Assembly: GCA_015063855.1 (NCBI GenBank)
Contig: SVTI01000003.1
Coordinates: forward strand, 1 to 50,793
Length of the DNA: 50,793 nucleotides
Source of the DNA: Oscillospiraceae bacterium
GTDB lineage: Bacteria > Bacillota > Clostridia > Oscillospirales > CAG-272
Direction: 5' to 3'
A program made the translations under genes and the position numbers. The notes beneath the pieces were generated by a model. The model had not been told where the DNA came from. It worked only from the letters and a program-made list of their open reading frames with translations, and did no database searches. Of the stretch, positions 1 through 50,793 are shown one piece after another (position 1 is the first letter of the stretch; the number at the start of each line of letters is the position of its first letter).

Positions 1-56
1 GTGTAGTGCTCTCCGTTAGTTTATTTAAGACATTTTGTCACAGCAAACTCACCACT

Positions 57-470
57 AAACTATAATTTGTAGATATGCTTATTTCGGGCATTGAAAAATT
101 GATTACTGCTAACTCCAAACCCGAAGCATATGGGCGAAGGGTGAAACCCTTCAAACTATAATTTAAAGAAATAAATTGTCGTTTTAATGGCTTGAAATAT
201 AGTTATTTGTATATTTAATCCTCAAGGGACGTCGAGTCGCCGTCCCCTACGGGTCTACTGCAAATCCTTCATTTCGGGCATTAAAGGATGAATTTAATCT
301 AACTTCAAACCCGAGTATAGCCGCGGTGCAACCGCCCCGAAGAGCAGGGTGCAGGGCAAAGCCCTTCAAACTGTAATTTGTAGATATGCTTATTTCGGGT
401 ACTGCAGAAACGGTTATAGATAACTTCATGCCCGATCATTCGCTGCAGGCCGGCGCCTGCCTGTAATTTA
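57..470. repeat. Mosaic cluster of three hairpin repeat units (ATTTCGGG...CCCGA) with AAACT(A/G)TAATTT linkers
   Basis: ATTTCGGG at 81, 271 and 392 is each followed exactly 30 nt later by AACT(C/T)CA..CCCGA. AAACTRTAATTTGTAGATATGCTTATTTCGGG occurs at 57 and 368. AGGG(TGAAA/CAAAG)CCCTTC hairpins lie at about 138-152 and 353-367. Confidence 0.85.
226..250 (-). repeat. GTAG-type REP-like palindrome
   Basis: Minus strand reads GTAGGGGACGGCGACTCGACGTCCC: a GTAG tetranucleotide followed by an imperfect GGGACG/CGTCCC stem. Confidence 0.65.
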
Positions 471-557
471 TCGATAACCCCTTTATTTTTTTAAAATAGT
501 GTGGTATAATATAATGATTAAATATTTTTCTAAGATAAAAACAAGGAGAAATCCTAT

Positions 558-3404
558 ATGGCAAACAAGAATTTAACTATAACGGGAGCAAGGGTTCACA
601 ACTTAAAGAATGTTGATATAACCATTCCCCGTGACAAGCTTGTGGTTTTCACAGGGCTTTCCGGTTCGGGAAAATCCTCTCTTGCCTTTGACACGATTTA
701 TGCAGAAGGTCACAGACGATTTGTGGAATCGCTTTCATCATACGCAAGAATGTTCTTAGGACAGCTTGACAAGCCCGATATCGACTCTATAGAGGGTCTG
801 TCCCCTGCTATATCCATCGACCAGAAAACCACATCTAAAAATCCCCGTTCTACCGTGGGTACCGTAACAGAAATATACGACTATCTTCGTCTTTTATATT
901 CAAGAGTGGGTATTCCCCACTGTCCTATCTGCGGACGAGAGATCCGTCAACAGACCGTTGACCAGATTATCGACCGCATCATGGCTCTGCCTGAGGGTAC
1001 ACGATTTATGGTACTTGCCCCTGTTGTAAAGGCTAAAAAGGGTATGCACGAAAAGGTGTTTGAAAAGGCTACCAAGAGCGGTTACGTTCGTGTTCGTGTT
1101 GACGGCATTATGTACGACTTAAGCGAGGAAATAAAGCTTGATAAAAACATAAAGCATACTGTTGAGATAATCGTTGACCGTCTTGTAATGCGTGACAATA
1201 TACGCTCGCGTCTTTCCGATTCTCTTGAAAACGCTCTTTCATTAACAGAAGGTGTTGTGGGAATTTCGATAGTAAGACGTGAGGGTGAGGAGTATGGCGA
1301 AAACGAAGAAACCGAGCTTTCCTTCTCCCTTAACTACGCCTGCGAGGAGCACGGCATATCTATAGGAGAGTTGTCTCCCAGAATGTTCTCCTTCAATAAC
1401 CCTATGGGTGCCTGTCCCGAATGCCTTGGTATAGGCGTACTCCCCCGTATATCCTTTGACAGAGTTGTTCCGGACAAGAACCTTTCTCTGCGAGAGGGTG
1501 CTTTGCAGGTAAACGGCTTTAAAACCATGGACGAAAACTCATGGACAGGTCCTGTTGTGGCAGAGGTGGGCAAGCTCTACGGCTTCACTCTTGATACAAA
1601 GATATGCGATTACACTCCCGAAGCCCTTGAGGTATTGCTCTACGGTTCAAACGACAGATTTGATGTTGTAAGATATTTTGACGGTATTGGACATAACGTA
1701 AAGGACTACCGCTTTGAAGGACTTTTAAACATCCTTCAGCAGAGATATGAGCAATCGCAAAACGAATATTATCAGGATTTTATCGAAGAGGTTCCCTGCC
1801 CTAAATGTAAGGGCAAGCGTCTTTCAAAAGAAGTTCTTGCGGTTACCGTTGGCGGTAAGAATATTCACGAATTCTGCTGTATGTCGGTAGCTGAGGCACT
1901 TGATTTTGTAAAGAATCTTCAGTTTACCGAAACCGAGATGACAATAGCAAGAGAAATACTCAAAGAGGTTAAGAGCCGTCTTGAATTTATGATGAACGTT
2001 GGTCTTGACTACCTTACCCTTAACCGTAAAGCCGGTACTTTATCGGGCGGTGAGGCACAGAGAATACGTCTTGCCACACAGATAGGCTCATCCCTTATGG
2101 GCGTGCTTTACATCCTTGATGAGCCCAGTATCGGTCTTCATCAGCGTGATAATTCAAAGCTTATAGATACTCTTAAAAAGCTCCGCGACGTCGGCAACTC
2201 TCTTATCGTGGTTGAGCATGATGAGGAAACCATGCTTGAATCTGACTATATCGTTGACATCGGTCCCGGCGCAGGTATACACGGAGGTAATATCGTTTCT
2301 CAGGGCACACCTGCGGAGATAATGGCGGATGAAAATTCAATCACAGGCAGATTCCTCTCAGGGAAGGAAAAAATCGAGATACCCAAGGTTCGCCGTAAAG
2401 GCAACGGAAAAAGCATCAAGATCATCGGTGCTAAGGAAAACAACCTTAAGAACGTTTCTGTTGAAATCCCTCTCGGCAAATTTGTCTGTGTGACCGGTGT
2501 ATCCGGCTCGGGTAAATCCTCTCTTATCAACGCTATTCTTCACAGAGCATTGGCAAAGACACTTAACAAGGCTATGTCCTTCCCCGGCAAGCATGACCGT
2601 ATAGAGGGTGTGGAGAACCTTGACAAGGTTATCGATATAGATCAGGCTCCCATAGGCAGAACTCCCCGTTCCAATCCTGCTACCTATACGGGACTCTTCA
2701 CGGATCTGCGCGAGCTTTTTGCCGCAACACCGGATGCTAAACAAAGAGGCTACAAAGCAAACCGCTTCTCCTTTAACCTTAAGGGCGGACGCTGTGAAGC
2801 CTGCGAGGGTGACGGCGTTAAGAAGATAGAAATGCACTTCCTTCCCGACGTTTACGTAACCTGTGACGTTTGTAAGGGTATGAGATACAACCGTGACACG
2901 CTTGAGGTCAGATACAAGGGTAAAAATATCTACGATGTACTTGAAATGACGGTAGAGGAAGCGCTTGAATTCTTCTCAAGCCTTCCCAAAGTTAAGCGCA
3001 AGCTTCAAACTCTTTATGACGTGGGCTTGGGTTACATCAAGTTAGGTCAGTCCTCCACACAGCTTTCAGGCGGCGAGGCGCAGAGAGTCAAGCTTGCCAC
3101 CGAGCTTTCAAAGAGAAGCACAGGAAAGACCATATATATCCTTGACGAGCCTACAACAGGTCTTCATTCTGCGGATGTTAAGAAGCTTATCGAGGTTTTA
3201 CAGCGTCTTGTGGATGCCGGAAACACCGTGCTTGTTATCGAGCATAACCTTGATATGATCAAAACAGCCGATCATATTATCGACCTCGGACCTGAGGGCG
3301 GTGACAAGGGTGGTACGATAATTGCAACCGGCACTCCCGAGGAGGTTGCCAAGTGCAGAACTTCATACACAGGTATGTATCTGAAAAAAATACTAAATAA
3401 ATAA
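558..3404 (+). CDS. uvrA: Excinuclease ABC subunit A
   Basis: 948 aa with two ABC ATPase domains ([26 protein letters not shown] twice), Zn-finger CxxC motifs and an AGGAG RBS. Confidence 0.98.
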
Positions 3405-3410
3405 TTAATT

Positions 3411-3437
3411 AAAATAGCAGGTTATCCTGCTATTTTT
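3411..3437 (+). terminator. Rho-independent terminator after uvrA
   Basis: AAAATAGCAGG-TTAT-CCTGCTATTTTT stem-loop with T tract. Confidence 0.8.
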
Positions 3438-3549
3438 CTTCGATTGAAGAAAAATACATTATAAACTTATAAAAAAGTACTTTATTTTTCCTTTCCGATA
3501 TGTCATAATATAAATAGTTTAATTAATTTGTCTTTTAGGGAGTAAAAAA

Positions 3550-4437
3550 ATGATACTTGAGCTAAAAAACATAGAAAAGTCCTTCGGGCAAAATAAAGTA
3601 CTCTGCGATGTATCCTTCAAGGCAGAAGGCGGCAAAGCATTCGGTCTGCTCGGCAGAAACGGAGCAGGTAAGACAACCTCTATTCGTATACTTATGGGTG
3701 TGTTCCCTGCAAACAGCGGTGAAGTCCTTATAGACGGTAATCCCATAGATTATAACAAGGTAGGTATAGGTTATCTTCCTGAGGAGAGAGGACTCTATCC
3801 AAAAAAGATAATTATAGACCAGCTTACTTACTTCGCCGAGCTGAAAGGCATGGAACATAGGGAGGCAGTTAAAGCTATAGACTATTGGCTCGGACGTCTC
3901 GGTATGACCGAATACCGTAATAAAAAACTTGATACCCTATCCAAGGGAAATCAGCAAAAGATACAGCTTATCACGGCCCTTGCACATGATCCCGATATCG
4001 TTATTCTCGACGAGCCCTTCTCAGGTCTTGACCCCGTAAATGCCATGCTTCTCAAAAACGTTGTAAAGGAACAGATATCCAAGGGGAAGATAGTTCTCTT
4101 CTCAAGCCATCAGATGAGCTATATTGAGGAATTCTGTGACAGTATAGCGATCCTTAATAACGGTAAGGTCGTGCTTCAGGGTGATCTGTGTAACATTAAG
4201 CGCGATTATCCCCGTGACCGTCTGGTGGTACGTTGTGAGAACAAACAGTCGGTAATGAAGGATTTCAAAAACAGCTCGTTAACCGAAAAAGGAGATGTTA
4301 TAATCAAGCTTGCCTCGGTCGATGAAAAAAAGGCTGTTATGAATTACCTTACAGAAAAATACGATATAGACAGTATTAAAGTGCTCGAGCCCTCGCTTAA
4401 TGACATATTCGTAGAATACGCAAAGGAGGACAAATAA
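3550..4437 (+). CDS. ABC-2 type exporter ATP-binding protein (YhaQ/NatA-like)
   Basis: Walker A GRNGAGKT, signature LSKGNQQK, Walker B ILDEPFSGLD and C-terminal EPSLNDIF. Confidence 0.92.
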   Translation: MILELKNIEKSFGQNKVLCDVSFKAEGGKAFGLLGRNGAGKTTSIRILMGVFPANSGEVLIDGNPIDYNKVGIGYLPEERGLYPKKIIIDQLTYFAELKGMEHREAVKAIDYWLGRLGMTEYRNKKLDTLSKGNQQKIQLITALAHDPDIVILDEPFSGLDPVNAMLLKNVVKEQISKGKIVLFSSHQMSYIEEFCDSIAILNNGKVVLQGDLCNIKRDYPRDRLVVRCENKQSVMKDFKNSSLTEKGDVIIKLASVDEKKAVMNYLTEKYDIDSIKVLEPSLNDIFVEYAKEDK

Positions 4438-5676
4438 ATGAAGCAGTTTAGAAAGATACTCAATTTTGAATTGAAATACTATTTCAAAAACAAGATCTTT
4501 GTCGGGATTACAATTTTCCTTGTTCTTCTTATCGCGGTAGTTATGTTCTTCCCCCGTATTTCACCTCTCTTCAAGAATGATGCCGATAACAGCTCGGAGC
4601 AGCTACCCGTCATGCTCGTTAAAGCTTATGATCGGGATAATGCCGACATAGTATACGAGACCTTTGCCGCTGCATTTACCGACTACGACGTACAGATAAC
4701 GGATTCGGATACCAAGGATATAAAGAAAGCTATTACAGAGGGCGATGCCGATTCTGCTTTTATAATGACTGCACCTAGCGAATATACCTATTACGTCAAT
4801 AATCTGTCTATGTATGACATGAACACAGAAACGGCAAACAGCGTTCTTCAAAAAATATATCAGATGAATGCCATGGTCGAAGGCGGTATGTCCCCGGACA
4901 AAGCAACCGAGGTCATGAGTATTCAGATTAACAGCAGGGTGGAAAGCCTCGGCAAAGATCAGGCGCAGAATTTCTTCTATACCTATATTATGATCTTTGC
5001 ACTCTATATGGTTATACTTCTCTACGGACAGATGGTAGCGACAAACGTAGCGACCGAAAAAAGCTCACGCGCCATGGAGCTTCTTATAACCAGCGCCAAG
5101 CCTACGAGCATGATGTTCGGCAAGGTGATTGCCTCTTGCCTTGCAGGATTTATACAGATAGTCACAGTTTTCGGTTCAGCTCTTATCTTCTACAATCTTA
5201 ACAAAACCTATTGGAAGGACAGTATGATAATCAAGTCCATCTTCAATATCCCTCCTACTCTTCTGCTGTATATGTTGATATTCTTTGTCCTCGGCTTCCT
5301 GATATACGCGTTTATGTTCGGTGCGGTGGGCTCTACCGCCTCAAAGCTTGAGGATATCAATACCTCGGTAATGCCGATAACTATGCTCTTCGTAATTGCA
5401 TTCATCGTGGTAATGACCTCCATGAGCTCAGGCAACGTGGATAATACCCTTATGAAGATATGTTCATATATCCCCTTCACCTCCCCTATGTCAATGTTTA
5501 CGAGAATCGCAATGAGTACGGTTGCATGGTATGAGATCGCACTGTCCATAGTAATTCTTATAGGCTCTACCGTCGGTATAGGCATACTCGCCGCAAAGAT
5601 CTACCGTGCAGGTGTACTTATGTACGGTACTACACCTAAGATAACAAACATTATCAAGGCGGTGTGGAAGGCTTAA
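4438..5676 (+). CDS. ABC-2 type exporter permease (YhaP/NatB-like)
   Basis: One N-terminal TM helix, a large extracellular loop and about 5 C-terminal TM helices. EKSSRAMELL motif; abuts the ATPase gene. Confidence 0.9.
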   Translation: MKQFRKILNFELKYYFKNKIFVGITIFLVLLIAVVMFFPRISPLFKNDADNSSEQLPVMLVKAYDRDNADIVYETFAAAFTDYDVQITDSDTKDIKKAITEGDADSAFIMTAPSEYTYYVNNLSMYDMNTETANSVLQKIYQMNAMVEGGMSPDKATEVMSIQINSRVESLGKDQAQNFFYTYIMIFALYMVILLYGQMVATNVATEKSSRAMELLITSAKPTSMMFGKVIASCLAGFIQIVTVFGSALIFYNLNKTYWKDSMIIKSIFNIPPTLLLYMLIFFVLGFLIYAFMFGAVGSTASKLEDINTSVMPITMLFVIAFIVVMTSMSSGNVDNTLMKICSYIPFTSPMSMFTRIAMSTVAWYEIALSIVILIGSTVGIGILAAKIYRAGVLMYGTTPKITNIIKAVWKA

Positions 5677-5682
5677 AGCTGT

Positions 5683-5961
5683 ATGAAAAAGGAAAAAATC
5701 ATGAAAGCAAAATGGCTTCTGTTTACATCAATATTTCAGATTCTAATGGGTATTTCGGCGATAGTCGGCTATATATTGGTTTTCAGGTCAGGTGAATCGC
5801 TTATCAGATGGACGGTTACGCTTTTCTTGGGAATCGCATTTATCATAAGGGGTACCGTAGATATAGTGAAATGGAAAAAACTGAATAAAGTGCCGCCGAA
5901 TTTCGCCCGTTTTCATCGTGCAAACAATTCACACGAAACGGAACATTTTCCTATAAATTAA
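5683..5961 (+). CDS. Small two-TM membrane protein; last ~23 codons come from a repeat element
   Basis: Two hydrophobic segments, directly after the permease. The 3' end overlaps the repeat copy at 5889-5963. Confidence 0.6.
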   Translation: MKKEKIMKAKWLLFTSIFQILMGISAIVGYILVFRSGESLIRWTVTLFLGIAFIIRGTVDIVKWKKLNKVPPNFARFHRANNSHETEHFPIN

Positions 5962-5963
5962 AA
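5889..5963. repeat. Truncated copy of the type-A dispersed repeat
   Basis: CCGAATTTCGCCCGTTTTCATCGTGCAAACAATTCACACGAAACGGAACATTTTCCTATA aligns with CCGAATTTCGCCCATTTCTGAAGTGCGAACAACTCACACGAAATGAAGTAATTTCCTATA at 6778-6837. Confidence 0.85.
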
Positions 5964-5970
5964 TTAAAAT

Positions 5971-6001
5971 ATCACCGTATTAAATAATGCGGTGATTTTT
6001 T
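5971..6001 (+). terminator. Rho-independent terminator of the ABC operon
   Basis: ATCACCGTATTA-AA-TAATGCGGTGAT followed by a T run. Confidence 0.75.
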
Positions 6002-6075
6002 CTGAATAAAAAGCTCATTTTAAATCAATAATAAGTTAAATCTTATCAAAATTCAAATATGAAATGAGGTTTAAA

Positions 6076-6678
6076 ATGTTAAAAAGAGCTATACTTATTT
6101 TTTCGATACTGACAGTTTTATGCGTTTCACTTATCCCCGTGCTTCCGATACAAGGCGAGGAAAAAATATACGATAAGACACTTCGGCTTCACGTTATAGC
6201 AAATTCGGACAGCGAAGAGGATCAATGGCTTAAGCTTCAGGTTCGTGACCGTATCCTTGAGCTTATGTCCTCAACCTTCGATGAAGCAAATTCAAGAAAA
6301 GAGGCGATCGATATTGTTAACACACATTATGACGAGCTTCTTAGATGTGCCGAAAACGAGATAGCCGACAAGGGCTATGATTACAAAGTAGATATCACGC
6401 TTACAGAAGAATACTATCCCACACGGGAATACGAGGGTGTGTCTCTTCCCGCAGGCAACTACCTTTCCTTACGGGTTCTTATTGGAAAGGCGGAAGGTCA
6501 GAACTGGTGGTGCGTTCTCTTCCCTCCTCTGTGTACCTCTTCTGCCGAGCCTAAAAAGAAATTGAAGGAGGCAGGATTTACATCGCCTCAGATAAAGGTA
6601 CTGACAGAGGGTGAATCACCTAAATATAAACTGAAATTCAGAATTCTTGAATTATTTAACGGATTTTTTGACAGATAA
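6076..6678 (+). CDS. spoIIR: Stage II sporulation protein R
   Basis: LRLHVIANSDSEEDQWLKLQVRD, YPTREY...LPAGNYLSLRVLIGKAEGQNWWCVLFPPLC motifs. Start moved to ATG 6076 behind GAGG (ORF track starts at 6064). Confidence 0.95.
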   Translation: MLKRAILIFSILTVLCVSLIPVLPIQGEEKIYDKTLRLHVIANSDSEEDQWLKLQVRDRILELMSSTFDEANSRKEAIDIVNTHYDELLRCAENEIADKGYDYKVDITLTEEYYPTREYEGVSLPAGNYLSLRVLIGKAEGQNWWCVLFPPLCTSSAEPKKKLKEAGFTSPQIKVLTEGESPKYKLKFRILELFNGFFDR

Positions 6679-6679
6679 A

Positions 6680-7027
6680 ACGCCGCCTGTATACTGAATA
6701 TCGTTCTTTCTTCGGTGCTAACAACTCACACGAAATCGAGTAATTTCCTATATATTAAAAAAGCGCCGCCGGGCGCACCGAATTTCGCCCATTTCTGAAG
6801 TGCGAACAACTCACACGAAATGAAGTAATTTCCTATATATTAAAAAAGAGGGTGCCGACCCGCAACGATGATCGGGCATGAACTACGTCAAAACCTCTAA
6901 CTTCAATGCCCGAAACGGAGCAATTTCCTATATATTAAAAAAGCGCCGCCGGGCGCACCGAATTTCGCCCATTTCTGAAGTGCGAACAACTCACACGAAA
7001 TGAAGTAATTTCCTATATATTTAAAAA
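6680..7027. repeat. Tandem array of four 85-95 bp modular repeat units (A', A, B, A) joined by AATTTCCTATATATTAAAAAAG
   Basis: Linker at 6742, 6827, 6922 and 7007 (last one imperfect). 6742-6841 is identical to 6922-7021. The middle unit matches the reverse complement of 42859-42960. Confidence 0.92.
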
Positions 7028-7056
7028 TGAAGAGACTGCTTTTGCAGTCTCTTCAT
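7022..7056 (-). terminator. Terminator of the SipW operon (possibly bidirectional)
   Basis: Perfect 13-bp stem ATGAAGAGACTGC/GCAGTCTCTTCAT, with a T run on the minus strand, 3 nt after the stop codon at 7060. Confidence 0.85.
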
Positions 7057-7059
7057 CAG

Positions 7060-7731
7060 TTATGATTGTGTTGTTCTCTTTTTACCGCATGCTGTAATAA
7101 CAACGGTAATAATTATCAACGCGCTTACAACAGCAAGACCAATATACAAAGTCAGATCAGTATTATCGTTTGTCTGAGGAGGCTTTGGGTCATCCTTTTC
7201 AACGGGAAGCTCATCTGCCTTGAATTCCCAATCTACATATCCGAGGGTATTCATATACTCGTTGTTAAGTTCCTCGGGAACATCAAGCGTAAGATCCAAA
7301 GTAATCTCACCGCCTGAATATATCGTTCCGAGATATACCCAATCTTTGAGTTGTGCTTCTTCATTCGCAGGAGCATCGAAGAGAACTGAGTCGCCGTTCT
7401 GCTTAACTGTAAGCTTCAGCTTTGAAAGAAATTCATCATCTGATTCTTCAGCCATACTTGTGTCGAGCGCTCTTACATAAAGCTTGATCTTAACATCTTT
7501 AACCTTTTCATTAACCACCTTGATACTGTCGGTAAGCTTATCACCGGGCATGACGTCCTTAAAGCTTGTAAAAAGGTCGGTGGGAGATTTATCGCTTCCC
7601 GGCTTAAAGATAAAATCCTTGGTATTAGCGTTAAACGTTACGTTACCTTGAGCAAATAAAGGAAGTGTCATGGAAACAATTATAACCGCAGTTATAAAGA
7701 GGAAGCTGAACTTTTTAATTATTATTTTCAT
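7060..7731 (-). CDS. TasA/camelysin-like domain protein with a C-terminal sortase-type sorting signal (PPQTND-TM-KKR)
   Basis: Sec signal peptide; FKDVMPGDKLTDSIKVVN resembles the camelysin/TasA 'PGD' motif; C-terminal PPQTND, hydrophobic helix and basic tail. Confidence 0.75.
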   Translation of the reverse strand: MKIIIKKFSFLFITAVIIVSMTLPLFAQGNVTFNANTKDFIFKPGSDKSPTDLFTSFKDVMPGDKLTDSIKVVNEKVKDVKIKLYVRALDTSMAEESDDEFLSKLKLTVKQNGDSVLFDAPANEEAQLKDWVYLGTIYSGGEITLDLTLDVPEELNNEYMNTLGYVDWEFKADELPVEKDDPKPPQTNDNTDLTLYIGLAVVSALIIITVVITACGKKRTTQS

Positions 7732-7743
7732 TTTTCCTCCTCC

Positions 7744-8304
7744 TTATTTGCTTATTCTACCTGTACTGCTTACTGTCACACCCCATGCTTCTTTAACAGC
7801 GCTTGTGGGGTTCGACTGTATAGCATCGGCGATGATTTCGACCTCAAGGTGATAGCCTGCAGGAGTTCTGCCACTTATGGGTTTAACTTCTCTGATGAAG
7901 TCCGGAGTAGATTTACCTGCAGCAACGGGTAAAGCGTAATAATAATATCCGTCAGAGGTAGTGAAATCCCAATTAGTGTTACTACCAAATCTAAAGGTAT
8001 AATCCTCATCCTTTACCGGCATTGAAGGATAAACATTACCGTTTGCATCCTTCCATGTTATAATATAATATGCTCTGATATAAGCAGAGGATCTTTCGGA
8101 TGTGTTCTTGATCTGAACATGCTCTTTTACTTCACCGTCAAAGGTTTCTGTAACCTCGGCTGATATATCACCCGGGAAGAAGGTGTTGACGATAGTATTG
8201 GTAAAATCAGTCTTATATGCAATGGTAACCCCGACAGACACTACAAAGAGGGCTACTATAGAAATTATAAAGAGTTTTTTATGAGCTTTAATATATTTCA
8301 TCAC
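7744..8304 (-). CDS. SipW-cognate secreted protein (TasA/CalY/BsaA-like subunit)
   Basis: GVTIA|YKTDFTNTIVNTFFPG signal/mature junction; AYIRA, DGYYYY and ADAIQS motifs shared with its paralogs. Confidence 0.8.
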   Translation of the reverse strand: MMKYIKAHKKLFIISIVALFVVSVGVTIAYKTDFTNTIVNTFFPGDISAEVTETFDGEVKEHVQIKNTSERSSAYIRAYYIITWKDANGNVYPSMPVKDEDYTFRFGSNTNWDFTTSDGYYYYALPVAAGKSTPDFIREVKPISGRTPAGYHLEVEIIADAIQSNPTSAVKEAWGVTVSSTGRISK

Positions 8305-8313
8305 AATACCTCC

Positions 8314-11139
8314 TTATACTTCCTTAAACTTATTAACAGCATAACATGTATCACTTAACCACTTTTTATTTGTAAGTGTATTTGTAAATGAGATATTAGC
8401 TGTTTCTTTAGCTTTTACAGTTACGGTTCTTGAGGTTGCGGTAACCGCAGAAGCACCGTTTACCGATACCTTGACTGAGGCTTTTGCATATCTCCAGCTC
8501 CAATCTGTACGCTCTGATACCTTATAATTACCTACAGGAAGATCATTTATAGTGACAGAGCCATTACCGTAAACAATAACGGTCATATTGATTGATTTGG
8601 TAGCAGTGCTTGTTCCGACTACATCAAAGATGAATGCTTGATCTTCATCGGGAATACCGCCATTCTTGATAACGGTTTTTTTAATTGTAAGGTTACCTAA
8701 CTGAATAGCCAAAATAATGTCAAGCTCAAGAACAGGCTTGCCTGTATTACCGGGAGTGAGATCACTTGCGGTATAAACGAATTTGAAGCTTTCAAAGAGC
8801 TCTGTGTTAAAGTTGGTAAGATTTGTTAATCTGAACTTTGAAAGATCAGTTGAAGTTACCGTACCTGAGCCGGAAATTACAACATTTCTTCCGTCATAAA
8901 GGTTCGAGTCGGTAAGACCAAGTGTAATTTTAATTCTTTGATTGCCAAAATTAAAATTGGAAGCCTTAGTTATCACCTTGGAACCTGATGCAGTATCCTT
9001 GGTAGTTGTGGAGGGCAAATAAAAATCATCATTAGGACCGCAATTGGTAAATCTGACTGTTCCGCCAAGATAGAAGACACCGTCCTGATATACTGCGCCT
9101 CCTATAGGTGCGTTGCAGTTAGAAATAATACCTCCGGACATATCAACGGTACCGCCTATATTATTATATATCGCACCGCCCTGATTCGCCGAACAGTTAT
9201 CGATGAGGCCGGAAACAAAGTAGAAAGCACCCTGTGTTACGGCAATGGCACCTCCGTTACCTTTAGCGCCTGCAGTACAGTTAACGATCTCAGCGCCGTT
9301 AAGGTAGGTAAATCCAACATTACATACAGAGCCGCCGTATTCAAGATTACCTCTGATAAGAGTAAAGTTTGAATTTAGATGTGCTGTACCATAATTTTCT
9401 ATATGTCTAAGCTTATTATTGGTATCAAAGATAAGCTCACCGTATTCTTTGGAGGTATCATTTGAGCCGAAATTAACAACCATAGCATTGGTTGGATTGG
9501 AATTCGAGCCTATGATTATACCATTTATGATCTTACGGTTCCATGTAGCGGTACAGCTTGAACCGGCTCTGGCGTCATTCTTTCCGCCGGGCTTTTCTCC
9601 CTTATAGGAAGAACGGATAGTTAGATTGTGAGGAATATTAACTGTGTATGCCTCGTTTGTGCTGTTATAAAATACCAGCTCATCATTATTTCTTGATGAA
9701 TTAACAGCATCATAAAGTGTAAAATACCATTTATTGAGCTGAATATTATATACAGATGCGATCTCAAAACGTATAACAGGATATGGGTCAGTGCTGTCTC
9801 CTGCATAATAGCTTACCGCCATTGAGTAAGAAAGATCCATTTCGTTCTGAATAATGATCTTATTTCTGTCGCTCTGAATAACAGGAGTTTTGATATCGGG
9901 CTGTCCGACTACAGGATTAGATTTATAACCTGAAGCGAGAATAATATCGCCGCTTCCCCACTTTTCAACGTCCTCAAGGAAAACAGACACGTTATTGATC
10001 TGATTGATGTTAGAACACCATTTACCGAGATAAGTACCGTATGCAAGATTTACTGAAAGCTTGTTATTATCAATATTCCATGTACCGAGTGCAGGGTTGG
10101 GCTCACGTAGACGAGTTACACCATAATCGGAGTCAACAGCCATTGCAAAATGGTGAATCTGTGTATTACCGACAAGCTCAAGAGCACCGCCATTAAGCTC
10201 AACCATGGGATAAACCTTATTCTCGGGATTCATAGTTGTAAGAAGTACACCTGTTCCCTTGTATCCTGCCTTATTAACGGGATCCGCAGCTATAGTGGTA
10301 TCCATTATGATGCAGCCGTCCGCGATCATAAGTCCGCCGTCTGCAACACGTATTGCAACAGGATTGGGATTTTCAGGACAATGAGCAGATGCATTATCTA
10401 TAAGAACATTGTTCTGCGCATAAAGATGTTTATCAAATCCGGTGTGGATATGAATCATTTCATCAGAATATCCGGGAGCACGCAATACCTGTACAGGTAC
10501 GAATGCAAAACCGGGCCAATGTGCAGAGAAATAATCCTGACCCCAGATCTCACCGTCAGTGGGGACATGATACATTTCGCAGATATAAATACGAATACCC
10601 TTTACATTATTGCCGAATACTCCAAGACCGATATTAAGAGTCGCCCATTCGAGAGCCTGCTCTATAGTGGTACAAATATAATCATGTGTCGCTTCGGGAG
10701 CACCCCAGTATGCAACGGGATTATAAACAGATGCTTCATTATCAAGCCAATATAGACCTGTTACATCATTACCTGAAGGATCCTTCTGTGTTGTATAGTA
10801 AAGAACACAGTAATCACCTGTAGCCTCAGAAATAATGGGTGAACCGAGACGGGTATCGTAAATATGATCCTCATCTACGCGTCCGCCTGCAAGATCTGTT
10901 ACAGAATCATCGGAAACGACCGAATCAATTTCGGCATCTTCATTATTCTTAGGTGTTACAGAGGACTCATTTGAAGTGTCATTTGAAGTATCATCTGTAG
11001 TGTCTGCTTCAGCAGGTAATGTTGTATCTGTAAGTAAAGCTTCTTCTTCGGTAACAAAAAGCTCCTCAGTAGCAAAAGACGGCATCAACATTACAAAGAG
11101 CATCAAGCAAACGAGGGAAAGTGCAAATAATCTTTTCAT
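8314..11139 (-). CDS. Large secreted adhesin-like protein (acidic stalk, GGA-repeat beta-helix, C-terminal pilin-like Ig domain)
   Basis: Signal peptide; D/T/S-rich N-terminus; repeated GGSV, GGAIAV, GGAIY and GGAVY motifs; C-terminal GNLTIKKTV...LPVGNYKVSE...ISFTN domain; no TM or LPXTG anchor. Confidence 0.75.
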   Translation of the reverse strand: MKRLFALSLVCLMLFVMLMPSFATEELFVTEEEALLTDTTLPAEADTTDDTSNDTSNESSVTPKNNEDAEIDSVVSDDSVTDLAGGRVDEDHIYDTRLGSPIISEATGDYCVLYYTTQKDPSGNDVTGLYWLDNEASVYNPVAYWGAPEATHDYICTTIEQALEWATLNIGLGVFGNNVKGIRIYICEMYHVPTDGEIWGQDYFSAHWPGFAFVPVQVLRAPGYSDEMIHIHTGFDKHLYAQNNVLIDNASAHCPENPNPVAIRVADGGLMIADGCIIMDTTIAADPVNKAGYKGTGVLLTTMNPENKVYPMVELNGGALELVGNTQIHHFAMAVDSDYGVTRLREPNPALGTWNIDNNKLSVNLAYGTYLGKWCSNINQINNVSVFLEDVEKWGSGDIILASGYKSNPVVGQPDIKTPVIQSDRNKIIIQNEMDLSYSMAVSYYAGDSTDPYPVIRFEIASVYNIQLNKWYFTLYDAVNSSRNNDELVFYNSTNEAYTVNIPHNLTIRSSYKGEKPGGKNDARAGSSCTATWNRKIINGIIIGSNSNPTNAMVVNFGSNDTSKEYGELIFDTNNKLRHIENYGTAHLNSNFTLIRGNLEYGGSVCNVGFTYLNGAEIVNCTAGAKGNGGAIAVTQGAFYFVSGLIDNCSANQGGAIYNNIGGTVDMSGGIISNCNAPIGGAVYQDGVFYLGGTVRFTNCGPNDDFYLPSTTTKDTASGSKVITKASNFNFGNQRIKITLGLTDSNLYDGRNVVISGSGTVTSTDLSKFRLTNLTNFNTELFESFKFVYTASDLTPGNTGKPVLELDIILAIQLGNLTIKKTVIKNGGIPDEDQAFIFDVVGTSTATKSINMTVIVYGNGSVTINDLPVGNYKVSERTDWSWRYAKASVKVSVNGASAVTATSRTVTVKAKETANISFTNTLTNKKWLSDTCYAVNKFKEV

Positions 11140-11153
11140 CTTCTCTTCCCTCC

Positions 11154-11735
11154 TTATTCAGCAGTAGGCCAGCCTTCGGCAGTCAATACGTCTTTTCCGT
11201 TATTGTCAGCCTGAACGCCTTCTGCGATAACGTCTATATCGATAGTACAATTCTTACAGGTAGTAAGCTCTTCTGAAATTATAACTTCGTCAATGATAGC
11301 ATCGGTAGAGTCACCTGTTTTTACAATATCCTTATAATAGAACCAACCGTCATCCTCTTCCTTGGTAAGCCAAGACGAAGAAGTTGCAGACTGTACGTAA
11401 ATATGCTCTTCGGGATAATCGACCTCATTACCCTCGCTATCCTTAACGGTTATAACATACTTACAGCGGATATAAGCATCAGCATCGTTATTCTGTACAG
11501 TTACAATTTTACTGATAGGGTCCTTTGAAGGTAATACCTTAATTTCATCCTCAGGATAATCAACAAGCTCTCCTTCGTCGTTAATCATTTTTTCAACGAT
11601 CTCGATATCGAAGCCGCCTGTTGTGATTACATTACGCGCAATTTTCTGTGCGGTAAAGTATGCGGCTGTACCTGTTGCGGCAATCGCAACAAGCAATACA
11701 GCCAATGCGAATACAAGGATCTTTCTTTTCCTCAC
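11154..11735 (-). CDS. SipW-cognate secreted protein (TasA/CalY-like subunit)
   Basis: GTG start; ATGTAA|YFTAQKIARNVITTG junction; AYIRC, DGWFYY and AEGVQA motifs. Confidence 0.85.
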   Translation of the reverse strand: MRKRKILVFALAVLLVAIAATGTAAYFTAQKIARNVITTGGFDIEIVEKMINDEGELVDYPEDEIKVLPSKDPISKIVTVQNNDADAYIRCKYVITVKDSEGNEVDYPEEHIYVQSATSSSWLTKEEDDGWFYYKDIVKTGDSTDAIIDEVIISEELTTCKNCTIDIDVIAEGVQADNNGKDVLTAEGWPTAE

Positions 11736-11771
11736 AATATCACATCTCCAATCTCAAGTTTTTTCTATCCG

Positions 11772-11953
11772 GGTCTCCCCCTTGGGAGACAATATCCAAA
11801 TGCAGGACATACAGGAATATCTCAATTACATATCAACCAAGCTTGACCTCATGGTGATAAGGATAACTACAAATAATCGGGATATCCTTGTATGCCCTGC
11901 ATCTGTATTTCAAGATGCAGGGTATAAGGAAGTCGGATTAACCGACGGATATT
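11772..11953 (-). promoter_or_regulatory. Structured intergenic RNA element with mutually exclusive stems
   Basis: 29-bp imperfect inverted repeat 11800-11828 / 11874-11902. A competing arm at 11913-11930 pairs with 11885-11904. Small flanking hairpins GTCTCCC/GGGAGAC and GTCGG/CCGAC. Confidence 0.6.
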
Positions 11954-11968
11954 CAAATTAAATACAAA

Positions 11969-12487
11969 TTAAGCGAGTTCAACAAGCATTGCTTCCCAAG
12001 CTTCAGCTGCAGTGGTAGCTGCATCGTCCTGAATAGCATAAGCTGTGAAGGAAAGAGTAGCCTGAGCTGCTGCGGAAACGTCAGAAACGTCAGAGTCAAC
12101 AGTTACCTGATTGTCCTGAAGTACAGGGTAAGCGGTCTCAGCTGCGTTTTCAATGTAGTAAACGCCTTCGTAACCGGGAACTGCGGTCCAGGTCTTCTCA
12201 ATGCTGTACTTAACGAATTCGGGAAGAGTGCTCTCTACCTTAACGAATACCCAGCATCCGCCGCCGTTGGACTGAACGGTAACAACAGGATCCTTAGCGA
12301 TAGTAGCGCCGGGCTCTACTACGTACTTATCAGTGGTCTCTGTAAGAGTGATTGCGATGCCTTCGCCAACTACGAATACGTTGTCGATGGTCTGAGTCTT
12401 AGCGTTAAGCCAAGCATAGGTGCCGCCGATAGCAGCTCCGAAAAGTAATACAACTGCGAGTACAAGTACTAATGTTCTCTTTTTCAT
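11969..12487 (-). CDS. SipW-cognate secreted protein (probable major fibre subunit)
   Basis: IGGTYA|WLNAKTQTIDNVFVVG junction; PGATIAKDPVVTV and TAYAIQ...AEAW motifs. Confidence 0.88.
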   Translation of the reverse strand: MKKRTLVLVLAVVLLFGAAIGGTYAWLNAKTQTIDNVFVVGEGIAITLTETTDKYVVEPGATIAKDPVVTVQSNGGGCWVFVKVESTLPEFVKYSIEKTWTAVPGYEGVYYIENAAETAYPVLQDNQVTVDSDVSDVSAAAQATLSFTAYAIQDDAATTAAEAWEAMLVELA

Positions 12488-12569
12488 TGTTCTTTCTCCT
12501 TAAATTTAATTAACAGGTATTCCTGTCAGAATTTTAAATAATTAAGCAATATAAACTTGACCTTTTATA

Positions 12570-13193
12570 TTACTTAGTGAATGCTGCCCATGCAGCGTCT
12601 GCATCTGCAAAACCAAATGCCTGGATCGCGTGACCCTCAACGTTGATCTGCATGTTGTCGAGATTCTTGAGCTCATTGCCCCAGATTTCGCCATCGAACT
12701 GAACATCAGTAAAGATAGGCTCGAGAACTACTGCAGCGTCGGGAGCAGCAACTGTAGAAGCATAACGATATTCATATACAACAGAAGTCATATCGTCAGC
12801 AACAGTCTTTGCGTTGAGTATCCACTTTTCATTATCCACACCCTTGAAGATGCCATCGAGCTTGTCGCCGAGATAGGTATCGTCAAGTGCATTTTCGAAC
12901 TTTACGGTAACCATCATACGAACATAGGACTCAAGGCTTCCCTCTTCAACTGTAACGGTAGGAGCCTTAGGATAAACTTCACCGGGAACGATGTCCTCAT
13001 AGGTCTGTCCGTAGGAACCGTCATCGTTTTCTTCTGCGCCTTCTTCGTCGATGGAGATATCAACGTTACCTACTGTAAATACGTTCTTTACTTCATCGCT
13101 GTCTGTAAAGTATGCTACTGTAAGTCCTACGCTGAGAGAAACGAGTAAAAGTGCGGATGCAGCAAGTAATAATACTTTCTTTCCTTTCTTCAT
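12570..13193 (-). CDS. SipW-cognate TasA-family protein (probable major fibre subunit)
   Basis: VGLTVA|YFTDSDEVKNVFTVGNVDI is a canonical SipW-class signal; IVPGEVYPKAPTVTV and GHAIQA...AAWAAF motifs. Confidence 0.9.
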   Translation of the reverse strand: MKKGKKVLLLAASALLLVSLSVGLTVAYFTDSDEVKNVFTVGNVDISIDEEGAEENDDGSYGQTYEDIVPGEVYPKAPTVTVEEGSLESYVRMMVTVKFENALDDTYLGDKLDGIFKGVDNEKWILNAKTVADDMTSVVYEYRYASTVAAPDAAVVLEPIFTDVQFDGEIWGNELKNLDNMQINVEGHAIQAFGFADADAAWAAFTK

Positions 13194-13247
13194 TTGATTA
13201 TAACCTCCTTCTTATAAATTTTAATTTAATTAAGCAGCCTCACGGCG

Positions 13248-13772
13248 TTACTTACTTTTTTTATTCTTTTTGTCATCGAATAATATATCGGGCAAAAAGA
13301 CTATAAACAGAACCACTGCACCGATGGCTATTGAAATATACAATCCGGGCGGATTCTGAATGAAATGAGACAAATAACCCAAAAGCGGAATTGAGAATAA
13401 GGGTTTTCCGATTATATTATTCTCATGAACCGGCTCACCGTCAGGTAATTTGTTTGCATCGCCCTGTGTTTCAAAGGCAAGCTTATCGGGGTCATTCTCA
13501 TCTGTTGTTATATTAATAATTCTGTGAGTTGCGACAGTTTCATCGGGAAGAACAAAGGTGATCGGATCTCCGACCTTAAGATCCTTTATGTCAGTTGATT
13601 TAACATATATAAGTGAACCGACATGGTATGTAGGCTCCATCGAGCCGGAAAGCACCGCGTATGGCTTGACACCGAACAGCCTAACTCCGGCTAATGCAAT
13701 CGCAAGCAACACTATTATAATTACTAAAATATTAGCGATAGTATTCCATATTTTCTTAATTTTGGTTGTCAT
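13248..13772 (-). CDS. sipW: Signal peptidase I, archaeal/ER-like SipW type
   Basis: VLSGSMEP catalytic Ser, ATHRI His, TQGDAN...D motif, N- and C-terminal TM helices, IPLLGY. Confidence 0.93.
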   Translation of the reverse strand: MTTKIKKIWNTIANILVIIIVLLAIALAGVRLFGVKPYAVLSGSMEPTYHVGSLIYVKSTDIKDLKVGDPITFVLPDETVATHRIINITTDENDPDKLAFETQGDANKLPDGEPVHENNIIGKPLFSIPLLGYLSHFIQNPPGLYISIAIGAVVLFIVFLPDILFDDKKNKKSK

Positions 13773-13834
13773 TATTACCTCAAAAATTCTGAAACGGATT
13801 ATTTATTAATAATCTGTTTCAAAATTACGTATAA

Positions 13835-13863
13835 ATTATAGCACAATATTTTTAATATTGCAA
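13835..13863 (-). promoter_or_regulatory. sigmaA-type promoter of the sipW operon
   Basis: Minus strand TTGCAA-17 nt-TATAAT with a TG extension. Confidence 0.7.
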
Positions 13864-13926
13864 TAGTTTTTTAATATTTTTTCACAATAAATTCCATTTG
13901 TGCGAAAAAATATTAAGATTAAATCA

Positions 13927-15201
13927 TTATTTGATGAAATCAAACTCGAAGTCATAAATGCTTACTGTATCCCCGTCACCGCATCCCTTTTCTTCAAGCT
14001 TTTCGATAACACCAGAGTTCTTAAGAACACGCTGGAAGTAGGTAAGCGATTCTCTGTCATCAAAGTTTACAGAGCCCATAACCTTATATAACCAATCAGC
14101 CTCAACGACATAAACACCGTTTTCATTTCGTATTTCAACGTCACGGTTCCCGTCATCGAACACCTCCGGCTCAACGTAGGTACTTTCGAATACTTGCGTG
14201 GGAGGAAGAAGAGAGAGTCTATCCCATACCATAGAAATGAGTTTGTCGATATTATCACGCGTAACAGCGGAAACATATATAAGCTCCCAGCCGTTATCGC
14301 GGACATATTCTTCAAACTCCTCGATGTCTACAAGCTCCTCGTCGATCATATCAGCCTTATTGGCGCAGATGATCTGAGGACGGTCTGCTAATGCTTCACT
14401 GTAGGTAACAAGCTCATTATTAATAAGCTCGATATCATCGATCGGATCATTTCCGTTTAAGCCGGAAATATCAACGACATGAATGAGCAGACGGCATCTT
14501 TCGACATGACGTAAAAACTCGTGTCCGAGACCTGCACCTTCACTTGCACCCTCTATAAGTCCGGGAATATCTGCTGCTATAAAGCCTTCATTGTCTCTTA
14601 CCTTAACAACACCGAGGTTAGGAGAAAGGGTGGTAAAATTGTAATTACCGATCTTTGGTCTTGAGGCACTAATTACTGAAAGAATAGAAGATTTGCCGAC
14701 ATTTGGAAGTCCAACAAGTCCAACATCCGCAATCATTTTAAGCTCAAGGGCTATTTCCTTTTCATCACCCTTGATACCGCTTTTCGCAAATCGGGGGATT
14801 TGGCGGGTAGGAGTGGCGAAGTGCTTGTTACCCCAGCCCCCGCGTCCTCCTCTGCAGACAACAAATTCGTCACAATCGGACATATCCTTGATGATAGCAC
14901 CCGTTTCGGCATCCTTGATAAGCGTTCCTCTGGGAACGAGGAGAATAAGATCCTCTCCGTTCGCACCGTGCCACTTACTGCCTCTTCCGTCGCCGCCGCT
15001 CTGAGCAACGAATTTTCTTCTGTACTTATAATAAAGAAGTGTTGTGGCTCCGTCATCAACCTTAAAGATTATAGAACCGCCGTTGCCACCGTCGCCGCCG
15101 TCGGGACCACCCTTTGCAACGTATTTTTCACGGTGGAATGAAACGCAACCGTTTCCTCCGTCACCTGCTTTACAATAAATTTTTACTCTGTCAAATATCA
15201 T
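13927..15201 (-). CDS. obgE: GTPase ObgE/CgtA
   Basis: Gly-rich Obg domain (GGPDGGDGG), GLPNVGKS, DIPGLIEGA, NKAD and the Firmicute C-terminal domain. Confidence 0.97.
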   Translation of the reverse strand: MIFDRVKIYCKAGDGGNGCVSFHREKYVAKGGPDGGDGGNGGSIIFKVDDGATTLLYYKYRRKFVAQSGGDGRGSKWHGANGEDLILLVPRGTLIKDAETGAIIKDMSDCDEFVVCRGGRGGWGNKHFATPTRQIPRFAKSGIKGDEKEIALELKMIADVGLVGLPNVGKSSILSVISASRPKIGNYNFTTLSPNLGVVKVRDNEGFIAADIPGLIEGASEGAGLGHEFLRHVERCRLLIHVVDISGLNGNDPIDDIELINNELVTYSEALADRPQIICANKADMIDEELVDIEEFEEYVRDNGWELIYVSAVTRDNIDKLISMVWDRLSLLPPTQVFESTYVEPEVFDDGNRDVEIRNENGVYVVEADWLYKVMGSVNFDDRESLTYFQRVLKNSGVIEKLEEKGCGDGDTVSIYDFEFDFIK

Positions 15202-15202
15202 A

Positions 15203-17167
<1,965 letters not shown>

Positions 17168-17193
17168 TTATACTACTCCAATCTTAATAATTA

Positions 17194-17222
17194 ATTATAG
17201 CATATTATTATTTATTTTTCAA
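17194..17222 (-). promoter_or_regulatory. sigmaA-type promoter of ligA-obgE
   Basis: Minus strand TTGAAA-17 nt-TATAAT with a TG extension. Confidence 0.6.
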
Positions 17223-17242
17223 GTAAAATTATTCATTAAATG

Positions 17243-17279
17243 AAACAAGAAAACAGGCACTAATGCCTGTTTTCTGTTT
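17243..17279 (-). terminator. Terminator closing the phage-like leftward operon
   Basis: AGAAAACAGGCA-CTAA-TGCCTGTTTTCT stem at the stop codon of the 68-aa ORF. Confidence 0.75.
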
Positions 17280-17484
17280 ATTCAGGATATTTTTCCATCA
17301 AGGTCTTAAATAGCCGGCACCTTGAGTAATCCTTTCTGCAATAGGTATTTTTAAATTTGTTTGTGCTTCGTTTAAAGGTGATCCTGTTATAAGTACAGTC
17401 ATATAACCCTTCGCATACAATAACACCATAGCCGTCCTTGTGATAAAAGGGACATTTTACATAAGCGTCCTCTGAATATTTCAT
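17278..17484 (-). CDS. Small Cys-rich hypothetical protein (phage-like, putative Zn binding)
   Basis: 68 aa with a CPFY...CEG...YC...C pattern; overlaps the upstream stop codon (TAATG coupling). Confidence 0.7.
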   Translation of the reverse strand: MKYSEDAYVKCPFYHKDGYGVIVCEGLYDCTYNRITFKRSTNKFKNTYCRKDYSRCRLFKTLMEKYPE

Positions 17485-17843
17485 TATACAAAAACGTAAT
17501 CACGGAAATACAGTGTATCATTTAAACCGAAGATCTTCTTTGCGGCAATTTCTAACGGAGCCTCAAATTTTGAATTTGTACGATTCTTTTTAAACTGTCC
17601 GCAACGCTGTATATTTCCTTCAATTAATATTCTCTGGTCGCGATATATTGAACTTTCTGCAATCAGTGCCAAGTTGCCCCATACAGTAACATCAAATATA
17701 TCGTCGTGATTTTTTACCCTGTTATGCAACCTGAAATTTAATATTGGAGTTTTATCAGATGTATAACTGAGATCAGATATATACTCAACGGTACCCGATA
17801 CGATTATCTTATTGTAATCATAATTCTGTATCGACATCTTCAT
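17484..17843 (-). CDS. Single-stranded DNA-binding (OB-fold) family protein lacking an acidic tail
   Basis: NKIIVSG...DIFDVTVWGNLA...RILIEGNIQ matches the SSB pattern. Start moved to ATG 17843 behind GAGGAGG. Confidence 0.72.
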   Translation of the reverse strand: MKMSIQNYDYNKIIVSGTVEYISDLSYTSDKTPILNFRLHNRVKNHDDIFDVTVWGNLALIAESSIYRDQRILIEGNIQRCGQFKKNRTNSKFEAPLEIAAKKIFGLNDTLYFRDYVFV

Positions 17844-17922
17844 TATCCTCCTCTTTTTTATTGTAACAAAAACCGCATGCATCACATTCGCCGTAAGCAT
17901 ATAAACACATATAAGCCATCAT
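17818..17922 (-). CDS. Unannotated 34-aa Cys-rich peptide MMAYMCLYAYGECDACGFCYNKKEEDNEDVDTEL
   Basis: Translated by hand; GAGAGG RBS; fills the gap between the cro-like and ssb-like genes; C-x6-C-x2-C-x2-C pattern. Confidence 0.6.
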   Translation of the reverse strand: MMAYMCLYAYGECDACGFCYNKKEEDNEDVDTEL

Positions 17923-17954
17923 TTTACCTCTCTTTCATAAAATGTTTTTGTTAC

Positions 17955-18197
17955 TCAAAGTTTAAGATTTTCGTCAACAGTTGATTTAAAATCTACATAA
18001 TTTCCAAAAAAAATAATATAAACCAGTTCCCTTCCGAAAAGTTCACCTAATATATTAATTTCTCTTGATTTAAATTCGAGCAACCCGTGAAGTTTTAAAA
18101 AAAGAGTTAATCGGTTCATATACAGAATCGGCGCCAGATCTGCTATATGAACATTTTTGAATTTAATATAGTTTAAAAGTATTTTTCCTGCTTTCAT
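17955..18197 (-). CDS. Cro-like HTH protein (DUF739-like)
   Basis: 80 aa with IADLA..L.MNR.TL..KL.G..EFK..EI and IFF...VD..ST; divergent from an XRE repressor. Confidence 0.7.
   Translation of the reverse strand: MKAGKILLNYIKFKNVHIADLAPILYMNRLTLFLKLHGLLEFKSREINILGELFGRELVYIIFFGNYVDFKSTVDENLKL
17980..17996. promoter_or_regulatory. Operator-like 17-bp site inside the 3' end of the cro-like gene
   Basis: GTTGATTTAAAATCTAC, a near-palindrome matching the sites at 18214 and 18282. Confidence 0.65.
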
Positions 18198-18211
18198 AGA
18201 CCTAAACCATA

Positions 18212-18311
18212 ATGTTGATTAATAATCTACATAGATGATAACACTAAAATTAATATTTGTCAATAGGATTTCGCAAATTATGTTGATTTTTTTTCTACTT
18301 TTAGTTATAAT
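18212..18311. promoter_or_regulatory. Back-to-back promoters with two operator sites
   Basis: Leftward TTGACA (18263-18258)-17-TATCAT (18240-18235). Rightward TTGATT (18283-18288)-17-TATAAT (18306-18311). Operators GTTGATTAATAATCTAC at 18214-18230 and GTTGATTTTTTTTCTAC at 18282-18298. Confidence 0.75.
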
Positions 18312-18339
18312 ATACATATATGAGATAAGGAGTGTTATA

Positions 18340-18744
18340 ATGAATACTTTTGACAAAGCAGGAATCGGACAAAAAATAAGGGAACGCAGAGAAAAGTTAG
18401 GTATGTCCCAGGAGGAGCTTGCTAAGCTTATAGGATATACATCAAGATCTACAATTAATAAGATTGAAATGGGTAAGATAGACATCGCTCAAAGCAAGAT
18501 TGAAAAATTTGCCCGTGCATTGGATATACCTCCTGTCGTACTTATGGGATGGGACTATCCGTTGATATCAGATATGACTCTCCCGAATCTTGATAATCTA
18601 CACGTTAATTCTCCTATTCACAAGATGAGGAATCATTACGAAACAGATCTCTTCAGAATAGTTACACAGCTTAGTAACGACCAACTGAATGAACTTATTG
18701 AATTTGCGAAAAGTCTTTATGAATCAAATAAAAAACAAGACTGA
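18340..18744 (+). CDS. XRE-family HTH repressor (phage CI-like, no S24 peptidase domain)
   Basis: IGQKIRERREKLGMSQEELAKLIGYTSRSTINKIEMG...LMGWD. Start moved to ATG 18340 behind AAGGAG. Confidence 0.9.
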   Translation: MNTFDKAGIGQKIRERREKLGMSQEELAKLIGYTSRSTINKIEMGKIDIAQSKIEKFARALDIPPVVLMGWDYPLISDMTLPNLDNLHVNSPIHKMRNHYETDLFRIVTQLSNDQLNELIEFAKSLYESNKKQD

Positions 18745-18750
18745 AAAAAA

Positions 18751-19719
18751 TTAGTCTTGTTTTTTAATGTAATATATATTTTTATCATGCGGATTGCCGT
18801 GAAGAAATTCCGGACACTCATCAAATATCTTATTTAAGGTTTGTTCTGCTTCATTAAAGGATTTTTCTGAATTTATAAAAACGAGTGAGCTGTTGATAAC
18901 TGCAGTATCATAATGATTGATTTCAGGCATTATTCCCTTTTCTTCAACGTACTTATAATGCTTGTCTATATCTGAAAGGACTGTTTTCATATCTTCGACA
19001 AAAAAGTCGATTGCTTCGGGATTCGCATCTGCGAATTTCTTATTTACGCATATTACCTCTGCAGGTATATTATTGTCACTACCGTTGTAGCTTTTCCATT
19101 CTGCAGTGACGTCCATCGCAGATTTAAGCGTGCTATTGTCAGTTAAAATATCGGTAGTATAAGGCTCGTCTGACAGAATCAAAGCATTCGGGTTTTCTGT
19201 GATCACATCATCAAGCTCATTATACGAATAAATACTAATATTGTTATATGATATCCCTTCATTTTTCGCTAAAATATCAAAAACAGTTTTTGATATCATA
19301 TTATCGCTGCAAGTAATGACATCTTTGCCGTTAATATCGGAAAATACAAGCTCATCATTTTGATTTGAAAGAAGGGATATCTCTGCAAAATGTGTTATAC
19401 CGAGGATATAGCTTCCCTTTTCGCTCCTGTTATACAGATAATTAGCCATATCAATGGGAAGTACGGCAATATCGTAGTCACCGTTTACAATATCCATCAT
19501 GTTATCATCAGCATCTCCGGTAATAACAGTATAAATATTGTTAAGATCTTTGTTTATGCCGTCAAGGATCGAAACTCCTACACTTCCGGGATCGTCCGAG
19601 GATAAAATAAGAATCTCGTAGTTCTCCTTGATCGGTTGCTCTGTAGTTTTGTCTTCTTTTTTACAAGATATAAAAGTCAATATAATTACTAATGAAAGGA
19701 TCAAAGATATTTTCCGCAT
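18751..19719 (-). CDS. Lipoprotein, NitT/TauT-like ABC substrate-binding protein
   Basis: Lipobox FISC; GDYDIAVLP...AN.LYN and V.KKFADANPEAID.F motifs. Confidence 0.7.
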   Translation of the reverse strand: MRKISLILSLVIILTFISCKKEDKTTEQPIKENYEILILSSDDPGSVGVSILDGINKDLNNIYTVITGDADDNMMDIVNGDYDIAVLPIDMANYLYNRSEKGSYILGITHFAEISLLSNQNDELVFSDINGKDVITCSDNMISKTVFDILAKNEGISYNNISIYSYNELDDVITENPNALILSDEPYTTDILTDNSTLKSAMDVTAEWKSYNGSDNNIPAEVICVNKKFADANPEAIDFFVEDMKTVLSDIDKHYKYVEEKGIMPEINHYDTAVINSSLVFINSEKSFNEAEQTLNKIFDECPEFLHGNPHDKNIYYIKKQD

Positions 19720-19891
19720 AATACACCGCCAAAATATATTTATAACTTATTTTATAATAAAAATGAAAAAAAGTAAATAGAATATCGATTGTTTACAAAA
19801 TGTTATTTATTTTATATCTAAAATCGTGTATCATGAAATACGGTATATACAACATTACCATGTAGTATTGTACACCAGATAGGAGGAATTT

Positions 19892-20533
19892 ATGAATAAA
19901 AACAAATTATATACTGTCGGAGAAGAGATATTTAATTCTGTCAGCCACGGAGTTGGTGCCGCTATTTCTGTTGCTGCATGTGTACTTATGATAATTCGTG
20001 CTGCAATCGTTGCGGGTGCGATCGAAGTAGTCAGTGTTTCAATATTCGGAGCATGTCTTATACTGCTCTATATATCGTCAACGTTATATCATGCGCTTAC
20101 AAATGAAACAGCCAAAAAAGTATTTCGTATATTTGATCACTGCATGATCTTCATTTTAATCGCCGGAACCTATACTCCCTTTAATCTTGTAGCGCTCGGT
20201 GGTGGACTTGGTTGGACATTTTTTGGAATTTTATGGGGAACTACAATCCTTGGTGTAGTACTTAATGCTTTAAGTCTTAATAAATTCAAAAAGCTTTCTC
20301 TTGTATTATACGTAATAATGGGATGGTGCGCCATTTTTGCAATCAAGCCTATAGTTACATTTCTTGGAATCTGGGGCTCGATATTATTGCTTGGCGGCGG
20401 AATATTCTACACGGTCGGTATTCTCTTCTATTCAAAAAAAGATATAAGATATATGCACTCCGTATGGCATATTTTCGTAGTTCTCGGAAGCGTGTGCCAC
20501 ATATTATGCGTTCTTTTCTATATAATTAAATAA
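19892..20533 (+). CDS. Hemolysin III / PAQR family membrane protein
   Basis: EEIFNSVSHG, SSTLYH, FDHCMIFILIAGTYTP and HSVWHIFV motifs. Confidence 0.95.
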   Translation: MNKNKLYTVGEEIFNSVSHGVGAAISVAACVLMIIRAAIVAGAIEVVSVSIFGACLILLYISSTLYHALTNETAKKVFRIFDHCMIFILIAGTYTPFNLVALGGGLGWTFFGILWGTTILGVVLNALSLNKFKKLSLVLYVIMGWCAIFAIKPIVTFLGIWGSILLLGGGIFYTVGILFYSKKDIRYMHSVWHIFVVLGSVCHILCVLFYIIK

Positions 20534-20547
20534 CCTTATAAAATAAT

Positions 20548-20577
20548 GATTCCCCGGGGGTTATACCTCGGGGAATC
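20548..20577. terminator. Bidirectional terminator between convergent genes
   Basis: GATTCCCCGGGG...CCTCGGGGAATC stem-loop. Confidence 0.75.
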
Positions 20578-20583
20578 TTATTA

Positions 20584-23500
20584 TTACTTATTAAACTTAA
20601 ACGAGTAAATGCTTGAATTTTTCAATTCAAATGTAAGTGTTACGGGAACTCCCTGGAAGTCCGCAACATTACCATCCTTAAAGATAACATTGTAATCGGC
20701 GCTGTCTGCTGCAAACCAATCGCTGGTTATAGCATTACCGCTGAAATCGGAAAGAGTTACTCTCATTGCATCTGCGGTAGCACAGTTTATAGCAAGAGAG
20801 TTGCCTTCAAAGGTGAAGGGCTTGGTAACCATTGTACTTCCTTGTGCGGTACCGAGAACTGCTCTGAAGCCGTCAAGACGCATTGTATAGCGGTAAAGAA
20901 CCGAGCAATCCTTGGAAGAGCTGTGTTCTGCCATATAGAGCGACAATTCATTCTCACCGGTCTGGATCATACCAACTGCAGGATAACAGTCACCGTGACC
21001 GTATACCTCGGGAAGATTGGGAGAAATAAATGCATTACCGTATCTCTTCCAGTTTACAAGATCTCGGCTGCACATAAGAAGTGCTTCTGTAGAAACAGGA
21101 TCAAGTGTAAACTTGGTAGGAAGACCTACATAGAGATCCTCAGAACGGAAGTAAGGAGTAATACAGTTGGTATACATCTGATAATCAATGTTGTCAGAAT
21201 AGCTGATCGGAACAGGAATGCTCCAATTGATGCAGTCATCACTCTCGGAATATCTGATATCACGAGAAATCTTAGTGGGGTTATTTGCAACATAATCCTT
21301 ATCGAGATTATAGTTACTTCCCTCATGGAAGCCACGAACAAAAGCAACATACTTGCCTCTGTTTTCATCCCAATACATGGTATTAAGTGTATCGAAATAA
21401 CAACCCTCGGTTTCGGTAGGAGTACTCATCATCTTTCTTTCGTAGCTACCGAAAGCAAAGTAGTTACCGTCACCTTCTCTTGAAAGCTCAAGGAAGAGAC
21501 CGTCGCCCCATTGACCGTAAACACCCTTCCAACGCTCGTTCTCGGGGCAGTCGGGATTGGTATCATAGAATACAAAGAGGTTATCGGGACGGCAAACCTC
21601 GTCTGTTACTATATTAGAAGCTCCACCCTGGGAGGTATTGGTATAAAGATTAGGACGAGACCAGTTGATACCGTCATCACTCTCGATATAGCAGATACGG
21701 CGTGTGTAGCCGCTATTGGAGGTTGCCTTGTAATACATTCTGTAGCTGCCGTCGGGAAGCTGAGAAATGTTGTGGTATACGGTATTGTAGGATTCATAAT
21801 CCTTATTGAAGGTAAACACTGCCTCCTTCTTTACAAGAGAGCCGAAGCCGTATACAGCATCGCTCGAGGAGGTATCGATCATATAGTTATCGATGAATAG
21901 CTGACGGCTGTCACCGATATCAATAGCATCAATATACTGCTCCTCTACCTTAACATTGTAATAATTGTAGCTTTCATCGGTATACTGAACTACAAAGGTA
22001 TATGTACCGGGAGCAAGAGTTACTCTTACGTATCCGTCAACAACTTCGGAGTTCTTAATGGTTACACAGTCGGCTGCGGCTTTGATCTCTGCGGAGGTTG
22101 AATAATTACCGCTTGCGTATCTGATAACCTGAAGATCGTTAAGATTACCGATTACAACAGTATTCTTGAGCTGCTGGAAGGAAGGTACCTTCTTTGCAAC
22201 GTCATACTTATACATTACAACATATCCGTTGTTATACTGAATACCGATTGTGACAGTACCGTTTTCACGGTACTGGATCATGTATTCGCTTTTACCCTTA
22301 AGATCTGCCTTGCCGGAGAAGGAACGCTGTCCTGCAGCTCTCTTGATCTCACCGGGGGTGGCAAATTCACCGTATGCGGTTCTGATAACCTTAACATCCT
22401 CAAGGTTAGAGAGATGTACCTGAAGGCCCTTGTTTTGGAATGCGGGCTCTACAACGGTTAAATCGATCTGAGTAATGATGTTTTCTCTGGTTGTATCGTT
22501 AAACCTGATACATACACTGTGTCTGCCGGGATTAGTTACGATATAGGAATAGTCATGTGCTCCTGCGATCTTGGTCTCGGTAACACGAACTATCTTGTTC
22601 TGATTGATCTCGGTGTAGGTATTATAGTCACCTTCAGCAATAAAGAAATCTCTGACACCGTAGAGGTTATGAACAGTTACCGTAACACCGTCGGAGGTAA
22701 TGTAAGGAATCATAACCGAAATATCTATAGTAGATATATATTCCTTACCATCCTTCGTTTTCATCCAGAAGGTATATACACCGCCATCGGTCATTTCTCT
22801 TGAGAAAATGCCGTTAACGGTACTGTTTGCTATTATCGAAGAATTAAGTGTTACACAACCGGGTGCGTTCTTTATATCGGATGAGGTTGTATAAACACCG
22901 TTAACGTATCTTATTGCAGAAATATTATCTGCTAAGGTTATAAATACGTCATAACCGCCTTCTGCATATACGTAAGGTACTGCAAGCGCAGGAATTATCT
23001 TTTCTTCATAGTAATCACAGAACCCACAGTCCTTTCTCATCAGACCGTTTTCAGTATCGGTAGCCTCTGTTACAGTATACCAGTCGCTCATTACATGACC
23101 ACCGGTTTCGTATATCTCCTGTGACAGAACTGTGTTACATCTTGTACAGTAGGTTGTAAGAGAACCGTTTGATACACATGTTGCCTCTACCAATACAGGC
23201 TCGCCTGCGTTATGTCCGAGGGCAGGAATTGACTTTGTTTCTGTAGCTATACAATCCTGACATTTTCTCTTTGCTACGCCTTCGGTGGTACAAGTAGGCT
23301 CGGTTACTGTATACCACTCACCATAAATATGGGGCACACCGGAGTGGTTGAGAACGATACCGTAGGAATTGGAATATATGCCGGGTGTGCTGGTTCCTGA
23401 AACGCCGTCAGAAGTTTTTTCACATACAGTGATAAATCTGCCCCATGTATTGGGCTGACCGTTAGCCATTTCGTATCTGTCCATATACATTATAGAAGCA

Positions 23501-24165
23501 CGGGAAACGGTACCCTGAGTTGCAAGAGTAGTCGCAGAAACATTTTTTGCACCTGCGGCGCTGAGATCGGCAACAATTATATTCCAAGGAATCTTAACTT
23601 CAAAACGCCAGCCTTTTTCGGTGATTGCACCTGCAGTAGTGCAGCTTGTAGTGATATCACCCTCGTTTGCTCTTGAACGATATACGTGCACAGAACCATC
23701 AGCATATATTCCGATATTATACCAAGGTGTGTATTTAGCTGAATTGCCGAAAGCACTCTGTGCATCAAGCATAAGATTCATTACGTCTCCGTTAAAGCCG
23801 TAATTTCTTGTATTACCATCATTGTCGATATTATCGTAACCTGTAGATGCTACAAAGCTGTTCTTTTCGTTACAATCGGTAATATCAGCTGCAAAGTATA
23901 ATCCGTTTGTATCATATGCAAAAAATACTTCAGCTGAAGACGTGCATGGATTTGTTGCCCAAAAATGACCTACAGTTGCATCATTAACGTATGCAGGCTG
24001 AGACCATTTACCGCTTGTTTCGATTGATCCGTCGATTACGGGACTGCTTTTAGGCATAGTAACCGCAGGATTTTGAACAGTACCGTCAGCATAACCGAAC
24101 ACGTTAAACGGTACTATCATAAGTATACACAAAAGAAATGCGATAATTCGTGTGATCCTTTTCAT
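20584..24165 (-). CDS. Large secreted multidomain protein: CBM9/DOMON-like domain, Cys/His repeats, ~80-aa repeats and a five-bladed beta-propeller glycosidase-like domain (paralog 1)
   Basis: Signal peptide; PVIDG...AYDTNGLYFAADITD...GWRFEVKIPW; PTCTTEG..C..C repeats; IRY..G.Y.TS.(D/E)IK.A repeats; Asp-box-like ESDDGINWS, ESDDCINWS and SRDLVNW motifs. Confidence 0.75.
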   Translation of the reverse strand: MKRITRIIAFLLCILMIVPFNVFGYADGTVQNPAVTMPKSSPVIDGSIETSGKWSQPAYVNDATVGHFWATNPCTSSAEVFFAYDTNGLYFAADITDCNEKNSFVASTGYDNIDNDGNTRNYGFNGDVMNLMLDAQSAFGNSAKYTPWYNIGIYADGSVHVYRSRANEGDITTSCTTAGAITEKGWRFEVKIPWNIIVADLSAAGAKNVSATTLATQGTVSRASIMYMDRYEMANGQPNTWGRFITVCEKTSDGVSGTSTPGIYSNSYGIVLNHSGVPHIYGEWYTVTEPTCTTEGVAKRKCQDCIATETKSIPALGHNAGEPVLVEATCVSNGSLTTYCTRCNTVLSQEIYETGGHVMSDWYTVTEATDTENGLMRKDCGFCDYYEEKIIPALAVPYVYAEGGYDVFITLADNISAIRYVNGVYTTSSDIKNAPGCVTLNSSIIANSTVNGIFSREMTDGGVYTFWMKTKDGKEYISTIDISVMIPYITSDGVTVTVHNLYGVRDFFIAEGDYNTYTEINQNKIVRVTETKIAGAHDYSYIVTNPGRHSVCIRFNDTTRENIITQIDLTVVEPAFQNKGLQVHLSNLEDVKVIRTAYGEFATPGEIKRAAGQRSFSGKADLKGKSEYMIQYRENGTVTIGIQYNNGYVVMYKYDVAKKVPSFQQLKNTVVIGNLNDLQVIRYASGNYSTSAEIKAAADCVTIKNSEVVDGYVRVTLAPGTYTFVVQYTDESYNYYNVKVEEQYIDAIDIGDSRQLFIDNYMIDTSSSDAVYGFGSLVKKEAVFTFNKDYESYNTVYHNISQLPDGSYRMYYKATSNSGYTRRICYIESDDGINWSRPNLYTNTSQGGASNIVTDEVCRPDNLFVFYDTNPDCPENERWKGVYGQWGDGLFLELSREGDGNYFAFGSYERKMMSTPTETEGCYFDTLNTMYWDENRGKYVAFVRGFHEGSNYNLDKDYVANNPTKISRDIRYSESDDCINWSIPVPISYSDNIDYQMYTNCITPYFRSEDLYVGLPTKFTLDPVSTEALLMCSRDLVNWKRYGNAFISPNLPEVYGHGDCYPAVGMIQTGENELSLYMAEHSSSKDCSVLYRYTMRLDGFRAVLGTAQGSTMVTKPFTFEGNSLAINCATADAMRVTLSDFSGNAITSDWFAADSADYNVIFKDGNVADFQGVPVTLTFELKNSSIYSFKFNK

Positions 24166-24188
24166 GATCCGCTCCTTAAAAAAATAGT

Positions 24189-24239
24189 AATTTACCTCGC
24201 TTCATAGTCAATTTTATTACAAATGAAGTTAAAAGTCAA
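24189..24239 (-). promoter_or_regulatory. Promoter and conserved leader motif of paralog 1
   Basis: TTGACT-17-TAAAAT followed by TATGAAGCGAGGTAAATT; the same layout occurs at 39214-39263. Confidence 0.65.
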
Positions 24240-24259
24240 GGTATTTTGTTATTTTTGTC

Positions 24260-24293
24260 AAAAAAGCTCTGCCTATTACAGCAGAGCTTTTTT
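24260..24293 (-). terminator. Rho-independent terminator
   Basis: AAAAAAGCTCTGC...GCAGAGCTTTTTT stem-loop. Confidence 0.8.
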
Positions 24294-24296
24294 GGT

Positions 24297-26369
24297 TTAT
24301 ATAAAATATGTAGGTAATTCATCCTCAACAGCTCTTCTTGTGAGGTTGATTTTCCATTTAAGATGTTCGGGATCGCACATATATTCCATACTGGGCTCAT
24401 AACCGAGACGTGAATCAAATTCAGTTAAAGCTATGGTTTCCTCGGCATTTGCTATATCACGCTTGCCGATTTCTATCATTTCGGCAACTATCTTATTTCT
24501 TTCTTCACCCTTGGAATCAAGTAATACTTCCTTGCGTTTTTTCCATTCCTTAACGTTAACGGTAGTCTTAGCCGCATTACTGATAAAACGGCACATATTA
24601 AGGAGAAGCTGAGCCTCGTGTCTCTTTCTTTCGGGGATCATGGGAATTATCTTTTCAAGGATATCTCCGCCTTCATCGTAAAGCTCTGCGGTTTTTGTAT
24701 GACATTTGATCTCATAATTGATCTTATCCCAGAGATAAGGTTCAGAAAGATCGTATTTGTATACGGGATTGCAGATCTCGTTGCCGCCGTGAGGAGCATA
24801 AGGTACTGAGGGGAATACCGCATCAACATCCTTATAAAGTATCAAGGGATAAGAAGGCCCGATACGGAAGGGTCCGTACTGGTCTTCGTTGGTAGAAATA
24901 AGATATCTTATACCCTCACTAAAGCATTCGTAAGCTTTAAGCACATCATCGGCAGTTTCCTCGCTGAAGTCACGAACGGCAAGACGACGAAGCATTACGT
25001 TAAGATCGGGAGTAGGTTTATAGAACGCCCATTTCGCGAGATCGGAAATAAACGAAGGATAGAAGCCGTAATGGTGGCTGTCCATTGTACCGCAAAGACC
25101 GTAGTTCTCATGCATTTCACGCATGTTTTCATATCTTCTCATCCACTGATAGGGCGCAGGCTCGTAAGGAATGGTACCAACATCCCAGGTAAGACCGCCG
25201 GTATTGGTCATAGCGTAAAGGCGGATACCTCTTTCCTTTGCAAGCTTTGCTTCGCTCGTAAAGTACTTACCGGGACCTTCAAAGAAGAGAGTATAGTCAA
25301 CGGTACGGTTGGCTATTCCGTCTCGTACAACGTCTTCAAACATCTCAAACGTAACGAGAAGCGAAATGTCGGTAGGTATATTACGAAGAAGCTCAAGTCT
25401 GTATTTCTCTTCAACGTATCCCCAGTTATAAGTCCAGAATACAATATCTGCATCCGGCTTTTTATTGCGGATGATTCGCTTGATCATATTGATCCACAAG
25501 GGGAAATCATAGCAGGGCCACCAACCGGGGCTGGGCTTACCCTTGACGATCGGCTCACCGTTTCCGTCAAGATTATCAAGTCTTAGAATACCTGTAGTAT
25601 GAGGGTCTTTACTGGGGAATTCGCAGGATTCACCTACAAAGATTATACCCTTGAAATAGGGGCATCTTTCAAAAAGTCTGCCATAGAGATTTTCATAAAA
25701 TTCCTCTGCTTCAGGACCTTCGGGGTAAACACGGCTCTTCATATAACTGTATGCATATACATCAACTCCCCACTGCGCCGCACGGTAACAAAGATCGTTG
25801 AAGTCGAGATAACCGTGAGGAGTTACGTCAATATCCTCAACAAATATAAGTAAAGCGTTGATACCTGCATGGGCAATAGATCTGATATGTTCCTCGGGAA
25901 ATTTATCAAGTCCGTAGCCGGAATGGATCATTCTCGGACTGTAAAGAGGAGTACGTATCTCGTCTGCTATATCAAGATAGGGAGCCTCGTTGAGATTCAT
26001 CAGATCCTCGAGATAATAACCTGCCTGTGCAGCTGCTCTGGTATCATGACCGCAAAGAGTTACACGATTTTCGGTTACGGTAAACTTATAAGAATTTTCA
26101 GGAAGTGTTTTGTCAACTTTGTAAGCAATGGTCTTTCCTATAACCTCATCCTCATAAGCAACATGGAGGGATACGTCCATGGAAACAAAGAAATAATCCT
26201 CAAGGTCACGGCATGCCTTCATAAGAACGTCATCATACTCACGGGGTATGGTGATGATCCATTCGAGGTCGATCTCAACCTGATTTTCTTTCTTTAAAAT
26301 GTTTTTGTCGCGACGGTGAGGACGGTGTACCTCCATCATACGCTCTCTGAATTGATAATTTCTTTCCAT
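24297..26369 (-). CDS. Hypothetical cytoplasmic glycoside-hydrolase-like protein (GH20/GH67-like N-terminal domain plus probable TIM barrel)
   Basis: 690 aa, no signal peptide. ENSYKFTVTENRVTLCGHDTRAAAQAGYYLED resembles the hexosaminidase-type N-terminal domain; GIIFVGES strand. Confidence 0.55.
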   Translation of the reverse strand: MERNYQFRERMMEVHRPHRRDKNILKKENQVEIDLEWIITIPREYDDVLMKACRDLEDYFFVSMDVSLHVAYEDEVIGKTIAYKVDKTLPENSYKFTVTENRVTLCGHDTRAAAQAGYYLEDLMNLNEAPYLDIADEIRTPLYSPRMIHSGYGLDKFPEEHIRSIAHAGINALLIFVEDIDVTPHGYLDFNDLCYRAAQWGVDVYAYSYMKSRVYPEGPEAEEFYENLYGRLFERCPYFKGIIFVGESCEFPSKDPHTTGILRLDNLDGNGEPIVKGKPSPGWWPCYDFPLWINMIKRIIRNKKPDADIVFWTYNWGYVEEKYRLELLRNIPTDISLLVTFEMFEDVVRDGIANRTVDYTLFFEGPGKYFTSEAKLAKERGIRLYAMTNTGGLTWDVGTIPYEPAPYQWMRRYENMREMHENYGLCGTMDSHHYGFYPSFISDLAKWAFYKPTPDLNVMLRRLAVRDFSEETADDVLKAYECFSEGIRYLISTNEDQYGPFRIGPSYPLILYKDVDAVFPSVPYAPHGGNEICNPVYKYDLSEPYLWDKINYEIKCHTKTAELYDEGGDILEKIIPMIPERKRHEAQLLLNMCRFISNAAKTTVNVKEWKKRKEVLLDSKGEERNKIVAEMIEIGKRDIANAEETIALTEFDSRLGYEPSMEYMCDPEHLKWKINLTRRAVEDELPTYFI

Positions 26370-26450
26370 AGTTAAATAAAATTACCTTTCCTTATTGAAT
26401 ATTTTTTTCTTTTGTGATAAAATCTATTATTGTTATTATATAATTAAAAT

Positions 26451-27416
26451 TTGGGAATGTCAATAATGAACTCTAAGAATAATATAACTTTATCACCATT
26501 ACCGCAAACAAGTCGAATGAAAACTTTTCGCGCAAATTTTCTTTTGCTGATAACAGCGATTATATGGGGCTCAGCATTCGTTGCCCAAGATAATGCAGGA
26601 GAGGTACTCGGAGCTTTCTCTATCAATTTCTCTCGTTATCTTGTCGGCGGCATCGTACTGATACCATTGTTCCTCTATATAAATTTTAAAGAAGGAAACA
26701 ATAACCCTAAAAAGAAAAAAGGAAAACTCCGTACATCATTTATCGGTGGTATATTCTGCGGGTGTGCTCTCTTTGTCGCCTCGGCTCTTCAGCAATTCGG
26801 CATCAACGCAGGTGCTGACCCGGGTAAAGCGGGTTTTATTACCGTAATGTATATTGTCATAGTTCCGCTTTTCGGCTTGTTTCTTAAAAAGAAGGTTGGT
26901 TTATTCTGTTGGATAGCGGTCGCAATAGCACCGTTCGGACTTTATTTTCTTTGTATGGATGGGTTTGTAATGCCGGCTGCCTCCGACTTGATACTTTTAG
27001 CCTGTGCAGTTGTTTTTTCTGTACACATACTCGTTATCGACAAGTTTTCTCCGAATGCCAATGGTGTTCTTATGTCATCCATACAGTTTTTGACTGTTGC
27101 TGTTCTTTCTTTTATATGTATGATTGTTTTTGAGCAAGAATATATTCCGGAAATACCCAAAGCATCAAAGGATATCGCTTATCTCGGTATTATGTCAAGC
27201 GGTGTTGCCTATACGCTTCAAATAATCGGACAAAAAAATACATCCCCTACAGTAGCGAGCCTTATAATGAGCCTTGAATCAGTATTTGCTATGGTATTTG
27301 GAGCCCTTGTAGTTATGGAAATGCCTTCGGGAAGAAAGATATTAGGCGCAACGATTATTTTCGCGGCTGTCATACTCGCACAGCTTCCCTCACCTCAAAT
27401 TAAAAGGAGTAAGTAA
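26451..27416 (+). CDS. DMT/EamA family transporter
   Basis: About 10 TM helices; IWGSAFVAQ, GKAGFIT and ASLIMSLESVF motifs. The true start may be 26517. Confidence 0.92.
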   Translation: MGMSIMNSKNNITLSPLPQTSRMKTFRANFLLLITAIIWGSAFVAQDNAGEVLGAFSINFSRYLVGGIVLIPLFLYINFKEGNNNPKKKKGKLRTSFIGGIFCGCALFVASALQQFGINAGADPGKAGFITVMYIVIVPLFGLFLKKKVGLFCWIAVAIAPFGLYFLCMDGFVMPAASDLILLACAVVFSVHILVIDKFSPNANGVLMSSIQFLTVAVLSFICMIVFEQEYIPEIPKASKDIAYLGIMSSGVAYTLQIIGQKNTSPTVASLIMSLESVFAMVFGALVVMEMPSGRKILGATIIFAAVILAQLPSPQIKRSK

Positions 27417-27418
27417 CA

Positions 27419-28318
27419 ATGGAAATATTATATTGGTTTGAATCTATAAGAAATCCCTTGCTCGACGCATTTTTTTCTTCAGTTACGTGGCTCGGACATG
27501 AGCTTATACCCATAGCACTTATTTGTATACTTTATTGGTGTGTAAATAAATCTACAGCTTATAAAATCGGCTTTTCGTTTTTTGTTTCTGGTCTTGCAAC
27601 TCAGGCGCTTAAAGTCACCTTCAGAATTTCCCGTCCATGGAAACTCGATCCCGATTTCAAGCCTGTAGAAAACGCAGTAAATGAAGCTACGAGCTATTCC
27701 TTTCCAAGCGGTCATACGCAATCTGCAACTTCGGTTTATTCATCTCTTGCCCTTTGTATAAAAAAGTTTTGGTTGAGAATAATACTTGTTATTGCATTTT
27801 TGCTTGTAGGAATTTCAAGAATGTACCTCGGTGTTCATACATTGAATGATGTACTTACCGCCCTTGTGCTTTCTCTTATTGTTACACTCATAGTTTTCAG
27901 GATATTCGATAAGATCGGTGATAATAAAAAATTCGATATTTATATTTCATTAGTATTTTTTATCCTTTCAGCAGCACTTATAATTTATTCCTTTCTACTT
28001 TCATCGAAGGGTATTATATCTGCAGACTCTCTTGAGGACTGTGTTAAATCGGGAGGAGCCGGAATTGCTTTTTCAATAGGATATTATATTGAAAGAAAGT
28101 ATATAAATTTTGATGTCAGAACCAAAGCATTCCTGTTTCAGATTGTTAAGGTCGTTCTTGGTTTAGGGGTTGCACTCGGTTTAAAGAGCGGTTTAAAGCT
28201 TCTTATCGGCGACTCTGCACTCGCCAACGGAATACGTTACTTCATACTTGTATTCTTTATAGTTGTTATTTATCCGTTAATTATTAAAGCATTTTCCAAT
28301 ACAAATGACGAAAAATAA
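27419..28318 (+). CDS. PAP2-family membrane phosphatase
   Basis: K.....SRP, SFPSGH and SRMYLGVH...DV motifs; multiple TM helices. Confidence 0.93.
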   Translation: MEILYWFESIRNPLLDAFFSSVTWLGHELIPIALICILYWCVNKSTAYKIGFSFFVSGLATQALKVTFRISRPWKLDPDFKPVENAVNEATSYSFPSGHTQSATSVYSSLALCIKKFWLRIILVIAFLLVGISRMYLGVHTLNDVLTALVLSLIVTLIVFRIFDKIGDNKKFDIYISLVFFILSAALIIYSFLLSSKGIISADSLEDCVKSGGAGIAFSIGYYIERKYINFDVRTKAFLFQIVKVVLGLGVALGLKSGLKLLIGDSALANGIRYFILVFFIVVIYPLIIKAFSNTNDEK

Positions 28319-28341
28319 TTATCTTTTATTTAAAATAACTA

Positions 28342-28370
28342 TTGCAAATCTGAAAGCTTTGTGATATACT
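28342..28370 (+). promoter_or_regulatory. sigmaA promoter of the SRP RNA gene
   Basis: TTGCAA-17-TATACT with a TG extension. Confidence 0.7.
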
Positions 28371-28397
28371 ACTATGGTACAACGAGATATTAAATAA

Positions 28398-28669
28398 GGC
28401 CATACCGGCCGGGGAGCTAGCGGTGCCCTGCACCTGCAATCCGCTATAGCAGGGGTGGTTTCCCTTTTTGAGGGCTGGAGATGTTTGGTTAGCCCCGTAT
28501 CTTGGATGTTGAGGAATGGGTCTCGTGCAATCACTCGCTGTGAACCATGTCAGGCGGGGAACCGAGCAGCATTAAGCGGTCTGAAGTGATGTGCCGCGAG
28601 GTCGCCTGTTCTGAGTTCAAGTTACGGCAAGCACTTATGGCTTCATGTTCGATTTGAGGGTGTATGGTC
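28398..28669 (+). ncRNA. ffs: Large bacterial SRP RNA (scRNA, with Alu domain)
   Basis: Alu-like 5' GGGGAGCTAGCGGTGCCCTGCACCTGCAATCCGCTATAGCAGGG; domain IV GAACCATGTCAGGCGGGGAACCGAGCAGCATTAAG; 5'/3' pairing GGCCATAC/GTATGGTC; located upstream of dnaX as in Bacillus. Confidence 0.93.
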
Positions 28670-28697
28670 TTATTTTGTATCTCGTTGTATTGTTTTC

Positions 28698-28857
28698 GGC
28701 AGCTTTAAAAAACGTACTCGAAGGCTGACAGCAGCTATTTTTGCGCCATACTTCACATCGAAAACTTGAAATAGCTCCACTATTCCTGCGTTTTCTCCGT
28801 TCGTCTGACACAAAACTTATCAAGCCGTCATATCTCCGATTAGTTTTTTGAGATGCC
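28698..28857. mobile_element. MITE-like palindromic non-coding element (~160 bp)
   Basis: Imperfect terminal inverted repeats GGCAGCTTTAAAAAAC / GTTTTTTGAGATGCC. Nested internal dyads TTTTGCGCCATAC..GTCTGACACAAAA, GAAAAC..GTTTTC and AATAG..CTATT. Confidence 0.55.
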
Positions 28858-28886
28858 TTTTAATTAATTTAGTTTGGGAGGATCGT

Positions 28887-30440
28887 ATGCATCAGGCATT
28901 ATACCGTAAATACAGACCTATAACATTTGATGATGTTTACGGTCAGGATCATATAACCTCGGTGCTTAAATACGAGGTTGCTAATAATAAGGTTTCTCAC
29001 GCATATCTTTTCTGCGGAAGCAGAGGTACCGGTAAGACTACCTGTGCGAAGATATTGGCTAAAGCGGCAAACTGTCTCTCTCCCATAAACGGTGATCCCT
29101 GCGGTGAATGCGAGGCATGCCGTGCTATTGCAGATGAATCCACCGTTGATATATACGAAATGGATGCTGCAAGTAACACGGGCGTAAACTATATCCGTGA
29201 TATCAAGGACGCCGTTGTTTATTCCCCTGCCATGCTTAAAACAAGGGTATATATTATCGACGAGGTACATATGCTTTCAACCTCGGCATTCAATGCGCTC
29301 TTAAAGACGCTTGAGGAACCGCCGGAAAGAGTAATCTTCATACTCGCAACAACTGAAGTGCATAAGATACCTATAACGGTTCTTTCACGCTGTCAACGCT
29401 TTGACTTTAAAAGGATCAAGAGCGAAATTATCGCAGACAGACTCAACTACATTGCACAGAAGGAAAATATTGAGCTTGACAGATCGGCCGCTATGCTTAT
29501 AGCAAGACTATCTAACGGCGGTATGCGTGATGCGATCAGTCTTCTTGAGGTATGTGCCGGACAGAATCATACAGTTAACATAGAAAGAGTAAGGGAATGC
29601 GGCGGTATTTCCGGTAAGGAAAATCTCATTAAAACCGTTGATGCTATCGCCAAAAGAGATATCGAGACATTGTTTGAGATCATTGCCGGATTGTGCAGCT
29701 CTTCTATGGATATCTCCGTATTCTGGCAGGAGCTTATAGCCTTCTATAGAGATATGATGCTCGCAAAAACAACTAAGAAAGCATTATATCACTACGAATT
29801 ATCCGAGGATGAGATAGAACAGGCAAAGCAAAGCGCTTCCCTTTTCACACTTGAACAGATCATGTATCATTCAAGACTTCTTGACAAGGCTCTCGGTGAG
29901 ATGCAGCAGAAAACGTGTGATAAGAGGATATGTGCTGAGCTCACTCTTGTAAGAATGAGTGAATCCTCTCTTCAAACCGATACCGAAGCACTTCTTGCAA
30001 GAATATCTGAGCTTGAGGATAAAATTAATGTGTTGTCAAGCGGTATACTGCCTGTGTCAAATGTTCAGGTAAGCGAAACAGTAAAAAAGGACTCGCCGGA
30101 ATTACCGCAAGTTAAAAACGAAGCTATTAAAACTCATATTGAATCAAAATTTAAATCTATAAACGATTGGATGGAGATCGTAAAACGATTTGAAAAGGTT
30201 AACCCGATGGATTCTGCATATCTTAATAAGGCAGATGCATCAGCGGGTAACGGTGAATTTATCGTAAGATTCCCCGATAACTTCTCAAAAATGATGATAG
30301 AAACCGAAGCAAACTACAAGCTTCTCTGTGATACTATAATTAAAACAAACCCCAATTATGCAACGCTCAGAGTATTACTGCAGGTAGATCCCTCGGTTGT
30401 GCAGAATCAGGCAACGCCATTTGATGATATTAATTTTTAA
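28887..30440 (+). CDS. dnaX: DNA polymerase III subunit gamma/tau
   Basis: ALYRKYRP..F.DV.GQ, GSRGTGKT, IIDEVHMLS and SRCQRFDF motifs. Start moved to ATG 28887 behind GGGAGG. Confidence 0.97.
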   Translation: MHQALYRKYRPITFDDVYGQDHITSVLKYEVANNKVSHAYLFCGSRGTGKTTCAKILAKAANCLSPINGDPCGECEACRAIADESTVDIYEMDAASNTGVNYIRDIKDAVVYSPAMLKTRVYIIDEVHMLSTSAFNALLKTLEEPPERVIFILATTEVHKIPITVLSRCQRFDFKRIKSEIIADRLNYIAQKENIELDRSAAMLIARLSNGGMRDAISLLEVCAGQNHTVNIERVRECGGISGKENLIKTVDAIAKRDIETLFEIIAGLCSSSMDISVFWQELIAFYRDMMLAKTTKKALYHYELSEDEIEQAKQSASLFTLEQIMYHSRLLDKALGEMQQKTCDKRICAELTLVRMSESSLQTDTEALLARISELEDKINVLSSGILPVSNVQVSETVKKDSPELPQVKNEAIKTHIESKFKSINDWMEIVKRFEKVNPMDSAYLNKADASAGNGEFIVRFPDNFSKMMIETEANYKLLCDTIIKTNPNYATLRVLLQVDPSVVQNQATPFDDINF

Positions 30441-30492
30441 TTTGATACAAAATTACAGAAAGGACAGAGTTTATCTCTAAAGGTAAAACAAA

Positions 30493-30840
30493 ATGAAAGC
30501 AAGACTTCCCAAGGGAATGGGCGGCGGTCCCTCCAATATGCAGCACTTAATGAAGCAGGCTCAGAAGATGCAGGACGATATGGAGGCTAAAAAGGAAGAA
30601 TTAGCCGCTAAGGAATATGAGGTTAAAGCAGGCGGCGGTGCCGTTACCCTTGTAATTACCGGTGAAAAGGTTGTAAAGACACTTGACATCGACCCCGAAA
30701 TAGTAGATCCCGATGATATTGAAACAATGTCCGATATCCTTATCGCGGCTTTCAATGAGGCTATCAAGCGTGTCGAGGCTGACGCTGAGGAAGAAATGGG
30801 CAAGATCACCGGTAATCTCAGTATGCCCGGCTTATTCTAA
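30493..30840 (+). CDS. ybaB: YbaB/EbfC nucleoid-associated protein
   Basis: MKQAQKMQ, GGGAV and IDPEIVDPDDIETMSD motifs; dnaX-ybaB-recR synteny. Confidence 0.93.
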   Translation: MKARLPKGMGGGPSNMQHLMKQAQKMQDDMEAKKEELAAKEYEVKAGGGAVTLVITGEKVVKTLDIDPEIVDPDDIETMSDILIAAFNEAIKRVEADAEEEMGKITGNLSMPGLF

Positions 30841-30843
30841 GAA

Positions 30844-31440
30844 ATGTCTACACTTCCCTCCCTCGAGATACTTATTGAGCAATTCAGACGACTTCCCTCT
30901 GTAGGCAGACGTTCGGCAGAACGTATGGCTTATGCCATCCTCGATTATTCTAAGGAAGAAGCGAACTTCTTTGCTAATGCCATAATCGAGGCTAAGGAGA
31001 ATATTAAGCGTTGTAAGGTGTGTCATAATTTCAGCGAGGATGAAATATGTCCTGTATGCTCAGATGAAAGCAGAGATCATAGTGTTATCTGTGTTGTAGA
31101 GGATGCCCGTGACATTATCTCTCTCGAGAAGGTTAAAGATTACCTTGGTGTATATCATGTTATAGGCGGAACTATATCTCCAATGAAAGGTGTTTCTCCC
31201 GAGGATCTTAATATTAAGAGTCTTATGTACAGATTATCAAACGATGACATATCTGAGATAATTATTGCTACAAATCCTACCGTTGAGGGTGAAACAACAG
31301 CTCTGTATATTTCGCGTTTGGTTAAGCCATTAGGAATAAAAGTGACTCGCCTTGCCTATGGTATGCCTGTCGGAGGTGAGCTTGATCACGCCGACGAGGT
31401 AACGATCGGACGAGCTATTGAAGGCAGAAAAGAATTATAA
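30844..31440 (+). CDS. recR: Recombination mediator RecR
   Basis: HhH LPSVGRRSAER, C4 Zn finger, Toprim ATNPTVEGETTA and TRLAYG.PVGG motifs. Confidence 0.97.
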   Translation: MSTLPSLEILIEQFRRLPSVGRRSAERMAYAILDYSKEEANFFANAIIEAKENIKRCKVCHNFSEDEICPVCSDESRDHSVICVVEDARDIISLEKVKDYLGVYHVIGGTISPMKGVSPEDLNIKSLMYRLSNDDISEIIIATNPTVEGETTALYISRLVKPLGIKVTRLAYGMPVGGELDHADEVTIGRAIEGRKEL

Positions 31441-31445
31441 ACTAC

Positions 31446-31473
31446 AAAAGAGCAGATTAACGTCTGCTCTTTT
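31446..31473. terminator. Bidirectional terminator
   Basis: AAAAGAGCAGA-TTAACG-TCTGCTCTTTT stem-loop. Confidence 0.8.
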
Positions 31474-31501
31474 ATTAATTAAATAATGATGTATTTTAGA
31501 A

Positions 31502-33088
31502 TTAAGAGTAAAGCTCGAATCCAAAGGCGTGAAGGCCGCTGGAATGGAAGTTGTTAAGCATCTCTTCCGCGGTAAATACAGTATTTGAAACAAGCGTAAA
31601 GATTGTATCCTTAACAAAAGCATCACTTGATGATGAATAATTATAGAAATCAAGATCGTAAACAGTTGTTACGGGATTAATAGTACCGCTTGCAGGAACA
31701 ACATTCTTACCTGAAAGATAAATATCAACGGTCATATTGTATAAATTCGCTTTTTTGGGAATATCAATGGTTACGTAGCTTTCCTGAGTTCCCTTTTTGA
31801 TATAATATTTAATTGTAAATGCAGTCTTGTTAATATCATAGAGTATCTTTGTTTCACCGTATGAACCGTCACTAAGAGTTTCAGTGGACTTGAGATAATA
31901 AATACCGTTACCTGACTTTAAGCCTTCTGTGTAAAAATAATAGCAAAGTCTGCTGTATTCCGATCCGAAAATCTCTGAATTACAACGTGTACATATTCCG
32001 TAATTAGTTGTGTGTCCCAAAGCGGGTGCAGCCTGGTATCCGCAACGCTTACACTTTTTAGCTGATGTGCAGGTATGAGCGGTGTAATCATGACCGAGAG
32101 CATTCTGCTTTATGTCACCGCATCTTGAACACTTAGCGGGCGCTGTGCAGGTAGCGACGGAATAATTGTGTCCGGGGGCTTCCTTTCTTATATCGCCGCA
32201 TATGGTACATTTTTCCGCTTGAGTACAGCTTCCCTTAGTATAATTATGAAGTCCCTTATCGGCTGCAACGTATTCGCCGCATACCGTACAGGTATCACCG
32301 TTTACACAGGAGAGAGAATTACACTTGTGACCGAGAGGAAGTGTAAATTTGATGCCACAGCTTCTGCACCAATCGCCTTTAACGCAGGAGGGCTCTGTAC
32401 GGGTTCTGTGCACACACCAGGAATTGAGATAATCGACCATAAATACGTTGATCATCTTAGCAATCTGTGCCCTTGTCATTATTGTCTTAGGTGAAAATAC
32501 AAGCTTGTTTGTGCTTGTGCTTCCCATAATACCCGAATCGATAATATATTTAACACCGTCGAGTGCCCAATTTGATACCTTGTTAAGATCTGTGTAAGAA
32601 GATGCTGTATTGGTAAGTGCAGGCTGCTTTTCGGATTCTTTAAGCACTCTTGTAAACATTACTGCCGCTTCTTCACGGGTCATAGATTTATTGGGCGAGA
32701 AATTACCGTTACCGGTACCGTTTGCATATCCTGCATTGAATGCCCACATAACACTGGGAGTATACCATGAGCCGGCAGGACAATCGTTAAATACAGTGTT
32801 GTTATAGGATGAAAGGTCAGCCTTCATTACACGGGCAAGCATTACTACAAAGGTAGCACGTGTAAGGTTGGCATTGGGGGCAAAGGTATAAGTATTTCCC
32901 TGTCCGTTTATAACTTCATTTGCATAACAAAATTCAGCATGGGGTGCAAACCACTGACCGGCAGGAACATCTTCAAAGGGTAATAAAGCATTACTTGAGG
33001 TTACGGCCGCATTTACGGGAGTAGCCATTGCACCAATACATGGGATAAGTGTTGCTATGACTAACATTAGCGATAATAATTTTTTCAT
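31502..33088 (-). CDS. S-layer homology (3x SLH) surface protein with Cys/His-rich repeats
   Basis: Signal peptide; FEDVPAGQWF, FAPNANLTRA, FSPNKSMTRE and FSPKTIMTRA motifs; several H.Y...(S/T)C....C..CG repeats. Confidence 0.88.
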   Translation of the reverse strand: MKKLLSLMLVIATLIPCIGAMATPVNAAVTSSNALLPFEDVPAGQWFAPHAEFCYANEVINGQGNTYTFAPNANLTRATFVVMLARVMKADLSSYNNTVFNDCPAGSWYTPSVMWAFNAGYANGTGNGNFSPNKSMTREEAAVMFTRVLKESEKQPALTNTASSYTDLNKVSNWALDGVKYIIDSGIMGSTSTNKLVFSPKTIMTRAQIAKMINVFMVDYLNSWCVHRTRTEPSCVKGDWCRSCGIKFTLPLGHKCNSLSCVNGDTCTVCGEYVAADKGLHNYTKGSCTQAEKCTICGDIRKEAPGHNYSVATCTAPAKCSRCGDIKQNALGHDYTAHTCTSAKKCKRCGYQAAPALGHTTNYGICTRCNSEIFGSEYSRLCYYFYTEGLKSGNGIYYLKSTETLSDGSYGETKILYDINKTAFTIKYYIKKGTQESYVTIDIPKKANLYNMTVDIYLSGKNVVPASGTINPVTTVYDLDFYNYSSSSDAFVKDTIFTLVSNTVFTAEEMLNNFHSSGLHAFGFELYS

Positions 33089-33155
33089 GTCATTTCTCCT
33101 AAATATTGAATTATTATTATTTTAAATTAATACATGATAATTGTCAATATCAAAT

Positions 33156-33186
33156 AAAAAAATCGTCCCTTAAAAGAGACGATTTT
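33156..33186 (-). terminator. Terminator after pepD
   Basis: AAAATCGTCCCTT..AAGAGACGATTTT stem with a T run on the minus strand. Confidence 0.65.
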
Positions 33187-33190
33187 AATG

Positions 33191-34624
33191 TTACAGTGAT
33201 TTGATTATTGAGCAAATAAGCTTAAAGGTCCTCTCGACAGAAGCGATCTCCATTCTTTCATCGGGTGAATGAATGTCAAGGATGTTCGGACCGATGGAAA
33301 TTATATCGATTCCCGGTATACGTGCGGAGATAAGTCCGCATTCAAGTCCGGCATGAAGCGCTTCCACCTTAGGCTCATAACCGTACTGATCCTTGAATCT
33401 TTCGATATAAAGCTCACGCAACTTGGAATCGGATTTATAATCCCAGCCGGGATATCTGTCACATGTGATATAGCTTCCGCCTAAAAGCTTGGCGATACGC
33501 GAGAATAAAAGAATGGTATTATCAATCTCATATTCATTATTGGAGCGAACGAGGTGAACGCCGTGATATGTTCCCTTTTCAGCTTTAACGATACCGAGAT
33601 TGGAAGATGTTTGCACCAATCCTTTGATATGAGCTGACATACGGAGAACCCCATTGGGAGAAAGCGTTAATGCATTGATTATACGGCTCGTATCTGCAAA
33701 GGTAAACATTTCACCCATATGCTTATTTTTTGATGTATGAAGCTTAAACATCTTTTCCTCGTTGGATACGATCTTTTTCTTTTCGCTTATAAAATCGGAT
33801 ATAATATTCTTGTATAGATCAGGATCAGGTGAAGCAATAACAGCTGAAGCCTCTCTTGGAATGGCATTATCCTTTGTTCCGCCCTCTAACAATACAAGGT
33901 TAAAGGGTTCAAGATCGTACATGCGCGAAAGAAGCTCGCCTAAAATTCGTATAGCGTTCTCCTTATCAGCGTTGATCTCAACACCCGAGTGACCGCCTGA
34001 AAAGCCTTTAATATCTATGCGAAGAAGTTTGTTTCTTTCTTCTATCATGTCACAATCGATATTAAGCTCAACTCTGACTCCTCCGGCACAGGATACAAAG
34101 GACACCCCTTCCTCCTCGGAATCGATATTTATCATCATTCTTGACTTAATATCAGAGTAATCAAAGTTGATCGCACCGATCATACCAACCTCTTCGCTTG
34201 AAGTAAACAAGCACTCAATATTGGGAAGCTCTTCGTCTTCTGAGGTAAGTAAAGCCAGCATGTACGCTACAGCTACACCGTCATCACCGCCGAGTGTGGT
34301 TCCCTTTGCTTTGATATAACCGTCCTCGGTATATAATTTAAGTCCATCATTCTCGAAATCGTGTTCAGTTCCCGCATTAGCTTGACATACCATATCGGTA
34401 TGTCCCTGAAGAAGAACAGTAGGTGCATCCGCTCTGTGTGATTTCTTCCAAATGATAATATTATTATGATCATCTCTACGGTATCTGAGGCTATAATAAT
34501 CAGCAACAGCGGCAATATAATCTACTACCGCTGTTTCATTGCCCGACCCACGAGGGATCGCTGATATTTCCTCAAAAAACTTAAATACCGTCTTGGGCTC
34601 TAAATCCTTGAGTATGTATTCCAT
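33191..34624 (-). CDS. pepD: Aminoacyl-histidine dipeptidase (M20)
   Basis: IPRGSGNE, LQGHTDMV, GTTLGGDDG, EEVG, GGHSG and HAGLECG motifs. Confidence 0.93.
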   Translation of the reverse strand: MEYILKDLEPKTVFKFFEEISAIPRGSGNETAVVDYIAAVADYYSLRYRRDDHNNIIIWKKSHRADAPTVLLQGHTDMVCQANAGTEHDFENDGLKLYTEDGYIKAKGTTLGGDDGVAVAYMLALLTSEDEELPNIECLFTSSEEVGMIGAINFDYSDIKSRMMINIDSEEEGVSFVSCAGGVRVELNIDCDMIEERNKLLRIDIKGFSGGHSGVEINADKENAIRILGELLSRMYDLEPFNLVLLEGGTKDNAIPREASAVIASPDPDLYKNIISDFISEKKKIVSNEEKMFKLHTSKNKHMGEMFTFADTSRIINALTLSPNGVLRMSAHIKGLVQTSSNLGIVKAEKGTYHGVHLVRSNNEYEIDNTILLFSRIAKLLGGSYITCDRYPGWDYKSDSKLRELYIERFKDQYGYEPKVEALHAGLECGLISARIPGIDIISIGPNILDIHSPDERMEIASVERTFKLICSIIKSL

Positions 34625-34627
34625 ATT

Positions 34628-35263
34628 TTATTCCTGACAAAAAGCTAACGCAGCCTCAGCAGCAGTTGCCGCATCGGGAGTAAAGCAGTCTGCGCCGATC
34701 TCATCGCAGAAAGCCTGAGTTACAGGAGCACCGCCGATCATAATCTTAACCTTATCGCGGATACCTGCTTCTTCGCAAGCGGTAACAACGTCCTTCATTA
34801 CACCCATAGTTGTGGTGAGAAGAGCGGAAAGACAGATAACCTTACAATCCTCTTCGACAGCTGTTTTGATAAAGTCCTCAACAGCAACGTCAACACCGAG
34901 GTCTATAACCTCAAGACCCTTACCCTCAAGCATCATTGCAACGAGATTCTTACCGATATCGTGCATATCGCCTGCTACAGTACCGATTACAACCTTACCG
35001 GAAGGCTGAACTTCATCAGAAACAAGGAGAGACTTAATAACCTCAACACCCTTTTTCATAGCTCTTGCAGCAACAAGAACCTCGGGCACGTAAACTTCGT
35101 TATTCTTAAACTTTACACCTACTACATTCATGCCTGCAAGAAGAGCATCTTCAAGGATTTCCTTGGCACTATGTCCTTCTTCGAGAGCCTGAGCAACAAG
35201 AACCTTAACGTCCTTAGCCTTACCTGCCTGCATCTTTTCGGAAATTTCATTAATTATAGACAT
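34628..35263 (-). CDS. Corrinoid (cobalamin-binding) methyltransferase protein, MtbC/MtaC-like
   Basis: GDMHDIGKNLV B12 motif, DLGVDV, SALLTTTM and GGAPV. Start moved to ATG 35263 behind GGAGG. Confidence 0.92.
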   Translation of the reverse strand: MSIINEISEKMQAGKAKDVKVLVAQALEEGHSAKEILEDALLAGMNVVGVKFKNNEVYVPEVLVAARAMKKGVEVIKSLLVSDEVQPSGKVVIGTVAGDMHDIGKNLVAMMLEGKGLEVIDLGVDVAVEDFIKTAVEEDCKVICLSALLTTTMGVMKDVVTACEEAGIRDKVKIMIGGAPVTQAFCDEIGADCFTPDAATAAEAALAFCQE

Positions 35264-35460
35264 CAAACTGACCTCCGTTTTCATATATATGAAAATTATA
35301 TCATATCCATTTATAAAATACACCTTATATTTTGTAAATTTTTATCATTTAATTTCAATTATTATTTCACTAAATGGGCTTAATTCCTATACATTAATGA
35401 TAACTAAAATGAAAAAATAATTATATACCGTACTTACGGTAAATTTAAAAGAAGCGGAGC

Positions 35461-36561
35461 GTGAAACAATGTATGCTTGAAAGAAAAAACACATTCTTTA
35501 ATAAAGCAATTTGCTTTATCTGTATTATATTTACCCTCTCATTTGCTTCAAATGCATCGGTTGGTAACTGTGAAGATACCATATCCATGATTAAAAACTA
35601 TGAATGCCGTTATTCTGTCGAATGTACAACTGCCGGCGGGAATAAAAAGCTTATTGCAGGTGGAATGCCATTTGGGATCAAGCTCTTCTGTGACGGAGTA
35701 CTGATTTCGGGTGTATCAGAGGTTGACGGTATAGATGGTAACACAAATCCGGGTATGAAAGCAGGTCTTAAAGCGGGTGATATAATTAAAAAAATCAACG
35801 GTAAAGATATATTCGGGATATCGAACGTTCTTGAAAGTGCCTATAATAGTGAGGGCAAGACAGTCAGATTTACAGTTATGCGAGGAAACAAGCTCTTTGA
35901 AACAGATATTACACCTATAAAATCAAAGAGCAATGACAATTACAGTTACGGTCTTTGGGTAAAAGACGGAACTTCCGGAATTGGAACAATAACATATATC
36001 GATCCGCAGAGTCTTGAGTTCGGAGGCCTTGGACACGGTGTATGTGATTCCTCTTCAGGTAAGGTTTTGCCAATGAATAACGGAAAAGTAAATGATGTTA
36101 AGATCAGCGACGTCGAAAAAAGCAAAAAAGGTGATCCGGGAGAATTACACGGCTTTTTATCGGGAAATGATATTGGTGTTATAATATCCAATACGGAATT
36201 CGGTGTGTTCGGGGTTTATAACGATATAGATATCTCATCCTGCAAAGCGTATACTGTGGGCAACAAGGATGAATTAAAGGAAGGGCCTGCAACTATATTA
36301 TGCACACTTTCCGAAAACAATATTTGTGAATATGAAATAAAGATAGAAAAGATAAATAATAATAACGAAAAAACGAAAAACTTTATAGTTAAAGTCACAG
36401 ATAAGGAGTTACTTTCGGAAACCGGCGGGATAGTTCAGGGTATGTCAGGTTCACCTATAATTCAAAACGGAAGGTTGGTCGGAGCAGTCACGCATGTACT
36501 TGTAGATGATCCGACACGAGGTTACGGAATTTATATTGAAAATATGCTTAATGCTTCATAG
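35461..36561 (+). CDS. spoIVB: SpoIVB peptidase (S55, PDZ domain)
   Basis: GG.PFGIKL, PDZ AGLKAGDII, GIGTITY, GGLGHG and TGGIVQGMSGSPIIQNGRLVGAVTHV motifs. Confidence 0.95.
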   Translation: MKQCMLERKNTFFNKAICFICIIFTLSFASNASVGNCEDTISMIKNYECRYSVECTTAGGNKKLIAGGMPFGIKLFCDGVLISGVSEVDGIDGNTNPGMKAGLKAGDIIKKINGKDIFGISNVLESAYNSEGKTVRFTVMRGNKLFETDITPIKSKSNDNYSYGLWVKDGTSGIGTITYIDPQSLEFGGLGHGVCDSSSGKVLPMNNGKVNDVKISDVEKSKKGDPGELHGFLSGNDIGVIISNTEFGVFGVYNDIDISSCKAYTVGNKDELKEGPATILCTLSENNICEYEIKIEKINNNNEKTKNFIVKVTDKELLSETGGIVQGMSGSPIIQNGRLVGAVTHVLVDDPTRGYGIYIENMLNAS

Positions 36562-36564
36562 ATA

Positions 36565-36592
36565 AAAGAGCAGTTCGTTTGAACTGCTCTTT
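36565..36592 (+). terminator. Terminator after spoIVB
   Basis: AAAGAGCAGTTC-GTTT-GAACTGCTCTTT stem-loop. Confidence 0.8.
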
Positions 36593-36646
36593 AAACTTAA
36601 TGAACATAAAAATATTAATAAATATTACAAAAATTTCGTATGTTTA

Positions 36647-36675
36647 TTGACAAATTATTAAAAGTGATGTAAAAT
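36647..36675 (+). promoter_or_regulatory. sigmaA promoter of paaK
   Basis: TTGACA-17-TAAAAT. Confidence 0.7.
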
Positions 36676-36694
36676 AAAGTATCTTTTTATAGGA

Positions 36695-38011
36695 GTGATA
36701 CAAATGACAAAATTCTTTCAGCCCGAGATCGAAACAGCTTCCCGCGAAGAGATCCGAGCTATTCAGAACGAAAAATTAGTAAAACAAGTAAAGCACGTTT
36801 ATGAAAATGTGAAATACTACCGCGATCTCATGGACGAAAAAGGTGTCACACCTGATGATATAAAGTCAGTTGACGATATTTATAAGCTTCCCTTTCTTAC
36901 CAAGGCTGATCTTCGCGAGGCATATCCTTACGGACTTCTTGGTACAGACCTCAAAAATTGTGTACGTATTCATGCTACCAGCGGCACTACAGGCAAAAGA
37001 GTCGTTGCCTTCTATACTCAGAACGACATTGAGCTTTGGGATGATTGCTGCGCGCGTGCTATCATCGCAGCCGGAGGATCAAGCGAAGATATCTGTCAGG
37101 TAGCATACGGTTACGGTCTTTTCACAGGTGGTATGGGTCTCCACGGAGGTTCTCAGAAGGTTGGTTGTCTTACACTTCCTATGTCCTCGGGTAACACCGA
37201 GAGACAGATCGAGTTTATGCAGGATCTTCATTCAACCATTATCTGCTGTACTCCCTCTTATGCGGCTTACATAGGTGAGACCTTAAAGGAAATGGGTCTC
37301 ACACCCGATGATATCGACCTTAAGGCAGGTATATTCGGTGCTGAGCCATGGACTGAGGAAATGAGACGCGATATCGAGAAGTCTCTTGGCATCAAGGCTT
37401 ATGATATCTACGGTCTTACCGAATCCACAGGCCCCGGTGTTGCCTTTGAGTGCGAAGCGCAGACAGGTATGCATATCAACGAAGACCACTTTTATGCCGA
37501 AATAATAGATCCCGAGACAGGAGAGGTGCTTCCCGAGGGTTCAAAAGGTGAATTGGTATTCACCAATCTTGATAAAGAGGGCTTCCCTCTTCTCCGTTAC
37601 AGAACCCGAGATATTTGTGTTCTTTCTACCGAAAAATGCTCCTGCGGCAGAACCTTGATCAAGATGGCAAAGCCTATGGGACGAAGCGATGATATGCTTA
37701 TCATCCGCGGAGTAAACGTCTTCCCGTCACAGATCGAGACCGTTCTTATCAAGGAAGGTTATTCGCCCAATTATCTTATCGAAGTTGACAGAATTAAGAA
37801 CAACGATACACTTGATGTATACGTTGAGCTTTCTCCCGAACAGTTCTCCGATACGGTAAAGGATATCAGTAAAAATGAAAAATCACTTGCCGATGCTATC
37901 ATTCAGATGGTTGGCATCAAGCCCAAGGTTCATCTCGTTGCTCCCAAGACCATCAAGCGCAGCGAGGGTAAAGCTGTTCGTGTTATTGATAAGAGAAAGC
38001 TTCACGATTAA
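36695..38011 (+). CDS. paaK: Phenylacetate--CoA ligase
   Basis: RIHATSGTTGK, YGYGLFTGG.G.H, DIYGLTE, RYRTRD and GRSDDMLIIRGVNVFPSQIE motifs. Confidence 0.93.
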   Translation: MIQMTKFFQPEIETASREEIRAIQNEKLVKQVKHVYENVKYYRDLMDEKGVTPDDIKSVDDIYKLPFLTKADLREAYPYGLLGTDLKNCVRIHATSGTTGKRVVAFYTQNDIELWDDCCARAIIAAGGSSEDICQVAYGYGLFTGGMGLHGGSQKVGCLTLPMSSGNTERQIEFMQDLHSTIICCTPSYAAYIGETLKEMGLTPDDIDLKAGIFGAEPWTEEMRRDIEKSLGIKAYDIYGLTESTGPGVAFECEAQTGMHINEDHFYAEIIDPETGEVLPEGSKGELVFTNLDKEGFPLLRYRTRDICVLSTEKCSCGRTLIKMAKPMGRSDDMLIIRGVNVFPSQIETVLIKEGYSPNYLIEVDRIKNNDTLDVYVELSPEQFSDTVKDISKNEKSLADAIIQMVGIKPKVHLVAPKTIKRSEGKAVRVIDKRKLHD

Positions 38012-38026
38012 TAAAGGAGAATTAAT

Positions 38027-38449
38027 ATGAGTGTTAAACAGATATCTGTGTTTATAGAAAACAAAACAGGAAAATTAGCTGAAGCAACAAGATTTATTGC
38101 CGACCATAACATTAATCTTCGCGCTCTGTCTATTGCGGATACACAGGATTTCGGTATCCTTCGTATCATTTGTGACGATCCTCATGCTGCAAATAAAGCA
38201 CTACAGGATGGTGGATATATAACTACTACTACTGAAGTTCTGGCCGCCGCAATATCCGATAAGCCCGGTGCACTTGCAACAATTCTTGAGGTGCTGTCGG
38301 ATGCCAAAGTTGTTGTAGAGTATACCTATGCATTTCTTTCATCAAAATCTGATGCTTATATGATATTCCGTGTTGATGATAATGCGATAGCTGCAGCAGC
38401 GCTTGCCGGTGCGGGTATTAAGACTGCAAATCAGGAAGATTTATTCTAA
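38027..38449 (+). CDS. ACT-domain protein (PaaK-associated)
   Basis: KQISVFIENKTGKLA, INLRALSIADTQDFGILR, DKPGALA and EYTYAF motifs. Confidence 0.9.
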   Translation: MSVKQISVFIENKTGKLAEATRFIADHNINLRALSIADTQDFGILRIICDDPHAANKALQDGGYITTTTEVLAAAISDKPGALATILEVLSDAKVVVEYTYAFLSSKSDAYMIFRVDDNAIAAAALAGAGIKTANQEDLF

Positions 38450-38497
38450 TATTAACTTAGGGGATTATCTGTAATGTTAGTCCCCTTATCATTTCTT

Positions 38498-39175
38498 ATG
38501 TTTAAAAAGATATTAAAAATTACAATTATAGTATGTCTGTGTATTGCTGTATTGGCCACGGTGATACTTCTCGGCATTAACTTTTATATCAAAGGCAAGA
38601 CCGATGATAGAATAATATCAGCAGAACGGGCAAAGAAGCTTGATGACATCGATTGCATACTTATACTCGGTGCAGGCGTACGGGCTGACGGTACACCCAG
38701 TCTTATGCTTAGCGACAGACTTGAAGCAGGAATTTCTCTATATGAGAAGGGCGTATCTCCCAAGATATTAATGAGCGGAGATCATGGTACTAAAGGCTAT
38801 GATGAGGTCAATACTATGAAGAATATAGCATTGAATGATTACTCTGTTCCCTCCGAGGATATATTTATGGATCATGCAGGCTTCAGCACATACGACAGTA
38901 TGTACAGAGCCAAGGAAATTTTTCAAGCGGATAAAATAATCATAGTAACTCAGGATTTTCACCTTCCCAGAGCCTTATATATTGCGGGAGAGCTGGGGAT
39001 AGAAGCCTACGGTGTTTCTGCCTCGCTTCGTGAATATACAGGTCTATGGTTAAATGAGCTTCGTGAGGTTCCTGCGAGATCTAAGGACTATTTCATGACA
39101 CTGTTCAATGTAGATCCCGTGTGTCTCGGTGAGGTAATCCCGATTTCGGGAGACGGAAATCTTACTAATGATTGA
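38498..39175 (+). CDS. SanA/YdcF/ElyC (DUF218) family protein
   Basis: N-terminal TM helix; ILGAGV, L.DRL, MSGDHG..YDEV, DHAGFSTYDSMYRA and TQDFHLPRA motifs. Confidence 0.92.
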   Translation: MFKKILKITIIVCLCIAVLATVILLGINFYIKGKTDDRIISAERAKKLDDIDCILILGAGVRADGTPSLMLSDRLEAGISLYEKGVSPKILMSGDHGTKGYDEVNTMKNIALNDYSVPSEDIFMDHAGFSTYDSMYRAKEIFQADKIIIVTQDFHLPRALYIAGELGIEAYGVSASLREYTGLWLNELREVPARSKDYFMTLFNVDPVCLGEVIPISGDGNLTND

Positions 39176-39177
39176 TT

Positions 39178-39212
39178 AATAAACGCACCTGACACAATCA
39201 GGTGCGTTTATT
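39178..39212 (+). terminator. Rho-independent terminator
   Basis: AATAAACGCACCTGA-CACAA-TCAGGTGCGTTTATT perfect 15-bp stem. Confidence 0.8.
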
Positions 39213-39213
39213 G

Positions 39214-39263
39214 TTGACTTTTTAATAGTAATAATGTACAATTATTATGAAGCTAGGTAAATT
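39214..39263 (+). promoter_or_regulatory. Promoter and conserved leader motif of paralog 2
   Basis: TTGACT-17-TACAAT followed by TATGAAGCTAGGTAAATT. Confidence 0.65.
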
Positions 39264-39284
39264 TAATATTTTTAGGAGTTTGAA

Positions 39285-42200
39285 ATGAAGAAGTTTATTA
39301 GTATCATTTTAATTATTCTCTGTGTGGCTTCCCTGCTTTCTGTCAATGTGTTCGGTTATGCCGCTTCCGTTGATGAAAATCCACCCGTTACTATGCCGAA
39401 AAGTACACCCGTTATTGATGGAGTTATTGAGAACAGCGGTGAATGGTCAGAGCATGCTGACTTTAACGATGCGACCTTTGGTCGTTTCTGGAGCTGGAAT
39501 GCGCCTACATCTGAAGCGAAGCTGTATTTCGCCTATAATACCAACGGTCTTTTCTTTGCCGCTGATATTACCGATAACCATCCCGAAAACGGCTTTGTAC
39601 CCTCCACAGGTTATGACAACGTAAATCCCAGCGGTTCAACCAAGCCTTATGGATTTAACGGTGATGTTATGACCCTTATGCTTGATGCTTTAGGTGTGTT
39701 TGAGAGAACAAGTACACAAACAACTCCCTGGTATAACGTCGGTATTTACGCTGACGGAAGTGTCAGAGTTTACCGTTCTCAGGTCAATGAGGGTGATATT
39801 ACAGCAAGCTGCTCCACAGCAGGCACCATAACCGAAAGCGGCTGGAGTTTTGAGGTCATGATTCCTTGGAGTACCATTTCTGCTGACGTTACCAAAGCCG
39901 GTAAGAGTGCTTCTGTTTCCAAGCTTTCTGCGATCGGATCTGTTTCCCTAGCATCTGTTATGTATATGGACAGATATAAGACAGGCACAGGAGCTACCGA
40001 CACTTGGGGTAGATTTATTACCGTATGCGAAAGCACCTATGACGGTACAAACGGTTGCTATACAAACGGTGTTGTTGCCAAATCCTACGGTCTTGTACTT
40101 AATCATAGCGATGTAGCGCATAAATGGGGAGATTGGGAGATATCCGAGTCGCCGACCTGTAATTCTGACGGCTTTGAGATCAGATATTGTTCTCATTGTA
40201 CAGCTACTAAGATCAAAGCTATCCCCGCTCTCGGTCATATCGAAGGTGAAACAGTTACCGTTGACTCTACTTGTATCTCCAACGGCTCTGTAACTCAGTA
40301 TTGCGGCAGATGTAATGCTGTGCTTTCTCAGGAGATAACACAAGCCTCGGGTCACTCTATGAGTGATTGGTATACTTATATTGAGCCAACCGACTCCGAA
40401 AACGGTGTTGAGAGAAACAGTTGCGAGTATTGCGATTACTATGAGGAAAGAGTGATTCCCGCACTTGCTGTTCCCTATCTTTATTTTGAGGGCGGCTATG
40501 ATGTAATGATCACATTAGCAGACAATATAACAGCAATCAGATATGCAAGCGGTGTATATACCACATCCACCGAAATTAAAAACGCTCCCGACTGTGTGAA
40601 CTTAAGCGCAGCTGTTATTAAGAATAATACTGCCGGCGGTATCTTTACCCGTACCATGCCCGACGGAGGTGTATATACCTTCTGGATGAAGATGGCTGAC
40701 GGCAAGGAGTATATCCGCAGTATCGATATATCGAAGATGACTCCTAAGGTAAGTGCCGACGGTGTTACTGTCGCCGTGAGTAATCTCTACGGAGTCAAGG
40801 ATGTATTTATTGCCGAGGGTGATTATTCCACATATACAGAAATCAATGCAAATAAAATAGTTCGTCTTACCGAAACAAAATTGAGCGGTAAGCACAGCTA
40901 TTCCTATGTTGTTTCCAATCCCGGTACACATTCGATCTGTATCCGATTTAATGATACCACAAGGGCTAATATAATCACAAAGATCGATTTAACCGTAGTT
41001 GAGCCTGTTTTCACCAATAACGGCTTACAAGTCAAGCTCTCTAATCTTGAAGGTGTTAAGGTTGTCCGTACAGCATACGGTGAGTACAATACCCCCGGTG
41101 AGATAAAGAGAGCTGAAGGTCAGCGCTCCTTCTCAGGTAAAAACGATCTTAAGGATAAAAGCGAATATACCATTCAGTATCGTGAAAATGGAATTGTTAC
41201 TGTGGGTATTCAGTACAATAATGGCTATGTTGTAATGTACAGATATGACGTAGCTAAGAAGTCTCCTACCTTCACACAGTTAAAAAATACTGTTAAGATA
41301 GGTAATCTTGACGGACTTCAGGTTGTTAGATATGCAAGCGGTGTATATTCCACCTCCTCTGAGATCAAGAACGCTCCCGATTGCGTAACTATAAAGAATA
41401 ATCAGGTAGTAAACGGCTACATCAATGTTACACTTCCCGCAGGTACATATACCTTCGTGGTTCAGTATACAGATGAAAGCTATAACTATTATACCGTAAC
41501 AGTTGAAGACCAGTATATTGATGCTATCAATATTGCTGATACCCGTCAGCTTATGATGGATGATCTTCTCATAGATACCGACTATAGTGATACTTCTCTT
41601 CTTCTTGAGAATGCTGTTAAGAAAGAAGTAGTATTTACATTCAATAAGTCATATGAAACAGGCGGTATCGTATTCCCCAATATTGTAGAAATGCCTGAAG
41701 GCGGATACAGAATGTACTATACTGCTTTCTCAGGCAGACGTCGTGTTTGCTATATTGAGAGTAATGACGGCATCAAGTGGACACGTCCCAACCTCAGATC
41801 AAATACCTTCAACGGTGACAGCTATACCAATATTGTTACAAGTGAGGTTGTCAGCCCCTCCGCACTTTATGTTTTCTATGATGAAAACGCAGGTGCGCTT
41901 CGAGGTGTATACGGTCAGTGGGCGGACGGAATGTTCCTTGAATACACCAATAATAACGGTGATTACTTTGAATTCTGGCCTAATGAAGCTAAGATGATGG
42001 GTAAGCCCGAGGAAACAGGCGGATGTTATTTTGATACTCTCAATACTGTATATTATGATGAAGTTAAGGGTAAATATATTTCCTATGTAAGAGGCTTCCA
42101 TGTAGGCGATAATTATAACCTCACCCGTGAATATGTTGAGGCTAATCCCGATAAGATCATCCGTGATATAAGATACTCGGAAAGTGATGACTGTATTAAC

Positions 42201-42830
42201 TGGACGACTCCGATTCCGCTTAACTATGATGACGCTATCGACTACCAGATGTACGCAAATGCCGTTATTCCCTACTACCGTGCACCCGAAACCTATATCG
42301 GTATGCCTACCCACTTCGTATATGATGTAGCGGCAGGCGAGAAGTGGACTGATGTTTACTTTATGTCAAGCCGTGACGGTTTGAATTGGAACAGAAGCGA
42401 CAAACCCTTTATCGCGCCCGCCAACGGTCAAATGTATGTATATCCTGATTGCGGTTATCCTACAGTAGGTCTGATAGAAACCTCTGATCGTGAGATATCC
42501 TTCTATATGGATGAATATGATGCATCCAAGAAGTGTGATATTCTCTACAGATATACAGTTCGTATAGACGGCTTTATGTCGGCACAGGGTAATACACTTA
42601 TTACTAAGCCTATTATATTCAGCGGCGACAGTCTTGAAATAAACTATAGCGGTACAATGAATGTTACAGTAGCTGATTTTAACGGAAACAGCATTACAAC
42701 CGGTTGGTTTACAGGAGATGAGATTACCAAGAATCTCAATCTTGATCTTTTGGCCTATGAAGGCAAAGAGGTTACAGTAACATTTGAGATGAAGAATGGT
42801 ACAAAACTCTATTCCTTTAAATTCAATTAA
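39285..42830 (+). CDS. Large secreted multidomain glycosidase-like protein (paralog 2 of 20584-24165)
   Basis: Collinear with the 1193-aa protein along its whole length, e.g. YGFNGDVM.LMLDA, TPWYN.GIYADGSV, IQYRENG.VT.GIQYNNGYVVMY, GCYFDTLNT and RDIRYSESDDCINW. Confidence 0.8.
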   Translation: MKKFISIILIILCVASLLSVNVFGYAASVDENPPVTMPKSTPVIDGVIENSGEWSEHADFNDATFGRFWSWNAPTSEAKLYFAYNTNGLFFAADITDNHPENGFVPSTGYDNVNPSGSTKPYGFNGDVMTLMLDALGVFERTSTQTTPWYNVGIYADGSVRVYRSQVNEGDITASCSTAGTITESGWSFEVMIPWSTISADVTKAGKSASVSKLSAIGSVSLASVMYMDRYKTGTGATDTWGRFITVCESTYDGTNGCYTNGVVAKSYGLVLNHSDVAHKWGDWEISESPTCNSDGFEIRYCSHCTATKIKAIPALGHIEGETVTVDSTCISNGSVTQYCGRCNAVLSQEITQASGHSMSDWYTYIEPTDSENGVERNSCEYCDYYEERVIPALAVPYLYFEGGYDVMITLADNITAIRYASGVYTTSTEIKNAPDCVNLSAAVIKNNTAGGIFTRTMPDGGVYTFWMKMADGKEYIRSIDISKMTPKVSADGVTVAVSNLYGVKDVFIAEGDYSTYTEINANKIVRLTETKLSGKHSYSYVVSNPGTHSICIRFNDTTRANIITKIDLTVVEPVFTNNGLQVKLSNLEGVKVVRTAYGEYNTPGEIKRAEGQRSFSGKNDLKDKSEYTIQYRENGIVTVGIQYNNGYVVMYRYDVAKKSPTFTQLKNTVKIGNLDGLQVVRYASGVYSTSSEIKNAPDCVTIKNNQVVNGYINVTLPAGTYTFVVQYTDESYNYYTVTVEDQYIDAINIADTRQLMMDDLLIDTDYSDTSLLLENAVKKEVVFTFNKSYETGGIVFPNIVEMPEGGYRMYYTAFSGRRRVCYIESNDGIKWTRPNLRSNTFNGDSYTNIVTSEVVSPSALYVFYDENAGALRGVYGQWADGMFLEYTNNNGDYFEFWPNEAKMMGKPEETGGCYFDTLNTVYYDEVKGKYISYVRGFHVGDNYNLTREYVEANPDKIIRDIRYSESDDCINWTTPIPLNYDDAIDYQMYANAVIPYYRAPETYIGMPTHFVYDVAAGEKWTDVYFMSSRDGLNWNRSDKPFIAPANGQMYVYPDCGYPTVGLIETSDREISFYMDEYDASKKCDILYRYTVRIDGFMSAQGNTLITKPIIFSGDSLEINYSGTMNVTVADFNGNSITTGWFTGDEITKNLNLDLLAYEGKEVTVTFEMKNGTKLYSFKFN

Positions 42831-42834
42831 ACAC

Positions 42835-42864
42835 AAAAAAAGCTCCGAGAAATCGGAGCTTTTT
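42835..42864. terminator. Bidirectional terminator
   Basis: AAAAAAGCTCCGA-GAAA-TCGGAGCTTTTT stem-loop. Confidence 0.85.
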
Positions 42865-42960
42865 AATATATAGGAAATTGCGTTACTTCGGGCACTTGAA
42901 GAAGCAGAATTATGCACGATTCATGCCCGATCATCGGTGCGGGCCGGCGCCCGCTTTTTT
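42859..42960. repeat. Solo type-B repeat unit (inverted relative to 6842-6943)
   Basis: CTTTTTAATATATAGGAAATTGC...TTCGGGCACTTGAAG-var-TTCATGCCCGATCATCGGTGCGGGCCGGCGCCCGCTTTTTT. Confidence 0.88.
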
Positions 42961-42973
42961 TATTAAAAATAAA

Positions 42974-44491
<1,518 letters not shown>

Positions 44492-44641
44492 TCATCACAA
44501 GTCAACAGTATTTTAAATTAATTTTTCTTGAACTTACGAGTTATTTTCTGTTAATATCACAAACTATCAATATCTTCGACAATGCTTGAAATAATTATCA
44601 ACATGTGATATAATAAATTTAATTTAGTGTAAGGAGCTAGT

Positions 44642-45514
44642 ATGAAGATATTTCAGATAATTAATCCAAAGGCAGGACATGGTGATGCCGTTAATGCTGA
44701 TATTAACAAAGAAAGCATAATTAAATATACTACAAAATCCGTTGGTGATGCACAAAGATATGTAAAAGAATGCTGTCTTAATTACCGGGGTCAGCTCCGA
44801 TTTATTGTATGCGGCGGTGATGGTACGCTTAACGAGGTTGTTAACGGAATAATGTCAGCCGAGGCAAATGACAGAGCGGCATTCTCGGTTATGCCTACGG
44901 GAAGCGGTAATGATTTTGTTCGTGCCTTCAAGGATAAAAAGGGTGAACATCTGATTGATCTTATAAAATACAACGGCAGATATGCAGCTAATATGCTAAA
45001 TATCGGTTTTGACTGCGATGTTGTTGAAAAAACTTCTTTATATAAAAACAAAAAGCTCATTTCCGGTTCAACGGCATATATCCTCGGAGTTGCAAACGTA
45101 CTCTTCCATAAGATGGGCAAGAATTTCAAGATAACAGTAACCGATCGAATGGATAGAGTAAAGATTTACGATAATCCTGTGCTTTTAACTGCTATAGGTA
45201 ATCTTCCCTATTGCGGCGGAGGATTCAAGGCGCTTCCTTTAGCAAAAGCTAACGACGGACTCCTTGATTTGCTCATTGTTTCAAAGATATCCAGAGCTAA
45301 ATTTATTGCCCTTGTAGGTGATTACCGAAAGGGTACATTTATGAATGCGAACACATGTAAACCGGTCGATAAATTCAAAAATGTTATCAAATACGAAAAG
45401 TGCAAAAAAATCATAATAGAGAACACACAGACAGTATGTGCTGACGGCGAGGTAGAAGCTGCCGAATCTGTAACTGTCGAAGTCATACCCAATGCTATAA
45501 GGTATATAAACTAA
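44642..45514 (+). CDS. Diacylglycerol/lipid kinase, YegS/DgkB family
   Basis: [35 protein letters not shown] and DGE motifs. Confidence 0.92.
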
Positions 45515-45515
45515 A

Positions 45516-47003
45516 ATGAACAAGAAATATATTATCGCCCTTGACGGCGGAACCACAAGTTCAAGATGCATAATATTCGACAGAAACGGTAATATCGTTT
45601 CGATTTCGCAGAAGGAATTTACTCAGTACTTCCCTTCGCCCGGTCATGTAGAACACGATGCCGTCGAAATATGGTCAACACAGCTGACCGTATTAAAGGA
45701 AGCGCTTGAGAAGAGTGGCATCAATGCCTGTGAGATAGATTCTATAGGTATCACAAATCAAAGAGAAACAACAATACTTTGGGATAGAAATACGGGTATA
45801 CCTGTATATAATGCAATTGTTTGGCAATGCAGAAGAACTTCACAATACTGTGATCGGCTGAAAAAAAGGGGTTATACAGATATAATAAGAGACAAGACCG
45901 GTCTTGTCATCGATGCCTACTTTTCTGCTACAAAGATCAAATGGATACTCGACAACATTGAGGGTGTAAGAGATAAAGCCCAAAATGGTGATATATTATT
46001 CGGCACTGTAGATACATGGCTTCTATGGAATCTGACGGGTGGTAAGGTTCACGCAACAGATTATTCTAATGCGGCAAGAACGATGCTTTATAACATAAAC
46101 GAGCTTTGTTGGGACAAAGACCTTCTAAAGTTATTCGATATTCCGGAATCCATACTCCCAACGGTAAAGCCGTCTAGTTGCCACTTCGGAAGCACAGATC
46201 TCTCACTTTTCGGCCACGAGATAGCTATATGTGGCATTGCAGGTGATCAGCAGGCGGCACTTTTCGGTCAGACCTGCTTTGCAAAAGGTGAAGCCAAAAA
46301 CACTTATGGTACGGGATGCTTCCTTCTTCTTAATATAGGAGATAAACCACATATTAACAAAAACGGCCTTATATCAACGATAGCATGGGGTATTAATAAC
46401 AAGATAACCTATGCACTTGAAGGCTCGGTATTTGTAGGAGGTGCGGTTATCCAATGGCTTCGCGATCAAATGCAATTTATCACTTCTGCGGCTGACAGCG
46501 AGCTTGTAGCCGCAAAGCTAAAGAACAATGAAGGGGTTTATTTTGTCCCGGCATTCACAGGCTTGGGCGCACCCTACTGGGATCAGTACGCCAAGGGAAC
46601 AATAGTAGGTATGACAAGAGGATCTAACCCATCGCATATCGTAAGAGCGGCTCTTGAATCTATTGCATATCAAAGCTATGATGTAATAAAAGCCATGGAA
46701 AGCTCCTGCGGTATAAAGCTAAAGGAGCTCAACGTCGACGGAGGCGCATGCGCTAACGACCTTCTAATGCAGTTCCAAGCCGACATTTTATGCTCGCGTA
46801 TCACAAGACCTCTGTGTATCGAATCAACTGCCCTCGGTGCGGCATATCTTTCAGGTCTTGAAACAGGATTTTTTGCAAGCATGGACGAAATCAAATCAAG
46901 AAAATCTGTCTCAAAACAGTTTATACCAAATATGAGCGAAATTGATATAAAAAATAATCTTGACGGTTGGCATAATGCGATACAGAGAACACTGACAAAA
47001 TGA
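45516..47003 (+). CDS. glpK: Glycerol kinase
   Basis: [45 protein letters not shown] and [12 protein letters not shown] motifs. Confidence 0.97.
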
Positions 47004-47527
47004 GAAAATACAGACAACTGACAATATCTGCCTTAATAGCAGCAATACTGTGTATACTTTCACCGTTTTCTTTGCCCGTATTCGGTATTATTCCCATAAC
47101 ACTTGCAACACTTGTTATATACCTGACAGTATCGGTATTTGAACCGAAAATATCCGTACTGAGTGTATGCCTGTACGTTCTTATTGGGATAATAGGACTT
47201 CCTGTATTTTCGGGATTCAGGGGAGGTATCGGAGCGATCTTGTCACCGACGGGAGGTTTCATCCTTGGTTACATTCCTATGACGGTTATATCATCTCTGT
47301 TATTAAAAATTAACCGCGTTTCTTATTTATGGAATATCATAACCATGATAATTTCAACACTGGTTTTATACTCGATTGGTACATTATGGTTTATATTGCT
47401 TACAGATTCAAGCATAAAAACAGCTATCACAGTATGTATTCTTCCCTTTATCATCGGTGATAGCATAAAGATCTTACTTTCAACGGTTTTAACTAAAATT
47501 GTTAAAAAAAGAATAATAGAAATTTAA
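47000..47527 (+). CDS. bioY: Biotin ECF transporter S component
   Basis: [19 protein letters not shown]....PTGGFILGY and PFIIGD.IK motifs. Confidence 0.9.
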
Positions 47528-47559
47528 AGAGAATTTTGTAATAAAAATTCTCTTTTCTA

Positions 47560-47588
47560 TTGCCAAAAAAGATAAAATATAGTATAAT
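47560..47588 (+). promoter_or_regulatory. sigmaA promoter of the Na/Pi cotransporter gene
   Basis: TTGCCA-17-TATAAT, directly after the terminator-like stem at 47526-47557. Confidence 0.65.
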
Positions 47589-47645
47589 TATTTTGTGCAG
47601 AAATGCAAATATTTTGTGAGGTAAAGACTTTAAGTCAAAATCGAA

Positions 47646-49415
47646 ATGGTACAAGTATTGATTCAAATATTTATGCTTCTCGGAGGTCTTGCATTTTTCC
47701 TGTTTGGTATGAATATCATGTCTTCAGGACTTGAAAAGCTTTCTGGCGGTAAACTGCAGCAGGCACTACAAAAGATAACATCTAATCCTGCTAAAGCTAT
47801 GGCTTTGGGTGCAGGTATCACTATAGCAATCCAGTCCTCCTCGGCGTTAACAGTAATGCTTGTTGGTCTTGTTAACTCAGGTATTATGACCCTCTCCAGC
47901 ACCGTTGGTGTTATTATGGGTTCAAACATCGGTACTACATTAACAGCATGGATACTTTCTCTTGCGGGTATTGAATCCTCCGGACCGATCGCACTGCTTA
48001 AGCCCAGCTCCTTCTCCCCCCTTGTTGCCTTCATCGGTATAGCATTTATTATGATGGCAAAGAGTACCAAGAAGAAGGACCTTGGCCATATACTTGTTGG
48101 TTTTGGTGTACTTATGTTCGGTATGGAGCTTATGGGTGATGCTATGGATCCCATATCCGAGTTTGCTAAGACAAATCCTGAATCCTTTGAATCGATCCTT
48201 TCTATATTTAATAATCCGATTGTAGGTGTTCTTGTCGGTGCTGTGTTTACCGGTATTATACAGAGTTCAGCAGCTTCTGTTGCTATTCTTCAGAACCTCG
48301 CACTTAAGACCGGTGCTGTCAGCTTTGGTATGGCTATTCCGATAATTATGGGTCAGAATATCGGTACATGTGTAACATCTCTTATTTCAAGTATCGGTGT
48401 TAACAAAAACGCAAAGCGTGTTGCATGTATACATATTCTCTTTAATGTCATCGGTACATGTATAGTATTACTTCTTTATATTCCCGCATTTTTCATACTT
48501 AAAGATTTTCTGTCAACGGATACTACTCCCTTTACTATAGCAGTAGCGCATTCTGTATTTAATGTATTTACAACCTTACTTCTTCTCCCCTTCCAGAAAT
48601 TACTCGTAAAGCTTGCTAATATAATCATTAAAGACAAGCCCGGCAAAGAAGAAAAATATACCTTCATCGACGACAGACTTCTCAATACCCCCTCCTTTGC
48701 AATTTCCGAATGTAACAACCGTTGTATCGAAATGGCAAGTAAGGCTGAGACCGCTATCATTTCTGCAATCAATCTCTGCGGTAACTACGATGAGAGACGT
48801 GCCAACGATATAATAACACTTGAAAACGATATTGATACCTATGAAGATAAATTAGGCACCTTCCTCGTAAAGCTTTCCAAAAACGAACTTTCGGATAAGG
48901 ACAGCGCCGAAGTATCACGTATGCTTCACTCTATCGGTGATTTTGAAAGACTCGGTGACCATGCGGTTAATCTTATAAAGGCTGCTCAGGAAATGCATGA
49001 TAAGAAGCTTGGGTTCAGCGAGGATGCACTTGCTGATCTTCAGGTTGCTCACAGAGCATTAACCGATATCGTCAAACTTACAATGGAAGCGTATATAAAG
49101 AACGATCTCGATATGGCAAAGGAGGTTGAACCTCTTGAGCAGGTTATCGACAACATCCTCGCTTCCATCAAATCTCGTCATATTGCAAGACTTCGCGTCG
49201 GCGAGTGTACGATCGAGCATGGTTTTGTTCTTAACGATATGCTTACAAACTTTGAAAGAGTGTCCGACCACTGCTCCAACATCGCTGTCACCATGATAGA
49301 GGTAGTGCAGAATGCTTACGATACTCACGAATATCTCAATGCACTTAAATCAATCGACAACGAGGAATTCAGCGAAAAATACAAGGAGCTCTCAATACAG
49401 TATAAGCTCAGATAA
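47646..49415 (+). CDS. Na+/Pi cotransporter family protein with C-terminal PhoU domains
   Basis: Two QSS(S/A)A repeats, MGSNIGTT and MGQNIGT, and PhoU-like ERLGDHA and ERVSDH motifs. Confidence 0.95.
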   Translation: MVQVLIQIFMLLGGLAFFLFGMNIMSSGLEKLSGGKLQQALQKITSNPAKAMALGAGITIAIQSSSALTVMLVGLVNSGIMTLSSTVGVIMGSNIGTTLTAWILSLAGIESSGPIALLKPSSFSPLVAFIGIAFIMMAKSTKKKDLGHILVGFGVLMFGMELMGDAMDPISEFAKTNPESFESILSIFNNPIVGVLVGAVFTGIIQSSAASVAILQNLALKTGAVSFGMAIPIIMGQNIGTCVTSLISSIGVNKNAKRVACIHILFNVIGTCIVLLLYIPAFFILKDFLSTDTTPFTIAVAHSVFNVFTTLLLLPFQKLLVKLANIIIKDKPGKEEKYTFIDDRLLNTPSFAISECNNRCIEMASKAETAIISAINLCGNYDERRANDIITLENDIDTYEDKLGTFLVKLSKNELSDKDSAEVSRMLHSIGDFERLGDHAVNLIKAAQEMHDKKLGFSEDALADLQVAHRALTDIVKLTMEAYIKNDLDMAKEVEPLEQVIDNILASIKSRHIARLRVGECTIEHGFVLNDMLTNFERVSDHCSNIAVTMIEVVQNAYDTHEYLNALKSIDNEEFSEKYKELSIQYKLR

Positions 49416-49424
49416 GGTAATATC

Positions 49425-49892
49425 ATGTCCATCGAAAAAGCTCGAGAATATTTTGATAAATTCGGAATCGGAAATAAAATACTTGAATTTGATACATCAA
49501 GTGCTACGGTAGAACTCGCAGCACAGGCTGTCGGTACAGAACCTGCAAGGATAGCAAAAACGATGTCCTTTTGGGTAGAGGGTAAAGTAATACTCATCCT
49601 CCTTGCCGGAGATGTAAAGATCGATAATCCAAAATTTAAGGCGCAATTTCACACCAAAGCAAAGATGCTTTCTTTTGATGAGGTTGAGACAAATATCGGA
49701 CACGCTGTCGGCGGAGTATGTCCCTTTGGTATTAATGACGGTATTACGGTATATCTTGACGAATCGCTTAAACGCTTTGAAACGGTATTCCCTGCCGCCG
49801 GAAGCTCCAACAGCGCGATAGAGCTTACAATAGAGGAGCTTGAAAGATATTCTGCTTTCACAGCATGGATCGATGTTGCAAAATATATCTAA
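49425..49892 (+). CDS. YbaK/EbsC family aminoacyl-tRNA deacylase
   Basis: SATVELAA, IAKT, GHAVGGVCPFG and AAGS motifs. Confidence 0.92.
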   Translation: MSIEKAREYFDKFGIGNKILEFDTSSATVELAAQAVGTEPARIAKTMSFWVEGKVILILLAGDVKIDNPKFKAQFHTKAKMLSFDEVETNIGHAVGGVCPFGINDGITVYLDESLKRFETVFPAAGSSNSAIELTIEELERYSAFTAWIDVAKYI

Positions 49893-49907
49893 AATTAATG
49901 AACTAAA

Positions 49908-49933
49908 AAGGAGTTGTCATCAGGCAACTCCTT
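49908..49933. terminator. Terminator between convergent genes
   Basis: AAGGAGTTGTC-ATCA-GGCAACTCCTT stem-loop. Confidence 0.7.
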
Positions 49934-50792
49934 CATCATTATTGTAAACAACGGCTGTTTGAGATTCATTATTTTTATCACTTACTGCATCATCGGGTGA
50001 TTCCTTAACATCTATAAATCCCTCGGTGACATCAAGCTTAAATCTGAAATCAGCAAGAATATCCTTTCTCATATCGTCCTTACCGACAACTGTACGGTAA
50101 AGAGTTATAAGCTTTTCATCATGATCTGTGTTGATAGTAAGCCCCTCGGAATATTCAATGAAGAAATCAAGGGGAACAAACAGCTTACCTTCACTTATAA
50201 ACGTATCGCCGCTTAATCTGACCTTACATTCATTGATATAAGCAAGATCTGTTCCGACGATAAATCGAATTATCTGTGAATCATCATCACGGACGATATA
50301 ACGAAGATCGTCTGTCAATCCGGTTACTGTAAGATTACACATATCAGAAAGTGCCGAAACGGGAATATATACTATTCCGTTTTGCATGGACTCAGTCTCC
50401 GACATATATATCAGATTACTGTAATCGGATTCAAGCTCCTCACCTATCTGTAGCTTGTACTGAACAGGGTCGTCTCCACCGCCAACATGCAGAGATAGGG
50501 CGACAATTCCTGCAACTAAACCAAACAGTACGGCAAAGATCAAAACAAATATCACAATACCGAGCATAATTATTCCTCTTAATTGAGGATTTTTCTTTTT
50601 AATATGGAATTTCTGCTTAGAGGTATTGGTTCTTCTCTTGATCTCAAGATTCTTGATACTACCCTTGATCTTCTTTTCGTTACGAACAGCCTGACGGTTA
50701 GAGGGAGTCTGAGTCCTGATCCTTGCATTAAGCTCCTCGCGGCTGCGTCTCTGCTCATCCGCTCTTTGCTGTCTGGTAGGTTTCTTTTGAGG
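49920..50792 (-). CDS. Membrane-anchored protein with a copper-amine-oxidase N-terminal-like (stalk) domain; 5' end lies outside the window
   Basis: The frame stays open from the window edge (PQKKPTRQQR...LRGII) into the listed 215-aa ORF: basic cytoplasmic segment, TM helix, then NGIVYIPV and EGKLFVPL motifs. Confidence 0.7.
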   Translation of the reverse strand, partial: PQKKPTRQQRADEQRRSREELNARIRTQTPSNRQAVRNEKKIKGSIKNLEIKRRTNTSKQKFHIKKKNPQLRGIIMLGIVIFVLIFAVLFGLVAGIVALSLHVGGGDDPVQYKLQIGEELESDYSNLIYMSETESMQNGIVYIPVSALSDMCNLTVTGLTDDLRYIVRDDDSQIIRFIVGTDLAYINECKVRLSGDTFISEGKLFVPLDFFIEYSEGLTINTDHDEKLITLYRTVVGKDDMRKDILADFRFKLDVTEGFIDVKESPDDAVSDKNNESQTAVVYNNDEGVA

Positions 50793-50793
50793 C

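Follow-up and report, generated by a model that had tools for sequence, protein, structure and literature searches.

Seven neighbouring genes probably encode a heteropolymeric surface fibre of the TasA/BsaA superfamily that is attached to the cell wall through one sortase substrate. [quoted passage not shown] From the wider evidence we infer fibre formation itself, the order of subunits beyond P4 and P7, the docking of a large tip protein by its C-terminal tail, isopeptide bonds between subunits, and tip-first growth triggered by the signal peptidase SipW.

Organization of the cassette

The window is the whole 50,793-nt stretch of DNA that was analysed, and all coordinates are positions within it. 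The ORF listing gives seven co-oriented reading frames on the minus strand, from 13772 to 7060, in the order sipW, P2, P3, P4, P5, P6 and P7, separated by intergenic gaps of 54, 82, 233, 14, 9 and 12 nt. The earlier note had described seven co-oriented genes between one promoter and one terminator, and this layout was confirmed, with a promoter-like match upstream and a terminator-like hairpin after P7. The features are as follows.

13835-13863, minus strand: promoter-like site upstream of sipW, TTGCAA-17-TATAAT with a TG extension, a 10/12 consensus match only
13248-13772, minus strand: sipW, 174 aa, archaeal/ER-type signal peptidase I
12570-13193, minus strand: P2, 207 aa, SipW-type pilin-like subunit, candidate major shaft subunit
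11969-12487, minus strand: P3, 172 aa, second SipW-type pilin-like subunit, candidate shaft or minor subunit
11154-11735, minus strand: P4, 193 aa, BsaA-like subunit, proposed base adaptor
8314-11139, minus strand: P5, 941 aa, secreted, without anchor, proposed tip adhesin
8314-8364, minus strand: P5 C-terminal tail, the last 16 residues KWLSDTCYAVNKFKEV and the stop codon, proposed donor strand
7744-8304, minus strand: P6, 186 aa, pilin-like, proposed tip adaptor
7060-7731, minus strand: P7, 223 aa, TasA-like, candidate jelly-roll protein with an ordinary signal peptide, proposed acceptor-only base subunit
7063-7182, minus strand: P7 sorting signal, residues 184-223, with PPQTN, a hydrophobic span and a KKR tail
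7023-7055, minus strand: intrinsic-terminator-like hairpin directly 3' of the P7 stop codon, with a 12-bp stem, an AAAA loop and a T-run

The hairpin at 7023-7055 was found by reading the sequence; the hairpin scan missed it and named two GC hairpins farther downstream.

The same gene order was found in many gut and rumen Clostridia genomes. It recurs in 7 of 12 loci from relatives, and all cassette components are present in 31 of the 35 P6-type public loci in which sipW is visible, so the arrangement is more than chance.

SipW and the four pilin-like proteins

The first gene encodes, as had been read from the letters, a dedicated SipW of the archaeal/ER type beside its presumptive subunits. 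The protein scores 118.1 bits with TIGR02228 (cut-off 51.85), contains a Peptidase_S26 domain (Pfam) and two membrane spans, and carries the motifs SGSMEP, THRI and GDAN starting at residues 42, 82 and 104. It stays under the cut-off of the Bacillus SipW equivalog model (102.8 against 190).

Four small proteins, P2, P3, P4 and P6, are mutually similar (BLASTP E-values of 6e-11 to 3e-4). They had been described as proteins of ~170-210 aa sharing a characteristic mature N-terminus, and all four (172-207 aa) show it: YFTD..NVFTVG, WLNA..NVFVVG, YFTA..NVITTG and YKTD..NTFFPG. In P2, the presumed donor strand comes after the A↓YFTD cleavage site. The accompanying claim that each has a SipW-class signal is upheld for part of the set. 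Against TIGR04088, the model of the SipW-type signal peptide (cut-off 19 bits), P2 and P4 pass with 31.0 and 21.0 bits, P3 falls just under with 18.8 bits, and P6 gives no match, though the A↓Y..N.F pattern is present. The BsaA-family model TIGR04090 detects P4 (E 8e-12; 45.4 bits, under the cut-off of 60) and P6 (E 1.8e-5, also under cut-off), and profiles of P4 and P6 matched no TasA chain in the PDB.

All four pilin families share a conserved trio, an Asn, a Glu and a Lys, with each residue present in 95% or more of the members. These residues are N37 (48/48), E50 (47/48) and K76 (48/48) in the P2 family; N36, E50 and K65 (each 44/44) in the P3 family; N35, E48 and K76 (each 55/56) in the P4 family; and N40, E53 and K60 in the P6 family, where F42 is conserved too and both N40 and F42 are invariant. 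They appear to parallel the isopeptide triad N35/E56/K74 of BsaA, as given in the passages of PMC11580942 that describe it, the two sets of residues having been compared by description.

The four small proteins had been regarded as equivalent shaft subunits, a view that had to be given up, since gene order across loci and the complex model favour a base-adaptor role for P4 and a tip-adaptor role for P6. P2 is the candidate for the major shaft subunit, because its gene adjoins sipW and the number of P2/P3 paralogues differs between loci.

P7, its fold and its sorting signal

The P7 family comprises 1454 proteins in the searched protein collection and has no Pfam domain. Several observations agree with the proposal that the anchored protein is TasA-like. 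First, the P7 family is homologous to the P4 family (hhalign 96.7%, E 4.1e-10, 146 columns). Second, two TasA chains lead the three PDB matches of the P7 profile, both of them weak (E ~0.2). Third, the P7 monomer model, itself moderate (pLDDT 69.6), is matched by Foldseek to TasA 5of1_A (E 1.9e-4) and to the Pyrobaculum bundling pilin 7ueg (E 8.8e-4). In VIA-align, TasA 5of2 gives the longest alignment among those listed (132 aligned residues, rmsd 3.5), with a Z of 7.4 in a range, below 8, that is common among unrelated models; unrelated beta-sandwiches tie with TasA, and the C-terminal domain of C. perfringens enterotoxin scores Z 7.8. This jelly-roll comparison covered P7 alone among the cassette subunits.

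The C-terminus of P7 consists of PPQTN, a hydrophobic stretch and a KKR tail. Here the claim of a TasA-like protein with a sorting signal holds for the family and falters for the window. In the P7 family alignment, xPxTG is followed by D in 34 of 36 rows; across 80 loci the signal is PPQTG in 29 and PPKTG in 13, with none detected by pattern search in 7. One family member with PPQTG (P0027) scores 23 bits against srtB_target (cut-off 18.15) and 21.8 bits against LPXTG_anchor (cut-off 15.9). The family thus carries the (S/P)PxTG signal of clostridial sortase-B substrates, in its PPxTG form, whereas the window's P7 has PPQTN and reaches 13.3 bits with srtB_target, under the cut-off. Judged by this sequence, it is a sorting-signal variant, and its sorting is uncertain. 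For comparison, the SrtB of C. difficile failed to cleave NPQTN.

The window contains no sortase gene, and Pfam and curated models found no sortase domain in any of the seven proteins. The genome holds three SrtB-like genes: those on contigs C22 and C96 pass the TIGR03064 cut-off, and the one on C68 falls short of it. Of the 68 loci whose sequence continues for 2.5 kb or more downstream of P7, 6 have an SrtB-like gene no more than 4 kb past it. P7 was the sole match on contig C16 in a genome-wide regular-expression search for sorting signals; since only P7 bears one, polymerization would need no sortase. The earlier idea of a fibre polymerized without sortase and anchored by one, through the signal that the P7 family carries, is consistent with this distribution.

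Predicted insertion of the P4 strand into P7

In the four-chain model, the mature N-terminal strand of P4 (residues 26-42, including N35) inserts into P7, and the predicted interface pairs P4 residues 26-42, 85, 175 and 177-178 with P7 residues 31-64 and 159-175. The P4-P7 pair has a median score of 0.63 (runs of 0.64, 0.54 and 0.63) against 0.04 for the best of three controls, and passes a mark that 58 of 80 solved complexes and 2 of 110 mismatched pairs also attained, a calibration from which this job differs in its four chains and custom alignments, with P4-P7 as the scored pair. At least 97% of contacts are common to the runs, and the partner pLDDT is at least 82. When P4 was replaced, with P6 and the P5 C-terminus still in place, the score dropped to 0.04 and the pLDDT of P7 to 59; overall, the pLDDT of P7 is 59-70 without the P4 strand and 82-83 with it. 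[quoted passage not shown] Because solved TasA-type fibres exist, the pass may reflect likeness to them instead of real binding.

In 76 of 80 loci P7 comes after P4 or P6, while the remaining 4 show no gene upstream of it, and the P4 gene immediately precedes P7 in all 16 loci that have no P5 and P6. Family alignment and hhalign show that the P7 family has no conserved Lys at the place that corresponds to the acceptor Lys, so the P4-P7 link may be non-covalent.

The large protein P5 and its coupling to P6

P5 is built of a disordered acidic N-terminus (residues 11-98), a beta-rich middle and a C-terminal pilin-like Ig domain of the DUF5979 type (817-923; Pfam E 4.7e-7). Its AF2 model is poor overall (mean pLDDT 55.8) and confident at 100-190, 580-710 and 810-925. 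The top Foldseek matches are Gram-positive pilins and pilus adhesins, and the C-terminal domain is of the pilin/pilus-adhesin Ig type. P5 had first been called a beta-helix protein without an anchor. The genome-wide regular-expression search found no sorting signal in it, as that description requires, while the beta-helix stands in part: there are regular strands at ~580-710 (pLDDT 80-90), weak Foldseek matches to tailspike-like glycan enzymes (prob 0.63 and 0.38) and a match to the POMP repeat model at E 0.39.

The slot that P5 occupies holds typical tip-adhesin domains in other genomes, which favours the initial view of the large protein as a tip adhesin. Eight proteins from this slot carry VWA domains (three, at loci L070, L072 and L104), Listeria-Bacteroides repeats (four) or BNR (one), and the VWA protein of L072 also has a GBS104-like tip-pilin Ig domain. 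We propose that P5 is a modular tip adhesin, its adhesive function being suggested by these domain types.

The attachment of P5 would lie in its C-terminal tail, KWLSDTCYAVNKFKEV, which is conserved and extends beyond the Ig domain (Pfam end 923); in the AF2 monomer, residues 926-941 have a pLDDT below 50. A W-x(8-10)-N-x-hydrophobic motif occurs within the last 32 residues of 46 of the 52 large proteins encoded upstream of P6, and in one homologue (P0131) a sorting signal replaces a tail of this type. The likeness of the tails to donor strands is weak. With a profile made from N-terminal donor strands only, the window's P5 tail ranks 223rd of 4577 ORF C-termini, the median percentile for the set of 52 tails in the null distribution of ORF C-termini is 7 to 11, and the hydrophobic register N-terminal to the Asn in the P5 tail is unlike that of true donors. 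The coupling of P5 to P6 comes from gene order: P6 is directly downstream in 27 of 30 loci that were found independently with a P5 C-terminal profile, P6 precedes P7 in 60 of 80 loci, and the visible upstream ORFs are at least 450 aa long in 52 of 57. On the strength of the conserved tail, the fibre polarity and the P5-P6 coupling, P5 may be a strand donor whose C-terminal tail docks into P6. The polarity predicted from P4 and P7 leaves the distal groove open, so some strand must fill it.

The same features bear on an unlikely alternative, a matrix fibre of the TasA/BsaA type in which P2 and P3 polymerize, P7 and P4 serve as a TapA-like nucleator or tether, and P5 is secreted alongside as a matrix protein or enzyme (such as a glycan-active beta-helix) outside the fibre. 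The relatives known in most detail, TasA and BsaA, form matrix fibres; BsaC, which has no assigned role, occurs free in supernatants (PMC11580942); and the weak resemblance of the P5 tail to donor strands and the tailspike-like glycan enzymes among its matches would suit this alternative as well. It leaves unexplained why P6 so regularly follows a P5-type gene in independently found loci, why a tail past the last domain is so widely kept, why VWA and tip-pilin Ig domains appear in the P5 slot, and which strand would occupy the distal groove.

One fibre or two products

A 233-nt gap splits sipW-P2-P3 from P4-P5-P6-P7. Together with the 16 of 80 loci in which P4-P7 pairs occur without P5 and P6, and with the P2/P3 paralogue count that varies by locus, it could be taken to mean that the genes make two products: a short wall-anchored stalk, P5-P6-P4-P7, that holds the adhesin near the wall, and an independent P2/P3 fibre. 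We regard this as improbable. The promoter scan listed no promoter-like site in the gap, the sole SipW gene lies in the first half, yet SipW-type N-termini are found on P4 and P6, the two halves are found side by side in 31 of the 35 loci with a visible sipW, and the same Asn/Glu/Lys set runs through all four pilin families.

There is very little to recommend P7 as an independent sortase-anchored protein that has a fold in common with its neighbours and does not bind them, the complex prediction being an artefact of family likeness: a pair can pass because it resembles solved complexes and the acceptor-Lys position is not conserved in P7, but replacing P4 abolished the signal though two related chains stayed, P7 gained pLDDT with the P4 strand, and P4 or P6 precedes P7 wherever an upstream gene is visible.

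Proposed assembly

For the single, heteropolymeric fibre that we favour, assembly would begin with SipW, which would cut P2, P3, P4 and P6 after the Ala of A↓(Y/W)(F/L) and free an N-terminal strand on each. The freed strand would insert into the following subunit and complete its jelly-roll (donor-strand complementation), where the strand Asn and the acceptor Glu/Lys may form an isopeptide bond, as in BsaA. From tip to wall, the order would be the adhesin P5, its adaptor P6, a repeating shaft of P2/P3, the base adaptor P4, and P7. P7 would accept the P4 strand, donate none, and be linked to peptidoglycan by a class-B sortase whose gene lies elsewhere in the genome. At the other end, the C-terminal tail of P5 would fill the open groove of the most distal pilin, and growth at the membrane would proceed tip first, triggered by SipW cleavage.

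A more elaborate version, which we put forward tentatively and with more doubt than conviction, is a widespread plug-and-play pilus of gut Clostridia that combines SipW-triggered, tip-first growth at the membrane, joints locked by Asn-Lys bonds up to and including the tip, and swappable adhesins (VWA, Listeria-Bacteroides repeats, beta-helix) that dock by a short C-terminal strand into a dedicated adaptor pilin. If this is true, the VWA protein BsaC would be the tip of BsaA fibres.

If the proposed fibre is real, a defined adhesive organelle could be ascribed to a large group of uncultured Clostridia from gut and rumen, and its tip proteins would become specific candidates for binding to host or substrate. 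TasA-type fibres would then be more than matrix scaffolds, forming the core of a pilus with tip, adaptors, shaft and covalent anchor, and such a pilus would have arisen by a path separate from the WxL and sortase routes. The P4-P7 and P5-P6 pairs are short, testable interfaces, and the P5-type C-terminal tail is a sequence tag with which to find further tip proteins. Should the proposal fail, the seven genes would remain a well-conserved set of accessories to a BsaA-like matrix fibre.

Comparison with known systems

The earlier note left open whether such an architecture had been described. Similar ones are in print, predicted or shown, in BsaB-LPXTG, the AbpX loci, archaeal Tafi and the Elr WxL pilus, and the cassette is therefore a variant and not a new principle.

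According to the passages of PMC9674648 and PMC10151520 that deal with it, tapA-sipW-tasA of Bacillus subtilis has in common with the cassette a dedicated SipW; its jelly-roll subunits with an N-terminal donor strand, and its minor protein that gives a strand without being a shaft subunit, have proposed counterparts there. The cassette differs in its four distinct pilin families, in a TasA-like subunit with a sortase signal, and in a large variable protein, P5, that would donate a strand from its C-terminus. TasA is reported, in the passages concerned, to have no Asn/Glu/Lys set, whereas the cassette pilins have one.

The sipW-bsaA-bsaB-bsaC operon of Clostridium perfringens (PMC11580942) has SipW and BsaA-family subunits, to which P4 is related through its below-cut-off TIGR04090 match, and a donor-strand Asn with an acceptor Glu and Lys, to which the conserved cassette residues may correspond. 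It also encodes a large VWA protein, as does the P5 slot of L070, L072 and L104. A BsaB homologue with LPXTG, together with SrtB, has been speculated to anchor the fibre (PMC11580942); that paper calls the anchor idea speculative, assigns no role to BsaC, and does not use the word 'tip' in its text. Unlike bsa, the cassette has a separate family, P7, as its anchored subunit and dedicated adaptors in P4 and P6.

AbpX loci and the archaeal Tafi and bundling pili (10.64898/2026.01.04.697558; PMC12337348) are described, in the passages on their gene clusters, with a signal peptidase, major and minor subunits and predicted tip proteins. The same passages give bacterial AbpX loci anchor proteins with LPXTG or SLH, placed by AF3 in donor-strand oligomers (10.64898/2026.01.04.697558), and for Tafi they describe a protein proposed to sit at the tip, along with a membrane anchor of jelly-roll type (PMC12337348). 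These systems belong to different sequence subfamilies; the AbpX-linked peptidase has ten membrane spans there against two in the cassette SipW (10.64898/2026.01.04.697558), and the passages make no mention of a C-terminal tail on the tip protein or of adaptors of the P4/P6 type.

The Elr WxL pilus of Enterococcus faecalis (10.64898/2026.10.17.759780) is likewise a Gram-positive, sortase-retained polymer formed by donor-strand exchange, which carries a modular adhesin at its tip and a small sorted subunit at its base. It has an unrelated WxL fold and needs a DUF916/DUF3324 membrane chaperone. Pfam, at E up to 1, lists neither WxL pilins nor DUF916/DUF3324 in the seven cassette proteins, and a chaperone-guided pilus of this kind was rejected. 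The polarity would also be reversed: in Elr, the tip is acceptor-only and the base donor-only (10.64898/2026.10.17.759780), whereas the cassette base is predicted to be an acceptor. Elr is nearly confined to Bacilli, being positive in 2 of 343 Clostridia genera in the part of the source that gives its distribution.

Chaperone-usher type 1 pili (FimH-FimG-FimF-FimA), as outlined in the source passage, offer the same sequence of a tip adhesin, single-copy adaptors, a repeating rod and a terminating subunit joined by donor-strand links. They are Gram-negative, depend on a periplasmic chaperone and an usher, share no homology with the cassette, and involve neither a sortase nor a trigger by signal peptidase.

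SpaA-type pili with VWA tip pilins (GBS104) have in common with the cassette the Ig type of the P5 C-terminus, the VWA and GBS104-like Ig combination of L072, and wall anchoring by sortase. The cassette differs in having a sorting signal on P7 only and no pilin-specific sortase, and in its proposed strand-inserted joints. A sortase-polymerized pilus of the SpaA type was rejected on the single sorting signal of P7 and the lack of a sortase domain in the seven proteins. The same genome holds two ordinary SpaA-type clusters elsewhere.

Gene organization of the cassette

The cassette encodes the signal peptidase SipW, four small pilin-like proteins (P2, P3, P4 and P6), a large protein of 941 residues (P5) and a 223-residue protein with a sorting signal (P7). 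The proposed roles are tip adhesin for P5, tip adaptor for P6, shaft for P2 and P3, base adaptor for P4 and wall-bound base for P7. As the earlier note had it, seven co-oriented genes lie between a promoter-like site and a terminator-like hairpin:

13863-13835, minus strand: promoter-like site with an extended -10 (consensus match)
13772-7060, minus strand: sipW-P2-P3-P4-P5-P6-P7, head to tail (ORF listing)
11736-11968, minus strand: P3-P4 gap of 233 nt, with a 9-bp hairpin (CCCTGCATC..GATGCAGGG) that has no T-run
7055-7023, minus strand: 12-bp hairpin and T-run directly past the last stop codon, that of P7 (read from the sequence)

Intergenic gaps measure, in cassette order, 54, 82, 233, 14, 9 and 12 nt. 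The scan listed no promoter-like site in the P3-P4 gap (11736-11968), and this gap with its 9-bp hairpin could determine how shaft subunits are proportioned to minor ones. In the window, the cassette is flanked by obg and ligA on one side and by spoIIR on the other. The obg/ligA flank is also present at the cassette of a same-genus relative, whereas in another relative the cassette adjoins a large gene whose product resembles an RNA polymerase subunit (a translation read by eye only). Because the flanks are the same in one relative and different in another, the cassette moves as a unit.

Between the P7 terminator and spoIIR sits a 117-nt direct repeat (6731-6847 and 6911-7027, 97% identical, spacing 180 nt). 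Both copies include a GC-rich hairpin that has a T-run (6956-6943 and 6776-6763, minus strand), and the motif AATATATAGGAAATT occurs four times there. An Rfam scan found no RNA family in the cassette region; its sole match in the window is a bacterial large SRP RNA at 28400-28667 on the plus strand (154.8 bits). The public sequences listed as containing the stretch are DNA contigs of faeces and gut metagenomes, with no RNA data among them.

Distribution and two cassette types

A relative of P7 is present in 14 of the 61 genomes searched, the window's own included, and in six of the nine other genomes of the genus. The species-level genome collection gave 165 stretches with a P7 relative, of which the best 80 were kept. 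Nearly all of these 80 bear labels of Clostridia from gut, rumen or faeces, and one cultured carrier, a Solibaculum intestinale strain, is among them. Upstream of P7, the 80 loci have P6 in 60 cases, P4 in 16 and nothing visible in four. The earlier note had proposed surveying sipW loci for co-occurrence of the component types: of the 60 P6-type loci, 35 show sipW, and 31 of these 35 contain all the parts, with P2 or P3 accompanied by P4-P5-P6-P7 (BLAST labels).

A second cassette type, found in 16 of the 80 loci (including L027, L029, L074, L077, L084, L102 and L108-L112), is without P5 and P6 and has large proteins ahead of P4-P7. The large proteins of L027 and L029 have SipW-type signals and N-terminal donor-like strands. 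The payload of this second type seems to be fused to a pilin module rather than docked by a tail.

Outside the window, the same genome carries two ordinary SpaA-type sortase pilus clusters (contigs C53 and C63), a 1397-residue APQTG-anchored protein with DUF5979-like repeats (C110) and a further protein whose signal is SipW-type (C98, 819-1595).

The proposed anchored base and its predicted joint with P4

The proposed joint at the wall end was modeled as a four-chain complex of the P7 ectodomain (residues 28-184, the scored partner), mature P4 (26-193), mature P6 (30-186) and the C-terminal domain of P5 with its tail, each chain with its own alignment supplied by us. The runs scored 0.64, 0.54 and 0.63 for P7 against 0.04 for the highest-scoring of three controls, and the tool's verdict was 'supports binding', in a set-up unlike the tool's calibration and with solved TasA-type fibres in existence, so that likeness may add to the score. 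Of 80 solved complexes, 58 attain the same mark, as do 2 of 110 mismatched pairs. At least 97% of contacts recur from run to run, with partner pLDDT no lower than 82. In the placement given by the tool, which covers P4 and P7, the confident interface sets P4 residues 26-42, the strand freed by SipW and including N35, against P7 residues 31-64 and 159-175. When P4 was replaced, with P6 and the P5 fragment still in the complex, the score fell to 0.04 and the P7 pLDDT to 59. The strand insertion into the anchored base that the earlier note had envisaged is, in this modeling, predicted for P4 26-42 into P7 (0.63 versus 0.04 for the best control). In both cassette types P7 is found together with P4, in agreement with the predicted interface.

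The kinship of P7 was traced by profile and by fold. Against the P4 profile, the P7 profile aligns over 146 columns (96.7% probability, E 4.1e-10); against PDB sequences it gives three matches, with two TasA chains on top at E about 0.2. Foldseek matched the AF2 model of P7 (pLDDT 69.6) to TasA (E 1.9e-4) and to an archaeal bundling pilin (E 8.8e-4). In VIA-align, no alignment is longer than the one to TasA (132 residues; Z 7.4; rmsd 3.5), which scores level with unrelated beta-sandwiches (Z up to 7.8). We read P7 as TasA-like by way of its homology to P4, with a fold match that is consistent but not unique. The anchored protein had been called TasA-like, which the P4 profile alignment supports and the TasA structural matches fit.

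P7 has an ordinary signal peptide and a C-terminus made of PPQTN, a hydrophobic span and KKR. Its family comprises 1454 proteins (E up to 0.001), none of which has a Pfam domain. The alignment of 36 members shows DPKPPQTGD at the C-terminus, with TG in 34 and TN in two, the window's copy and one other. PPQTG (29) and PPKTG (13) dominate the P7 signals of the best 80 of 165 public stretches, and the pattern used found no sorting signal in seven of the 80 loci. One family member scores above the cut-offs of both curated sorting models, sortase-B and LPXTG, which match 16 and 24 of the 36 members, respectively, at E up to 0.1; the window's own P7 falls below the sortase-signal model cut-off. The P7 family thus conforms to the sorting signal of clostridial class-B sortases. 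For the window's PPQTN variant, sorting is uncertain; a study of C. difficile SrtB describes NPQTN as not cleaved (PMC4155245). The NCBIfam model EF0750_LPXTG, matched by 28 of the 36 members at E up to 0.1, was rejected as a family link, since the matches cover the signal peptide or sorting signal only, at 20-24 bits versus a cut-off of 47.

Three SrtB-like genes occur in the genome, all outside the window: C22 and C96 carry stand-alone genes, and on C68 the SrtB gene adjoins an SPTTG protein. Among the 68 public loci with enough sequence, six have a SrtB-like gene at most 4 kb downstream of P7; L036, L040, L042, L046, L052 and L078 have one 1.0-2.4 kb after it. The P7 homologues of L031 (11607-12932, 441 residues) and L032 (433 residues) are twice the usual length, and the next ORF in L031, from 12919, resembles a sortase N-terminus.

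Small pilin-like proteins

SipW is an archaeal/ER-type signal peptidase (TIGR02228, 118.1 bits versus a cut-off of 51.85). SipW-class signals had been claimed for all four small proteins: in the SipW-dependent signal model, P2 and P4 score above the cut-off, P3 is 0.2 bits short and P6 has no match. The claimed mature N-terminal pattern is seen in all four, which are mutually similar in sequence, and P4 and P6 match the BsaA-family model, both below its cut-off. PDB searches gave no match for the P2 sequence alone or the P4 profile, and chance-level matches for the P6 profile. Each family has one conserved Asn in the donor strand, a Glu 13-14 residues on and a Lys further on.

Conserved residues in the pilin-like families (members with the residue/members aligned)
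P2 family: N37 48/48; E50 47/48; K76 48/48
P3 family: N36 44/44; E50 44/44; K65 44/44
P4 family: N35 55/56; E48 55/56; K76 55/56
P6 family: N40 58/59; E53 57/59; K60 56/59

In BsaA, the donor strand is reportedly locked by an N35-K74 isopeptide with E56 as the catalytic residue, according to a C. perfringens preprint (PMC11580942). The equivalence of the three residues to those of BsaA is by pattern only, and covalent Asn-Lys locking in the P2, P3, P4 and P6 families is possible. P7 has no conserved Lys at the position aligned to the pilin acceptor Lys, so the last joint, between P4 and P7, may be non-covalent.

P5 and its genomic link to P6

P5 starts with an ordinary signal peptide, carries DUF5979 near its C-terminus (residues 817-923) and lacks an anchor. 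Its full-length AF2 model is of poor overall quality (mean pLDDT 55.8), with confident regions at 100-190, 580-710 and 810-925 and values below 50 over the last 16 residues. It is the C-terminal Ig domain that gives P5 its best fold matches, which are to pilins and pilus adhesins of Gram-positive bacteria; the beta-helix assigned earlier is supported in part only.

With P7 as the wall-end acceptor, the far end of the fibre would expose an open groove that nothing but a donated strand could close, and the C-terminal tail is the sole conserved terminal extension of P5. An N-terminal donor strand on P5 was rejected, as orthologues show no conserved Asn motif at the mature N-terminus. The tail, KWLSDTCYAVNKFKEV, lies outside the Pfam domain. 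It is near-identical across nine P5 orthologues and recurs in distant loci as KWLDGDSYxVNIF-like sequences. Directly upstream of P6 there are 52 proteins with 450 residues or more, and 46 of them have a W-x(8-10)-N-x-hydrophobic motif within their last 32 residues; the tail alignment (A2) was selected for this motif, so that W and N are invariant in it by design. In one homologue (P0131), a sorting signal takes the place of the tail.

The tail shares with true donors an aromatic start, an Asn nine residues on and a hydrophobic residue at +2. With a profile built from N-terminal donors only, the window's tail ranks 223rd of 4577 genome C-termini, and the 52 tails have a median percentile of 7 to 11, with 10 in the top 1%. 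The likeness to donor strands is partial, and the weak enrichment counts against close mimicry.

Stronger evidence than this likeness comes from gene context. The P5 C-terminal profile was searched in 401 genomes of the order, an independent locus set, and in 27 of the 30 best loci a P6 gene starts at most 82 nt past the P5-type stop; in the three loci without P6, the tails are degenerate. Of eight proteins in the same slot, three carry VWA domains (in one case beside a GBS104-like tip-pilin Ig domain), four Listeria-Bacteroides repeats and one BNR repeats, a pattern that reads as a constant attachment module with a variable payload. A search for P5-P6 fusions turned up no longer protein with a P6 domain among 1260 candidates, which is weak evidence. 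In one relative (L023/L062), two ORFs of 426 and 508 residues take the place of a single P5 gene, and the P7 matches of two relatives (G049 and G003) have an in-frame TAG; either may reflect decay or assembly error.

Proposed assembly and known systems

Gene content, family links, the predicted P4-P7 interface, the sorting signal of the P7 family, the P5-P6 coupling and the conserved residues are computational results. We infer fibre formation, the identity of the shaft, docking of the P5 tail into P6, the isopeptides and tip-first growth at the membrane. SipW cleavage would release the donor strands, and the subunits would connect by strand insertion, perhaps isopeptide-locked, in the order P5, P6, (P2/P3)n, P4, P7 and then the cell wall via a class-B sortase. 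An uncleaved signal peptide would retain the newest subunit at the membrane until SipW frees its strand. The cassette is real and its first interpretation, as far as prediction carries it, mostly right; the overall pilus model, itself a product of prediction, we consider reasonably probable.

The principle is already in print, because TasA, BsaA, AbpX, Tafi and Elr provide precedents. TasA fibres form by donor-strand exchange, in which TapA helps by donating a strand, as described in two reports (PMC9674648, PMC10151520). The C. perfringens preprint speculates that a form of BsaB bearing LPXTG anchors the fibre with SrtB; it leaves the VWA protein BsaC without explanation, and the word 'tip' is absent from its text (PMC11580942). 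Excerpts of the AbpX preprint present bacterial loci with LPXTG or SLH anchors joined by AF3 to the fibril subunit, and predicted tip and minor subunits in archaea (10.64898/2026.01.04.697558). For Tafi loci, parts of the source propose a tip and a jelly-roll membrane anchor (PMC12337348). In the literature on SipW-based tipped, sortase-anchored pili, whose supplements may hold overlapping models, we did not find the seven-gene cassette, the P7 family as a sorted base subunit, the P4/P6 adaptor families or a C-terminal tail on modular tip proteins.

Elr is an experimentally shown Gram-positive pilus that is built by donor-strand exchange and held by sortase (10.64898/2026.10.17.759780). Its fold is unrelated to that of the pilus proposed here, its assembly depends on a chaperone and its polarity runs the other way. 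Beyond the signal peptide, residues 11-98 of P5 (gene at 8314-11139) form a long stretch that is very acidic, rich in Thr, Asp and Glu and predicted to be disordered (pLDDT 21-41), and this region recalls the 'acidic whip' of the Elr tip adhesin.

Follow-up and report, generated by a model that had tools for sequence, protein, structure and literature searches.

The 941-aa protein encoded at positions 8314-11139 of the window (the whole 50,793-nucleotide stretch of Oscillospiraceae DNA analyzed here) is probably the cargo-bearing tip subunit of a SipW-dependent donor-strand-exchange pilus of the TasA/BsaA type. Its last ~125 residues would form a portable docking module, a CnaB-like DUF5979 domain ending in a free, ~15-residue tail (W927-V941) that would insert into the minor pilin pilD. 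In silico, this reading is supported by the conservation of the tail, its exclusively C-terminal position, its linkage to pilD, its unfolded state in the model of the module, and its predicted insertion into pilD. The genes concerned lie on the minus strand in the order sipW, pilA, pilB, pilC, adhesin, pilD, and anchE, with the following features.

13248..13772, minus strand: sipW, archaeal-type signal peptidase I (TIGR02228, E 3.1e-34, 118 bits for a cut-off of 51.85; Peptidase_S26 also matches)
12570..13193, minus strand: pilA, TasA/BsaA-like pilin that probably forms the shaft; donor strand spanning Y28-F39; triad N37, E50, and K76
11969..12487, minus strand: pilB, minor pilin; donor strand WLNAKTQTIDNVF, 13-residue spacing
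11154..11735, minus strand: pilC, minor pilin whose gene directly precedes that of the adhesin; donor strand YFTAQKIARNVI
8314..11139, minus strand: 941-aa secreted protein, putative tip adhesin, with a Sec-type signal peptide, cargo region, DUF5979 domain, and tail
8371..8691, minus strand: DUF5979 / CnaB-like Ig domain, residues 817-923 of the adhesin (PF19407 match), proposed body of the docking module
8317..8370, minus strand: C-terminal tail of the adhesin, residues 924-941 (TNKKWLSDTCYAVNKFKEV); proposed donor strand W927-F938 at 8326-8361
8332..8334, minus strand: N936 codon of the adhesin, the Asn of N-x-F and candidate isopeptide donor
8309..8313, minus strand: pilD ribosome-binding site GGAGG, right behind the adhesin stop (TAA GGAGG TATT GTG ATG)
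7744..8304, minus strand: pilD, putative dedicated minor pilin and predicted tail acceptor; E53 at 8146-8148, K60 at 8125-8127
7060..7731, minus strand: anchE, putative base/anchor subunit; Sec signal peptide, core related to the pilins, and C-terminus made up of PPQTN, a membrane segment, and KKR

Judged from gene content and N-terminal motifs, the locus appears to encode a SipW-dependent donor-strand-exchange fiber of the TasA/BsaA type: SipW is encoded together with the subunits, and subunits carry the SipW-cognate N-terminal motif (TIGR04088). The match to this model reached 31 bits in pilA (cut-off 19), which also matched the Camelysin N-terminal region, and 21 bits in pilC (same cut-off), which in addition gave an E-value of 8e-12 for the BsaA family TIGR04090, below the cut-off of the latter. 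With 18.8 bits, pilB fell marginally below the TIGR04088 cut-off of 19; pilD gave no HMM match for TIGR04088 and stayed below the TIGR04090 cut-off, yet the motif A|Y..(x)N-x-F was visible by eye. The start of pilD is more likely the ATG at 8301 than the GTG at 8304.

The comparison set comprised 35 genome loci with a tail-bearing gene. sipW was found in 25 of the 35, and in nine of the remaining ten the available DNA stops too early. Genes with pilA as their best match varied from none to five per other locus, and pilB-class genes numbered one in most loci and none or two in some. A match to anchE lay downstream of pilD in 26 of the 35 loci; 23 of these 26 proteins have x-P/I/L-x-T-G and then a membrane segment at their C-terminus, and the C-termini of the other three are different. 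In the window, the anchE core is without a donor-strand motif and its C-terminus is a sortase-type signal. By hhalign, anchE matched pilD with 77% probability over 28 columns, a comparison that is enough to call anchE pilin-related and insufficient to define its groove. Threonine stands at the position of pilD K60, which suggests that the joint at the base may lack the lock discussed below for the other subunits.

The adhesin ends in ...KWLSDTCYAVNKFKEV, after its DUF5979/CnaB-like domain, with the stop codon at 8314-8316 and the last 16 codons at 8317-8364. Its cargo region contains GGAI-type repeats; the Atlas search, whose scores of 0.90-0.93 are to be read as leads only, pointed to Chlam_PMP, Beta_helix, and a pectate-lyase-like adhesive domain (0.90-0.91). 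The cargo is putatively adhesive. Neither an LPXTG motif nor a membrane segment is present in the protein. It is without the motif, hydrophobic segment, and basic tail of a sortase-anchored protein, and such a signal is instead found on anchE. The domain at residues 817-923 matched PF19407 (DUF5979) with 30.8 bits against a cut-off of 25, and by Foldseek its fold resembles pilin domains of S. pyogenes, namely those of Spy0125 and Spy0128 (E 3.6e-6, TMq 0.54-0.59). Both the Pfam match above the gathering score and the CnaB/pilin-like fold assign this domain to the DUF5979 family. Scans with Pfam and NCBIfam found no TapA-related family in the adhesin, and the Pfam scan found no WxL family; the tail, at ~15 residues, is not a domain.

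The initial annotation had likened this C-terminus to the N-terminal donor strands of the pilins. The open reading frame ends as it had quoted, and the pilin N-termini were likewise all found (YFTDSDEVKNVF in pilA, YFTAQKIARNVI in pilC, WLNAKTQTIDNVF in pilB, and YKTDFTNTIVNTF in pilD). The spacing also proved to be as described, with two pilins aligning without a gap and two with a one-residue gap: in the tail, as in pilA and pilC, N stands at position 10 and position 12 is hydrophobic, and the strands of pilB and pilD are one residue longer. N936 corresponds in position to the Asn of the pilins' N-x-F. The wider pattern that had been proposed (aromatic, hydrophobic, S/T, D...N-x-F) shrank on inspection to aromatic-L...N-x-F, which alone is common to the window tail and the pilin strands, and the mimicry is weak in isolation.

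A donor-strand PSSM was built on the strands with 12-residue spacing from other loci (53 unique sequences). Under it, the tail of the adhesin scored 4.4 bits, a value equaled or exceeded by 158 of 768,129 12-mers in the genome, and an equally good stretch occurred within the last 25 aa of 9 of 2,691 ORFs; most tails of other loci had negative scores. The strict motif WLx[GD]x5Nx[FWYL] had one genome-wide occurrence, in the adhesin. When 177 unique tails were set against background quantiles of the PSSM, 142 were above the 90%, 65 above the 99%, and 15 above the 99.9% quantile, where chance would give about 18, 1.8, and 0.2, respectively. This signal came from positions 2, 10, and 12, with a slight bias toward position 2 from the selection of the tails by W[LIV]. 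At the level of sequence, the window tail by itself thus appears marginally donor-strand-like, whereas for the family the signal seems clear. Because the significance of the single sequence is only marginal, the case is not built on the earlier gapless alignment. The likeness might be a coincidence, the module having another partner (e.g., a wall polymer or host ligand), with the adjacency of pilD being unrelated; the loose pattern aromatic-[LF]-x7-N-x-hydrophobic is indeed common: of 10,859 six-frame reading frames, 49 have it within their final 22 aa. Such an accident is, however, very improbable in view of the family-wide enrichment under the PSSM, of the perfect synteny with pilD, and of a complex prediction that went past its controls (both below).

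Conservation of the tail is much stronger than its likeness to any one strand. In the 35 loci, W and L are invariant and position 4 is G or D throughout (35/35 each), N occupies position 10 in 28 and position 11 in five more, and position 12 is hydrophobic in 28. The seven tails without N at position 10 include that of L027, which has no N at all although its pilD keeps E and K. Among database homologs of the module, 31 of 32 keep [WL]Lx[GD] near the end. Of 4,300 representatives, the 150 best were checked: WLx[GD] stands in the last 45 aa of 117, 110 of which also have N-x-hydrophobic, and internal copies of the motif numbered 0 in 189,094 residues. Relatives of a VWA-bearing member (L028) carried the motif in 86 of the 120 listed, and 12 inspected relatives without it showed mostly near variants such as WINGFSTVVQNIF and WLSFTDSVKNIF. 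A comparison of tail position 4 with the Cys position in strand 2 of pilD, made to look for covariation, showed the Cys in 23 of 31 loci with G-tails and in one of four with D-tails, i.e., at most three independent changes, which are too few to be used.

The cargo in front of the module is variable. Among 30 adhesins, Flg_new was found in 21, VWA in seven, BNR in one (with VWA), MucBP/Muc_B2 in one (with Flg_new), and no family in two; the expectation that the motif would end proteins of sipW loci whatever their cargo was borne out. The module itself was recovered in 2,829 cluster representatives at E <= 1e-10, a figure that counts in tail-less DUF5979 arrays, and its hosts are genomes of Oscillospiraceae, Lachnospiraceae, and Erysipelotrichaceae, with gut or rectal samples indicated by the record names of several.

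An ortholog of pilD lies directly downstream of the tail-bearing gene in all 35 loci (34 by automatic pairing and L027 by inspection), with gaps of -61 to +25 nt in the loci other than that of the window. In the main subfamily, most loci have pilC directly in front of the tail-bearing gene, and a divergent subfamily of five loci has pilD adjacent and no pilC match. The same linkage separates DUF5979 proteins more generally. In a sample of 151 genomes of the order, 25 DUF5979 loci were examined, of which five (one being that of the window) end in the tail, and pilD stands beside all five. The other 20 either extend further or terminate in a sortase-type signal, a membrane segment, or both; 19 of them are without pilD. 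The initial annotation had counted a motif equally common in homologs not linked to sipW as an argument against itself; the tail was absent from DUF5979 homologs outside such loci.

Another reading of a strictly C-terminal tail, found where other members of the same domain family have sortase signals, is that it is a recognition or sorting signal for an enzyme or secretion factor (a peptidase, a sortase-like transpeptidase, or an export helper) and not a strand. The release of BsaC in Clostridium perfringens, which is reported to depend on type IV pilus proteins (PMC11580942), would fit such a signal. However, the tail has neither the hydrophobic segment nor the charged stop-transfer tail of known C-terminal sorting signals, no enzyme gene besides sipW is conserved across the loci, the window contains no sortase gene (six are present in the genome, all on other contigs), and the complex model seats the tail inside the pilD sheet. 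Taken together, these points make a sorting signal improbable.

An AF2 model of the last 142 aa had a mean pLDDT of 88.6, with the DUF5979 domain above 90 and the tail as a coil at ~58. The tail might instead belong to the fold of the adhesin itself, closing the DUF5979 domain in cis (as a strand or lid) or pairing with an upstream domain, and be kept for stability, since CnaB-type domains often close their sheet with a terminal strand. Folding back into the Ig domain, the outcome that the initial annotation had regarded as fatal to its proposal, is not what the confident module model shows, in which the domain is complete without the tail. The Pfam DUF5979 model likewise stops at residue 923, before the tail, and DUF5979 domains elsewhere have no tail, which occurs only where pilD adjoins. 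For the whole protein, the AF2 model reached a mean pLDDT of 45 from eight close homologs, with the tail again at low confidence; at this quality it gives no reliable picture of the cargo fold and leaves room for a cis partner further upstream. A structural role in cis is nonetheless, in our estimation, hardly to be expected.

Docking in trans was then the subject of a complex prediction with ESMFold2, in which the adhesin was combined with pilD, the one acceptor modeled, using custom alignments A3 and A2. Three runs gave ipSAE values of 0.91, 0.91, and 0.90, and the controls 0.45, 0.00, and 0.00; the score expresses model confidence, and close cousins of a true partner can pass this test too. 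When the tool was calibrated, 58 of 80 solved complexes and two of 110 mismatched pairs attained the mark. Because donor-strand complexes are among the solved structures, part of the pass may reflect memory of the fold class. At least 97% of the contacts agreed between runs, and the partner pLDDT was at least 91. Residues 926-941 of the adhesin all contact pilD in the model, in antiparallel pairing with pilD 156-163; the interface on pilD comprises 45-51, 53, 55, 57-58, and 60 together with 152-163, so that the tail is predicted to lie beside E53 and K60. The N-terminal strand of pilD (30-44), although included in the job, left the site unoccupied, and the DUF5979 domain also packs on pilD 79-95. 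The proposal that a free C-terminal strand docks an anchorless adhesin into a pilin in trans is thus supported in silico by the conservation, the C-terminal-only position, the linkage, the lack of fold-back, and this complex; as the acceptor, however, pilD has the best support, and not the shaft subunit that had been proposed.

The acceptor also matters for the chemistry of the joint. In BsaA of C. perfringens, the donor-strand residue N35 (in N35-x-F37) crosslinks to K74 with the assistance of E56, and mutation showed the triad to be required for heat-stable oligomers (PMC11580942). By alignment position, this Asn, Glu, and Lys are conserved in all four pilin classes of the present loci: N in 37, E in 38, and K in 39 of 39 pilA sequences; N36 in 22 and E50 and K65 in all 23 pilB sequences; N35, E48, and K76 each in 24 of 25 pilC sequences; and N40, E53, and K60 in 35 of 36 pilD sequences. 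The sole pilD without E53 and K60 (L015) adjoins a tail without N-x-F.

These data bear on whether a donor strand acting in trans could have another acceptor in vivo, pilC or the shaft pilin pilA, with pilD serving, e.g., as an adaptor to the anchor. The 12-residue spacing of the tail is that of the pilA and pilC strands and not the 13 of pilB and pilD, the position of pilC directly upstream in most main-subfamily loci would agree, and prediction tools tend to seat donor strands in non-cognate grooves too, as the tafi study also illustrates (PMC11821415). On the other hand, pilD alone is adjacent in every locus, the five divergent ones without pilC included; its complex scored 0.91 against 0.45 for the best control; and the exceptional L015 pair lacks the matching residues on both sides. 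Another pilin is thus an unlikely acceptor, and the tail is probably received by pilD, a dedicated minor pilin, and not by the shaft.

Since E53 and K60 of pilD match the Glu and Lys of BsaA, N936 may be covalently locked, by analogy through an isopeptide bond to K60. This covalent aspect had been missed by the earlier reading: the N-x-F that it had noted contains what is the isopeptide Asn in BsaA (PMC11580942). A more ambitious proposal can be advanced tentatively, and we consider it rather doubtful as a whole. The tail would be a natural peptide tag and pilD its catcher, the self-catalyzed N936-K60 bond, helped by E53, would weld any cargo with DUF5979 and WLxG...N-x-F to the pilus tip without a sortase, and insertion would start polymerization; gut Clostridia would then share a widespread plug-in system in which the pilus stays constant and the adhesive cargo (VWA, Listeria-Bacteroides repeats, MucBP, sialidase-like) is exchanged. 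BsaC, the VWA protein of the C. perfringens sipW operon, is reported as a free 70-kDa band of the secretome (PMC11580942), which would speak against obligatory covalent capture if BsaC bears such a tail. To locate C. perfringens bsaC, the peptide used for the BsaC antibody (PMC11580942) was back-translated into a degenerate DNA pattern, which had 0 matches in genome contigs, and no C. perfringens-named protein was among the 120 matches listed in the protein search with L028.

The assembly that we favor would run as follows. After Sec export, the tail would enter the open sheet of pilD, encoded 9-12 nt downstream, as a β-strand and replace there the N-terminal strand of a neighboring pilin, as seated in the other subunits. 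It would lie beside E53 and K60 and N936 would probably be locked to K60 by a self-catalyzed isopeptide bond (cf. BsaA N35/E56/K74). The N-terminal strand of pilD would stay free and enter the next pilin (pilC, then pilA), from which it follows that the fiber would grow from the tip. Its last subunit would be anchE, a protein without a donor strand that bears a sortase-type wall-sorting signal.

The closest precedent is TapA of Bacillus subtilis, likewise an accessory protein of a sipW operon whose pilin-like strand would fill the groove of the first subunit (PMC9674648; see also PMC10151520). Its role as the TasA nucleator was proposed from sequence likeness and an AF-Multimer model (PMC9674648), i.e., from the same kinds of evidence as here. 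The adhesin was rejected as a member of the TapA family: it has no TapA homology, its strand is C-terminal, and its signal peptide is an ordinary Sec one. The TapA strand is N-terminal and freed by SipW, whereas that of the adhesin lies at the extreme C-terminus of a Sec-exported protein, behind a CnaB-like domain. The adhesin may nevertheless work like TapA, and a nucleating role of this kind is something that we only infer. TasA also differs in being without the N-E-K triad, according to the BsaA report (PMC11580942), whereas all four pilin classes here have it. In this respect, the "exchange and lock" fibers of BsaA, from the sipW-bsaA-bsaB-bsaC operon of C. perfringens, are nearer: they are SipW-dependent, with N, E, and K positions as in pilA-pilD, and the operon likewise encodes a VWA protein, BsaC, and in most strains an LPXTG-bearing BsaB-like protein. 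The available portion of this report describes no role of BsaC in the fiber and mentions no C-terminal strand (PMC11580942).

The tafi of Haloarcula hispanica follow a logic equivalent to adhesin, pilD, shaft, and anchE: in an AlphaFold-based scheme, the tip TafC gives the first strand, TafE is the adaptor, TafA the shaft, and TafF an acceptor with a C-terminal membrane span (PMC11821415). TafC, however, has a pilin-like N-terminal domain with an N-terminal strand and a C-terminal lectin cargo, whereas in the adhesin the cargo is N-terminal, the strand C-terminal, and a pilin domain absent. The WxL (Elr) pilus of Enterococcus faecalis also combines Gram-positive donor-strand exchange with a sortase-anchored end and modular tip adhesins, in which, as here, an invariant C-terminal attachment module is joined to variable cargo (bioRxiv 10.64898/2026.10.17.759780). 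The C-terminal WxL domain nonetheless accepts a strand in its groove, needs a membrane chaperone, and belongs to a family unrelated to the adhesin. A literature search on TasA/SipW/donor-strand and DUF5979 topics, limited to the main texts for the predicted tip proteins of the AbpX preprint and the tafi paper, found no account of a TasA-like system whose tip protein naturally has a C-terminal donor strand; the only such strand found is that of the engineered self-complemented AbpX (bioRxiv 10.64898/2026.01.04.697558). In sortase-assembled pili, finally, tip adhesins with a C-terminal CnaB domain (Spy0125/Cpa) have a docking domain of the same fold class, and the DUF5979 family elsewhere ends in a sortase signal. 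The outcome would be similar, a covalent Lys-linked joint between adhesin and pilin, but here strand insertion and self-catalysis would do what a pilin sortase does there on LPXTG.

Gram-positive adhesins are known to be fixed to pili by sortases. If the present reading is true, sortases and the strand acceptance of the WxL preprint would be joined by a third solution, in which the cargo protein gives a short C-terminal strand to a TasA/BsaA-type pilin, and docking by a free tail, most likely into the neighboring pilin, would be a previously undescribed way to fix an adhesin to a Gram-positive pilus. It would also give a role to the large anchorless proteins of sipW operons, among which may be the VWA protein of the C. 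perfringens bsa operon. Should the Asn-Lys lock be real, the 15-residue tail and pilD would make up a natural tag/catcher pair of practical use. The cargo types of the module are associated with host and mucus binding; since the module is common, occurs in gut-linked genomes, and carries cargo of the host or mucus type, it would be relevant to the attachment of gut Clostridia.

Seven genes on the minus strand, in the order sipW, pilA, pilB, pilC, adhesin, pilD and anchE, form one operon:

13248-13772, minus strand: sipW, archaeal-type signal peptidase I (TIGR02228, 118 bits)
12570-13193, minus strand: pilA, TasA/BsaA-like pilin that passes the SipW-cognate signal model TIGR04088
11969-12487, minus strand: pilB, pilin that misses TIGR04088 by 0.2 bits
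11154-11735, minus strand: pilC, pilin that passes TIGR04088, with a sub-threshold match to TIGR04090 (BsaA family)
8314-11139, minus strand: putative tip adhesin, 941 aa, with an ordinary Sec-type signal peptide
7744-8304, minus strand: pilD, pilin with a sub-threshold match to TIGR04090 (BsaA family)
7060-7731, minus strand: anchE, base or anchor subunit with a Sec signal peptide and a C-terminal sortase-type signal

The adhesin ends in ...FTNTLTNKKWLSDTCYAVNKFKEV, and the GGAGG site of pilD begins right behind its TAA. Neither an LPXTG motif nor a membrane segment is present in the 941-aa sequence. Pfam places DUF5979 at residues 817-923 (30.8 bits against a cut-off of 25), so that the final 18 residues, here called the tail, lie outside any domain model. 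[quoted passage not shown] No donor-strand motif was found in anchE, whose C-terminus consists of PPQTN, a hydrophobic segment and KKR, i.e., a sortase-type signal. Most anchE orthologs have P-x-T-G at this point (PPQTGD, SPKTGD, LIQTGQ), and the PPQTN found here may be a variant of that motif or the result of signal degradation. None of the genome's six sortase genes lies in the window; they are located on other contigs. Elsewhere in the window, an SLH-domain protein (31502-33088; PF00395, E 2.2e-26) points to an additional wall attachment system of the S-layer type in the organism, and no Pfam family was matched at E <= 1e-5 by the large ORFs at 20584-24165 (1,193 aa), 24297-26369 (690 aa) and 39285-42830 (1,181 aa). 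On another contig of the same genome, a 206-aa frame with a weak, sub-threshold TIGR04088 match (G000:C98:10069-10146, 16.4 bits) may represent an additional SipW-type substrate encoded away from the operon.

The tail is conserved well beyond this genome. A word-based search with adhesin residues 790-941 returned 32 proteins of 569-1,591 aa, which differ in their precomputed Pfam domains (VWA, Listeria-Bacteroides repeat, PA14, MucBP) and 31 of which carry [WL]Lx[GD] a few residues ahead of the stop. A pattern scan of species-representative genomes yielded 35 loci from Oscillospiraceae, Lachnospiraceae, Erysipelotrichaceae and other Clostridia. When the last 142 residues were aligned, the W and L of the tail were invariant in all 35; counting from the W, the fourth residue is G (31 loci) or D (4 loci), 28 tails have N as the tenth residue and five more have N as the eleventh, and 28 tails are hydrophobic at position 12. 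Ahead of the tail the linker is variable, and the W lies 12-28 residues from the stop. These C-termini belong to proteins with varied cargo: among 30 full-length adhesins of the loci, Flg_new repeats occur in 21, VWA in 7, BNR in one (together with VWA) and MucBP/Muc_B2 in one (alongside Flg_new), and no cargo family was found in two (L005, with DUF5979 only, and L015, with nothing). Searched with a profile, 1.84 billion cluster representatives gave 4,300 matches at E <= 1e-3, 2,829 at <= 1e-10 and 363 at <= 1e-30. Among the best 150 of the 4,300, 117 have WLx[GD] in the final 45 residues, 110 of them with N-x-hydrophobic as well; 12 end in a sortase-type signal, and the other 21 comprise some near variants of the tail, two proteins with the tail farther from the end, and proteins with a membrane segment or other sequence. 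An internal WLxGx5NxF was absent from the 189,094 residues of these 150 representatives.

A pilD ortholog lies directly downstream of the tail-bearing gene, at -61 to +25 nt, in 35/35 loci (34 pairings were automatic; that of L027 was made by eye, owing to an over-long ORF call). Behind pilD, 26 loci have an anchE match, and 23 of these matches end in x-P/I/L-x-T-G and a membrane segment. The other three, from L007, L020 and L027 (415-506 aa), have a W-Y-Y-x-A-V-type C-terminal region without membrane segment or sortase signal, which is possibly a further wall-binding domain. A sipW gene was found in 25 of the 35 loci; in nine of the ten without it, the retrieved DNA breaks off inside the adhesin gene or extends less than 3.7 kb beyond its upstream end, and in L017 no sipW match was found in the 4.7 kb upstream of the first pilin gene. 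Five loci (L031, L033, L036, L038, L039) constitute a divergent subfamily with two sipW genes, no pilC match and pilD still directly downstream. Their tails read WLNGNS...N-x-K/R, with Phe missing and the Asn at position 11, and in L033 and L039 the N-terminus of the pilin behind the second sipW carries another motif, A-R-Y-T/V-T...D-x-A-R-V.

The tail could also have been a common feature of DUF5979 proteins, found equally often away from sipW loci. Pfam DUF5979 was therefore searched in 151 genomes of the same order, this one included; 25 had a match, and one locus was examined in each. In five, including that of the window, the tail stands 18-26 residues past the domain, and each of the five has pilD within the 1.5-kb flank. 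The remaining 20 are tail-less; they run on into more sequence or terminate with a sortase-type signal, a membrane segment or both; pilD was not found beside 19 of them, the exception, L056, being itself an anchE-like protein. This comparison argues against the alternative and indicates that tail and sortase signal are alternative endings of the DUF5979 family, the tail accompanying pilD.

Whether the tail resembles the donor strands depends on the scale considered. Under a PSSM derived from other loci (53 unique donor strands with 12-residue spacing), WLSDTCYAVNKF scores 4.4 bits, a value reached by 158 of 768,129 genome 12-mers and, within the final 25 residues, by 9 of 2,691 ORFs. What the window tail and the donor strands truly share is aromatic-[LF]-x7-N-x-hydrophobic, which 49 of 10,859 six-frame reading frames have in their final 22 residues, and most tails of the related loci score negatively. 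Judged by its sequence, the single window tail is thus barely more donor-strand-like than chance. Across the family the proposed resemblance holds: of 177 unique tails from all retrieved proteins, 142 exceed the 90% quantile of the background, 65 the 99% and 15 the 99.9%. Positions 2, 10 and 12 account for the positive score, with a slight bias in favor of position 2 because the tails were selected by W[LIV]. Some tails come near canonical pilin strands (e.g., WLSFTDSVKNIF), and the strict family motif has a single copy in the entire genome, in the 941-aa adhesin.

The tail might instead fold back into the adhesin's own Ig domain. In an AF2 model of the last 142 residues (35 aligned sequences; mean pLDDT 88.6), the DUF5979 domain exceeds 90 and resembles CnaB-type domains of the sortase-assembled pilins Spy0125/Spy0128 (E 3.6e-6, TMq up to 0.59); the tail is predicted as a coil (pLDDT ~58) unpacked against this domain, which argues against folding back. 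A cis partner could in principle lie farther upstream, for which the full-length model on 8 close homologs is too poor for use (mean pLDDT 45). Docking into a pilin was modeled for pilD, with mature residues 30-186, own N-terminal strand included, and adhesin 809-941. Three ESMFold2 runs gave ipSAE values of 0.91, 0.91 and 0.90, whereas the controls reached 0.45 and 0.00 when the partner was exchanged and 0.00 when pilD was; in calibration the mark was passed by 58/80 solved complexes and 2/110 mismatched pairs, counts that apply here only approximately since our own alignments were supplied. Contacts agreed by at least 97% between runs, and partner pLDDT was at least 91. Every residue of adhesin 926-941 falls within the predicted interface, the tail running antiparallel to pilD 156-163 (lowest-error pairs 933/158, 932/159 and 928/162-163), with further contacts at pilD 45-51, 53, 55, 57-58 and 60. 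The DUF5979 body packs against pilD 79-95, and the tail site is unoccupied by pilD's own strand. The prediction supports, but does not show, tail-pilD binding: its score may in part reflect fold class, because donor-strand complexes exist among solved structures, and cousins of a true partner can also pass such a test.

In BsaA of C. perfringens, the donor strand is described as residues 28-38, and its N35 (N-x-F37) as forming, with catalysis by E56, a crosslink to K74 in the subunit that receives the strand; heat-stable oligomers are lost in N35A, K74A and E56A (PMC11580942). The equivalent positions are conserved in all pilin classes: pilA (N37 37/39, E50 38/39, K76 39/39), pilB (N36 22/23, E50 23/23, K65 23/23), pilC (N35, E48 and K76, each 24/25) and pilD (N40, E53 and K60 in 35/36). 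In its spacing from the aromatic-L pair, the Asn of the tail N-x-F matches its counterparts in pilA and pilC, and pilD E53 and K60 both lie within the predicted tail interface. From this we infer that an isopeptide bond may link the tail Asn to the pilD Lys. The only pilD without E53 and K60, that of L015, is paired with a tail without N-x-F, but this is one event only, and L027 runs counter to it with a tail that has no N beside a pilD that retains E and K. In L015 (2520-3806) the 'adhesin' is short (251 aa) and cargo-less, and this locus could be degenerate or reflect correlated loss of the lock.

Full-text literature searches turned up no description of a C-terminal donor tail of this type, although supplementary figures may show more. 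Closest are two preprints. One presents an AbpX engineered to complement itself through a C-terminal donor strand and also remarks that bacterial AbpX-like loci contain LPXTG or SLH anchors as well as predicted tip proteins (bioRxiv 10.64898/2026.01.04.697558); the other describes the WxL pilus, with a modular adhesin family that uses a C-terminal acceptor domain (bioRxiv 10.64898/2026.10.17.759780).

We propose that the adhesin would form the tip, its C-terminal strand inserting into pilD, whose N-strand would enter the next pilin; wall-anchored anchE would take the last free N-strand. The pilC strand is pilA-like. Other loci hold none to five genes with pilA as best match, which fits pilA as the variable shaft subunit; tandem paralogs (two to five in L010, L013, L014, L022, L023 and L025) suggest variation of the exposed fiber surface. 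The same logic has been proposed from AlphaFold models for the archaeal tafi, with TafC, TafE, TafA and TafF (PMC11821415), and likewise for TapA-TasA (PMC9674648). According to the argument put forward for TasA, a subunit's own strand extends only once its groove is filled (PMC9674648); by analogy, tail insertion would be the nucleating step. Unlike in tafi and TapA-TasA, the initiating strand here would be the C-terminus of a non-pilin cargo protein.
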